A DNA stretch of 64,000 nt from Octopus sinensis. Lineage: Eukaryota. The stretch lies in assembly GCF_006345805.1 (NCBI RefSeq), contig NC_043026.1, forward strand, positions 2,356,001-2,420,000, in the 5' to 3' direction. The translations under genes and the position numbers were made by a program. This document shows positions 1 through 64,000 of the stretch, piece by piece. The stretch's first letter is position 1, and each line of letters opens with the position of its first letter. Under the pieces are notes generated by a model. The model saw only the letters and a program-made list of their open reading frames with translations. It searched no databases and had not been told where the DNA came from.

Positions 1-1218
1 AAGATGGGCTTTCATATAATCACACTGATAGACAGCATGTTGAGAGGATCGTTATTATTTGTTGCTGATTGAGATCATAAAGATTGGTTAATGAATAAGC
101 CCAATTAATGAAAGTAGGTTCATCTTAATTATCTTTAATATAAGGGACAATGTTTGGGTAGCAATGAGAAAGATGTGTTTGTATGAAAAGGGGTTTGGCA
201 GGTGAAGTGTGTTTTGTTTGTGTCAGGTGAGATAAGTGTGTTTATTATGAAGTATGGGTTTGAGGTGATTAGGAAAAGGTTATGGTTGTGTGTTTTGTGT
301 TAGTGTTATTGAGGTATATTGGTGTGTATTAGGTGATTAATGTAATGGGGTGGGTAGTGAATAGGTGGATTAGGAAATATTGGTGGGGGTGTTTAATGAC
401 ATTCTGGTGACCCATCATCATCAGAATGATCCTCCACCGCCTCCTTGGTCTATGAAATAATGACTGTTACTCTATTGACCCCAGGAGGAATGAAAAATAA
501 AAGAGACCTTCTTCAGGATACACATACATATATATGTATATATGATAGAATGAATGTGTATAATATATACACAAGGATGCACATATGTATATTTATACAT
601 CCATACATCTGTATGTATGTATGATGATCATCATTTTACCCCCACTTTCCATGCTGGAATGGGTTGGATGGTTCAGAGAATATCTTGCCTGAAGTTATAT
701 TTTCTGGTTTTCTTTCTGCAGCTGGATGCTCTTCCTGACACCAACCACTGCACAATGTGCACTGGGTGCATCTTATGGCACCATCGCTAGAGACAATCGC
801 CATGACCTTGACAAAACTAAAGGTTCCCCTCAATCTCTGGGTGTGACATATACCCTGGGATGTGTGAGAGATCTAGGGTAATAAATATATGAAAAGGAGT
901 GGCTGAGTGTTGGGGAGAGACTCAGGTAGGTCCAGTAACATCCCTAGTTTCATTGGAAGAATGGTGAAGAGAAGAGATTTACTGCCAATCTTTGTCACAG
1001 TAGTAAGATAGTAGAGTAAAAAGAAGAAGAGAGAGTGATTGAGAGATGAAAGATAGAGGTAGGGGTGATAGGGGCATGACAGTTGGGACTCAAGGTCCAA
1101 GAGTTGACACTCATCAAAGTGGTGTTTGGAGGTCTGGGAATATACCTCCAAAGAACCAGTTTGATAAATGCTAATAAACGAAACTTTTGGATTTTGGGTC
1201 ACTTTGTTACTTCTGCTA

Positions 1219-1250
<32 letters not shown>

Positions 1251-1252
1251 TA

Positions 1253-2628
1253 TCAAAGGGCCTTAGAGTCAACCTAGCTAAAACCAAAGTCCTAATAAGT
1301 GGGAAGGCAAGCAAACCACAAATTCTTTCAGGTAGATGGCCCTGCCCGATCTGTAGTTGAGGTTTGGGTAGAAACTCTAAGATGTACCCAGTGTAAGCTA
1401 TGGATACATAAGAGGTGCAGCAATATCAAAGGAAGGCTAACTGGGAAGATAGCTTTTGCATGTGGCAGATTCTCGGGTGCAATAAACACTGAAAATGCAC
1501 AGAGAACAACTTTCGCCACATTCCAGGAAGAAAAACTAGAAGTAGTTGATAGCTTCTATTACCTAGGTGACCAAGTCAGTAGTGGGGGAGGGTGCGCTGA
1601 AAGTGTAGCTGCTAGAATAAGAGTAGCTTGGGCAAAGTTCAGAGAGCTCTTACCTCTGCTGGTGACAAAGGGCCTCTCACTCAGAGTAAAAGGTAGACTG
1701 TATGATGCATGTGTACAAACAGCCATGCTATTTGGCAGTGAAACATGGGCTGTGACTGCTGAGGACATGCGTAAGCTCGCAAGGAATGAAACCAGTATGA
1801 TCTGATGGATATGTAATGTCAGTGTGCATACTCGACAGAGTGTAAGTACCTTGAGAGAAATATTGGACCTAAGAAGCAGCAGATGGGGTGTGCAAAAGAC
1901 GACTGCACTGGTATGGTCATGTTGCAAGAATGGATGAGGATAGCTGTGTGAAAAAGTGCCACACCCTAGCGGTTGAGGGAACCTGTGGAAGAGGTAGACC
2001 CAGGAAAACCTGGGATGAAGTGGTGAAGCATGACCTTCGAACTTTAGGCCTCACCAAGGAAATGATTAGTGACAGACACTTTTGGAAATATGCCGTGCAT
2101 GAGAAGACTCGGCAAGCCACATGAGAACATAACCTCATGGTCTATGCAAGCGGTGTAACCAGCCCACTTATGCATACCTTTTCCTTCTTTGGACACTAAA
2201 ACTCTGCTTGCGAAGACCTGTTGATGCAAGTGAAATCAAATCAAATCCGATGACTGGCATCTGTGCTAGCGGGGAGCAAAGAGCACCATACGAGTGTGAT
2301 CGTTGACAGAGTGGCTAACCGGCTTCCATGCCAGTGGCACATAAAAGTCGCCATTCGAGCTTGATAGTTACCAGCATTGCGTTACTGGCACGTGTAAAAG
2401 ATTTGAGCAAGGTCATTACCAGTATCGCGTGACTGGCCCCATGCCGGTGACACGTAAAAGCACCCACTACACTCTCAGAGTGGTTGGCGTTAGGAAAAGC
2501 ATCCAGCTGTAGAAACTCTGCCAGATCAAGATTGAAGCCTGGTGCAACCATCTGGTTCACCAGCCTTCAGTCAAATTGTCCAACCCATGCTAGCATGGAA
2601 AGAGGACATTAAATGATCATGATGATGA
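1253..2628 (+). mobile_element. 5'-truncated RTE-clade LINE (RT C-terminus and 3' UTR with ~55-60 bp tandem units and (GAT)n tail)
   Basis: KGLRVNLAKTKV...EKLEVVDSFYYLG...ARIRVAWAKFRELLPLL...LFGSETW...RRLHWYGHVARMDED...GRGRPRKTWDEVVKHDL, with a stop and frameshifts. The tail ends catgctagcatggaaagaggacattaaatgatcatgatgat. Confidence 0.9.
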
Positions 2629-3590
2629 TATATACATACATACACATATACATAAATGCACGTGTGAAACTATATGAATATACCTTCACGTACCCGTGTA
2701 TAAATGTTTGTGTCTATGTATGTTTATAGATATGAATCAATGAACGACAAAAGAACAAGAGTTACGTAGACACGTTCATTAGCTTCCAGCTGTTTCTGCC
2801 ACAGGAAGCAGTGAACTCGAGCTGAGTGTGTGTGCGCATAGGTGTCTGTGCATTTGTTTATGTTTGCAATCTCTTTTAAATTGCTCCAAGCAGAAACATC
2901 TGTCAATCAATCACCCCCACCTTGGAAGACATGGGAAATAAGAACTTTTGTTCGTGCAAAATGGTTTTGGGTGAGCAATAGGAAGGCTGTCTGTCTGTAA
3001 AACAAGGCTACAATAATATATTCACCTAACCCATGCTAGCATACAAAATCAGATGTGCAATCAAACATAAGTAAACCCATGTTTATGCATTCATATACTC
3101 TTATGCATGCATAAACACACACACACACGTGTATGTGTGCATCTGGTGTTAAGAAGATCATCCAGCTGTAGAAATCTTGCCAAATCTTGCCAAATCTTTC
3201 ATTGGAGCTCAGCAATGTCCTCTGGTTCACTACTTCCTCGTCAACTGTCCTACCCATGCCAGTTAGGGAAAATGGATATCAAAACCTTTATAATACATCA
3301 GGTGGTGTATTTTCTTTTCTGTATTTTCCTTCTAATAATTTTGTTTTGTTTCTTGCCAGGTTCTCATGAGTCCCACTCAGTCAAGTCTATGACTACACTC
3401 GATGAGAGTCACCAATCCTCACTTGGCTTCAAGCAAGAGAATATTTCCCCAAGTTCTTCCAACATGAACAGCACAATGGTTGGATATGTTTTCTGGTGGA
3501 ACACTGCAAACAAACGACTCTGTTTGTTTGACGTGACATTTGTTTATAATAAGCAGCAGATGTCAAGACAAGGAGACATGAGCAGATATA

Positions 3591-3622
<32 letters not shown>

Positions 3623-3964
3623 AATGCATACACATACAAGTACAAATGTAGATATGCATACATGAATATACACCCACATGTATATACCATAGGCTTTATC
3701 AGTTCCATGTACGAAACCCACTCACAAGGCTTGAGTCAACCTGGAACATTAGAAGAAGTTAATTCTTTAAGGTGCTGCAAAGTGGGACTGAACCTGAAAC
3801 CACAAGATTGCAAAGTGAATTCCTTAACCTTACAGCCATGCCCCCATCTTTTTTTGGTGATATTCTGAAGATAATAATAATAACAATAATCCTTTCTGCT
3901 ATAGGCACAAGGCCTGAAATTTTGGGTGTGGGGTCTAGTCGATTACATCAACCCCAGCACCCAA

Positions 3965-4325
3965 CTGTAGTGGGTGCTTTTACGTGTCACTGGCACGGGG
4001 CCAGTCAGGCAGTACTGGCAATGACCTCGCTCGAATCTTTTACACATGCCACTGGTATAGGTGCCAGGCAATGCTGCTGTAATGATCACACTCGAATGGT
4101 GTGTTTTACGTGCCATCGGCATGGAGGCCAGATAGCTGCTCTGGCAACGATCATGCTCGGATGGTGCCCTTAACACCCTACTAGCACGGGGCTCGAGTGC
4201 CAGTAAGCCGACGCTGGTAACGATCACACTTGAATGGTGCCTTTTATGTGCCACTGGCAAAGAACCCGGTTAGCCGCTCTGTCAGCGACCACACTCGTAT
4301 GGTGCTCTTTGCACCCCGCTAGCAC
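3965..4325 (-). repeat. RTE 3'UTR-derived repeat (tandem ~55-bp units)
   Basis: Units such as ggtgcttttacgtgtcactggcac match the tail of the 1253 element. Confidence 0.75.
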
Positions 4326-4703
4326 AGTAATTTAATGAATTAATTAATCAATTAATTAACAATTTTACCAAGTAGATCGGTACGTTAAAATTACCTTTAT
4401 AGGTAAAATTATCCATATAATTATAATTAGGCTCGATTGTGTACATATTCAGTCATAGCACTTTGAAATTTTATAAAAATTGGAAATATTGTACTGAAGA
4501 GAGAAGTAAGTAAAATTCAAATTACTTTAATCTCGAAACACGAATATAATTAATTCTGGTCATGTTGATTCATTGTCTTTCTCTTTGCCTTCGTAAAAAA
4601 GTATGTTTACCGTCATGGAGATTCTCATAGTAGTAGAAAAGGAATTTTTAACTCCCATTTCTAATTTCGGGATGTGGTGAAGCAGTTAGCTGAACCCTAA
4701 TTA

Positions 4704-4950
4704 TCTCTCTATATATAAAGCTGAAGTTGTCTGTGTATGGCAGGTTTGTTAGCCTTCAACTAACACTGTCTCCTCCGAGATCCTGCCGCGCAAGTTGACC
4801 AAAATTGAGAGTGTGATAGAAGAAGGTTTGCTCTTCCTTCCGCAGAAGAAAAAATTCAAATTGGACCATGTTAACACCAAAAATTATTTACATCAAAAAG
4901 GTGCTTTTTTTCTATAAAAATCTCTATATTTTATGATATTATGATATTCC
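4704..4950 (+). mobile_element. Non-autonomous Helitron-like 5' end
   Basis: A|TCTCTCTATATATAAAGCTGAAGTTGTCTGTG is a typical Helitron-type 5' terminus. The 3' end was not identified. Confidence 0.4.
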
Positions 4951-4959
4951 TATTATAAT

Positions 4960-5640
4960 AAAACTGATTTTAAATTTTGGCACAAGGCCAGCAATTTCAC
5001 AGCTAGAACTTAATTTATCAATCCCAAAAGGATGAAAGGCGAAATCAACCTTGGTGGAATTTGAACTCAGAATGTAAAGACGGTCAAAATTCTGCTTTGC
5101 ATCCACATAATTCTGCCGGCTCGTCACAGTAATAATAATAATAATAATCCTTTCTTACTATAGGAAGAAGGCCTGAAATTTCGGGTGAGGGGACTAGTTG
5201 ATTACATCAGACCCAGCCCCTAACTGGTTCTTATTTTATCAATCAGAAAAAAGGATGAGAGGCAAAGTCGACCTTGTGGAATTTGGTGGAATAAGTACCA
5301 GTTGCACAACTCCAGTGTGTAACTGGTACTTATTGAATTGACCCCAAAAGGAAGAAAGGCAAAGTCGACCTTGGTGGAATTTGAACTCAGACTGTAGCGG
5401 CAAACGAGTCATCATAATATTATAATAATAAGAATGGCTTCAAATTTTAGCACAAGGCCAGCAGTTTCAGGGGAGCAGGTAAGTTGATTACAGCGACCCC
5501 AGAACTCGAAAGGTACTTATTTTATCGACCCTGAAAGAATGGAAGTTGACATCGGCAATATTTGAACTCAGAACGTAAAGACAACCAAAATGCTGCCAAG
5601 CATTTTGCCCAGCATGCTAACTGTTCTGCCAGCTCACCAC
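4960..5640 (-). mobile_element. Cluster of three copies of tRNA-derived SINE family B
   Basis: Repeated aaaggcaaagtcgaccttggtggaatttgaactcaga cores. The same family occurs at 19770-19965(-), 21295-21520(-), 41960-42175(+), 46960-47160(+), 48215-48560 and 50980-51260(+). Confidence 0.8.
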
Positions 5641-5852
5641 CTACATCATCATCATCATCATCATAATAATAATAAACAATAACAACAACAACCATACTTT
5701 TCCTATTTCATATCCTTCATATGTCCCCTTTTACTTTCATCTCTCTCTCTCTCTCTAATTCACTGTCTCCTTTTAAATATCAACTTCAACATTTCATTCC
5801 CTTCTTTTACATAAACATATATATATATATTATGTGTGTATATGTGTATATA

Positions 5853-5895
<43 letters not shown>

Positions 5896-5939
5896 ATATA
5901 TATATACATATGTATATATATAATATATATATATTATGT

Positions 5940-6270
5940 ATCATCATCATCATCGTTTAACGTCTGCCTTCCATGCTAGCATGGGTTGGACGATTTTGAC
6001 TGAGGGCTGGCAAACCAGATGGCTGCACCAGGCTCCAATCTTGATCTGGCAGAGTTTCTACAGCCGGATGCCCTTCCTAACGCCAACCACTCCGAGAGTG
6101 TAGTGGGTGCATTTTACGTGCCACCGGCAGGAGGGCCAGTCAGGCGGTACTGGCAACGACCTCACTCGAATGGTGTCATTTACGTGCCACTGACACGGAA
6201 GCCAGTTAACCACTCTGGCAACGATCACGCTTGGATGATGCTCTTAGCACCCTACTAGCCCGGGCACAAG
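5940..6270 (-). repeat. RTE 3' tail-derived repeat
   Basis: catcatcgtttaacgtctgccttccatgctagcatggg...agtttctacagccggatg, the reverse complement of the 2490-2628 tail. Related copies at about 620-830, 3120-3290, 7010-7485, 59750-59890 and 63700-63935. Confidence 0.8.
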
Positions 6271-6916
6271 TAAGGCCACGTGTATATATATATATATATT
6301 CTTTAATTCTTGTACTTGCTTCAGTCATTTGAGTGTGGCCATGCTGGAGCACTGCCTTTAGTCAAACAAATCAACCTCAGGACTTATTCTTTCTAAGACC
6401 AATACTTATACTTGGTCTCTTTAGCCAAATTGCTAAGTTACAAGGATGTAAACATACCAATATTGGTTGTCAAGCTCTGTTGGTGGGACAAACAGAGACA
6501 CATAAATATATCTGATGGGCTTCTTTCAGTTTCCGTCTAACAGTTCCACTCACAAGGTTTTGATTTGCCCAATGTGCCATGCAATAGGACTGAACCCAGA
6601 GCCATGTGGTTGGCAAGCATGCTTCTTACCACACAGCCACTCTTGTGCCCCTGCCCCACTGCTTCTAATTCTTGTCACCTCCCACATTACCACTCCCCCT
6701 TTATGTATATATTGTATTCCTTTATTTGTTTCAGTCAACTGACTGCAGCCATGCTGGAGCACCGCCTGTAGTCAAATATAAATGGACCCCAGTTCTTATT
6801 CTTTGTTTTGCCCAATACTTATTCTATCAGTCTCTTTTGCCAAATCGCTAAGATACAGGGACGCAAACACATCAAAATCGGTTGTCAAGCGAAGCTGGGG
6901 GCAAACATAAACACAA

Positions 6917-7009
<93 letters not shown>

Positions 7010-8529
7010 CGAAATTGAACCAAATTCGATGACTGGCACCCGTGCCAGTGGAGCACTAACAGCACCATCCACGTGTGATCATTGCCAGAGCAGCTGTCTG
7101 GCTCCCATGCCAGTGGCACATGAAAAGCACCATTTGAGCGTGATCGCTACCAGCATTGCCTCATCGGCACTTGTGCTGGTGGCACAAAAAATGATTCTAG
7201 CGAGGTCGTAGCCAGTGCCGCTGGACTGGCTCCTGTGCAGGTGGCACGTAAAAGGCACCATTTGAGCGTGGCTGTTGCCAGTATCGCCTGACTGGCCCTT
7301 GTGCTGGTGTAACGTAAAAGCAACCAGTACACTCTCGGAATGGTTGGCATTAGGAAGGGCATCCAGCTATAGAAACTCTGCCAGATGAGATTGGAGCCTG
7401 GTGCAGCCATCTGGTTCACCTGTCCTCACTCAAATTGTCCAACCCATGACAGCATGGAAAGCGGACGTTAAACAATGATGATGATATTCTTTCATTTCCG
7501 TCTACCAAATCCTCTCACAAGTCTTTGGTTGGCCTGAGGCTATAATAGTAAACACTTGCTCAAAGTATCACGCAGTGGAACTGAACCCGGAACTATGTGG
7601 TTGGGAAGTAAGCTTCTTACCACACAGCCACTCCTGTGTGTGTGTATATATATATATATATACACCACAGATTCACAAACCTAAAGATCCTGACTCCATA
7701 CGGATTTATAGTGGCAGAGCTGATGCTGGGAATGGCCAATGAGCTGGTGTTGACAACAACAACAACAACAACAGAAGCACAGTGGCAGTGACCGGATGGG
7801 TGTCTTTGAGACCAGAGCCTTAAACGGCTGAAAAAAGTGGAAGGGTCAACTACAACAGTTGTTGCAGACTTGATAATATAAACAAAGAGAAGAACGATGA
7901 AAGAGGGAGGAAATGGATGAAGAGGAGGCATGTAAATAAACTCTGGGTCTACATTGATGGAAAATAAGTTGAAAAACAGCATCAGAAGATCTGACCTCTC
8001 TGGCTGTATTTAAAATCAAAAGTGGTCAACCAGATGACATAAGATATAGAATGACTTGAAGAGATTTGAAATCTGGAGGAGCCTTTCTCTCTACTTGTGT
8101 AACCCCTGGCAATGTCTTGCACATAGAAAGAAAGAAGTGGTTGAAGAGGATGAAGAACAACAATGATGACAAATCTACTCCAGTACTTGACTGGTTCTTT
8201 ATCAATCATAATATAAAGTAAAGCTGACCTCACTAGGTATTGAACTCAGGGCACCAGAGCAGATACTGGAAACAGTCTTTTAGTAAAATGTGTGAATGCC
8301 TTTGCCAACTGACCCCTTTTTACATGAATAAGTTCACTTGTTTAACTGTTTGATTTCTATGAATATATTATTGCTTGAGAGAGCATCATTAGAGAAACAT
8401 AACCAGGTCGTACCTTGGTCAGGTAATAACAAATGATTAATTACATTATACACAGGTGCATGTTCGTTGGTATATCTGATGTTACCTTGGAATTGTTTAA
8501 TTTTTAGACAATTCTCTTGGTAAACTTGA

Positions 8530-10130
8530 AGAAATATACAAATTTATAACATAGATTATTATTATTAAAAATACAATATTTAAATGTAATTTATAAAAAT
8601 ATATTAAAAATACAATCTTTTTAAATTAATAGGATGTTTAACTTTTATAATTCCGAAATACAATTTATAAAGTTGAAATATTGAAACATTAAAATTATTT
8701 TTATAAACAGTAAATATATTTAAAATTAAAGAAATACATTTGTTTAAAATATATTAAAACTATGATTTCCATTTTTGATTTCTAACTGAAAGTTAATTCT
8801 TGTCTAGCGATGCTATAGTCAAAAACTCTCTAACCATGACCCTCCCATAAGTTGTCATGGTTGAATATGTTTTTAGGGGCATTTTAGGGACTTTGTTCTT
8901 TGTTTGTAATAGAGTTTATATTAAATGCAGACAATGTGAAGTAATTCCCAGAAGCCATCCATCTGATAAATAATATCGAAGATGGTGAGAAAACATATTT
9001 AATGCATTGCACATTAAAATGTTGATGTAGGATAAAGATGTGCTGAGAGAGAAAATATATGTTGTCACCAAATTGTTTAATATTTAAACAATTCTTCTTG
9101 TTTGCTTCAAGATATAAAATAGAAATGAAATCACCAGAACAATTCCATTTATATACAAAGTTTAATATTGAAATAAAAAATCAGTTTAAAACATTTCAAT
9201 TAGTAGAGTCGTTAGAATGGTATTAGTACTGACACTTTGTGTTCTGGGTTCAAATTCTGACATGGTCAACTTTGACTTTTATTATGCAAGGGTCAATAAT
9301 TTAAATACTAGTTTGAGGTGGTAGAATTAAATACTGGACACGATGCCTTCCAGTAGGTAATGTGGTTCTTTATGAATTGAGTTCAAATCCCATTGTGGCC
9401 ACCCTATGTTGCAGACTATATCTATCACCAAATTTCATACCAAAAGCTGGCCCCTGAGCTGCTTTTAGCAGAGGATTTCTCTTTTGTCTGCAATCACATT
9501 AGGCCCCTTGTTTTGAGAATGTCTTTTTCCCACTCACCACTGTCAAAGACCCTAGAAAAAGAAAGGGTTATATGCAGGGCCGTTCTTGACTAAGCTTTTA
9601 AAAAATTAAGTTTATGAAAATCAGCCAATTAATTTATCTGCCATGAAATTAATTTGCAAATTTTAAATTTCACTAGAGACTTAGAAATCCACTTTAAACT
9701 ACATAAAATGATGTATCCTTAGATGAACATTTCCATCAAATAGTTTTGACATAGTTATAACACAACCATACTTTATATTCTGGAAATGAAAGGTTTTACT
9801 TGTGATGTGACACTGCAAAATGTTTAAACAATGTTTAGTCTATAAAATGGTGTGTGCAAATAAAACAATATCTATATAACAGTATATTTATGTTTGAAAT
9901 AAGTCTAATGAATGTTTAGCAATGTGAATGTGGTGGTAAATTGTGTGTTAAATAAATAGGAGAATATTATTTACCAGGGTTGGTTATTGGGTTTTGATAC
10001 TGGCTTGAAGTCTTTCTGTCTCAGAAATATTCTGTGAGTCTGCTTCGCTCGAACAGCAATTAAGATATGGCAACAGTTAAGAGGATACTTATAATATATC
10101 CGGGAGTAGTAGGCATTGCCTCCTCATATG
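8530..10130. repeat. Local segmental duplication, copy 1
   Basis: Collinear with 12810-14650, including decayed SINE pieces at the same positions. Near-identical over about 8935-9175. Confidence 0.9.
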
Positions 10131-11381
10131 TGTGTGTGTGTGTGTATACATCTTTATGTATGTATATATAGATGGATATACACATATGTACATGTCTGTG
10201 TGTATATACATTTTTATGTGTGTATAGGTGTGGGAGCGGCTCTGTAGTAAGTAGATTGCTTACCAACCACATGGCTCTGGGTTCAGTCCCACTGTGTGGC
10301 ACCTTGCACAAGTGACTTCTACTATAGCCTGGGGCCAACCAAAGCCTTGTAAGTAGATTTGGTAGATGGAAACTGAAAGAAGCCCATTCTCTATATATAT
10401 GTATGTGTGTGTATATGTCCCCCATAGCTTAGCAGTTTAGCAAAAGAGACTGATAGAATAAGTACTAGGCTTACAAAGAAAAAATCCTGGGGTCGATTTG
10501 CTCAATTAAAGGCAGTGCTCCAGCATAGCCATAGTCTTGTTAGAAATAATAAAGAAATTTTCCTGAAATAACATACAACCTTCTCATAAATACTCACACA
10601 TTTATATAGATATGCTTATTTTTATATACTATGTATATATATATGTGTGTATATATATACACATACACACACACTCACATGTTTATATATACACATGTAT
10701 GTATATATATATACATGTTTGTGTATGATAGTAACATAACTATGGTGTTACTGTTGTGAAACCGGCATTTCTTATGCTTGAAGAATTTTGGTATTGGTCT
10801 GGAATCCAACAGCCCAGAGCTCAGGTTGGGTTTCTCTGCAAATAATCTACCAGGAACTAACTTATATGTATGTGTGCACATATGTATATGTATTCTCTTA
10901 TTCCTTTACTTGTTTCAGTAATTTGAATGTGGTCATGCTGGAGCACCACCTTTAGTAGAAGAAATCGATCCGAGGACTTACTCTTTGTCAGCCTAGTAGT
11001 TTTTCTGTTGGTCTTTTTTGCTGAACTGCTAAGTTATAGGGGTGTAAACACAGCAACACTGGTTCTCAAACGATGGTGAGGGTGGACAGTCACAGATGCA
11101 CAATCATATATATATATATAAATGAATGTGTATTTTTCCTTGTTAACAGTTAACACGGAAAAAATACATAAACAGGTACCAGGAAGTAAAAGAATTTGAA
11201 CAACACCTGCATTTAACTCCATATCTATCTATCTATCTATGTATCTATCTATCTATATATATATATATATATATATATACATACATATATATACACACAC
11301 ACACATGCACTAGTACAGATTAAACACCTTCATAATTGCACTCATATATTTATCAACACACCACACACACACATATATATG

Positions 11382-11412
<31 letters not shown>

Positions 11413-12809
11413 ATATATATAATATATAATATATACATATATACACAAACACACTCATACATTCAGGGTGGACTTCTTTCTGTTTCAGTCTACCAAAGCC
11501 ACTCACAAAGCTTTGGTTATAGTAGATGACACTTGCTTAAGGTGCCACACGGTGGGACTGAACCTGGAACCATGTAGTTGGGAAGCAAGCCTCATATCAC
11601 AAAGACACTCCTGTTGTTATTTGGATTTGATTTTCACTTCCTCCCTCTTAAGATCTCAAAATCCATTTTGAAATAATTCCAGTTGTTTCCAACTGATAAA
11701 GCATTCATTTACATTTACTCAACAACTCAAGGGTTTTGTTTACACATTGGTCCCCAAAATGCAAGCATTCACATCCCCACCACCACCACCACCACAAAAA
11801 AATCCCACTCTCATCACCATCATCATCTTATTCATTAGTTTCAGCTGTCATTTATTAAAAATATAATGCTTTGTGTATTGTTTTAGTTTTCCTGTACAGA
11901 ACCTCATTCTTTCCTCTCTCTCTCTCCCTCTTTCTCTCTTTCTCTTTCTCTCTTTCACTCTCTCTTACTCTTTCTCTCTCTCTCTCGCTCTCTCTTTCTC
12001 TCTCTTACTCTCTCTCTTTCTCACTTTCACTTTCTCTCTCTCTCTCTCTCTCTCTCTCTTCAAATAATCACTCTGAAATCATTTGATCCTTGTTGTTCTT
12101 TTGATTTCGTTTCCCCTCCCTCCCTCTCAACATCTAACAATCTGCTTTTGTGTCACAATGGCTAAGCTGCCTTTAGACAAAAATAAATATAATTGAAACC
12201 TCTTTGCAAACTGATAACACATTCATTTACAGATTCGGGGTCATCTCAAGGGTTTTGCTTTTAAAAAAAACCCTTAGAAACTGGTTTTTCTAATGAATAT
12301 GCATTGTTCAGTATAAATTTCACTTTCTTCAGTCTGGATGCAAATACTACACCAAACACCACCACCACCACCACAACAAACAAAAAACAGCATTATCACC
12401 TTCATCATCATCAACATCATCATCACAATCATTGTGTTATTTTGAATTTATTAAAAATAAATTTATTTATTCTATTTTTATTTCCGTTTAGTTAAAATAT
12501 TTACCGGATTTAAAAAGAAATACCAGTGATAATACAATCAGTTAAATGCATCAAGGCAATGCTCCAGCATGGCCGTGGTTCTATTACTAAAGGAGTAAAA
12601 CACATCAGCCACACATTACATACACAACTTGAAATCTCTACTTCACCACGACCACCACCATTTAGTCTGTTAACCTATCTCTATAAATGACACACCCTCT
12701 CTTCAATTATTATTCATGTCTTTCTCATCCACAAATCTACACTTAAAAAAAAACCATCACTATTCTATTCCTCAACCAAGCTGATAATTCCACAGAAATC
12801 TCCAAGAAT

Positions 12810-14650
12810 ATTTCTAAATTTACCAAATTATAACATAGATTATTCCTTCAAATACAATATTTAAATGTAATTTATAAAAATATATCAAAACTATAATTTT
12901 TTTTAATTTAATAGGATGTTTAACTTTTATAATGTCAGAATACAATTTATAAAGTTGAAATATTAGAATTATTTTTATAAAAATTATATTTGAAACGTAA
13001 CAAATATATTTGTTTAAAATCAATTAAAATTATGGCTTCTGTTGATGTTTAACTGAAAGTCAATTCTTATCTAATCACCCTATGGTCAGACTTTCTAGCC
13101 CCACCCATAAGTTGTTATTATCTAAAATTGTTTCTAGGGGTATTTTTGGGGGACTTTGTTGTTGGTTTGTAATAGAGTTTATAATAAATGCAGACAATAT
13201 GAAATAATTCTCAGAAGCCATCCATCTGATAAATAATATTGAAGATGGTGAGAAAACATATTTAATGCATTGCACATTAAAATGTGGATGTAGGATAAAG
13301 ATGTGCTGAGAGAGAAAATATATGTTGTCACCAAATTGTTTAATATTTAAACAATTCTTCTTGTTTGCTTCAAGATATAAAATAGAAATGAAATCACCAG
13401 AACAATTCCATTTATATACAAAGTTTAATATTAAAATCAAAAAATCAATTTCAAAAAATTTCATTGATTGAAAAGAGAAAAAGATCAATTAGTAGAGTCG
13501 TTAGAACATATAGACTTAATACCTAGTGGTATTTATTCTCTATGTCTACTGAGTTCAAATCCTGCCGAGATTAATTTTGATTTTTATTATGCTAGTGTTA
13601 ATAATTAAAATGCCAATCTGAGGTGGTGGTCTGATGGAATTATATATTTGACAATATTCCTTGTAGTATTTAACCCCTTCGCTACTGTATTTATTTTGAG
13701 ATGATCTGTGTTTCTTTTAATTACTTTGGATATAACAAAGAATTTAGTAAAATAACTTCGTTATTATGAAGTTAGAGTTAGGAACATAAATTGTGACTAA
13801 GTTTTGGTGGAAGATTTTAATTTAAAACTTATGAAAATAAGACATTTATACTCAGAGCCAGTTTCAGCTGGGTTGTTAATGAAAGGGTTTATGTGGTTCT
13901 TAGTGATCTGGGTTCAAATCCTTTTGTTGCCACCCTGGGTTTCAGACTTAATCTATAACCTTTTTCAACACCATCACCTGGCCCTTTTAGCAGAGGATTT
14001 CTCTGATGTATATTAGGTCTCTTGTTTTGAGAATGTCTTTCTTCCATTCCCTACTCTTGAAGACCCTGGAAATATAAAGGGCCACCGGCAAGGCCCTTCT
14101 CCCTTGACTAAACTTTGAAAAACATTAAATTTACTAAAAACAATTTCACAGCCATGAAATTGATTTACAAATTTTAAATTTCACTTGAGAATTAGAAATC
14201 TACAGGAAACAACTTAAAATGCTGTATCCTTAGATGAACATTTCCATTTCCTTAATTTCCATCAAATAGTTTTGACTTTGTCATAACCAAACTATCCTTT
14301 ATATTATATTCTGGAAATGAAATGTTTTGCTTATAATGTAACTCTGTGAAATGTTTGAACAGTTCCTAGTATGAAAAATACTGCCTGAAAATAAAACAAT
14401 TTTCAACATAACAGCATAATTATGTTTGAAATAGTTGTAAGGAATATTTCACACTGTAAATGTGTTAATGAAGTTGTTAATGAAGATAATTATCACAAAA
14501 GTACTTACTTGAGTCAATAATTGCGTTTGAATTTCAGCCTGAAGGCTTTCTGTCTGTGAGTTCAGTTGAAAGAACGGGCAAAAATGTGATGATCCCTACT
14601 GATGAGGCTTATTTATAAAAGCAGGAAGAAGTGGGCGTTGCTGCCTCGTG
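12810..14650. repeat. Local segmental duplication, copy 2
   Basis: Direct repeat of 8530-10130 about 4.3-4.5 kb downstream, with small indels. Confidence 0.9.
14503..14617 (-). promoter_or_regulatory. Candidate TATA promoter and non-coding first exon
   Basis: TATAAATA at 14617-14610, Inr-like TCACATT about 30 nt downstream, donor CAA|GTAAGT at 14509/14508. The paralogous donor CTG|GTAAAT at 9975/9974 is in the same aligned position. Confidence 0.35.
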
Positions 14651-14837
14651 TGTGTGTGTGTGTGTAGTGTGAAATTTGCACACAAGCTGTTATCTATTTG
14701 ATCACGTAGACAAATGATAAAGCCTAGACATGTCCTACATGTGTGTCTCTATATTATGTCTATATATATATATATATACTCGTATATATGGATGTGTGTG
14801 TGCTAGGTTCCCACTACAGGGAAAAAGAGAAATACTT

Positions 14838-14876
<39 letters not shown>

Positions 14877-15073
14877 AAATGTATATACAATTATTTCTGT
14901 GTGCATAGAGAGATGCGTATTTACATATATATATAAATATAATACATACACATATATATATAATATATTTAGTGTGTGTGTGTGTATTGTATCTGCCTCC
15001 AGTCTAGTGATTAAGCAACTGCTATAATTAACAGTATTACTAATTACGACATACAATCAAATACACTGAGAAA

Positions 15074-15124
<51 letters not shown>

Positions 15125-15461
15125 CACACAAAACTATATATGCAGAATTGCGTGTGTGTGTGTGTGCATACTTACATATGCATAGATAGTCACACACACA
15201 CACACACACACACATGTACTGAAGAGCCTTGTGGTTTGCTAGAAGCCTTGTCATTGGAGACTGACAGCTTCTTACGATGTAGAAAGGCAAAAGTCATCTT
15301 TTTATATTTCGGGAAATATGTAAATGTTACTTAACTGACCCTTTCCACATTGGAAGGGGCTCTCCATCTTCATCATTTTATTAGTTTCATATGTGTGCGT
15401 GTGTTTTTTCAGCTTCATTTATATATCATCACTGTACATATTTGTTTTGTATATATATTTG

Positions 15462-15496
<35 letters not shown>

Positions 15497-15497
15497 G

Positions 15498-15530
<33 letters not shown>

Positions 15531-15625
15531 TATATATATATATAATACATATATATATAAATATTATATAAATATATATATAATACATATATATATATAT
15601 ATATATAATATATATATAATATATA

Positions 15626-16329
15626 TATCCGTAAATATAAGAGAGTTAACGTTAAATAGGTTAACTCTAGTGCTAGAAATAGCTCCTCCGGTATAATCGC
15701 CGACGATACCTCTCATTAACTCTCTTATATTTACAGAGAAATATGTATAGTCTCCCTGGTTAATTGTGCTAGGTCGCTTGGTGTTAAAATAAGGGTATTA
15801 TTAAATTAATATCTAATTTTTCACCCTCATTTTTGAATTTATGAATTTGATACGCTGCAGTAAATATTACATGCGGTATTCGCTTCCACTAAGTCTTGGC
15901 ATTTGCTTTTGGCGGGAAACTTATAACTACAACCCTGAATGTAATCGATCAGACCGCATGGGTAATCGTCGCCCGTGTAGGTCTGATAGATTGCATTGAT
16001 GACAAATGTTGCTGATGATTTATAGATATATATGTGAGTATAATTTGCCTATTATATTGATAAAGAAACAATTGTACAACATTAATCCACTTTCTAGTTG
16101 TATTTCACTTTCCTTACGTTGGGGGTAGTGCTATTTCTATGTGGAGGTATCGTCGGCGATTATACCGGAGGAGCTATTTCTAGCACTAGAGTTAACCTAT
16201 TTAACGTTAACTCTCTTATATTTACGGATAAATATGTATTGTCTCCCTGGTTAATTGTGCTCGGTCGCTTGGTGTTAAAATAAGGGTATTATTAAATTAA
16301 TACCTAATTTTTCACCCTCATTTTTGAAT
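15626..16329 (+). mobile_element. PLE-type terminal repeat unit with partial tandem and inverted copies
   Basis: Perfect 87-bp inverted repeat (15626-15712 vs 16144-16230), 123-bp direct repeat (15716-15838 vs 16207-16329), and a hammerhead in the middle. Confidence 0.6.
16005..16083 (+). ncRNA. Type I hammerhead ribozyme motif with intact core
   Basis: AATGTTG-CTGATGA-TTTAT...ATAAA-GAAAC-AATT-GTA^CAACATT. Stem I is 7 perfect bp, stem II is closed by TTTAT/ATAAA, helix III is the palindrome ACAATTGT, and the GUA cleavage site is after 16076. Confidence 0.75.
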
Positions 16330-16339
16330 GTATATATAT

Positions 16340-16552
16340 ATATCGCCATGTTGATTCGCTAGCTTCTGCACGCATTTTTTTTCTCTCCTTGTTTCTCTCC
16401 GTGTTTCTTTTCTGTGTATCTTTCTGTTGAAGAGCGTAGGCTCGAAACGTAAAAGACTTGTCTTATTTATATTCCTGAGCGCCATACTAATACAATTGTT
16501 TGTTTGTATTCCACCTGCCTTCGTCTTTTGTTTATTTTCATAAAGCTTCCCG

Positions 16553-16555
<3 letters not shown>
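16340..16555 (+). mobile_element. Solo PLE terminal repeat (same family as 26400-26615)
   Basis: About 215 bp nearly identical to 26403-26615, flanked by (TA)n. Confidence 0.75.
16419..16456 (+). ncRNA. Minimal hammerhead-like motif in a solo PLE terminal repeat
   Basis: TCTTT-CTGTTGA-A-GAGC-GTAG-GCTC-GAA-ACGT-A^AAAGA: 5-bp stem I, 4-bp stem II, palindromic ACGT helix III. The core has A6->U relative to CUGANGA. Confidence 0.5.
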
Positions 16556-16592
<37 letters not shown>

Positions 16593-16599
16593 TTGTGTA

Positions 16600-17090
16600 T
16601 GTGTATTTTGTTTCATATTTATATTTGCATTTGTATATTTTTATAATTGTACTTTATAATCTTTGACAAGGTCTTGAGATATATAACTCATTTTTAACTG
16701 CATATTACCTTAATACATCTGACTAATATAGGCTCAATGAGATACCTTTATCTATAGGCTGAAACAACTGTAAGATCCATTTTATATGTAATATTTTTAT
16801 AGTATTATCTTACTTATTGATGTATATTGTTTTATTCTGTTGGATTTGGATGTTCCTATTTAATTAGTTAATAAATAATATGAATTGGTAATATCTGTTA
16901 GTCGATGATTGAAGGGAATCTATTCCTCCATTTTCTTATTTGTATTATGAATTTGAGGTAAAATATTTTACCTTCGCCCATCTAATACAATAAATGAATT
17001 AATTGCATTGCAATTATAAGCATTTATGTATTTGGCATTTGGGTACTTCACCAGCAGTATATTGGATAACTGATATCCCATAGTGGGTTA
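16600..17090 (+). mobile_element. Decayed PLE-like terminal region with degenerate hammerhead (16659-16776)
   Basis: ATCT-TTGACAA-GGTCT...AGGCT-GAAAC-AACT-GTA-AGAT. Shares ctccattttct.a.tttgta with the minus strand of about 52560-52580. Confidence 0.4.
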
Positions 17091-17126
17091 CACTCATAAC
17101 CCCTATCTCACTTTGTACTTTTATGC

Positions 17127-17157
<31 letters not shown>

Positions 17158-17280
17158 ATATATATATATATATGATATATATGTATACATATATATATAT
17201 AATAAATATCTATATATATATATAATACACACGCACACACACACACATATATATGTATATATATATGCACATTCATATGT

Positions 17281-17890
17281 ATTATATCAAAGTCAATGTC
17301 TTTATGTGTGTCTGTGTGTTACTTATATATTCGAAAATTGCTGCACCGATCCTAATGAGATTTGGAACACAAAATCCAAGCCTAGGGAGAATGTGTTTTA
17401 TATAATTTGATGGACCAAAATTACTGAATGGATCCTTATGATATTTGAAACTTAGATTCAATGTATAAGGGTGAGTATAATGCAGTATGTTTGGTTTTAA
17501 TTTGAGATGACTTAAAGTGGGCAGAACCCCCATGAAAATTCATAAAATTTCAATGTTGGTGAAATTTCAACCATGGGTAATTGACACATATCAACAAGTA
17601 TTCTCAAAGTTTCCACTTCTCATGAGGATTCTAAGACCCCCTAATGGGGGCCTTAACTCCCAAATTTTAGTCATTTCTTTTATGATCCAAAACTAGGTCA
17701 AAAGTACTGAATGGATCTTTATGAAATTTGGAAATTATATTTTATGTATAAGGGCCATAATCCCCACGAAAATTCATATATTTTGGCTGTTGATGAAATT
17801 AGACACAAATGAAGTAATATTTATAAAATTTCACCTTCTTACAAGTTAGAAAGACCTCTTCATGGGCACTTAACACCCACAACTCAGTCG
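17281..17890 (+). mobile_element. Decayed Helitron/Helentron-like non-autonomous element
   Basis: atatcaaagtcaatgtc...(GT)n...gctgcaccgatcctaatgagatttggaacac start, followed by repeated gaaatttgg/cccc/gaaaattcat modules. Confidence 0.45.
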
Positions 17891-18957
17891 TTTTATCTAT
17901 GCAAAGATGACTGCAGTTGTACTCTTGGAAGCTGTAGGGTCACCCGAGCATAAAAGACGAGCATTATTTGTAATTCAATGGTACAACAGTGTAACACTTT
18001 GCTTTGACATACACTTAGATTATGATTTCTGCAATGTGGTGCATAAATTGTCAAGTAAATGAAAGATATCTTTGCCTCCACTGATTCACTTTGCAAAGTG
18101 TTGAGTAAAGTTATTTGGTTGGAGACCTTCTTTCAGTCTTTTTATTATCACTGGGTCACACATAGTCCCAAGATTGTAATATTGATTTCAAGGCCTTCCC
18201 AGGTGAGTGACTGGTTATTGAAAGACATTTATAGATTGTAAATTTATTCTGTCCAGTTACGTATCAGTATAGTGGTCATTTGCAAACTCCAGAGGTGACA
18301 CTTTCATGTCTCCTTAGCCCTCACCTCACACAGTTGTTAATGTTTATTTCAGTTGGGTCACGCCCTTCCAATTGCTAGAGATTCGTAATGCATCTTACGG
18401 TTGTGCCTGTCACCTGGATGGTGAGGAATCCTACATTTGGAGTGGTAACGACTAGGGTAGGGTAGCTGACTGCTTATTGTGATCATTCGTCTTTTGATTT
18501 CCTGTAGCTTTGCTCTCTTTTACAAACCCACTGAACATATATTTCCTATTTCAAAGAAATTCAAACAATAGATATAGGACCCAAGCTAAAAAGATTCTCA
18601 ACAATTCAACTTCTCTGGTTGACATTAAGACACCCATCCCTAATAGGGGCCTTAACTCTCACATTTTAGAGCTCCATGACCTCCATTTCTCAGGAGCAAA
18701 ATTCTTTTAACGGTTTCTATAAGACTGGAATTTTGGAATCTGCACATAAAAATAAGTAGAATGGGATACATGTAGCACGATTACAATTCCTTTTTACTGT
18801 GTGTAAAGAAGGAAATAACCCTCATCTGCAATTTTGATGAAATTCGAAACACAGATATTCCGGTTCATTACAGAAAATCTAACAGAGAAGTTTAATTCTT
18901 CAATTGAATGTAACACAGGCAACAGCGGGTATCTCTGCTTGTATTCAGATGTTATTT

Positions 18958-19218
18958 CTATGTCTCTGCATCATCTCTGGACACAAACTTTTTATATTTC
19001 CGAAATCGACACATTCTGATGAGTGCAAAAATATTAAATTTGATAGAATCCAAAAGTTGACCATCCAATGTGAATATCTTAATGTTTCCTTTCCTCTCGT
19101 CCCATCTTGCAATCAGATTATTTTCAGTAAGAACCAAAGATTCAATCCTCGCTGGTCCTTTGTCTCCCAAATGTTTAGGGAGAGGAATATGTCTGGCTTT
19201 ATCAGAAACTGTCGGGTC
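18958..19218 (-). pseudogene. Possible NHL/beta-propeller (TRIM-like) exon remnant
   Basis: Pyrimidine-rich acceptor cttccactttatatctacag| then DPTVSDKARHIPLPKHLGDKGPARIESLVLTENNLIARWDERKGNIKIFTLDGQLLDSIK, resembling a first NHL blade. The frame closes early. The match is by eye only. Confidence 0.3.
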
Positions 19219-19399
19219 CTGTAGATATAAAGTGGAAGACAACATTTCACTGAGAGAAATGTGTCTGGAAAATACATCCACCAGGTCGATGTAATAATTA
19301 AGTTGATTATTAGTAACGAGATCATTAACCAATAAACTCATTTCACAGCTCTCCTCATCCATATGTCACATATGACCATACCATTTCATTATAACCAAA

Positions 19400-20520
19400 G
19401 CATTCTGTTGGGGATTAATGGAGAGGAGGTATGACGATGATCCTGGGGCAAACCTGGGCGTACACGAGGAATACCTGACCTGCCTGTTCAAGATGACTTT
19501 CAGGCCGGGACCTATGTTCAACTTCCAGAGATACCTGGCCTGGCAGTGCTATCGAGAAGCACTACCCATTCGAGATAGGCTCTACAGTCATGGCTCAAGA
19601 AACACGAGGTCGAGATGCGGACAGAGCGACGAAACCTTTCTCCATGCACTCGTACAGTGTCCAACCATTTCCGACCTGTGGGCCTATGTCGAACGACTGC
19701 TATCGCGTGTGGGACAAGTCGGATTATCAGCCGAGTCTATCATCAATATTCTATTCTACTCTAGGTACAATGTCCGAAATTTTGGAGGAGGGAGCCAGTT
19801 GATTACATTGACCCCAGTACGCAATAGGTACTTAATTTATTGACCCCGAAAGGATGAACGGCAACGTTGACCTTGGTAGAATTTGAACACAGAACATAAA
19901 GACAGATGAAATACTGCTAAGCATTTTGCCCGGTGTGCTAACGTTTCTGCCAGCTAGCCGCCTTAGAGTCTATTGTCGCGCCTCCTTCCTTCAAACGGGA
20001 AGAAAAGCCATTTTCATTTTACTTGTGGCTATGGCAAAAGAATGTATATGGTTGAGGCGTCTGAAAGGTCTAGAGACAAACACTTTCCTCTCTGGTCAAT
20101 CTCTCATCAACCTCTTCAAGTATCACTTGAAGAGGAAGGTGAGCGTAGAGAGGGACGTTTTGTCTAGTGAATTCTTCAAACAAAGATGGGTAAATGTAGC
20201 AAGGATGGCACGTGTGAATGACGGAGCCACGTTGAGCATAATCCTACGAACAAGAAAAACAAAGGAGTAAAAGGGAGTCACTTACTGTAATGCGTTTTTG
20301 TTTTTGAATGACATTGCCCAGGGTTACCATGGTCTTTTCTGTAAGCTTTTCTTTCCACAGATAAAATTATTCTGTTTTCCTTTTTACATTTATGACATTT
20401 CTGTGATACCCGATCGCTATTGATTTGAATCTTATCTCCCCCCCATCTTCCCCAAGAAGAAAAGCTCTGCATTGTATTTTGTCTCCTCTGTGTTCAGCCC
20501 TGTGTGGCTAATTAAGAAAC
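19400..20520 (+). mobile_element. L1/Tx1-clade LINE 3' fragment interrupted by a SINE
   Basis: YLAWQCYREALPIRDRL...RCGQSDETFLHALVQCP...LSAESI | SINE 19770-19965 | IFILLVAMAKECIW...KYHLKRKVSVER...RWVNVARM (zf-RVT and CCHC region). Confidence 0.8.
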
Positions 20521-21526
20521 ATGTCTATATGTCTGTCTGTTTGTTTATTACCTGCTTTTTGGCTTAGAAGTTGGCATCCCAGTCATATGTACGCCTGTAT
20601 GTATGCATGTCTCAGAATATGACGTCAAGAAATGCAGCATTCCTGTGCACCAGTTTCGTATGGTGTGCATACAATGATTATAATTTAACTGTTATCAAAT
20701 TTCTGGCTGCTTATTCAAAATGATGAAATGAAGAACAACTTTCAAAAGAAACATATTCATTGCTTTAAAATAAATTCAATGAAACAATATTGAAAATGAA
20801 AAAAAACAGGAAAGAATTTAAATTAAAATCACTCTCCATGGAGATGGAATATTCTGAAAGTTCAGACACTGTCACTCCTTTTCTCTTTCACACACACACA
20901 CACATGGTGCTGGCATGGCTGTAATGTAAAGCATTTCCTTACCAACCATCACCACCACCACCATCACCACCACAATTATCAACAAGCTGGCAATTTGAGG
21001 CCTACTTGTTAACCTCAATTAGTAATTCACAGGAAAATGAGTCAATACAATTCTGGGAAACGCAGCTCATATCGTTGTCCTAGATTTAAAATGCAATTCT
21101 TGGAAGTAAACGACAACCCGAATGAAATTCATGATTGTAGCTTGACGTGCACCAAACAGCATTTAAATCACCCTCAAATCAAACAATATTCCTTATGTAT
21201 AATTAATATATACATATGTATAAACCAACAAGGGAATGCTCTACATAGTAGCTAGACGTCCCTCATCTCAAGTTATAAACTCTTATGTATGTATATATTT
21301 CTTTACTACCCACAAAGGGCTAAACACAGAGGGACAAACAAGGACAGACAAAGGGATTAAGTCGATTACATCGACCCGAGTGCGTAACTGGTACTTAATT
21401 TATTGACCCCGAAAGGATGAAAGGCAAAGTTGACCTCGGCGGAATTTGAACTCAGAACGTAATGGCAGACGAAATACCGCTAAGCATTTTGTCCGGCGTG
21501 ATAACGATTCCGCAAGTTTACCAACT

Positions 21527-21574
<48 letters not shown>

Positions 21575-21584
21575 CAGTAACAAC

Positions 21585-22250
21585 AACCTTTTTTTATTGG
21601 TCGCAGGGGTCGAACACAAGACAAAAATGGAATACAAAACAAGGGGCAAGTGGGGGTTTAGCAAAATCACGGGTGTACAAAATTTAAACAATAGAATTCC
21701 CCCAAAGAGGGAGTTCCATCCAGAGACACTCAAGGAACTCCATGCATCGTAGGCACCTCAATCACCAAGGGCAACCCAGACAGGAAGCTTTCTTTTCCTC
21801 ATCCCTTCCGACCGACCTGCGGGTGCATGTTCAGAGTAAGCCCATTCGCACGGGACATCCTCACCACATTCACCCGCCTTTCAACAAAAATTCTGAGGGT
21901 CAGTATTTCCCTCTCCACCCTCACTCTCATTTTCAAGTAGAACTCGGTCAAAAGAAGGCAGCCAACGATCCCCACGATGGACTCGGCCGATAACTAGATC
22001 TGTACGACAAACCTGTTCAGACAAAGCCGCTGTTCGCAGCAATCCCAACAGAGAAGGAGTGTATGCAGAATGGTTTCATCGCTCTTTGCTCGTCTGAGAC
22101 AGGTCCGTTTGACAGCCCTTCCGTACCTGTAGAGCTTGCTTCGAACTGGCAGAGCCTTCCGGTAGCCCTGCCAAACCAGGTATTTCTGGAAATTAGCCAT
22201 AGCCCCCAGCCCGAAAGTCACCCGGAAAAGACCAGTCAATTGACCCTTCT
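21585..22250 (-). mobile_element. Second L1/Tx1-clade LINE 3' fragment
   Basis: FQKYLVWQGYRKALPVRSKL...SDETILHTLLLC...LSAESIVGIV...YLKMRVRVERE...RVNVVRM, homologous to 19400-20270. Confidence 0.75.
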
Positions 22251-22409
22251 TTCCTGCACCTAATCCCTATAAAACTTCCCCTAACCGCACTGCCCTGCTG
22301 GTAAAATGATAAAAATGCCAGAGAGAAGCAACCATAAATATTTACAAACCGCAAAATTACGAAATGTGTAAAATGAAAAGAATAACTCAATGGCGGTTGT
22401 GTGTGTGAA

Positions 22410-22720
22410 GGCGCGTGGCTCAGTGGTTAGGGTATCCGTTTCGCTATCGTAGGGTCGCGATTTAGATTCTCAGAGACGCGTTGTGTCCTTGAGCAAGACA
22501 CTTTATTTCATAGTGCTCCCACATCCACCCAACTGGCAAAAAATGAGTAGCACCTGTATTTCAAGGGGCCATCCATGTCACGCTGCATCTTCCCGAAAAC
22601 TACATTAAGGGTACACGTGTTTGTGGAATGCTCAGCCACTTGCACATTAATTTCACGAGCAGGCTGTTCCGTTGATCCGATCAATTGGAATCTTCGTCGT
22701 TGTAACCGACGGAGTGCCAC
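22410..22720 (+). mobile_element. tRNA-derived SINE family C
   Basis: ggcgcgtggctcagtggttagggt (A box) followed by ttgtgtccttgagcaagacactt. Related copies at 39601-39830(+), 51290-51630(-), 55325-55580(+) and 59900-60180(+). Confidence 0.8.
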
Positions 22721-22778
<58 letters not shown>

Positions 22779-22917
22779 ATATATATATAATGTTTATTAT
22801 TTAGATTTTAGAATTATATTTATAATTTATTAGTTATATATGATTTATAATTAATTATAGATAATATCTTCCAAAATTAATTGAATTGCTTGATAGAGGT
22901 TCTGTCTCTAAATTCTC

Positions 22918-22950
<33 letters not shown>

Positions 22951-22962
22951 TCTCTCTCTCTG

Positions 22963-23011
<49 letters not shown>

Positions 23012-23039
23012 TATATATATATTATATATATCTCTTCTC

Positions 23040-26000
23040 TAGCCACGTCTCTCTTCTAAGCTGCTGTCTACATCACCGACTCATCCCTAAAGGTTTCCGC
23101 CTCCATTTCCACCCTGCTCTCCACTCGGCTTCTTCCATCTTACCCATACTCCGCACCACATCTTACCGCCTTATGCGGGCCACTATTCGCTCCAATCTCT
23201 CTAAACTACATACCATCAACCGCCTTCTCCCCCCCCTGCTTTCTCCACATTTTTCTCCTCTCTGTCGCCTTTCCATGCTCCAAACACGCTACGCTTCATT
23301 ATCCATTTGAATCACCTCTTCCACCAATTTCTTTCCAATACCAAACTTCGTAAACTCCAATCACTCCTCTATTCCACCACACCCGACGCCACCACCCCAA
23401 CTCCTCCACTACCCTTCTCCCCTCCTGATAGGCTCCATCCACCCACACCTAACCCCACTGCCCCTCCCAACAATCCCCCACACCTCCCCAATCCCTCCCC
23501 CTCAGACCTCCACCAGCCCTACCACTCCTCCTACTCCCACTCCCATTCCATCCACCCCTCATACTTCTATTCCACCCACCCCTTCTCCACTTCCGTCTCT
23601 TGTTACCATTCCCCCCGATCTTCCCCTCTGCGGCGGAACGCTCCGTCCTTATTAGGGGTCTGCGTTTCATCCCCCTCACTCCATCCTCTAAGGAATTCCA
23701 GACGCGAGCTGATGTCCACAGCTTTGTGCGCCGCGTCCGGTTGGGTGCGTATTTCCGCGACTCACCACCCGCATCCAACGATGAGGACTGCTTCACTGAC
23801 CTCGGCCGCCGGCCATCCCCGTGGACGCCTGCCCCCGGCCAGTTCCTAGCAGTGGATCTTTTCGCGGGCGCCTGTCAGCGTGCATTGGAGCGGTTCAACT
23901 TCTCCAGGCGCCAACGCCGCCTCAACATCTCCCCGGCCGAGCTCTCGGCTCTTTGTTCCCTCCAATGGCGCGCTGACATTATCATCAAACCGGCTGACAA
24001 GGGTGGAGCTGTGGTGGTGTGGAGCTGTGGTGGTGTGGAGCGCGGACTTCTACAGGGCCGAGGCTCTCCGCCAACTCAATGACACCTCCTTCTACTCCCC
24101 TCTGTCCTCTAACCCCACACGTAGCTACCAACAGACGGTATCCTCTACTGTCCACGACCTCATCTCGTCCTCCCGTCTCCCCCACATCGCATCCAACCTA
24201 ATTGTCCGAACCCCACGCACCCCCACCATTTACTTCCTCCCCAAAATCCACAAACCCAACAACCCTGTCAGCCCCATCATCTCCGCCTGTAACTGCCCCA
24301 TGGAGCTCATCTCTAAATACCTCGACCGTGTCCTTGCCCCCCTAGTGGCGTCTCTTCCCTCCCACATCCACGATACCAACCATGCTCTCCGGCTTTTCAA
24401 CTCTTTCTCCTTTCCTCCCGGCTCCTCCAAAATCCTTTTTACTATGGACATCCAGAGCCTCTATACCGTCATCCCTCACCACGAAGGACTGCGGGCACTT
24501 CAGCACTTTCTCGATCTCCGCCCCAACCCTGAAACTGACACCTTCACACTCATTCGTCTGGCTGAACTTGTCCTTACTCTCAACTGCTTCTCGTTCGCGG
24601 GCGAGTTCTACCAACAGTTCTCGGGAGTGGCCATGGGAACGCGAATGGGCCCCAACTATGCGAACCTGTTCGTTGGCTATGTTGAGGCCCAAATATTCTC
24701 TAATTTCACTGGTCCCACTCCTGAACTATACGGTCGTTACATTGACGACATTATCGGTGCCACCTCACTCTCCCACGAATATCTAGATTCCTTCCTCTCT
24801 TTCGTTCAATCCTTCCATCCAGCCCTCTACTTCACCTCCACTATCTCCAGCACCTCTGTCTCCTTCCTCGAAATTTCGGTCAGCATTCATCACTCCACTC
24901 TTACCACCTCCATTCACTACAAACACACAGACTCACACTCATACCTAAACTTCTCTTCCTCCCACCCAAAACACACCAAGCTTTCCATCCCCTATTCCCA
25001 ATTCCTCCGTCTACCTAGGCTCTGCAGTGACGACCATGACTTTGGGACTCAGTCTCAACGCATGGCTCACCACTTCATCCTACGTGGATACCCCCTCACC
25101 ACTATCCACACCGCCCTTGCCAGAGCACGTTCCGTAGACCGTGCATCTGCTCTCTCCCCCCGAACCCGCCCTGTAGTCTCCCGCCTCACTTTTCCCCTCA
25201 CTTACCACCCCACGACCCTACCTCCAACGCACCATTCTTCGAGCTTTCCGGCATCTCCAGTCCGACCCGTCCACTTCACACCTCTTCCCTAACCGACCCC
25301 TCCCTTCCTTCAAACGAGCCCATAACCTACGAGACCTTTTGGTCCACAGCTCCTTCCCTGACCCTACCTCACAACCTGGCTCGTTCTCCTGCTCCCGCCC
25401 ACGTTGCCGCACTTGCCCTTACCTCTCCAACACCACCCTCCTCACTGGCACCCATCATCGACCCTATCGCATCATCAACTCCTTCACTTGCACCTCCAGC
25501 AATATCATATATTGCATCTCTTGCTCTCTCTGACATTTCCTGTACATCCGCCTTGCCAACGACACACCGGTCTCACGCCATTTCCGCTCCACCGGTCACT
25601 CTTGCAACACCTGTCTGTGTTCGGTTTGTCCTTGCACAGAGGTCATCCGGATTCCCGTTTGCGCCGTGAACAAGAATTAATCTTCTCTCTTCGCTCTTTT
25701 ACGCCCTTTGGTCTCAACTCTCCCCCCTCCTCATCTAACCACCCTCACCCCGACCCCTACTTCTCTTCAGTCCTTCATCTTTTCACCCCTACTCTCTTTC
25801 CCTCCTCTTCCCTTCTTCCCTCATTCTTCTTCCCTCCTCCCCTTCCCTCTTTCTCTCTGCTCCCTCACTCCCCTTCTCTCTTCCCCCCTCTCTCCCCTCC
25901 CTCCTCCCTCTCCCCTCCTCTTCTCCTCTCCTTCCTTCTCCCCTTCTCCCTCTTCTCCTCTTTCCTCCCCCTCACCCTCCCCCATCATCTCATCTCCCCT

Positions 26001-26621
26001 TCACCCTCATCTCATCTCACCCCCTCCTTCTTTCCTCCACCTCTCACCCTCCTCACTCTCACCTTTCCCCTTCTCTTTGCTTTTCCCCTCCTCTTTCCTT
26101 TTCCTCCTCTTTCCTTTTCCCCCTCTTCCTCTCTCCCCCTCCCCTTCTCTCTCCTCTCCTCTCTCTCCCCCTTATCTCCTCCCCTCTCCTCCCTCCTCCT
26201 CCTCATCTCCTCTCTCTACACTACACCATACGACATTACACATCATATCATACATACATACACACGTCCAGACCTCATACGCACTACATACTCTCTCATA
26301 CACACACACACCCTTATGTTGGGGCGAGGTCATTTTACCCTGTTATCTCCCCTATTTTCGCTCTTGCGTCTCACGTTTGATCTTTGACTTTTGGCCGGAA
26401 TCATATCGCCATGTTGATTCTCTTGCTTCTGCACGCATTTTTTTCTCTCCTTGTTTCTCTCCGTGTTTCTTTTCTGTGTATCTTTCTGTTGAAGAGCGTA
26501 GGCTTGAAACGTAAAAGACTTGCTTTATTTATATTCCTGAGCGCCATACTAATACAATAGTTTGTTTGTATTCCACCTGCCTTCGTCTTTTGTTTATTTT
26601 CATAAAGCTTCCCGTTATATA

Positions 26622-26640
<19 letters not shown>
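23040..26640 (+). mobile_element. Penelope-like element (RT + GIY-YIG), inactive, with C/T-rich tail and terminal repeat
   Basis: N-terminal CCLHHRLIPKGF, IIIKPADKGGAVVVW, YFLPKIHKP, MDIQSLYTVIPH, GVAMGTRMGPNYANLFVG, RYIDDI, CSRPRCRTC, FTCTSSNIIYCISC. It has frameshifts, stops and a deletion in the YIG region. G-poor sense strand. Confidence 0.92.
26481..26518 (+). ncRNA. Minimal hammerhead-like motif at the 3' terminal repeat of the 23040 PLE
   Basis: Same as 16419-16456 except GCTT instead of GCTC in stem II (G-U closing pair). Confidence 0.45.
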
Positions 26641-26668
<28 letters not shown>

Positions 26669-26669
26669 G

Positions 26670-26700
<31 letters not shown>

Positions 26701-26706
<6 letters not shown>

Positions 26707-27350
26707 GAAATGAAGAAAATGCTGACAAAATAATTTAAGTAAGGGAGAGTGTATTTAATTAGGTGGAAGTTCTTTTTTTATACAAAAAAGAGAAAAATTG
26801 GGTTAGAATACAATGTTCTTTTTTTGTGAATGATTTCAGTGTATAAGAAAAAAAGTAGGAGTCCTTTACAGTGTTCTGTTTCAGAATAAGATATTTAGTA
26901 AAAGCGTGTAATATACAGTTTTTTGTGGAAAAGTTCAATGTCAGATTTCAGTGTAGAATAAAAAAAGTAAGAGTTTACTGGTTGCGCATTTGTTATGCTT
27001 ATCAAAAGATATTTTGAGTGAGATAGAGTTCCTTTCTGATTGATTTTTTTCTCTTATCTGACTTTATGTTGGGTTTGTTGTCTCTTATATGTGAAAAAAA
27101 AGGCTCCAGAGTTAAGAGACAGCAAACCCAACATAAAGTCAGATAAGAGAAAAAATCAATCAGAAAGGAACTCTATCTCACTCAAAATATCTTTTGATAA
27201 GCATAACAAATACGCAACCGGTAAAAATGTACATTGTATTCTAACCCAATTTTTCTCTTTTTTTTGTTTAAAGAAAAGAACTTTCACCTAATTAAATACA
27301 CTCTCCCTTACTTAAATTATTTTGTCAGCATTTTCTTCATTTCCTTTTTT
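26701..27350. mobile_element. Foldback/MITE-like long inverted repeat
   Basis: 26701-26816 pairs with 27231-27347 and 26974-27087 pairs with 27113-27225, with a 25-nt spacer. There is an extra ~160 bp in the left arm only. TA-rich flanks. Confidence 0.8.
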
Positions 27351-27589
27351 TATATATCACAACTCGTGTTCCACATCTCCTTTTTTAAATATATATATAT
27401 ATATATTATATATATATGTGTGTGTGTGTGTGTGCGTGTACAGAGAGAGAGAGAGACAGACAGACAGAATCTAGAGACAGAACCTCTATCAAACAATTAC
27501 GGTCTGAACAAAAGAGTCACACTCCAGGCTACCCGTGGACACAGGCCGAGATTTCTTTACCCCCGATGCCACTGGTGGCTAAAAACGGT

Positions 27590-28010
27590 GTCTTTACGTG
27601 AATATGATGCAGGGGAAAGAATGGCTGGGTTCCGGCAAGCAAGTAAAGAGCTGCATCCATGCAAAAACAACGATCTGCGTTAGGTGTGATTGGGAGGGGA
27701 TAATCCACGACGAAATACTGGGGAATAATCCTACGATCAATGCAGAGCTTTACGTTCGGCAAATGCAGCAGATGAATGAGGCAATCCACCCGAAACAAGG
27801 TGATCGCACGCCCCCACTACACTAATTTAAAGAAAAAATTCTATTCAAGAGCTCGGTTGGGAAGTTCTAGCACATCCACCACATTCTCCTGATATAGCAC
27901 CTTCAGATTATCACCTTCTCTTTCAGTCGCTCTCCGACCGTCTACAAGGCATTTCGTTCAACTACGACATGAAGTTGAAAACATGGCTCGATGAATTCTT
28001 CGATTGCAAG
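27590..28010 (+). mobile_element. mariner (DD34D) transposase remnant
   Basis: CDWEGIIHDEILGNNPTINAELYVRQMQQMNEAI...LAHPPHSPDIAPSDYHL...LKTWLDEFFDCK. Confidence 0.85.
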
Positions 28011-28519
28011 ACCACACTCAGTATCTCTTTATCTCTTCTTTTCTCTCTGTCGCACTCTTTCAATCGCAATCACTCTTTTCCTCTATCTCTCTCCGTCTGT
28101 TCGCACACCACATTGACAAGTGTTCACGTATATCTATGTACGTACAGATATATATATACATATATGTATGTATGTATGCTAATCTGTCTTTTACTTGTTT
28201 CAGTCATTTGACTGTGGCCATGCTGGAGCACCGCCTGTAGTCGAGCAAATCGACCCCAGGACTTATTCTTTGTAAGCCTAGTACTTATTCTGTCAGCCTC
28301 TTTTGCCGAACCACTAAGTTATGGGCATGTAAACACACCAGCATCGGTTGTCAAGCGATGTTGGGGGGGACAAATACAGACACACAAACATACACACACA
28401 CACACACACACATGTATATATACACACATACATATATACGGCAGGCTTCTTTCAGTTTCCATCTACCAAATCCACTCACATAGCTTTGGTCAGCCCGAGG
28501 CTATAGTAGAAGACATGAA

Positions 28520-30485
28520 GGGTCGTTAAACACCGGCTAATGAACGGTGTCAGGTCTAATAGTTCCTGAGTAAAAAGATTGTTATAAGAGAGGTAAGTAG
28601 TTCTGGATTTAGTGCAGTTGTGTAAGATATAGAATTATAATGTGAATGGTGTAGGGAGAGTATAGGGATTAGTGGTGTTAATTGAAGGGTTAGAGGTGTT
28701 CTGTATTATATTATGTGTTCATATTTAGTTGGGAAGATATTTATTGATGAAAATTTCCTCTTTATTCAACCTTTGTTGCATTGTGGTGTTCTGTGAACAT
28801 TGATAGAAGGGGAATATTTGGAAATTGGGATTAAGATTCCTGGCACACCTTTCTATGTGTTCACTAACCTGTAACTCTCTGTATTGTGGGTGGCGGATTT
28901 GCTCTTTGTGGATGGTGGTTCTTCGATGGAGTGATATTCCTGTTTGTCCAATATAGTGGTTACCACATCCTAAGCATGTCATGACATAGATTAGACTTTC
29001 CGAGGCGCAGGTGAAATTTGATTTGATCTTAAATATTTTTCCTTGTTTGAAGTGAAATTCTGAACCCCCCAAAGTGTGGGGGCATGTTCCACAGTTAGGA
29101 CGACCACATTTTTTTACTTTTGGCTCTGTTGTTAGTGGATATAGTCTTGCGCTGGTTAATTTTTTTCAGTGACTTCGGTTGCCTTTTGGTTTTTATAATT
29201 TTGTGAGAGCTTAAAATTTCGCTCATTGTTTTGTCTGCTGTGAGGATGGGAAGATTTTGGGTGATAATGTTGACGGCTTCGTTGTTTCTAGGGTTATGTG
29301 TGGAAATGTACGGGAGTATTTTTAAGTCTGGTTTAGTATTTCGGCCGGTTTGCCTTAACATTTGTATATCTATTTCCTTAGCTCTTTTGATGCTTTCATT
29401 TACTAATGAGATTGGGTTATGTCTTTTAGTTAGTGTTGATCTAAGTTCAAGGAGTCTATGTTCCCGGGTGTATGTATCCAAAACTATGGTACAGATTCTT
29501 CTCGCTAGATTAAAAGGTATATTAATTTTTATGTGTTTGGGGTGGCAAGAGTTAAATAATAGGTATTGTTTAGAATCTGTGGGTTTATAAATGATGTCTG
29601 TTTCTATGTGGTTGTTAACTATTTTAATTAAGATGTCTAGAAAAGGGAGTTGTTTACTGTTGTGTTCCATAGTGAATTGCATATTGCTGTGTATGTTGTT
29701 AAGCATTAATTTGAAATCAAGGAGTTTGTCCATGCTGTCTTTCCAAAGTATGAAGCAATCATCCAAATATCTCTTCCAGTTCTCCTTTAAATAGCAATTA
29801 AAAGAGGCGCCATATTTTTCTAGTGATGATTGGTATAACTTGAGTTCTAGGTAACCCATTACAAGATTTGCAATCACTGGAGCAGCTTTGGTTTCCATTG
29901 CGGTTCCACATTTTTGTCGATAGTAGGTTGTATCGAACATGAAAAAATTGTTCAGCAGGATGAATTTGAGTGCTTCGATTATAAAACTGGGATCTCTTCT
30001 GGGTATTTTTCTAGCCAGAAAGTGATTGCTTCTATACCATAGTCGTGTGGGATATTGGTGTACAGATTCACCACATCGAAAGATACCAGCAGGGTTCCTT
30101 CCTTTACTGTCTTCGGGAGGTGGTTCAGCATGTCTAGGTCATCCCTGATAAAGCTTTTCGCATATTTTTAAAAAGGTTTGAGTAATATGTCGAGGGAGTT
30201 GCTCAAATGGTGGGTTTCACAAGAAGGGTCTCAGTTTGAGGTCAGTAGGGGGAGGGACATTAATGCATAGGCTTGTAGAGACTTTGCAGGCTTCACAAAT
30301 GTGTGGATTTTTATGTATTTTGGGTAATCGGTAGAATAGACTAGGACTGTATTTAAAATTGGATAAATAGTCTATTTCAAGTTTAGTGAGAACCTTTCCA
30401 TGAATTTGGAGCAAGGGGGATAAGTTTTTCAGTGTTTTCTGTGGGTTGTAATGTGTTAATTTCTCATAGTAAGTTAATTTCACCA
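28520..30485 (-). mobile_element. Penelope-like element, 5'-truncated and frameshifted
   Basis: FYRLPKIHK, SFDVVNLYTNIPH, QKCGTAMETKAAPVIANLVMG, WKRYLDDCF, and GIY-YIG FTCASESLIYVMTCLGCGNHYIGQTG. Confidence 0.92.
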
Positions 30486-30976
30486 GCTCGAGCGACAGTC
30501 AACATGCAAAGCAGGATATTTCCACCACCAACACCTTCATTTCGACGACGCTTTTCTCTGTCATCACCATCGTCGTCCTTCAACTCTACGTCGTCTCCAT
30601 CTCCGTCGACTTCAACAATACGTACACAGCACTCGCTCAGGTTTAGCTTTCTTCCTGTTGTGATATTCACCGAGGTAAACAACACAGCATTACCTGCGAG
30701 AATTCCTGTGTCAAGGGCCCTGGCACGGCATTGAAGCCCCAACCGCTACACGCTATGTGTTCAACCGTCATTCTGCCTTGTGACTCCAACATACTCTTAC
30801 AGAACAAACTGCTATTATGTACCTTACTACGAACTGGTCTAAAATACCCTGAGAGACTCTTTCCTATGCTCTGTATTCTGTTTTGCCCGCATACACCTTG
30901 TTTGAACTTCTGTCGCACACACGAACACACAGACACAAACACTTGTCGCATGCACACAGACACTACACTCTGCTAG

Positions 30977-31048
<72 letters not shown>

Positions 31049-32000
31049 TTGTACACTTCCGTAAATAAAGTCTTCTTCTCTCAAACAGCAGAACGGTTGT
31101 CGTCCGCATTAATTCCTCTTCGCCCTTATTCTTTTATGCCATGTATTTTGGCTGGCTTCTTTTGTGGGACGATCGTACGGCGTTTAAAAGGAGACATTAC
31201 TGTCACCTTACGTACGGTCGTATTCCTTACATATCTAGCCTAGGGCTATACAATTGCCCTCCAACAAAGGTTCCTCTCAGATACGCACACACATACGCGC
31301 GTGCACACACACACACACACGCATACACACATACACGCGCACGTAAACACGTATACATATAGATACACACAGATACACATACACACACATGCTCACATAC
31401 ACACAAACACACAGATATACACATATATAGAAGCAAACACACTCACACATGCATACGTACGTACACACACACTCATGTGTAAGAGACTTTTTTTAACCTA
31501 GGTCCAATGGGACATAACTCTTGTTGGATTTTCATAATTTTAAGGGAGGTAAGTTTGCTGTTCCTGCTTCATTGATGCGCTAGAAATAGTAGACAAATAA
31601 CACTATCGTCTTTTAAAATGAAGGACACTTTACAAAAGGTGGAGAAACTTATTATCAACAAAGTCATAGCATCCAATATTAGGTGTTTAGATTTTTTTAT
31701 ATCACATTAGAAGGAGAGAGAAAATATTGATAAAGGAAACATTTTCACCTTCAATGTTTCTCAGCCCCCTCTTTTTTTTTTTTCACTTAAGGGCCCCTTT
31801 GATTTATATTTTACTCTATTGGAATCCCGTAGCCATTCGATATTAAAGAAATCCTATTAACTTACGTATAAGAAGAAATGTATTGGGAAAGAGTAAAACA
31901 ACGAATGGAGTGGATGAGGGTCAAAGTCGGAGAACTTGAAAGGCAGACGACCGGCATTCAAAGGTTCTGCTTTGAAGACGGGGATATTTTAATAAAACTG

Positions 32001-32042
<42 letters not shown>

Positions 32043-32070
32043 GAAGTAAAGTATTAAACACTTTTGTTTT

Positions 32071-32104
<34 letters not shown>

Positions 32105-32108
<4 letters not shown>

Positions 32109-32505
32109 GCAGGAGTGGGTGTGTGGTAAGTAGCTTGCTTACCACCCACATGGTTCCGGGTTCGTTCTCACTGCGTGGCACCTTGGGTAAGTGTCTTCTA
32201 CTACATCCCCGAGCCGACCAAAGCCCTGTGAGTGGATTTGGTAGACGGAAACTGAAAGAAGCCCGTCGTATATATATATATATGTATATATATGTGTGTG
32301 TGCATGTTTGTGTGTCTGTGTTTGTCCCCCCAACATCGCTTGACAACCGATGCTGGTGTTTACATCGCCGTAACTTGGCGGTTTGGCAAAAGAGACCGAT
32401 AGAATAAGTACTAGGCTTACAAAGAATAAGTCCTGGGGTCGATTTGCTCGACTAAAAGGTGGTGCTCCAGCATGGCCACAGTCAAATGACTGAAACAAGT
32501 AAAAG
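32105..32505 (+). mobile_element. tRNA-derived CORE-type SINE family A (representative full copy)
   Basis: Head ggagtgggtgtgtggtaagtagc...ccgggttcg, CORE-like gcgtggcaccttgggtaagtgtcttct, internal (TA)n(TG)n, tail ggtgctccagcatggccacagtcaaatgactgaaacaagtaaaagag. Other copies at about 6290-6910, 7490-7635, 10225-10535, 10895-11110, 11460-11610, 28180-28515, 32570-32725, 40740-40960, 43105-43500, 49530-49905, 50020-50345, 52070-52230, 60420-60870, 60988-61395 and 62835-63170. Confidence 0.85.
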
Positions 32506-32506
32506 A

Positions 32507-32540
<34 letters not shown>

Positions 32541-32914
32541 GCTATGTGAACGATAATGTATCTATGTATCTTTTTTGTTACTTGTTTCAGTCATTTGATT
32601 GCGGCCATGCTGGAGCACCGTCTTTAGTCGAGCAAATCGACCCCAGGACTTATTCTTTCTAAGCCTAGTACTTATTCTATCGATCTCTTTTGCCGAACCG
32701 CTAAGTTACGAGGACGTAAGCACACCCTTTGCAAATACTCCAAGGGCACTGATATTGTGTCTAAAGCCACCTAGAGACAAAGATCTCTTGGGGCTATAAA
32801 GCTACAGTAACACCCCCTCCCCAATGTGGTTAGCCATGATAAGATGGCTTCTATACTTTACATTATCGAGCGATTACTGTTTCAATCTCATTCTGAGATT
32901 TAATTATGCCTATA

Positions 32915-33003
<89 letters not shown>

Positions 33004-33439
33004 CATTGTTGTGTCTGGAGAAAGTCATTCTCTTTTAGTTTCTTATTAACTTAACACACGCACTGGTTCGATTTCCACTCATTTCCTTTGTTATTTTTCT
33101 AAAATTTTCGTTGTGTCCTGCAACCTATTCATTGGTCGTTGACTCTGTCCGTTGTTGGAGCTGTGTTCTTTTTGTTTGTTTGTTTGTGTGCATGTGTGTG
33201 TGTCAGTGTGCACGTGTATACACATATGCATGTATATATGCATGTGCGTGTATGCATGTATGTGCATGTATGTGTATATGTAAGCGTTTATGTGCTTTTG
33301 CAAGTATGTATGTATTCTGAATGTTTGTGTATTTGTACGTGTGTATATTTGTGTGTTCGTATGAGTGTGTGTGCGCGTGCGCATGCGCACTCATGCACAC
33401 AAACATGAATATACAAACACATGAACATGGAGAATACAT

Positions 33440-34380
33440 ACATACTTGCAAACAGACGTACACACACACTTACACATACATACACATATACATACATTCA
33501 TAGACGCACACACACATAGATACTTACATACATACATACATACATACACATATACATACATACATACATACATACATACATACACATATACATACATACA
33601 TACATACATACATACATACATACACATATACATACATACATACATACATACATACACATACACACATACATACATACATACATACATACATACATACATA
33701 CATACATACATACACACATAGATACATACATACATACATACGTACATACATACATACACACACATACATACATACACACATACATACACACATACATACA
33801 CACATACATACACACATACACACATACATACATACATACATACATACATACATACATACATACATACATGCATACATACATACATACATACATACATACA
33901 CACACACACATACATACATACACATATACATACATACATACATACATACACACACACATATACATACATACACATATACATACATACATACATACATACA
34001 CACACACATATACACATATACATACATACATACATACATACATACATACATACATACATACATACATACATACATGCATACATACATACATACATACATA
34101 CTACATACACATACATACATACATACACATATACATACATACATACATACATACCACATACATACATACACATATACATACATACATACATATACATACA
34201 TACATATACATACACACACCATACATACATACATACATACATACATCATACATACATACATACATACATACATACATACATAATACATACATACATACAT
34301 ACATACATACATACATACATACACACATACATACATACACACATACATACATATATATACACACATACATACATACAAGT
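33440..34380. repeat. (TACA)n compound microsatellite
   Basis: About 900 bp of TACA/CA units, the source of the YVCM/HTYI pseudo-ORFs. Confidence 0.98.
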
Positions 34381-37300
34381 ATACCTAGGAGAAGTCTACA
34401 TTGAACAAAGTAACGAAATTACTAAACGGAAACAACCTCGATGGAAACCAAAACTTGAAGAGAACATCAACAACGCGCACCGCCATCTTGGATGGTTAGC
34501 TACAACAATAAAATGTAAGGAGAAGAATGAGTTTACACCTCACCAACTCTACCTTTGACAAAAATTAAAGAAACTTTATGGCAACTCTTCACACCGAGCT
34601 CTTGAGGCAAAGCTAATCACTTTAAAACGTGAACTCAGGGCAATGAGCGAGAAACTCCGCTATCGCATGCGAATTTTTGAACGAGCCAGTTTTAATCGCA
34701 GGTTTGCTTCCAACCCACGAGCATTTTACAGAGAGATGAGGAAGGAAAACATTTCCATTAAGAAAGTTCCCTCCCAAGAAGACCTACAATCATTCTGGTA
34801 CAAAATCTGGAACAAAAAGAGGGATTTCAAACTGAATGTATCATGGTTCAATACAACCGAGAGAGAATATTATATCAACACCATCAGTAAAACATACAAC
34901 ATTGATGGAGATATCTTCGCTACAGCAGCAGGCAAACTGCACCTGGAAGGGACCTAATAGTTGGAGATCGGTACAAAAAGCTGACATTGTATAGAAACCA
35001 ATTGATAAATACGTTCAAAAGGACTCTGAAATGTCAGACTGATAGACTAAGTTGGTTTGCTACAGCATGGACAGATCTTGTTGCCAAAAATGAAATCAGT
35101 GAGATGGGAGGAAACTACAGGCCCATTGCTTGCTTAAATATTATGTACAAACTGTACACAGGTTGGCTCAACAAATTCCTCCTGGGCCAATGGGAGTCGA
35201 ACAACATTGTGACTGATGAACAGACTGGTGGGAAGAAGGGAGTGTGGGGCTTGGCCGAACACATTTTAATAAACAAAACTGTACTATCTGAGGTAAGAAA
35301 ACAACTTAGAAACCTTGTCCCAGTATGGCTTGACTATAAGAAGGTGTAGCGTACACACACGAGTGAAATTCCTTTCTCCTTTTATTATGCATTCGAACGT
35401 AGCAGGGAACAGCTAACCGTTGGCCGCTACTTGGACCCCGTTGTGTCCACTACTTTGATTGGTTGGTATTGGCGCAATTTGTCTCTTACTCTGTCGCTCC
35501 AATTAGCCGCGTATAACCAATCGGAGCCTCTAAATAAAATCACGTGAGACAGCTTGTTCTCAACCCAATTTTGATCCTACAGCTCCTTATAAAACCCCAA
35601 CTTCTCTTCGTCCAACAGCCTTACGGCAGCCTCAATCTTTGTCTCCACCATCATCTTCAACGTCGTCAACATCATCTCTACGAACACATCCCAACCAACA
35701 ACTCGCCCACATCCCGACACTCCACTGTTCCTGAATCACTTCGCCATGGATCAACAGCCAATATCCAACCTGCAACGACTCCTCTACCAATCACCCAGAC
35801 GGCAACATCACCTACGACCTGTAAACAGCTCAACATAATGGCTGCCACTTCTTCATACAGTATTTCAACTACCGTGTACAATTCACTACGAACTGCTATT
35901 CTCATTCTTGTGTCTATGAACTTCTCACTTCGATGCTTATACACTCTTTCACTGTCTTTTTCATTGCCATTCTTATATATTAACACGCGCACACATCTAT
36001 GCTTACACACGCACACACATACACTTTGTTCTCGTGACGGCCGGTCTATTATTTGGTGTAGATGATGTTCACACAGTCACACATTGTTATGTGTAGTTTG
36101 GGTTCTAATGGGATAGACAACCAAATGAAAACCATTGTTATTGTTTACGTGTTTATTGACTTCTCATGATACACGGACTCAACATTCAGCGTAGTGATAC
36201 ATAATATACTTTACACACAGTTGTACTGTTCACTAACAAAATAGTGCCAAGAGTGGGGATGTAGTTTGGCATACGTAAACACATAGATATGAATGTGTAA
36301 CACACATGCTTACATATGAATAAATCTTCTCCTAATCATTCTACCCGGTTGTGTCTCCCTTTTCTCTCAGGCATTTATATGTACTATTCATTTTAGATTT
36401 ATTGTATCGACCGTCTGATGTACTAAACAGCCATTCTCGTCACCTCGCATCACATGGTCCTTACAAAGGCATTCGACTCCATCCCTCATTCATGGCTGTT
36501 GAAGTACCTACATCTGGTAAAGGTACCCACTACCTTAATTGCTGCTATAGAGAGACTCACAAAGACATGGACGACAATTCTTACCCTCACAACTAAGAAC
36601 AGAATAATTGTTTCTGATAGAATAGGCATTTCAAAGGGGATATTCCCGGGAGATAGTTTTTCTGTACTTCTTTACATTTGGGCACTGAATCCATTATCGT
36701 TCCTACTACAGAAAACAAATGGTTCCATGATTGGATCTTCAACTGCTAGAAATATCAATGGAACTCTTGATTTCTTTGTAGACGACCTCAAGATTTCTGC
36801 TAAAAGTGTTAACAATGCCAAAAAACAGTTGGAATTAATAACGTTTTCATTTGATACAGGCATGGAATTTGGCCAAAAGAAATGTCCATATTTGGTTATA
36901 GAATGAGAAAAGTCAGTCCCCCAAACCCCAAACCTGTGCACCAACGGTCTCTCTATCTCCCCCATTCCACACAAAGGCATTGACGAAAATATATAATATG
37001 AAGGCACACTGAATGAAAATTGAGTGACCCGGGAATATTCCACCATACTTAGAAAAATACGGCAGTCGGAACTCTCCTCTTACAACAAAACATTATCCCA
37101 CAATGCATTTGCAGTACCAGTGCTGATCCCAACATTTGGGATACTTGAATGGTCTGTAGAGGAAATCTACTCCATAGATATCAAAACCCGCAAAATCCTG
37201 GCAACAACTGGGAACTTCCACAGAAACAATGATGTTGACAGGCTCTACCTAAGAAGAAATGAAGGCGGTAGAGGCCTGAGATAAGTGCAGACGGCCTTCG

Positions 37301-38240
37301 AATACCGTACGGTATTACTCAGGCAGCACTTGCTAAACAACAGTAGCAAAAATTAATATATAAATGCAGCGCTGAAAAGTAAAGTTAGCAATATTGTATG
37401 AGTTGGCAGTGAACTCCTCAAGAAACACTCTCTTCCTGATGATCTCCTCTACAGCCCAAAACAGCTGGGCCCTCTTACCCCAGAAAGACCTGGATGGAAA
37501 GCATTCAGTAGACAAAAGAGACTATGCCCGGAAGCTTGAAGAAGACAATAGAATTGACATGAAGCTCTCTTGGACACAAGACCTCTACATCACATCACAC
37601 TTTGAAGGCTATGTGTTTGCAATCCAGGAACAGGAGATTGCCAGAAAATACCTGGTGAACAAGAGAGTTAGTGACGCTCTTGTAATCCCAAGCTGCAACC
37701 GCATGTGTAGGCTCTGTCATGATTTTGTGGAAGACGTCACGAATGTGATTAGCAGCTGTCCTAAAATGTCATCATGGTACTTCCTCCCTATGCAGCACGA
37801 TGTTGTTGCTAAAACAATTTACAGCGCCATCTGCAAGGAAGACTGTCTTGAAATAAATTTCCCTGTTATGGAATACACCAATTCAAGGAACATTGGTGGA
37901 ATATTCCCATCAAAACTTCTGTCGAATATAGACGGATATTGTTGTTTGGAACAGAGGGGCAAAGGTATGTACCATCATAGAGGTTAGATGGTCTGCAGAT
38001 ATAAATATCTCTTTGAAAATCAAAGGAAAATAGGATATCTAAGGACGACTGATTCGAAACCTCCAGCTTCTACATCCAGATTATGAATTCATATTCATAC
38101 CAATAACAATTGGAGCACTAGGTTTTGCTAAAGGAGAATCTGGATAAACTGGGATTTTCAGAAAGAGAAATCGATCGGCTAATTCGTATGACAAGTGCAA
38201 TCTGTGAGTGGAACAGTAAAAATATGCAAGAGTTTTCTCA
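34380..38240 (+). mobile_element. R4/Dong-type non-LTR retrotransposon (RT, CCHC, RLE), decayed
   Basis: FNRRFASNPRAFYREM, YRPIACLNIMYKLYT, EQTGGKKG, WLDYKK|AFDSIPHSWL, GIFPGDSFS, FFVDDLK, DVDRLYLRRNEGGRGL, CRLCHDFVEDVTNVISSC, and a C-terminal YRxIVV...FIPITIGALG segment. Confidence 0.88.
35345..36465 (+). mobile_element. Solo LTR (probably Gypsy-type) inserted in the R4-type RT
   Basis: TGTAG...TTACA termini with a 4-bp TSD AAGG (35341-44 and 36466-69). Removing it restores YKKAFD. Internal CCAAT motifs, TATAAAA (35588-35594) and AATAAA. Confidence 0.8.
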
Positions 38241-38324
38241 AATTCCAAATGTGAATTTGTCTGTGTTAATACATCCCAAAGATGGAGCTTTGTATCTTTG
38301 TTGGAAACCGGCACCCTCCTCTGT

Positions 38325-38377
<53 letters not shown>

Positions 38378-38602
38378 CGTGTGTGTGTGTGTGTGCGTGT
38401 GTGCGTGTGTGCGTATGTGTCAACGAATTACACTCACAAGGTATTGCTTGATCTACTTCCACAGGATTGAGCTTTAGCTGACCGCATTCACGCAGTGGTT
38501 CAGAGTCCTTGACCACTTCTGCTCAATCAAGAATGCCTTGGGGGTGGGGATTAAACAACAACAATAACAACAATTAGTATTCAGTGTCCAATTAGACGAT
38601 TG

Positions 38603-38608
38603 TTTATT
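38603..38608 (-). terminator. Polyadenylation signal of the CAP-ShKT gene
   Basis: AATAAA on the minus strand about 130 nt after the stop, followed by a GT/T-rich downstream tract (ttgttattgttgttg, about 38555-38575). Confidence 0.65.
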
Positions 38609-38738
38609 AACATCTTACAGAAGATTTCCTTTGGCTAAGTATTTGCAACCAGTGTTACAAATTTTAAAAAATCTACTCTGCGAGTGAAGGGCTTAGATTC
38701 TTCTTTCCTAACCAAAGACCGTCAATGTCGCTTCTGTT

Positions 38739-38851
38739 TCAGCAAGATCTACAGGATTTCCTGCAGTTCGTTCTCATATAATTTGGGTTGTTGTTGCATT
38801 CTCCCATATCTGCCCACATTTTGCAGTTCTTGTTAAGGTCAGGACAAGGAT
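38739..38851 (-). CDS. CAP-ShKT coding exon 6 (ShKT domain and stop)
   Basis: tttctttttaaag|AT CCT TGT...TGC TGA. CPDLNKNCKMWADMGECNNNPNYMRTNCRKSCRSC has the six-Cys ShKT pattern ending CxxxCxxC. Not in the ORF track. Confidence 0.93.
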
Positions 38852-39257
38852 CTTTAAAAAGAAATTAAAAGTCGTTTCACAGTACTATTAATAGAATCAC
38901 CAGGTTGAGTGAAATTCTTTTATTTCAATATTTCAATTCTTTCTAATGTATTTACTTAGACTTTTATTATTTCATACTCTCTGTGTGTGTGCGTGTGCGC
39001 GCGCAGTGGAAGTGGGATGGTTCATCTTTGCTCGCTTAGTATTTGGGTTTAATTTTTTTTTGATTTGGTTGAATCTTGGTTGCTTCTTTTTTTTGTTGGT
39101 TTGTTGGTCAATTAGTTTTAGTGTTTGGCAGAAAAAAGTCATTTTAAAATTGATTTTTTAACGTAAGCGTGCCCAAACAAGTCGAATGCTTACACAGAGC
39201 AGGTTTTACAACCACATCATCCAAACCGACCGGGTGAAACCGGGCTTAGCTGCTAGT

Positions 39258-39317
<60 letters not shown>

Positions 39318-42300
39318 ACAGTTAAAACAGTTTGGTATGGTTCTATATGACGTAAAGATTCGCAGGCCCCCTAACAGAAACCCGCCTCTTTCAGGCTTTG
39401 GATTGCCATTGCATGGAACAGTTAAATAATACATGCAGCTCTTTCTAAATGTGTTGAATGTCCTATACATCTATATACGCGCATGCGCATGAGCGCGCGT
39501 ACCCTGGATATGACTATAAACTGCTTCCGGAAGTAGGGCCTTGCTTCAGGAATTCTAAGGTTTTGAGGAGAGTGGAATCACCTGTTATCCATCATGTGAA
39601 GGCGCGTGGCTTAGTGGTTAGGGTAATGGACTCGCGATCGCAAGATTGTAGTTTCGATTCCTGGGTCGGGCGACACGTTGTATAGAACACTTTATGTCAC
39701 GTTGTTCCAGTTCACTCGGCAAAAATCAGTAATTCTGTAACAGACTGGTGTCTCGTCCACGCGGGGAATATACGCGCCATGGAAACCGGGAGACCGGCCC
39801 TTATCACTCGAGAAGGTAACTTTACCTTACTTTTGATAGCTACCATTGATCCCAGTTCTATCCCAAACCGCAGTGGAAGCATCTGTTAGGGTCTCAGGTA
39901 TGACTTAATTGGCCATACCTGAGACAGGTAGGGCTTGCCTACCTGTGCATGTAAAAGACGAATCTAGAAGACGCTACAGAAGAAGCAACAATGCAGTATA
40001 GAGTGCAGAGAGCAAGATGAGGCAAGCAAGACATGTTGGTCATCCACTGCATCCATCTCCATCCCCAGTCGTCTTGTCCTGGTCTTGCCACTGGACTGAA
40101 TATAATTACAGACAAGAGAGTGAGGTTGATGGTGGGCAACTTTTCTTCACTTCGAAGTCACTGTGCAAGTCATCGGTCCTCGTCTCCGCCACCGATCAAC
40201 ATGGAATATGTATATATAAAAGTGCACGACGCGTGTCTGACTTCGCCACGGTGTCACCGTTCACATAGCTTGAGATTGCCAGGCTGTCGTTTCGACGTTT
40301 CTGTGGGGAACTACAACAGGGATGAGATCGCCGACCTCGTCGGGTTATATATCTTGGATACCCCCAAGAAACACACTCACCCACACAGGTCGGCCCTTTC
40401 CAGGGACGACGGACAATGTAAACTCGTACAAGTTTACATTCTCCTAGAAGTAAGTTCTTATGAAAAAAAGAGGTTCTTCACTCCCAGTGGTTTATATGTT
40501 GGTTAAGCCATAGGTGGAAACCTAACTGGTTGGGAACCTCAGTGGCTAAGAACTGGTTCCACATTCTTCAAACACTTGGAACTCCCGTTGTGGGGCCCTA
40601 CTACTGGATTCAGGTTAAATTCATATCCGGGTTACTGAAGCCCTAATACTTTATCTTAAACATACAATCTTGCCCCACAAAATGATGCCTGATGTTATTT
40701 TAATACAAGGTAAAGAGGCGGAGGTGAGTGCGCGCGCGTCTTTGTTTTTGTGTCTGTCCCTCCTCGTCATTGCTTGGCAACCGGTGTTGGTGTGTTTACG
40801 CCCCTGTAACTTAGTGGTTCGGCAAAAAAGATCGATAGAAAAAGTACGAAGCTGAAAAATAAACAAATACTAGGATTGATTTGTTCGACGATAAAAACCC
40901 TTCAAGGTGGTACTGCAGCATGGCCGCAGTCCAATGACTGAAACAAGTAACAGAATACAATGTTAGCTCAAAATACTTTCACCTGATCTAATTCTGATAT
41001 ATGATGGCATCGACATAAACATGCCCAATACTTTATTAATAATATATAATCTCGGCAAATAGGAAATGCTACCCGTTTTGCCCATCAAAAGAGAGTATCT
41101 ACTTCAGCATTATATACACAGGGGAAGACTTACCCATGGCTGCTACGTCACCTGAATGTCCTCCTGTGAAAAGATAGAAGAGTTTCATATCATTTCTAGC
41201 ATAAATTATAAATTCACTTTTACGCACATGCGCACACGCGTTTCCTTCATTTTGTACCACGTGCAGATAAGTATAACCTGAAGACTGGACTGCAAGTGTC
41301 AATAAAACAATAGCAGCCCACTTGATAAGTTCACCCATGTTGATGCGCATGCGTGTGTGTTTGTTTCCCCATGCTTGAAACCGGTGCTGGTTTGCTTATG
41401 TTCTGGGAACTTATCAGTTAGACAAAAGAGAACAGATGGAATAAGAACGTGACTTTTAAAAAATTTATGCTGGCAACAATTTGTTCGACGAAAAACCCTT
41501 CAAGGTGTTGCTCCAGCATGGCTACTATCCAACGACTGAAAACAGTAAAAGGTAGAAGGTAAAGTATCTAGCGGCACTCGTCATCGAACCCACTCAGGGC
41601 ATGCTGGAGATCACCTTCTGATGAGCCAAGTGGCAGCATATCGTCTAGGAATACCAGCCGACCAATCCTACACTTGTGATATCACTTCCAAAACAGCCGC
41701 GCACGTCAATCCAGTTCATAAAATTTTGAAAATGGTGGTGATAAAAGGCACCCCTGCCGATGTCCAACGCCACATTGGAAGGTTTCTGCTTTGCGCCATT
41801 TATCCGAACACAAACATCTGTGCATTGATATAGGGATTTCACGGCAACCAGAAGTTTTCCATTAATCCCAGACTCCTGTAAAACCCTACACAGCATCGGA
41901 TCATATGTCTTTCAAGGTCTACAAAACAATGTACATCTCTTGGCTATATCCTTACGATTTAAGGTGGTGACCTGACAGAATCGTTAGCACGCCGCAAAAA
42001 ATGTTTAGCGGTATTTCGTTCATCTTCACGTCCTGAGATCAAATTCCACCGAGATCGAATTTACCTTTCAGCCTTTTGGGGTCGATGAAATAAGTACCAG
42101 ATGATCACAAGAGTCGATTAAATTGACTTACGCCCTTCTTCGGAATTGCTGGCCATGTGCTAAAATTTGAAATCTATTATTGCTTTCGTTATCTATAAAA
42201 GCCAACGCAATTTGTCTTTATGCACAATAATGTCTTCTGTTAAACATTTGCGGGTGTTGTTCGATTAATTCTTGTTGTTGGCTGCGTCTCGTGTTTCCGA

Positions 42301-45300
42301 GCTTGCAATCCAGTTCATTTTTCTGGGTGTTTGAACCGCAGATGGCTTCGCAATCCAAGAGTTGCATGAAACATTGTGGACAAGGGATAAAAGGGGCTGG
42401 TTTGGAAAGGAGAAGGCACTGCTTTCTCTCCTGTCTCTTGAGTTCAGCTCTCGCGACTCGGGCTTTCTCGAAGTCCGCAGAACCCGTTTTGATGGTGTGT
42501 CTCCAGGGGGGTCTGTTTGCCGAGATATCTTCTCAGTGTGCGGGGTCGATATTGGTGCTTTTTCAGGGTTGATTTGAGTTGGTCCTTGTACAGCCTCAAG
42601 GGGGCTCCACGAGGACGTTTTCCTTCAGTCAGTTCACCGTAGAGACAGGTCACGGACGTGACCTGACCATCGGAGGCGATGTTCAATGATCATTGAACAC
42701 TGAACATTGATTAATTCTACAAGTAGAACAAGAAACATATTTTCATTCATTAACTCAACCAGCTACCAGTGTAACCAACAACAACAACAATACCTACACA
42801 ACAATGTTTACATACATACATACATACGTACATACGTACATACGTACATACATACATACATGCATGCATACATACACACATAGTCTAAACATGCAACTAT
42901 ATGCATGAAAATACATACATAAAAACAAAGCATGCACCGACTCCAAATACCATACATATACACACATATATACACAAATACCCTATTGAGGTTGTTGAAA
43001 TTCCAATGAAGAGCCTTTGATCTGGGTTAGAAACAGGTTCTTTCCCATTTGGCAAAAAAATCTTGAAATAAAACTGAATAATGACATACATACATACATA
43101 CTTATATCGTGGCTGTGTGGTAAATAGCTTACTTACCAACCACTTGGTTCTGGGTTCAGTCCCATTGCGTGGCACCTTCGGCAAGTGTTTTCTACAAAAG
43201 CCTCGGGCTGACCAAAGCCTTGTGAGGTGATTTGGTTGATGGAAGCTGAAAGAAGCCCGTCGTATATATATTTGTATGTGTGTGTGTGTGTGTATGTGTG
43301 TGTGTCTGTATTTGTCCCCCCAACATCGCTTAACGACCGATGCTTGTGTGATTACATCCCCATAACTTAGCGGAGACCAATAGAATAAGTACTAAGCTTC
43401 CAAAGAATAAGTCCTGGGGTCGTTTTGCTCGACTGAAGGCGGTGCTCCAGCATGGTCGCAGTCAAATGGCTGAAACAAATAAAAGAATAAAAGAAAAGCT
43501 ATAAAATGTATCTTACCGTTACATAATCCCTTGGAACATCTACCAAAGTTCGCCGGACATTTGGAGCAGGCTCTGCCAGGTGTGTATATATTATTGCCAA
43601 TGTTTCCTCTAAAAATTACAAAGAGACAGAGTTAGATGTGGTTTTCTTTGAGTGGCTGCTGTTGTCAGTGCTTATGTATGAGTACCGTAAATCCTCGAGT
43701 ATAATCCGCATTTTTCCCCAAAAATTTAAGGGTCAAAATTCCTAGTGCGTACTATATACGAGGTTAAAAATGAAAGCAATGTCCGAGTCTCTATTTGCTG
43801 TCTGGCAATGTTTATTCAGACGTATTTTGTGATGCCGGGCTCGAAAATCCCTTAAGCTAAGCCTGAAAGCAATGAAGTCATAAAAGAATCATCCATAACT
43901 TGCAGTTAGCAACATTTATTAAACGTTATTACTGTTATTTCTTTATTTTCTGCAAACAAAATGCACGAAAAAGCTACACGTTTGCATTATGTTATATATA
44001 CAATAATAATAAAGGACGTTACCATATACACTTTTACAAACCAAGGACGTTATATAGACCTCCTTGACTCAAGTTAGAGAAGGGTGCGTATTATACACAA
44101 GGTTTAAGTTTTTCAAAGGTACAGTCCCCCACCCCATAAAAATCCCCTGCGTATAATACCCAAGGGCGGACTGTACTCGAGGATTTACGGTATATATATA
44201 TTCAAAAATGTTCGTATATATACAAATAGATGGACAGACGAACGGACAAACAGGGCGGACGGATGGACAGACGCACGGACAGGCAGGTGGGCGGAAAGGC
44301 TATCAGATAGATGAATGGACAGACGGACGGACAGTGAGACAGACAGACAGACAGGCAAACTGACGGGCGGATAGACAAGTAAACAGGTGAATGAAGGGGC
44401 GTGTGTGTGTGTGTGTGATACGGAGACAGATGGACATGTGCGCATGCGCGAGCACACACTCATACACATGCACACACACACATACTAACACATACACACA
44501 TACACATAGACAGGCACACGCACATACACAGGTCGTCAACCAGCCAAACAGACAGACGGACAGACGGAAACAGACAAAGAAAGAAAGAAAAAGAATGAAA
44601 GGAAGGAAGAAAGAAAGAAAGAAGGAAAGAAAGAAAGAAAGAAAGAATGAAAGGAAGGAAGAAAGAAAGAAAGAAAATGAAAGGAAGAAAGAAAGAAAGA
44701 AGGAAAGAAAGAAAGAAAGAAAGAAAAAGAATGAAAGGAAGGAAGAAAGAAAGAAAGAAAAAAAATGAAAGGAAGGAAGAAAGAAAGAGAGAAGGAAAGA
44801 CAGAAAGAAAGAAAGAAAGAAAGACAGAAAGAAAGAAAGAAAGAAAGATAGAAAGAAAGAATGAATGAAAGAGAGAGAGAGAGAGAGAGAGAGAAAGAAA
44901 GAAGGAAATTTTGAGAGCAACATCCTGAGTCCAGATGTAAGAGTAAATGTCGGTACCAACCTGGGATAGTAGAAGCAGACCAAGTATTTAGCATTGCTCA
45001 CTGAACGGCCAAAAGCCTGTAAACTGGGACAATTAATAGCTGAACAGCCGACGTGTGTTGTGTTGGCCCAGACCATCTGTGGACGTAGAAAAGGAAAAGA
45101 TATCATTCATAGTGGTGGATGTTAGTGAGTGAGGAGAGGTCTTTCTTCTATACTTTCGCTCTTGTATTGAGTCCAGCTTTTGGACTGCAACCGTTCTGTG
45201 CTATGTCGTGGCATGGCCGTTTAAATCGGTCACATCGAACTCAGTACCAATATCTGTCTGGTATCTTATGTTATCAATCTCTGTTTGTCGAATCAGTAAG

Positions 45301-48300
45301 TCATGCAAGCAAAAATAGCAGTGTGTTTTTAGGCCAGTATAGAATTGAACACAAACATGGAGACGCATAGACATGTGCGTGCACACACACACACACACAC
45401 ATACACACACATACGCACATACACAGACACACGCGCACTTACACATATACACACTGATACACATACGTATTTGCACATATATAAATACTTGCATACGCTC
45501 ACATACAAACATACACACATACACATGCATACATATACATGCATACGTACGCATGCACACATACACGCACATATTCTCATACACATACATGCACACGTAC
45601 ACACATACTGGCGCGCACACAAGTACACTCATGCACATACGTACACATGCATAAACACACACTAAATTTCCCCAAAGGCACTGCTTGCCCGAACAACACT
45701 TATAATGATTCCTACAGTTACGCATATTACTACGTTTATTATCCAGCGAAGTTCAGAAATGTATTATTTAATGTATAATGTTCTGCACAAAGACCTGATA
45801 AAATATACTACTATATAGGTCAGAATTCAATTCCCGATGAAATAATCACATGTAGTCTTTCAATAAAAAACGAAAACTACTTAACACCTCATTAACTTAT
45901 GGATAGGACATTAATTAATATTATTCATTGTCCGTTATATGTACTGCACTTCTTTATAAATGAGTTGAGGTAGTTGTAATTTTTGTTGCATAGAGGCATT
46001 AGAAATCTGAAAGTGAAAGTCCAAATTAATTGATAAACGTAAGAAATTATTGATCTCTTGCTTAATGAGGAGAGTGCTTGGGCTCTCTGCGATAGTTAAA
46101 ACTTGTCAAAGGACGGACAGACTTATTACAGTCAACGACCATCCAATACTGTGTATACAAACATTGTCCTGCTATTTCTCACGGACAGCGCTAGTTCTTG
46201 CAACAATCATTGACAAACAGTTGACCTTGGTGCAGGCACAACCGATTCAGTCAGCAGAGAACCAAGACAAGGAAAATTTGAATAGAATCGGTAGAGCATC
46301 GCAATATATGCTAAGCGATATTTCTTCTTAGTCAAATCTCATCCAGATCATATTTGCCTTCCATCCCGACCAGATCGATAAAATGTCAGTCAAATACTGG
46401 CAGTTGATGTAATCGACTGCCCCCACTAAAAGTGCCAAGCCTTGCAACGTATTGACCATGGAGTGGTTTTTCGTTCCATTTCTCTTTAAGTATGTTTTGT
46501 AGATTTCTTTCTGTTGTTGTTTTTTTGTATGTTTTACCATTTCTATTGTGTTGTTATTTAAATTTATTGTTTCAATGTAATCGATTTCTGCTTTGTATTT
46601 CATCGCTTCTTCGTGAGTAGAAAAGACTTTCTTCTGTCTGTGTTTCACATTTCTTTATTACATTCAGAAATCTTTCATTCTTTCTTTCTAAATATTTGTC
46701 CAGTTCAGCTGTTGTTATCTGCAGAAGTTTTCTATTCGTGTCAGGCCACGCCCTCCTTCCGGTGTATTATGTCAATGTCTGTTTTGGGATGGTGACTTCA
46801 GTATGCTGTTAGTAATTCTCTGGTTTCTCCAATGTTTTTTTTCAATTTACTTGGTTCCAGTTTATGATATTGAAACTGCAGTTTATGGCTGGTAAGGCTA
46901 GCGTAGTTATATCAATTATTTCTAGCGCAGAGTTCAGTTTTTAATATTAGTCTAACTAAAGGCGGCGAGGTGGCAGAATCATTAGCATGCTGGGTAAAAT
47001 GCGCCATTTCTTCCGACTTTACGTCCTGAGTTCAAATTCCACCATTTGCCATTTATCCTTTCAGGCGCGATAGAATAAGTACCAGTTGAACATTGACTTC
47101 GATGTAATCGACTCATTCTCTCTCCCTAAAATTACTGCCTTTGTAGCAAAATTTGAAATCGTCATCATCATCATCATCATCATTATTATTATTATTACCT
47201 TCGCCTTAGCAAAGGCAGAGGTATTGTTTTCAGTCGTGTTTGTTCGTTTGTCCGGGGACAAGGTGTCTCAGGAACCGCTTTATAGATTAGGATGAAACTT
47301 TCAGGGAAGTTTGGCGTCGTGATTGGCACGAACTGATTAAATTTTGGGATCGATCCGGTACCGACGAGGATTCTGGATTATTTGTTATATTTACTTTACA
47401 AGAAGTATTACGATCTTACGTTGACTTTCAAGTCTTTCTCTTATTAACTCCCTTGAAAGTATGCTCATGGTTTCCACGTAAGTTATGGCGGCGTTGCTGT
47501 TCCCAAAGTTTTATTTTCGTTTCTCTTATTATTAATTTTACTCGCGTCTCTATCTCACTAGAAACTGATGGATAAAGAAATCAAACTACATAAAGAAATG
47601 GCATCAAACCCCTTCAGAAATGAAATAACATTAGCATATCCAGGAACAATGATAAATTTAATTTATCCTCGGCAATTTTTAGTTTTACCAATTTTGAATA
47701 TATCGCTCCTGTTTAAAACCTCTTACCTACTTGACAATTGCATTTCTAGTTCTGCCATGAAGGAAGCTTTACTTCTTGGACTCACGTTTTTGTGCGCAAC
47801 GATGTTCTTGAACCTCCGTTAACAGCACCAAATGCAGGTCCTTTCCGTTTTCTTTCAGGCACGGATAAATTTTTCACTGTAGACCTTAATGGTCGTAAAG
47901 AAACTATATCGGTGGATAGACTAAATAAGGCCTTCATAGAGAAAACTGTCCCCTGTTCCCATTGCAGACGATACACACACACACAGCATTACAAACACGG
48001 TCTACCCACCCACCTTCACATTCCATGACTACCACTGGGATCGATCCGGTACCGGACAAGGATTCTGGATTATTTTTTCCGTTCTCTTTTTACTTAATTT
48101 TCGAGAGCGGTCGGGTTCATTTTTAGTATTCTCCGGCAAATCGTTGAGAGGACGTTGGTGCTGCCTTGACGGAGGTTTGCGTTGAGTGCTCTTGTTATTA
48201 TTATTATTATTAACGCGGTGAGCAGACGAAATCGTTAGCATGCCGGACAAACTGCTTAGCGGCGTTTTGACCGTCTTTATGTCCTGAATTCAAATTTCGC

Positions 48301-48810
48301 CGCCGATGTCGGTTTTGCTTTTCATCCTTTCGAGGTCCAGCACTGGGATTGAGGTAATCGACTAGTACCCCCCCCCACAGCATTTTAGGCCTATAGAATA
48401 AAGAATTATTTTTATTAAAGGGGTGAGAGGCGTTTGCGCATCGGACAAAACACTTTGCTTTTCATCTTTAAAGGGTCGATAAAATAAATGAGTCAAATAC
48501 TGAGGTCGGTGTCCCCAACTTGCTGCCAACCCTCAAAATTACTGGCCTTGAGTCAAAGTTAAAAAAGAAGTACAACATTTACCTGAGTATAGTGACAACT
48601 GCTGCCACACGAAGAAGCGCTTCGGTAGAAATCTCTCTTTTCATTGAACCAACCTTGCATTTCAGACTGGATGAGGTCCTTAATAGTGCCTGCGTTACTG
48701 TCAAAGGCAAGGTTCTCACCTCGGCCCTTCCTTTGATGATCAAACATACACTTATGGGCCCATTTATTGGCTTCTGTTGCTAGTTGTTTGCTCCAAGCCT
48801 GTAGATATAC

Positions 48811-48897
<87 letters not shown>

Positions 48898-48905
48898 TAG
48901 ATAGG

Positions 48906-48946
<41 letters not shown>

Positions 48947-50875
48947 GACAGACAGACAGACAGACAGACAGACAGATAAGCGGGTGGGTTTGGATGGCTA
49001 TACGGACAAGTAGTAGTTAGGTAGGTAGAACGTTGGTAATTTCTATTGACATTGAAGACTGAAAAGTTTCCGGTTTCAAATCCTGCCATTCCACAGAATG
49101 TAAGACAAGCGACCAAGTTGTGGCTGTTGGTCTTATAGTATGAAGGAAGAGGGAAAATGCCTTTTCCTTTTTACAGAGAGCAGAGAAATATTGCAGGTGT
49201 TTGTGGTTTTCGAAGCTCTCAGCAGTGGATGGAGGAAGATGTCTTCTCCTTTCAGAGGAGGCCAGTAAAATATGAAGGTGTTGGTTGTCTTCCAGGAAAT
49301 AAGCGAGACGTGAGACATGTGGAAGTCTGTACATAAAAGTGAGTGTAATTTAATACTTTTTTCAATTCTGCATTTATGTGGTCTCTAAGCTGCTGGAAAT
49401 AGTTACCAAATCTCTCTCAAATCAAAGCAAAGATGTACTAAATTAGTGATTCCCAGCGTGGGGCACACATACAGAGCTGGTGAGGCCAAGGAAAATTGTG
49501 GTGGAGTGGGGGATCTAAATTTTTAAAATTCTTTTTCTTATTTCAGTCATTTGACTGTGGCTATGCTGGAGCACCGCTTTGACGGCTTTTTAGTCAAACA
49601 AACCGACCCTAGGATTTATTCTTTCAGCTAAGTAGTTATTGTATCGGTTTCTTTTGCTGAATTGCTAAGTTACGAGGACGCAAACGCACCAACAACTGTT
49701 GTCAAGTGGTGATGGAGGGATAAACACAGGCACAGAGGCACACACACACACACACGACGAGCTTCTTTCAGTTTCCGTCTACCAAATCCACTTACAAGGC
49801 TTTGGTCGACCCGAGGCTTTGGTAGAAGACACTTGCCCAAGGTTCCACGCAGTGGTTCAGAATCCGGACCCATTTGGTTGGGAAACAAGCTTCTTACCAC
49901 CACAGCAAACATTCTACACCAACCACTGATGGGGGTGGGGGATACATTGTTCTGGAAAGTTGTAAGGGGGTCAGCAGGAAAATAGGTTGGGAACTACTGC
50001 ACTAGATAATATCATTTTCCCAACTGCATGGTTCCAGGTTCAGTCCCACTGCGTGGCACCTTGGGCAAGTGTCTTCTGCTATAGACTCAGACCAACCAAA
50101 GCCTTGTGAGTGGATTTGTCAAATGGAAACTAAAAGAAGCCCGTTGTGTGTGTGTGTTTCTTCCCACCCTTCCGTTTTGACAACCGGTGTTAGTTTGTCT
50201 ACGTCCCCATTAACTTAAGGGTTCAGCAAAAGAGACTGTTAGAATGAGTACCAGGCTTTTAAAAAAGAGTAATGATTCGATATGTTCGACTTAAAGATGG
50301 TGCTCCAGCATGGTCGCAATCAAATAACTGAAACGTGTAAAAAAAGACATCCATAAAAAGATTGGATGGTCACGACCGAAATGCCTTTGATCATAGGTCT
50401 GTATAGTCAGGGTTGGCCAGCGCCGCCTTCAGACTGGGCAGCTGCCTAGGGGCCTCACGGATTTAGGGGCCCCTGATTCTGATTTATGTATGATGTGGCT
50501 TGCTATTAGCGAATAAATACTAGAGGCCCCAGTGCTTTGATTTACCCGGGGCCTATAAAGGTGCTAAAACAGTGTTGGAGTTGACCTGGGGTTAAACATC
50601 AACAACAACCACCACCCTCCGCCACCACCAAAATAAGAATCTGACCACCAGCCCCTCCACCACTATGCCAAAAACCAGAGCTATAACGACAACAACAACA
50701 TAAATAATAAGAACAACGGAGATCCTACCAGTTTAATCATATCGGAGGCTCCTTCTTTTGCCCTGAGATCATTATGGAATTGAAGGACGAATTGGCGCAA
50801 GTGTTCGGAGTCAAGGAGGTCAGCAGATATGAGGGGCGACACGGCCAAAAGCAGGACACACAAACGCAAATACAT
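38739..50875 (-). CDS. Secreted CAP/SCP-domain + ShKT protein (CRISP-like), 6 coding exons, 237 aa
   Basis: Manual splicing gives MYLRLCVLLLAVSPLISADLLDSEHLRQFVLQFHNDLRAKEGASDMIKL/AWSKQLATEANKWAHKCMFDHQRKGRGENLAFDSNAGTIKDLIQSEMQGWFNEKRDFYRSASSCGSSCHYTQ/MVWANTTHVGCSAINCPSLQAFGRSVSNAKYLVCFYYPR/GNIGNNIYTPGRACSKCPANFGRCSKGLCNG/GHSGDVAAMD/PCPDLNKNCKMWADMGECNNNPNYMRTNCRKSCRSC*. Exon lengths 147+216+116+92+30+113=714 nt, intron phases 0,0,2,1,1, all GT-AG, no internal stop. CAP motifs HNxLR, GENL, WxxE, HYTQxVW and VCxYxPxGN are present. Confidence 0.93.
39229..39257 (+). mobile_element. Helitron 3' terminus
   Basis: Hairpin CCGG-GTGAAA-CCGG (39230-39243) followed about 10 nt later by CTAG|T (39253-39257). 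Confidence 0.55.
40270..40415 (+). mobile_element. RT core fragment of a third PLE lineage
   Basis: FDVSVGNYNRDEIADLVGLYIL...ALSRDDG resembles the FDVTMGSxDGAExCELVGLYxL...GLYRDDG RT type. Confidence 0.6.
41134..41163 (-). CDS. CAP-ShKT coding exon 5, 30-nt phase 1-1 microexon (GHSGDVAAM linker)
   Basis: ctatcttttcacag|GAGGACATTCAGGTGACGTAGCAGCCATGG|gtaagt: pyrimidine-rich acceptor, consensus donor, frame-preserving. Confidence 0.7.
41690..41940 (-). mobile_element. LINE RT fragment (RTE-like)
   Basis: LCRVLQESGINGKLLVAVKSLYQCTDVCVRING. Confidence 0.7.
42250..42690 (-). mobile_element. RTE (BovB-like) LINE 3' end
   Basis: CLYGELTEGKRPRGAPLRLYKDQLKSTLKK. Confidence 0.75.
43517..43608 (-). 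CDS. CAP-ShKT coding exon 4 (end of CAP domain and Cys-rich hinge)
   Basis: ctttgtaatttttag|A GGA AAC...TGT AAC G|gtaaga, 92 nt, GNIGNNIYTPGRACSKCPANFGRCSKGLCN. It completes the YxPxGN motif. Not in the ORF track. Confidence 0.92.
43685..44190. mobile_element. Tc1/mariner-superfamily (Tc2-like) non-autonomous element
   Basis: TA|CCGTAAATCCTCGAGTATAATCCGC ... GCGGACTGTACTCGAGGATTTACGG|TA: ~25-bp TIRs, TA TSD, 506 bp. It lies in the intron between coding exons 3 and 4. Confidence 0.85.
44560..44905. repeat. (GAAA)n/(GA)n microsatellite
   Basis: Direct inspection. Confidence 0.97.
44961..45076 (-). CDS. CAP-ShKT coding exon 3
   Basis: ttttctacgtccacag|ATGGTCTGG...TATCCCAG|gttggt, 116 nt, MVWANTTHVGC...YLVCFYYP. 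Confidence 0.93.
46400..46900 (-). mobile_element. Decayed R4-type non-LTR fragment
   Basis: gacattgacataatacaccggaaggagggcgtggcctgacacgaatagaaaac corresponds to DIDxxxxRKEG(G)RGLxRIEN with a frameshift. Confidence 0.45.
47192..48196 (+). mobile_element. Helentron-associated (HINE/DINE-like) element enclosing a Gypsy integrase-tail fragment
   Basis: 5' ttattaccttcgcc and 3' gacggaggt sub-terminal inverted repeat with a short hairpin. gggatcgatccggtaccg is repeated at 47346 and 48037. 47780-47945 encodes HVFVRNDVLEPPLTAPNAGPFRFLSGTDKFFTVDLNGRKETISVDRLNKA. Confidence 0.6.
48583..48798 (-). CDS. CAP-ShKT coding exon 2
   Basis: tatctacag|GCT...ACTCAG|gtaaat, 216 nt, AWSKQLA...GENLA...WFNEK...CHYTQ. 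Confidence 0.95.
48805..48980. repeat. (GATA)n/(GACA)n microsatellite abutting the exon 2 acceptor
   Basis: Direct inspection. Confidence 0.97.
50729..50875 (-). CDS. CAP-ShKT coding exon 1 (signal peptide and start of CAP domain)
   Basis: Acceptor tctcgtttcag|CCAAAC-ATG (exon starts 50881, so an upstream 5'UTR exon is implied). Hydrophobic leader MYLRLCVLLLAVSPLISA, then HNDLRAKEGASDMIKL. Donor CTG|gtagga. Confidence 0.93.
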
Positions 50876-52278
50876 GTTTGGCTGAAACGAGATAAGCATC
50901 AATTTAGATTATTCATCGGAGTAATTGTCAATTAAGATGGCCAGCTGAAAGCATTATTAACATGCCGGGCTAAATGTTTAGCGGTAGCTGGCAGAGTGGT
51001 TAGCACGCCGGGCGAAATGCGTAGTCGTATTTCGTCTGTCATTAAGTTCTGAGTTCAAATTCCGCCGAGGTCGACTTTGCCTTTCATCAATTCGGGGTCG
51101 ATTATATAAGTGCCAGTTGCGCACTGGGGTCGATGTAATCGACTTAATACGTTTGTTTGTCCCCTCTGTGTTTGGCCCCTTGTGGGTAGTTAAGAAATAG
51201 GTATTTCGTCTGTCTTTATGTTCTGAGTTCAAAGTCACCAAGGTCGACTTAGCCATTGCTGTTTGTTGTTTGTTTTGTTTGTTGAGCGAAGCGGTCTTCG
51301 TTCCAGAGTGGGAGAAGTCCGAAACGTGGTCCTTTGCTATTCGTAAGACCCGCAGAAGAGACAGCAGGTCAACCCCCGACACCGATGGATGAATGTGCAT
51401 CCAGGCTCAGCGGTTGCGTAGGAAGACGGGGACAAGAAACAGGAAGAAAGGGTGAGAGAAAGTTGGGGTGAAAGAGTACAACAGGGGCCGCCACCACCCC
51501 CTGCTAAAGACTCGTGGAGCTTTAGGGGTTTTCGCTCAATAAACACACACAACGCCCGGTATGGGAATCGAAACCGCGATCCTCCGACCGCGAGTCCGCT
51601 GCCCTAACCACTGGGCCATTGCGCCTCCTTGCGTTTGCTGTGGAAAAGGAGGAGGGATCATCATGAGTTGCCGGTTGCCTGGTCTCTTGTGCCAATGGCA
51701 AACATGCTCCAATCATAGAAATTAATCCATGCTCAGTCTGGAGCCTTCCATAGGTTTCCTGACTCAGTTGAACGCAACACGTGATTGCAAGTGAAGCTTG
51801 AAAAGTGTCTTCACTGCCCGACTGCATTCTGCAAACTAATCAAGCGTAACAAGCAGCGTTTAGCAGGCAATCTTCAAAGCACTCTTACAGCAATGTTCAA
51901 TGGGGAATAAGAAAACTTGGCTTCTTTCCATGTCTAACACGTAGAGTAATGATATGCAAAAGTGAAGAAAGAAATAATCTAACACAGTTATAACTGTCTC
52001 TCCTGAAACAAAAATCTCAAAACTTATGCAATGCAACTCGTAAATAACCAGAAAAGAGGGTATACATATGCAAGTCCCCATAACTTGGCGGTTCAGCAAA
52101 AGATCCGATAGAATGAGTACCAGGCTTTAAAGAAATAAATATTGGGGTTGATTCATTCGACTAAAAATTCTTCAAGGTGGTGCCCCAGCATGGCCACAGT
52201 CTAATGGCTGACACAAGTAAAAGAAAAAAGATGTGTGATGTGTGATGTGTGTGTGTGTGTGTGTGTATACATGCATAC

Positions 52279-52332
<54 letters not shown>

Positions 52333-52357
52333 GTATATATATACACATATATATACC

Positions 52358-52411
<54 letters not shown>

Positions 52412-52732
52412 ATATATATAATGTATGTATATACATATATGTCAATTGTTCAAACCGTTCACATGGAGAAAGGTGTTCGCCTCCATTTTGGAAAACCAGC
52501 GTAGTGTTGTGCTCTCGATATATATATATATTATATATATATATATATACTACAAAATTAGAAAATGGAGAAACATACTTAAATCAATAAAACATCAACC
52601 ATCAGATGATACCCAATCAATACTTTATTACACCATTACATAAAAGTAAAGGCAATATACAAAATATATTGTAAATATACATAGACAAGGGGATAGAAAT
52701 ATGAAATATAAAATATATGTAATTATATCATA

Positions 52733-52842
52733 TCTGACAGCTGTTTCGGCGGTAAGGGCAATCATGCCTCATTTAACCTATAAGCCATAAAGGCAGGTAT
52801 AAATGAGGCATTAACAAGGATGCCCCACAGCCTCTTCAGAGA
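52733..52842 (-). ncRNA. Type I hammerhead motif with extended stem II (copy 1)
   Basis: Minus strand TCT-CTGAAGA-GGC...GCC-GAAAC-AGCT-GTC^AGA. Stem II contains ggggca/tgccct and a perfect 12-bp atgcctcattta/taaatgaggcat helix. Stem I is only 3 bp. Confidence 0.65.
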
Positions 52843-53689
52843 ATTTAATTTATTATAATTGTGAAAAAAATTTTTTCCCATATACATATAAATATAAAAA
52901 TGTAAAATATATATACTCATTGATACAATAATGCAAGATAAACAAAACAAAATAAAACAATATATATATCAGTATATATATTAATAGGCACAGTTATTCC
53001 ACATATTAGGCTAATAGTTCTAAAAACTAACATATAAGAAAATATATGCACACTACTATTTAAATTAAAATCAGACCTATACCTGAAAAATAATAAAAAC
53101 CATAGTTCAGTTCATAAAATTATAAACTTTAAAAGTCAATAAAATTACTATTAATACTAATAATAATAATAATAATAATAGATACAGTTATGTCTGCACC
53201 AAGTACATCCTTCCGAAATCGATATAACTATGAGTTTATATATACTGTAACTAATCTAGTATGTATATAACGCATTAACAGAATTATTTGAATGTAGAAC
53301 ATATCTTGTAACAGTTGTTCTGTCTGTCAGTCTGTCTGTCTCTCTTCCCTCTCCCTCTCCCTTTCTCTCTCTCTCCCCCTCTCTCTCTCTCTCTCTCTGT
53401 CTCCGAGTTCGAATCCCACAGAGCGCTTAACTTTACCTTTCATCCCTATCACTCGTTATAATAAAATACCAATGTGCGGTCGGTGGGATTGTGAGAAGGC
53501 TCAGATGAAATGTTGTTCTGTGAATCAGGGCTGGCATCGAGAATACATTTATTGGCAGGGTTACTTAGCTTGCTTTTAAGTTGGCAAAGGCAGTCAGCTT
53601 TCTGCTCCCTAATCGTACATATCTGTCTGTCTGTCTGTCTATGTATCTATGGCCGCAGTCAAATGACTGAAACTAATAAAAAAAAAGGA

Positions 53690-53738
<49 letters not shown>

Positions 53739-53830
53739 GTATGTATATACATATATGTCAATTGTTCAAACCGTTCACATGGAGAAAGGTGTTCGCCTCC
53801 ATTTTGGAAAACCAGCGTAGTGTTGTGCTC

Positions 53831-53897
<67 letters not shown>

Positions 53898-54079
53898 TAC
53901 AAAATTAGAAAATGGAGAAACATACTTAAATCAATAAAACATCAACCATCAGATGATACCCAATCAATACTTTATTACACCATTACATAAAAGTAAAGGC
54001 AATATACAAAATATATTGTAAATATACATAGACAAGGGGATAGAAATATGAAATATAAAATATATGTAATTATATCATA

Positions 54080-54189
54080 TCTGACAGCTGTTTCGGCGGT
54101 AAGGGCAATCATGCCTCATTTAACCTATAAGCCATAAAGGCAGGTATAAATGAGGCATTAACAAGGATGCCCCACAGCCTCTTCAGAGA
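54080..54189 (-). ncRNA. Type I hammerhead motif with extended stem II (copy 2, in tandem duplication)
   Basis: Matches 52733-52842 at an offset of 1347 bp. Confidence 0.6.
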
Positions 54190-55038
54190 ATTTAATTATT
54201 ATAATTGTGAAAAAAATTTTTTCCCATATACATATAAATATAAAAATGTAAAATATATATACTCATTGATACAATAATGCAAGATAAACAAAACAAAATA
54301 AAACAATATATATATCAGTATATATATTAATAGGCACAGTTATTCCACATATTAGGCTAATAGTTCTAAAAACTAACATATAAGAAAATATATGCACACT
54401 ACTATTTAAATTAAAATCAGACCTATACCTGAAAAATAATAAAAAACCATAGTTCAGTTCATAAAATTATAAACCTTTAAAAGTCAATAAAAATTACTAT
54501 TAATACTAATAATAATAATAATAATAATAGATACAGTTATGTCTGCACCAAGTACATCCTTCCGAAATCGATATAACTATGAGTTTATATATACTGTAAC
54601 TAATCTAGTATGTATATAACGCATTAACAGAATTATTTGAATGTAGAACATATCTTGTAACAGTTGTTCTGTCTGTCAGTCTGTCTGTCTCTCTTCCCTC
54701 TCCCTCTCCCTTTCTCTCTCTCTCCCCCTCTCTCTCTCTCTCTCTCTGTCTCCGAGTTCGAATCCCACAGAGCGCTTAACTTTACCTTTCATCCCTATCA
54801 CTCGTTATAATAAAATACCAATGTGCGGTCGGTGGGATTGTGAGAAGGCTCAGATGAAATGTTGTTCTGTGAATCAGGGCTGGCATCGAGAATACATTTA
54901 TTGGCAGGGTTACTTAGCTTGCTTTTAAGTTGGCAAAGGCAGTCAGCTTTCTGCTCCCTAATCGTACATATCTGTCTGTCTGTCTGTCTATGTATCTATG
55001 GCCGCAGTCAAATGACTGAAACTAATAAAAAAAAAGGA

Positions 55039-55105
<67 letters not shown>

Positions 55106-55575
55106 AGATTAATCAGCCGAAATTGCGAGGATGATTTGGTTCTTGACTGAGGATAGAAAGCTACGAATGACCCGTCCTTGTTTTCTTTGTATCTTTGTAT
55201 TTGGATATTTTGTTGTCCCTTTTTGTGTCACCTAGTTGTCCAGATGTTTTGCGTTCATGTCCTATTTTGTATATTATATACATCCGGACAACTAGGTGAT
55301 ACAAAAAGAGACATACACACACACACTGGCACAGTAGTTAGGGAAGCGGAATCGCAGTCATGGGATCGCGGTTTCGATTCCCATACTGGGCGTTGTGAGT
55401 GTTTATTGAACAAAAACACCTAAAGCTCCACAAGGCTCCAGAAGCGGGGTGGTGGCGAACCCTGCTGTACTCTTTCACCACAACTTTCTCTCACTCTTTC
55501 TTCTTGTACCTGTGTTTCAAAGGGAACAGCCTTGTCACATTCTGCATCACGCTGAATCTCCCTGAGAACTACGTT

Positions 55576-55630
<55 letters not shown>

Positions 55631-57578
55631 CACTCACACATATACGTATATATATAAAACGACGAGGGTACCCAAAATGTAACGACAATGATTGAATGAG
55701 AAGATGCATTGGAAAAATAATCAAGGAATATTATTACTTATGAAAATGGCCATTTATTTAATTGCTTATAATATTAGTTAATAATATTACTGGAATGACC
55801 GAAAAAGAGAGATAGCCATTTCCCTTGTGTCTTTGTGTGTTTGTTAATCAAAGTAGGTAAACCGTGAACAATGGAAGGCGTGCAATTCTTGAGTCTCGCA
55901 TAGAAAGCTACTATTTATGACGACATAGTGCAATTGTTTCAGAAGGCAAGCAATTATTTAAGCCTAGTCGAGAGTCACCAAAAATATAACGAGTGTCATC
56001 AAAATGCAACGAAGAAGATTGAATGAGAAGATGCATTTGGAGAAAGGATTAAAAATTAATATTAATTGTGAAGATGGTCGTTTATTTCGCCTTTAATACA
56101 CTGTAGGTGCACCATGTTAGCGCATGAGTTTTCCCCCTTTAGTAACAGGGCAGTGGCAAGGGAAACAATTCTCGAGGAAATGCAGTGTGCTAAAGGTTTA
56201 TTGTTTATTGTTTGTTTGTCGTTAGATTATAAAACAAACGACATTGTCACATCGTTGTGTGTAAATGCAGTAAAATATATTTGGTGGATCCATGGTTCAT
56301 TGTTTGTGGATGCTAGCTCCATCCCCGTGCCACTATGCAGGTGGAATGAGTAAAAGTGATCTACGCAGCTGGAGATAATAAAAGTTCTACGTTCACACAC
56401 AGAGAGGGCGATGATTTGCTCTTCGGCCAGCGGCGGATGACCGAAAGGCAGACATGGCTAAATTGCTTGTGTTTTTATATGTTTTCTAATTAAAGGAGGT
56501 CAACCGAGAACAATAGACTTTACCAGAATTCTCTGTCTTGATCCTTCTGCGACCAGAGAAAGATCAAGACGTCAATTCATTCCCATCAATCCATTCGTGC
56601 AAAGAGGCGAAAACAGTAGAAATTTCTTTGACAATTAATAAACGTGTGGATTCGGTTTCGAATCCGCCTCGCTGTTCTGCAACTGGTCACTAAGATCAGA
56701 GGGATATTTACACATCACATATACTCCTTCAGATGTAAGGACGAGAAAAAGCATCATCAACAGAACCCCTCCTTACTCACATGGAGTTCGTAATTGTCAA
56801 GTCTAACAAGGTGAATACCTTTTGAATATTTCAAACACATGTACAAAATACCATTTGAATCTACCAACCCAAATTCGGTCAGAGCCTCTTTACTTGTTCT
56901 TGAAATGTTTGTAACGGCAAAGAAATTTATTGCTAAACAGTTTTAAGATGAAATGTCGGCCTCAGCCTTTGTATCGATAATTATTTGTTGCTATGATTGC
57001 ATGTTGTAGGATGTGAAAGGGGAACAATGCATGAAGTTTTAAGAAAGTATTTATTTACCGTTAAGCTACAATACCTTGCCTCGACGAGCAGGTTAATGAT
57101 ACATCCAGAAGCATGCAAAGTAAAGTTTGTGTTTGTGTCCTCTTCATTGTTTAGTAGTAGTAATTGCTGAGAGAGACAGGATGATGTTGTAAGAGAACAG
57201 AATTAGAGCTAGAGAGAATTGTAGGGTGTTGTCTCACAGTTGCTTTCTCCCTCTAACCAGACGTCGTTGAGTCGTCACCACTGTGACGAAGGATAGATAT
57301 ATCATTGAGAACAATAGATTTAGTTGGTGGTCTTGTTATCTCTATTCTAGCTTTTGGTGAAGTGGAAGAGGTTAGAAAGGGTCAAGTGGTGAAGACATTA
57401 TTTCGGCCTAACTAAAGGCATCTGGAAAATGTAAAACTGCTGTCGGAGAAAAACCATTGTTCCACCGTGGGAACAGTTCTGTTGCAGTGTTAATTTAAAT
57501 TTGGCTGTGGTGGATCGAATCCACTTCATGCATGCAAGATTCACTACATGTTCAAAATGTTTAATTCTTACCTGTATC

Positions 57579-57677
<99 letters not shown>

Positions 57678-57799
57678 GCGCGCGCGTGCGTGTAATATTA
57701 GAGGGAAAAGCAAAACCAAGGCAGAACGAGTATTTAGAATGATTTAATTAGAGCAAGGTAAACTTGAAGCCTTCCAGCCGCCTCTGGGATAACCCAAGT

Positions 57800-58030
57800 G
57801 GTAGGTTAGTTAGTCCACGCACTGGGTATTCCGTCATCAGAGACAAGGTATGAATATTTTAGACTGAGAAAATTTACAGTTTACATAAGGAATAAAATAG
57901 AAGAAAGTATTCTACCTTACTCTTTATTCTTCTGTTTTATTCTTTATAAACTGTAAATTTTCCCTGTCTAAAATATTCATACCTTGTCTCTAGTGACGGA
58001 ATACCCAGTGCGTGGACATGCTAACCTAAC
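57800..58030. repeat. ~230-bp imperfect palindrome (MITE-like hairpin)
   Basis: gtccacgcactgggtattccgtca...aagaaagta / tactcttt...tgacggaatacccagtgcgtggac, with arms of about 100 bp and a loop of about 8 nt. Confidence 0.85.
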
Positions 58031-58300
58031 GGACGACCAACTATAGCACTTACTCAGCGTAACTATTCATTTAGACCACAAGCGAACTCACACCACGATA
58101 TTCTCTCTCTCTCGCTCTCTCTTTATATATATCAGTAACGCCCATAATATAAGTAAGAAATATTTATCATAGAAGCATTGAGACTAGATATTTTACACAT
58201 ATTTAGATATATTTAATATCTATCTTTCGTGAAAATTCCAGATGATTGCAGTAAACACGTTGTAAGTTACGAGGAAATAAATGAAGAATCTTCCAAATTG

Positions 58301-59481
58301 CAACAGCCAAACGTTAAGGGTCACTTAGAAAAGCAATGAGAAATGGAACAAGAACAAAAAGGAAACCCTTACTCTTAAGATTTTGTGACCATCCCTTTTG
58401 CTATCAATGCAAAAGAATGGAATAATATTGTTCCATTCGTTTTTCAATAATTCCCAGAGTTCATCTTGGTTCTTTGGATTCCTCCTTCGCGCTCCATCTC
58501 CAATAATCTTCCAAAGGTTTTCTATAGGGTTGAGGGCAGGACTTTCAGGTGGCCCGTCCATGAGATCAACCCCTTCATCACACAAAAAATCTTTGATTCT
58601 CTTCATAGAGTGTTAGGGAGCGTTGTCCTGCACGAAGATAGGAGGTTGAACTGGCGAGGATCGGAGATGTGGAAGGGCATGTTGTCTAGGAAACTACTTG
58701 TAGATTTCAGCATTGAGAGTCCCTTGTAGGCGAATAAATGGAACAGGACTAGCAGCAGACATCATTCCCCGTATCATTACGCTGCCTCCATATTTCACTG
58801 TCTTGTTCACACATGCACGAGATAGCCTTTCGCCACTTTTTCGTCGGAAGTACATATCACCATCGGAACCGATCACATTAAACCTTGATTCATCGCTGAA
58901 ATGAACCTGAGACCACTGTTCTTCTGTCCAAACGATATGTTCGTGAGCGAAATGAAAACAGGATCTTCGATTCTTCTTGGAGATCAGAGGTTTCTTTGCC
59001 GGTGCTCGAGCAAGCAAACCAGAACCTCGTAACCTCCGAGAAACTGTTTTGCGCGATACGTTGACAACGGAAGTAGAGCTAAACTCAGGGAATATCTCAG
59101 CAGCACTCTTAAACCTATTTTTCAGTCACTTGCTAACATTAATACGATCCTGTCTTGGTGAAGCTTTGCAAGGTTTACCGGTTTTGGGTGTAGCATCTGT
59201 CGATCCGGATGACTTAAAACTAGTTACAATTTGTTGCACAACACCTCTAGACCTTCCTACAGTATTTGCTATCACAGAATTTTATTTGCCCTCTCGGTGA
59301 AGGTACACAGGCGTTTGTTTTTCCCTACCGGTCGTCTGTCACAAGCCACCATGTTGACAGTTGAATGGTTCAATAATGTGAAATCATAAGAAGTAACTGT
59401 TAGCCCATTAATAGTCTTCTAAGCAACAAATACCTCGGTTAGTAGTTCATCTTTTCTGAGTGACTTAACTTTTGGCCGCTG
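58301..59481 (-). mobile_element. Tc1-like (DD34E) transposon, decayed
   Basis: KKPLISKKN...WTEEQWSQVHFSDESRF...TVKYGGSVM...SPALNPIENLW. TIR TA|CAGCGGCCAAAAGTTAAGTCAC at 59481, with a decayed partner at 58301. Confidence 0.9.
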
Positions 59482-60557
59482 TAGTTTCGAAGATTGTTTG
59501 TTTATTTCCTCATAATTTATGGAATATTTATTCGATTCACTTGAATTTTTCACGAAAGATAGATATTAGATATATCTAAATATGTGTAAAATATCTTGTC
59601 TCAACGTTTTGTTAATCTTCTATAATAACTATTTCATTACACTTGTTCTTACAGATCCTTATATTATGGCCGTTACTGTATGCATACATACATATATGTA
59701 TATGTGTGTGTGTGTATACACACACACACACACACACACATATCTCATCATCATTTACGTCTGCTTTCAATGCTGGCATGAGTTTGACGGTTTGACAGGA
59801 TCTGGCTAGGCAGAAGACTGCACCAAACTTCTATGTCTGTTTTGGCATGGTTTTTATTACTGGATGCCCTTCCTAACGCCAACTACCCTGCAGTGGTTAG
59901 AGCATTGCATGCACAATCATGGGGTAGTGAGTTGGATTCTTGGACCAGGCTGTGTGTTGTGTTCTTGAGCAAGACACTTTATTCCACATTACTCCAGTTC
60001 ATTGCAACATCATTGGTGCCAAGCTGTATCAGCTCCTTTGCCTTTCCCTCGGATAACATCGGTGGTGTAGAGAGGGGGGGGCTGTATGCATGGGTGAATG
60101 CTGCTCTTCCATAAACGACCTTGCCTAGACTTGTGTGTTGGAAGGGAACTTTTCCAGGTGCAATCCCATGGTCAGGGGCTCCTTTAAATATATGTATATA
60201 CATATATAAAGTCCTGGTAGGGGGTAAAGATAGGATGAGTTCGGGGTTATCAACACTGTCGGATTCCAGACTAAGACTGAAATTTTTCAGGTATAGAAAA
60301 TCCGGGTTTCCAGACAGTAAACCTTGGGGGTATAATTCTTAATCTTAGTTTTTGGTGTGGATATATATATATGCGTGTGTGTAGAGAGAGGGATAGATAT
60401 AGGCACAGGGGTGGCTTATAGGTGCAGGAGTGGCTGTGTGGTACAAAGCTTGCTTCCCAACCACATGGTTCGGGGTTCAGTCCCACTGCATGGTACCTTG
60501 GGTAGGTGTCTTCTACTTGTGAATGGATTTGGTAGACAGAAACTGAAAGAAGCCCAT

Positions 60558-60624
<67 letters not shown>

Positions 60625-60929
60625 GTGTGTGTGTGTGTGGTGTGTGTGTGTGTGTGTGTGTATTTGTGTGTCTGTGTTTGTACCCCCACCAATGCTTGAC
60701 AACTTATGTTGTTGTGTTTAAGTCCCTGTATCTTAGCAGTACAGCAAAAGAGACTAATAGAATAAGTACTGGGCTTACAAAGAATAAGTCAGGGGGTCGA
60801 TTTGCTTGACTAAATGTGGTGCTCTAGCATGGCCACAGTCAAATGACTGAAACAAGTAAAAGATTATTATAAATATATTGGATTAAGTCTTTCTTTGTTT
60901 GATTTACTTAATAGTGGTTTTGTCTCTAA

Positions 60930-60981
<52 letters not shown>

Positions 60982-61739
60982 TATATAGGTGCAGGAGTGG
61001 CTGTGTGGTAAGTAACTTCCTTACCAACCACATGGTTCTGGGTTCAGTCCCACTGTGTGACACCTTGGGCAAGTGTCTTCTACTATAGCCTCGGCTCGAC
61101 CAAAGCCTTGTGAGTGGGTTTGGTAGATGGAAACTGAAAGAAGCCTGTCGTATATATGTATATATATATGTGTGTGTGTGTCTTTGTTTGTCCCCCAACA
61201 TCGCTTGAGAACCGATGCTGGTGTGTTTATGTCCCCGTAACTTAGCGGTTCGGCAAAAGAGACCGATAGAGTAAGTACTAGGCTTACAAAGAATAAGTCC
61301 TGGGGTCGATTTGCTCGATTAAAGGCAGTGCTCCAGCATGGCTGCAGTCAAACGGCTGAAACAAGTAAAAGAGTAAAAGAGTAAAAGAGAGAGTATATAT
61401 GTATGCTTCTGATGTATGTATGTATGCAATATCTGTGTGTGTTTATGTATAGATGTGTGTGTGTTTATGTGCGTGAATTGTGAGAATCTGCAAAAGATGG
61501 CAAAGCCATGAGGGAGAGAAGAGGATAACTCTGTGCTACTCACCTTCAACAAAGTTTCTTTGGAATGTCGCTGAGTGGAGAGAATCTCTGATTGCAGCAA
61601 CGGTTCAACACAGCTGGCTTTATATAGAGAGCTAAGGTACACTCACCCACACCCAACTACATGCACAGACACACCCATTACCCATTGCACATATTACAGA
61701 TGTGTGTGTGTGTGTCATATAGTGTGTGAGTGTGTGTGC

Positions 61740-61791
61740 ACATATATACATATATATATATATATTATATATATATATATATAATATATAT

Positions 61792-61823
<32 letters not shown>

Positions 61824-61825
61824 AT

Positions 61826-61859
<34 letters not shown>

Positions 61860-61906
61860 ATATATAATATATATATATATATACATATAATATATATATA
61901 TACATA

Positions 61907-61937
<31 letters not shown>

Positions 61938-62033
61938 ATATATATATATATATCTATATATATATATATAGATATATATATATATAATATATATATATAC
62001 ATATATATATATTATATATATATATTATATATA

Positions 62034-62102
<69 letters not shown>

Positions 62103-62350
62103 CATATATGTATACATATATATATATACATATATACATATATATATATATACATATTTATATGTTTATATATATATGTGCGTATATATATGTATATATC
62201 AATGTATATATGTATATATCAATGTATATGTATATATATATAGGTACATATATATATATGTATGTATACATACATATGTACATACATACATATATATAGA
62301 CACACACATGCACATATATATATAGAGAGATAGATAGATATGAACATGTG

Positions 62351-62393
<43 letters not shown>

Positions 62394-62400
62394 CACATAT
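61740..62400. repeat. (TA)n-rich compound microsatellite
   Basis: Direct inspection. Many shorter (TA)n, (CA)n, (CT)n and (GTA)n tracts occur throughout the window. Confidence 0.98.
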
Positions 62401-62465
62401 ATATAAGCATTAGCAGATGAGATAGATTGTACAGATGTCTTAATATGCTTTTACATATAATCATT

Positions 62466-62501
<36 letters not shown>

Positions 62502-63654
62502 TATTCATCAATTGAGATAATGATGCCATAATCCTTTTTATTCTATTAATTGTCAACTGATTTCTCTATGTAAGTTATTGATCACAATCTCTCAATCCAT
62601 TATTATTCTGAACAAGAAAAATGGTTCACCGCAAACGCACCCTTTTAAGACCAGCATAAACAACACACACATACATACACAATTATACATACATTGCAGA
62701 TACATACATGTCTATGTGTGTGTTTGTATGTATGTATGTATGTGCTTGTGTGTGTGTGTGTGTGTATACCTATAGGTATACATATACACATATATCTATA
62801 TACACATACAAATATGTATATATATATTTGTATGTGTGGATGGCTGTGTGGTAAAAAGTTTGCTTCCCAACCACATGGTTCCAGGTTCAGTTCCACTGTG
62901 TGGCACCTTGGCCAAGCATCTTCTAGCACAGCCTTGTGAGTAGATTTGGCAGACAGAAGCTAAAAGAAGCCTGTCGTGTGTGTGTATGTGTGTGTGTGTG
63001 TGTATTCTTCAACACCACTTAACAACCGTTGTTGGTATGTTTACATCCCCATAACTAAGCAGTTCAGCAAAAGAAGAACTGGGGCTCTTTTCATTTGATT
63101 AAAATTCTTCAAGGAGCCATTCCTTAGCATGGCTCCAGTCAAACGACTGAAACAAATGGAAGATATACGTAGACATATATGATTATTCTGTTTTATTTCA
63201 AGATTTCCAGCCAATAGAGAAAGAGCTGGTTTCCAAACTAGATCCAAGACTCCTTTATTGGAATCTCAGCAGCACCTTCAGGGCATTTTTATATGTATGT
63301 ATGTATGTATGTATGTTTGTATGTATGTATTTTCATGCATATCTAAACATGCTCATATATATTTTTATGATAAACTTCTGGAAAGTTTTACAGATGTTTA
63401 CAGTTCCAGTGATGGATTGGATCTACAATCTTCGAATCAGCTTTCCCCTTTCTGGTTTTGAGAGCCCTAATTTCTCAAGATTGGCATTTAGGCAGTGTGT
63501 TACATATCCCAGTATAAACCTGAACTTGTAATCTAGGTAAAGTAACTCTATATTTCTCAATAGTTCAGCAGAGGTGTTTTCTATTTCACTGATCTTTAGC
63601 CTTATGTTAACCACTGGACAGCTGTTTGTATGTGAGCATGTATGTATGCTTTAA

Positions 63655-63685
<31 letters not shown>

Positions 63686-64000
63686 GTTTGTATATAATCA
63701 TCATTTAATGTCCGTTTTCCATGCTAGCATGGGTTGGACGGTTTGACCGGAGTCTGGGAAGCCAGAAGGCTGCACCAGGCTCCAGTCTGATCTGGCAGTG
63801 TTTCTACAGCTGGATGTCCTTCCTAAGGCCAACCACAATGTGAGTGTCGTGGGTGCTTTTTACATCCCACTGGCACAAGAGCCAGGGGAGGCTGGCAAAC
63901 GGCCACGATCGGTTGGTGCTTTATACATGTCACCGACATACATATGTATGTATGAATATATGAAAATATACAAAATTCTATTTTCACAAGTAATTGTGAC

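What the first reader, a model, noticed from the sequence alone, without database searches (positions are those of the whole stretch)
38739..50881. Hidden complete CAP + ShKT (CRISP-like) secreted protein, a possible venom or gland effector
Seen: six exons join in frame to a 237-aa protein with a signal peptide, CAP domain, four-Cys hinge and a terminal six-Cys ShKT domain. The hinge and ShKT exons are absent from the ORF track. The four residues matching the CAP His-Glu-Glu-His tetrad appear intact (FDH, GEN, WFNE, CHYTQ). Established: vertebrate CRISPs combine CAP, hinge and an ShK-like ion-channel-regulatory domain, and CAP proteins are reported among cephalopod posterior salivary gland transcripts. 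Inference: this is a CRISP-type architecture with a canonical ShKT module, and a candidate toxin, immune or reproductive effector.
Basis: partly seen in the sequence, partly recalled or inferred. Interest (0 to 1): 0.75.

Follow-up and report, generated by a model that had tools for sequence, protein, structure and literature searches.

The report
Octopus salivary-gland CAP-ShKT gene, already annotated
The six-exon gene is real and correctly reconstructed, but it is an already annotated Octopus sinensis gene from a described mollusc family (CAP-ShK), and its close relatives have already been reported from octopus venom glands.

Summary
Six minus-strand exons with AG/GT at every junction give a 237-aa protein identical to Octopus sinensis RefSeq XP_029653443.1. 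The window is 100% identical to CM016888.1. Pfam finds CAP (5.7e-18) and ShK (6.1e-9). The His70/Glu77/Glu102/His118 tetrad, a four-Cys hinge and a six-Cys ShKT are all present.

The CAP+hinge part looks most like GLIPR1. Snake CRISPs align end to end, but the C-terminus matches Pfam ShK, not Pfam Crisp. So this is a CRISP-like architecture and not a vertebrate-type CRISP.

It belongs to the molluscan CAP-ShK family described by Gerdol et al. 2019. Apparent orthologues exist in Sepia, Argonauta, Hapalochlaena and O. vulgaris.

The venom-gland idea has support. A 157-aa partial protein 78% identical to this one is very probably the Hapalochlaena gland "CAP protein". The O. vulgaris posterior-salivary-gland proteome holds a CAP group whose leading protein matches the O. 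vulgaris orthologue's 211-aa isoform. That isoform lacks ShKT: it reads through the donor of the 30-nt fifth coding exon.

The only mildly new point is this possible switching of the ShKT module by alternative 3' ends. Verdict: correct, ordinary, already known.

The parts
61619..61626 (-). TATA box (TATATAAA) of the putative promoter
   Evidence: Read directly from the sequence. It lies about 30 nt upstream of the inferred start of the 5' non-coding exon. Its function is inferred.
61544..61595 (-). Non-coding 5' exon. The 5' end is approximate; the 3' end is at a GT donor (61543-61542).
   Evidence: tblastn of the N-terminal extension of the O. vulgaris 253-aa isoform (CAI9743039) matches 61573-61544 at 9/10 residues. 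The GTGAGT donor follows. No in-frame ATG lies downstream of the upstream stop in O. sinensis, so the exon is untranslated here.
50729..50881 (-). Coding exon 1. The acceptor boundary is at 50881 and the ATG at 50875. It encodes the signal peptide and the start of the CAP domain (residues 1-49).
   Evidence: It is identical to XP_029653443.1.
48583..48798 (-). Coding exon 2. CAP domain residues 50-121, holding H70, E77, E102, H118 and the C113/C117 pair.
44961..45076 (-). Coding exon 3. End of the CAP domain (C132, C137, C155). It ends in phase 2.
43517..43608 (-). Coding exon 4. Four-Cys hinge (C174, C177, C184, C189). It ends in phase 1.
   Evidence: The hinge aligns with those of GLIPR1, stecrisp and triflin.
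41134..41163 (-). Coding exon 5. A 30-nt, phase 1-1 microexon encoding a Gly-rich linker (residues about 191-200).
   Evidence: It is present in the RefSeq and O. vulgaris models. The linker is disordered in the model, with pLDDT below 50 at residues 193-200. Homologues have variable Gly-rich linkers at this point.
41099..41133 (-). Read-through of the exon-5 donor. It adds an 11-residue tail plus a stop, giving the 211-aa isoform without ShKT.
   Evidence: The window translation is identical to the tail of O. vulgaris CAI9743041. The same stretch is conserved in the second copy, L002.
41032..41037 (-). AATAAA, 96 nt past exon 5. Candidate poly(A) signal for the short isoform.
   Evidence: It is conserved in L002. 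Its use is inferred.
38739..38851 (-). Coding exon 6. The complete ShKT domain (six Cys) plus the stop codon. It begins in phase 1.
   Evidence: The nearest solved ShKT is 2mcr (BmK1), E 1.3e-8.
38603..38608 (-). AATAAA, 130 nt past the stop codon. Candidate poly(A) signal for the long isoform.
   Evidence: Its use is inferred.

Best explanation
This is the Octopus sinensis gene for XP_029653443.1. [quoted passage not shown] It is a single-ShKT member of the molluscan CAP-ShK family and the apparent orthologue of the 'CAP' protein reported from octopod posterior salivary (venom) glands.

Shown:
- The exact exon structure.
- Identity to the annotated protein.
- The CAP + hinge + linker + ShKT layout.
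- An intact His-Glu-Glu-His tetrad.
- Sixteen Cys in the mature chain (6 CAP, 4 hinge, 6 ShKT).
- Conservation through cephalopods and into bivalves and gastropods.

Inferred:
- The signal peptide is cleaved after Ala18, and the roughly 24-kDa protein is secreted by the salivary glands.
- The CAP cleft, with its tetrad, is the constant working part. It probably binds a divalent cation and a lipid or protein ligand, as in GLIPR1, natrin and Na-ASP-2.
- The ShKT module, held on a flexible linker, is an optional binding module for an ion channel or another surface target. It is included or dropped by the choice between splicing exon 5 to exon 6 and ending the transcript just after exon 5.
- The pore-plugging Lys of the classical ShK Lys-Tyr dyad is Asn here (N224-Y225). 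If a channel is the target, binding is unlikely to work exactly as in ShK.
For: Identity and annotation:
- The gene model has canonical splice sites.
- It has 0 differences to P0008/XP_029653443.1, and the window is 100% identical to CM016888.1.

Domains and structure:
- Pfam finds CAP and ShK.
- By sequence, GLIPR1 scores 2e-22 and snake CRISPs about 1e-17, aligned over residues 26-234.
- The AlphaFold2 model has mean pLDDT 85.9 with a disordered linker.
- Foldseek puts GLIPR1 first (TM 0.79, rmsd 2.5 A over 190 columns) and aligns snake CRISPs over about 230 columns.
- The tetrad is conserved in 31-32 of 32 homologues, while the dyad-Lys position is variable (N 8, K 8, A 5 and others). BmK1's K-Y aligns with N-Y here.

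Family and orthologues:
- The CAP+ShK architecture occurs throughout Mollusca, including CreCAP-ShK1.
- The family is described, and inferred to be ancestral to molluscs, in PMC6409789.
- A cephalopod clade has 95% bootstrap support and follows the species tree.
- The Sepia esculenta orthologue occurs as an uninterrupted CAP-linker-ShKT CDS in seven RNA-seq assemblies.

Gland link:
- O. vulgaris PSG protein group 654 is a CAP with signal peptide 'Y', 10 peptides and PEP 2.9e-53.
- Its best hit is ACJ22636.1 from H. maculosa: 79.6% over 157 aa, coverage 0.7441 (= 157/211), 263.1 bits.
- My comparison of the O. vulgaris 211-aa isoform with the 157-aa partial P0003 gives 79.0%, 157 aa and 263 bits.
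Against: - No O. sinensis expression data could be examined. The gland link rests on sister species and on a fingerprint match (length, identity, bit score), not on an accession-level match. The equation P0003 = ACJ22636.1 is inferred.
- The gland protein on record appears to lack ShKT.
- The same 230-240-aa architecture occurs in filter-feeding bivalves at 42-45% identity. The oyster type I gene is reported as barely expressed. The gene is therefore old and is not a venom invention.
- There is no lineage-specific expansion beyond a near-identical second copy and one old paralogue.
- No biochemical function has been shown for any molluscan CAP-ShK protein.
- Signal-peptide cleavage was not computed here.
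Confidence: 0.85

Rival explanations
1. It is a general extracellular CAP protein whose main job lies outside envenomation, for example in immunity, matrix or mucus biology, or reproduction. Its presence in the salivary gland would then be incidental or part of ordinary secretory-epithelium biology.
For: - The ortholog group is conserved with the same size and layout in non-predatory bivalves and gastropods.
- Gerdol et al. infer a pre-molluscan-radiation origin and report barely detectable expression of the oyster type I gene.
- The Sepia esculenta orthologue is assembled full-length from whole larvae and juveniles.
- The cephalopod tree follows the species tree, with no venom-style gene expansion.
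- The CDS of the two O. sinensis copies differs less (0.7%) than their introns do (about 2%), as expected under ordinary purifying selection.
Against: - Its relatives were found in venom-gland cDNA (H. maculosa) and in the venom-gland proteome (O. vulgaris, 10 peptides).
- CAP proteins are among the most abundant PSG protein families.
- In Cumia reticulata, type I CAP-ShK genes are expressed more than 100-fold higher in the salivary gland.
Confidence: 0.3
2. The working product is the short CAP+hinge protein. On this reading the ShKT exon is rarely or never joined to it in octopus, and the 237-aa form is mostly a product of gene prediction.
For: - The leading PSG protein of group 654 is 211 aa by its coverage figure (157/0.7441). 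That matches the O. vulgaris isoform that reads through the exon-5 donor.
- An AATAAA lies 96 nt past exon 5, and it is conserved in the second copy.
- No octopus RNA-derived contig encoding the 237-aa form is on record in the collection.
Against: - The ShKT exon is intact, in the right phase (1) and has a good acceptor.
- It is 100% identical between the two O. sinensis copies, whereas the introns differ by about 2%.
- It is conserved in O. bimaculoides with 2 of 38 residues changed.
- Sepia mRNAs carry CAP, linker and ShKT in one uninterrupted CDS.
- Argonauta, oysters, scallops and gastropods all have the same C-terminal module.
- Two independent annotations, RefSeq and the O. vulgaris genome annotation, give the 237-aa form.
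Confidence: 0.15
3. It is a true orthologue of vertebrate CRISPs. On this reading it blocks ion channels through a CRISP-type cysteine-rich domain, as the snake-venom CRISPs do.
For: - The linear layout is the same, and the mature chain has the same total of 16 Cys (3+2+3 possible disulfides).
- HMMER aligns residues 26-234 to stecrisp, triflin and natrin, with the hinge and five of the six C-terminal Cys in register.
- Foldseek aligns about 230 columns to the same structures.
Against: - Pfam Crisp (PF08562) is not matched even at E 10. A squamate CRISP used as control matches it at 2e-19 and does not match ShK.
- The best sequence and fold matches for CAP+hinge are GLIPR1, and the best vertebrate hits of the profile search are PI16 and GLIPR1.
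- The C113/C117 pair before HYTQ is shared with GLIPR1 and not with the snake CRISPs.
- A disordered 10-12-residue linker separates the hinge from ShKT, instead of a compact cysteine-rich domain.
- Gerdol et al. favour independent recruitment of ShKT modules by CAP proteins.
- My rough tree does not resolve the backbone.
Confidence: 0.05

Closest known systems
[quoted passage not shown]
   Same: Identical protein of 237 aa with the same CDS span. The window is that locus on CM016888.1.
   Different: Nothing differs in sequence. The RefSeq name is misleading, because Pfam finds only CAP and ShK and no LCCL domain.
Cephalopod posterior-salivary-gland 'CAP' proteins: H. maculosa partial CAP protein (ACJ22636.1, Fry et al. 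2009) and O. vulgaris PSG protein group 654 (Almeida et al. 2020; shared with Fingerhut et al. 2018)
   Same: - A 157-aa octopod partial (P0003) is 78-80% identical to this protein and groups with it at 100% bootstrap.
- The PSG leading protein has the length, identity and bit score expected of the O. vulgaris orthologue's 211-aa isoform.
   Different: - The published H. maculosa entry is partial and covers the CAP domain only.
- The PSG form seems to lack ShKT.
- The accession-level equivalence is inferred, not looked up.
Molluscan CAP-ShK type I proteins (CreCAP-ShK1-3 of Cumia/Colubraria reticulata; Gerdol et al. 2019, PMC6409789)
   Same: - Signal peptide, CAP domain and canonical ShKT domain(s) recognised by HMMER.
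- CreCAP-ShK1 is 36-41% identical over nearly the full length.
- The paper places the H. maculosa partial protein in the type I clade.
   Different: - One ShKT here, against two or three in Cumia.
- My rough tree does not resolve the position relative to CreCAP-ShK1.
- The Cumia genes are salivary-gland specific, whereas expression of this gene was not measured.
Vertebrate CRISPs (stecrisp 1rc9, triflin 1wvr, natrin 1xx5/3mz8, pseudechetoxin 2dda)
   Same: The order CAP, four-Cys hinge, six-Cys ShK-like module; 16 Cys in all; an intact tetrad; alignable end to end.
   Different: - The C-terminus matches Pfam ShK, not Pfam Crisp.
- There is a flexible linker between hinge and module.
- The CAP-domain cysteine pattern and the best hits are GLIPR1/PI16-like.
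Human GLIPR1 (3q2r/3q2u)
   Same: Best match for CAP+hinge by sequence (2e-22) and by fold (TM 0.79, rmsd 2.5 A). It shares the Cys pair before HYTQ and the hinge pattern.
   Different: In the solved construct GLIPR1 ends after the hinge and has no ShKT. I recall from memory that the native protein continues into a membrane anchor, but this was not tested here.
ShKT domains of metalloproteases: BmK1 of Brugia malayi (2mcr) and human MMP23 (2k72)
   Same: The nearest solved ShKT domains (E 1.3e-8 and 0.2), with all six Cys and the aromatic-Met motif in register.
   Different: BmK1 has Lys-Tyr at the dyad position and this protein has Asn-Tyr. Those domains are attached to a protease, not to a CAP domain.

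Membership tests
CAP superfamily (PF00188; CRISP / antigen 5 / PR-1) | Match to the CAP/SCP domain model above the curated threshold | tested here: met
   PF00188 scores 66.3 bits against a cut-off of 21.1, E 5.7e-18, residues 31-155.
CAP superfamily (PF00188; CRISP / antigen 5 / PR-1) | Conserved His-Glu-Glu-His tetrad of the CAP cleft | tested here: met
   H70, E77, E102 and H118 align with the equivalent residues of stecrisp and triflin. They are present in 31-32 of 32 homologues.
CAP superfamily (PF00188; CRISP / antigen 5 / PR-1) | Alpha-beta-alpha sandwich fold | tested here: met
   The AlphaFold2 model has pLDDT 85.9. The top 50 Foldseek matches listed (all E <= 1e-4) are all CAP structures. 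GLIPR1 gives TM 0.79 at rmsd 2.5 A.
CAP superfamily (PF00188; CRISP / antigen 5 / PR-1) | Secretion signal | tested here: inconclusive
   No signal-peptide predictor was available. The N-terminus has Arg4, a 12-residue hydrophobic core and an I-S-A motif before Asp19 (read from the sequence). pLDDT is low at residues 1-20. Almeida et al. mark the matching O. vulgaris protein 'signal peptide Y', and residues 1-92 are identical between the two species.
Molluscan CAP-ShK type I (Gerdol et al. 2019) | A CAP domain followed only by canonical ShKT domain(s) detectable with HMMER at E < 1e-3, with no EGF-like or irregular Cys arrays | tested here: met
   ShK scores E 6.1e-9 on the whole protein and 7.3e-10 on the C-terminal 77 aa. 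No other family is matched there. One ShKT pattern is found.
Molluscan CAP-ShK type I (Gerdol et al. 2019) | Placement in the type I clade, with CreCAP-ShK1-3 and the H. maculosa partial protein | tested here: inconclusive
   The protein groups at 100% bootstrap with the 157-aa octopod partial that is probably the H. maculosa protein. The backbone of my neighbour-joining tree has support of 9% or less, and CreCAP-ShK1 is not resolved. No type II reference sequences were available, and the paper's alignment file is not held.
Vertebrate-type CRISP | C-terminal cysteine-rich domain matching Pfam Crisp (PF08562) | tested here: not met
   There is no PF08562 match at E up to 10. A squamate CRISP control (P0122) matches it at 2.2e-19.
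Vertebrate-type CRISP | Four-Cys hinge directly after the CAP domain | tested here: met
   C174, C177, C184 and C189 align with the hinge Cys of stecrisp, triflin and GLIPR1.
Vertebrate-type CRISP | Hinge and ICR packed as one compact domain | tested here: not met
   A linker encoded by its own 30-nt exon separates them and has pLDDT below 50 at residues 193-200. Global superposition on CRISPs gives rmsd 12-14 A, although about 230 columns align.
ShK-type K+ channel blockers | Six-Cys ShKT fold | tested here: met
   PF01549 is matched. Block-mean pLDDT for residues 201-237 is 81-96, with three short helices. The 2mcr domain aligns at E 1.3e-8.
ShK-type K+ channel blockers | Lys-Tyr functional dyad | tested here: not met
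   The dyad position reads Asn224-Tyr225, where BmK1 has Lys-Tyr. The Lys position is variable among 32 homologues, while the aromatic residue is conserved. Gerdol et al. note that the dyad is neither necessary nor sufficient for activity.
ShK-type K+ channel blockers | Measured block of a channel | not testable with these tools
   This needs electrophysiology with recombinant protein.

The most novel reading that the evidence does not exclude
The gene may use alternative 3'-end formation to decide whether its ShKT module is attached. One choice is an intronic poly(A) site just after the 30-nt linker microexon. The other is splicing to the ShKT exon. On this reading the venom gland secretes mainly the ShKT-less CAP+hinge protein, and the ShKT-bearing form is made in other tissues or conditions, or the reverse. 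That would be a regulated on/off switch for a channel-binding module in a venom-gland protein.
Probability: 0.25. Interest if true: 0.35.

Novelty: already known. Interest (0 to 1): 0.15.

Why it matters
The finding shows that the first-stage reading can rebuild a six-exon gene, including a 30-nt microexon, exactly as the public annotation has it.

Biologically it adds little. The gene is annotated, its family is named (CAP-ShK), and its relatives are already listed among octopus venom-gland proteins.

Three points may be useful to specialists.
- The RefSeq name (CRISPLD2) is misleading.
- The O. bimaculoides orthologue is annotated only as fragments.
- The gland isoform on record seems to lack the ShKT module. 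This bears on whether cephalopod 'CAP' venom proteins could act on ion channels at all.

Tried and rejected
- **Second copy inside the window:** tblastn found none. The near-identical copy is 138 kb away, outside the window.
- **Exact look-ups of the O. vulgaris 237-aa and 211-aa isoforms** in the assembly collection returned nothing. I therefore obtained no octopus RNA contig.
- **Paper searches for the protein accessions** found nothing.
- **The alignment supplement of Gerdol et al.** is not held, so their type I/II tree could not be reproduced.
- **Four further paper look-ups** gave nothing specific to this gene. They covered two 2026 preprints, the Hapalochlaena genome paper and the Paroctopus digueti gland paper.
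- **Neighbour-joining tree of the CAP+hinge region:** the cephalopod clade is well supported, but the backbone is unresolved. I do not use it to decide between type I, type II and CRISP affinities.
- **Whole-model superposition on snake CRISPs** is uninformative about domain packing because the linker is disordered.
- **The search of 1.84 billion representatives** (9,604 hits) only confirmed that CAP+hinge is widespread and that ShKT is a modular addition.
- **Pseudogene or chance ORF:** rejected. Both copies are intact with all splice sites.

Full report
**What is in the sequence**

On the minus strand, six exons join with canonical AG acceptors and GT donors. They are 50875-50729, 48798-48583, 45076-44961, 43608-43517, 41163-41134 and 38851-38739. 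The joined CDS is 714 nt and encodes 237 aa.

The ATG is at 50875.

Pfam finds CAP at residues 31-155 (E 5.7e-18, 66 bits against a cut-off of 21). It finds ShK at 202-237 (E 6.1e-9, 37 bits against 21). This is far beyond chance.

The domains follow the exons:

| Coding exon | Content |
|---|---|
| 1-3 | Signal peptide and CAP domain |
| 4 | Four-Cys hinge |
| 5 | 30-nt, phase 1-1 microexon encoding a Gly-rich linker |
| 6 | Whole six-Cys ShKT, starting in phase 1 |

The mature chain has 16 Cys: 6 in CAP, 4 in the hinge and 6 in ShKT (read from the sequence).

**Where it comes from, and whether it was hidden**

The protein is identical to Octopus sinensis RefSeq XP_029653443.1. Window 28739-60875 is 100% identical to CM016888.1 positions 2384739-2416875. 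The gene is therefore publicly annotated. It is 'hidden' only from a plain ORF list.

[quoted passage not shown] That name reflects a best hit and not the domain content, since there is no LCCL domain.

O. vulgaris has three annotated products with consecutive accessions that read as isoforms of one gene:
- a 237-aa form with 4 differences from this protein;
- a 253-aa form with an N-terminal extension from an upstream exon;
- a 211-aa form that reads through the donor of coding exon 5 and ends after 11 more residues, without ShKT.

The window encodes exactly the same read-through tail. An AATAAA lies 96 nt past exon 5.

The upstream exon is also present in the window. It ends at 61544 with a GTGAGT donor and lies about 30 nt downstream of a TATATAAA at 61626-61619. 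It has no in-frame ATG in O. sinensis, so here it is a 5' UTR exon. The transcription unit thus spans roughly 38.6-61.6 kb.

**Structure and residues**

The tetrad H70/E77/E102/H118 aligns with the corresponding residues of stecrisp and triflin. It is conserved in 31-32 of 32 CAP-ShK homologues.

By sequence, the best solved relative is human GLIPR1 (2e-22, CAP+hinge). Next come the snake-venom CRISPs stecrisp, triflin and natrin (about 1e-17 to 1e-15). These align from residue 26 to 234, with the hinge Cys and five of the six C-terminal Cys in register.

An AlphaFold2 model built on 32 homologues has mean pLDDT 85.9. The only disordered internal stretch is the linker, residues 193-200. Foldseek again puts GLIPR1 first (TM 0.79, rmsd 2.5 A). 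It aligns about 230 columns to snake CRISPs, but with rmsd 12-14 A, because the position of the C-terminal module is not fixed.

The Cys pair just before HYTQ (C113, C117) is shared with GLIPR1 and not with the snake CRISPs.

The C-terminal 77 residues match Pfam ShK (7e-10) and do not match Pfam Crisp at all. A squamate CRISP used as control does the opposite.

The nearest solved ShKT is the BmK1 domain of a Brugia malayi metalloprotease (1.3e-8). Where BmK1 has Lys-Tyr at the classical dyad position, this protein has Asn224-Tyr225. Among 32 homologues the Lys position is free (N, K, A, P and others), while the aromatic residue and the following Met are fixed.

**Family**

A profile search finds the CAP+ShK combination throughout Mollusca:
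- oysters, scallops, mussels and clams, under names such as 'peptidase inhibitor 15-A';
- abalone, limpets, sea slugs and pond snails;
- CreCAP-ShK1 of the vampire snail.

Gerdol et al. 2019 (PMC6409789) named these CAP-ShK proteins and split them into two types. Type I has canonical ShKT only. Type II has irregular Cys arrays, and includes Conus Tex31 and Mr30. They inferred that both types predate the molluscan radiation. They placed a partial Hapalochlaena maculosa gland protein (Fry et al. 2009) in type I. They also noted that no molluscan member has a demonstrated function.

By architecture this protein is type I. My rough neighbour-joining tree supports a cephalopod clade (95%) that follows the species tree: Sepia, Argonauta, the octopod partial, then Octopus. 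Its backbone is unresolved, so I do not claim clade membership from it.

**The venom-gland question**

P0003 is a 157-aa partial protein with an old UniParc identifier. It is 78-80% identical to the Octopus proteins.

In the O. vulgaris posterior-salivary-gland proteome of Almeida et al. 2020 (PMC7693380), protein group 654 has these properties:
- it is classed as CAP and marked 'signal peptide Y';
- it has 10 peptides, 5 of them unique, and PEP 2.9e-53;
- it is listed as shared with Fingerhut et al. 2018;

A coverage of 157/0.7441 means a query of 211 aa. The O. vulgaris 211-aa isoform compared with P0003 gives 79.0% over 157 aa and 263 bits.

I take this as strong, though indirect, evidence for three things. 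P0003 is the H. maculosa gland protein. Group 654 is the orthologue of the window's gene. The gland transcript that led the group is the ShKT-less isoform.

It is not supported for the ShKT module specifically.

Evidence that the ShKT exon is nevertheless a real part of this gene:
- It is intact and in phase.
- It is 100% identical between the two O. sinensis copies, whose introns differ by about 2%.
- It is conserved in O. bimaculoides, with 2 of 38 residues changed.
- The Sepia esculenta orthologue occurs as one uninterrupted CAP-linker-ShKT CDS in seven RNA-seq assemblies. Two of those runs are from larvae or juveniles.

**How it most likely works**

What is shown: a secreted-type, disulfide-rich, two-module protein with an intact CAP cleft.

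What is inferred:
- Cleavage occurs after Ala18, followed by secretion from the salivary glands.
- The CAP cleft binds a divalent cation and a lipid or protein ligand, by analogy with GLIPR1, natrin and Na-ASP-2. All of these were crystallised with zinc or cobalt, according to the entry titles.
- ShKT, on its flexible tether, acts as an optional binding module.

Because the dyad Lys is absent and not conserved, a ShK-like pore plug is not expected. Gerdol et al. stress that the dyad is neither necessary nor sufficient for activity.

The main rival is that the protein has an ordinary, non-venom extracellular role. I give that about 0.3, for three reasons. The same architecture is conserved in filter feeders. 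The oyster gene is barely expressed. There is no venom-style expansion.

**Context**

- A second copy, XP_029653452.1, has 2 aa and 5 nt differences in the CDS. It lies 138 kb away on the same strand and is 97.6-98.8% identical through introns and flanks. It is either a very recent duplication or an uncollapsed haplotype.
- A divergent paralogue, XP_029653603.1, is 48% identical. It lies near 1.98 Mb on the same chromosome, has Gln in place of Glu77 and has a degenerate ShKT.
- No other cellular gene turned up among the window's ORFs of 130 aa or more. The matches there are retroelement fragments, alongside microsatellites. I did not search for other multi-exon genes.

**Verdict**

The thing itself is already annotated, belongs to a named family, and has relatives already listed in octopus venom-gland catalogues. 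Interest is low. The only lead worth following is the apparent switching of the ShKT module by alternative 3' ends.

Noticed in passing
L002 (CM016888.1 2246117-2278457, reversed), compared with window 28739-60875: A second, intact copy of the gene (XP_029653452.1; Q93R and N101D; 5 nt differences in 714) lies about 138 kb away on the same strand. It is 97.6-98.8% identical through introns and flanks. It is either a very recent segmental duplication or an uncollapsed haplotype. O. vulgaris appears to have one locus with three isoforms.
   Followed up: partly
L003 (CM016888.1 1976519-2021424): An older paralogue, XP_029653603.1 (227 aa, 48% identical), lies on the same chromosome and its gene span is 39 kb. 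Its tetrad Glu77 is replaced by Gln (GQN instead of GEN). Its C-terminal six-Cys module falls below the Pfam ShK cut-off (E 0.0036, 18.3 bits against 20.9).
   Followed up: partly
window 41099-41133 and 41032-41037 (minus strand): Reading through the donor of the 30-nt microexon gives an 11-residue tail and a stop, identical to the tail of the O. vulgaris 211-aa isoform. An AATAAA follows 96 nt past the exon. Both features are conserved in the second copy. This suggests an intronic polyadenylation isoform without ShKT.
   Followed up: partly
window 61544-61626 (minus strand): A TATATAAA box is followed by a short non-coding first exon with a GTGAGT donor, 10.7 kb upstream of the ATG. In O. vulgaris the same exon carries an ATG that yields an annotated 253-aa isoform. 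O. sinensis has no ATG there.
   Followed up: yes
window 52379-55105: A tandem duplication of about 1.35-1.4 kb (97% identity between the units) lies inside intron 1 of this copy. The second gene copy (L002) has a single unit, which accounts for most of the length difference of its first intron.
   Followed up: partly
window 44576-44908, 33434-34377 and 61742-62405: Three long microsatellites. (AAAG)n starts about 50 nt after the donor of coding exon 3 and creates a spurious 267-aa ORF that runs on from the exon. (ATAC)n covers about 0.9 kb. (AT)n covers about 0.66 kb just upstream of the putative promoter.
   Followed up: no
window 22000-26500, 36454-36906, 19418-19843 and 29095-29940: Retroelement remains. 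A 470-aa reverse-transcriptase ORF (RVT_1, 7.8e-8) sits in a G+C-rich block (GC 0.48-0.55) with strong negative GC skew (G far below C, skew down to -0.54). There is another RVT_1 fragment and a zf-RVT fragment. A 281-aa ORF at 29095-29940 has no significant family match. No other cellular gene was seen among the ORFs of 130 aa or more.
   Followed up: partly
O. bimaculoides proteins P0092, P0099 and P0010 (not in the window): The O. bimaculoides orthologue is annotated only as fragments. LOC106878583 is given as 88 and 124 aa with part of exon 2 skipped or an intron read through. A separate 38-aa entry (A0A0L8G1P4) holds only the ShKT.
   Followed up: no
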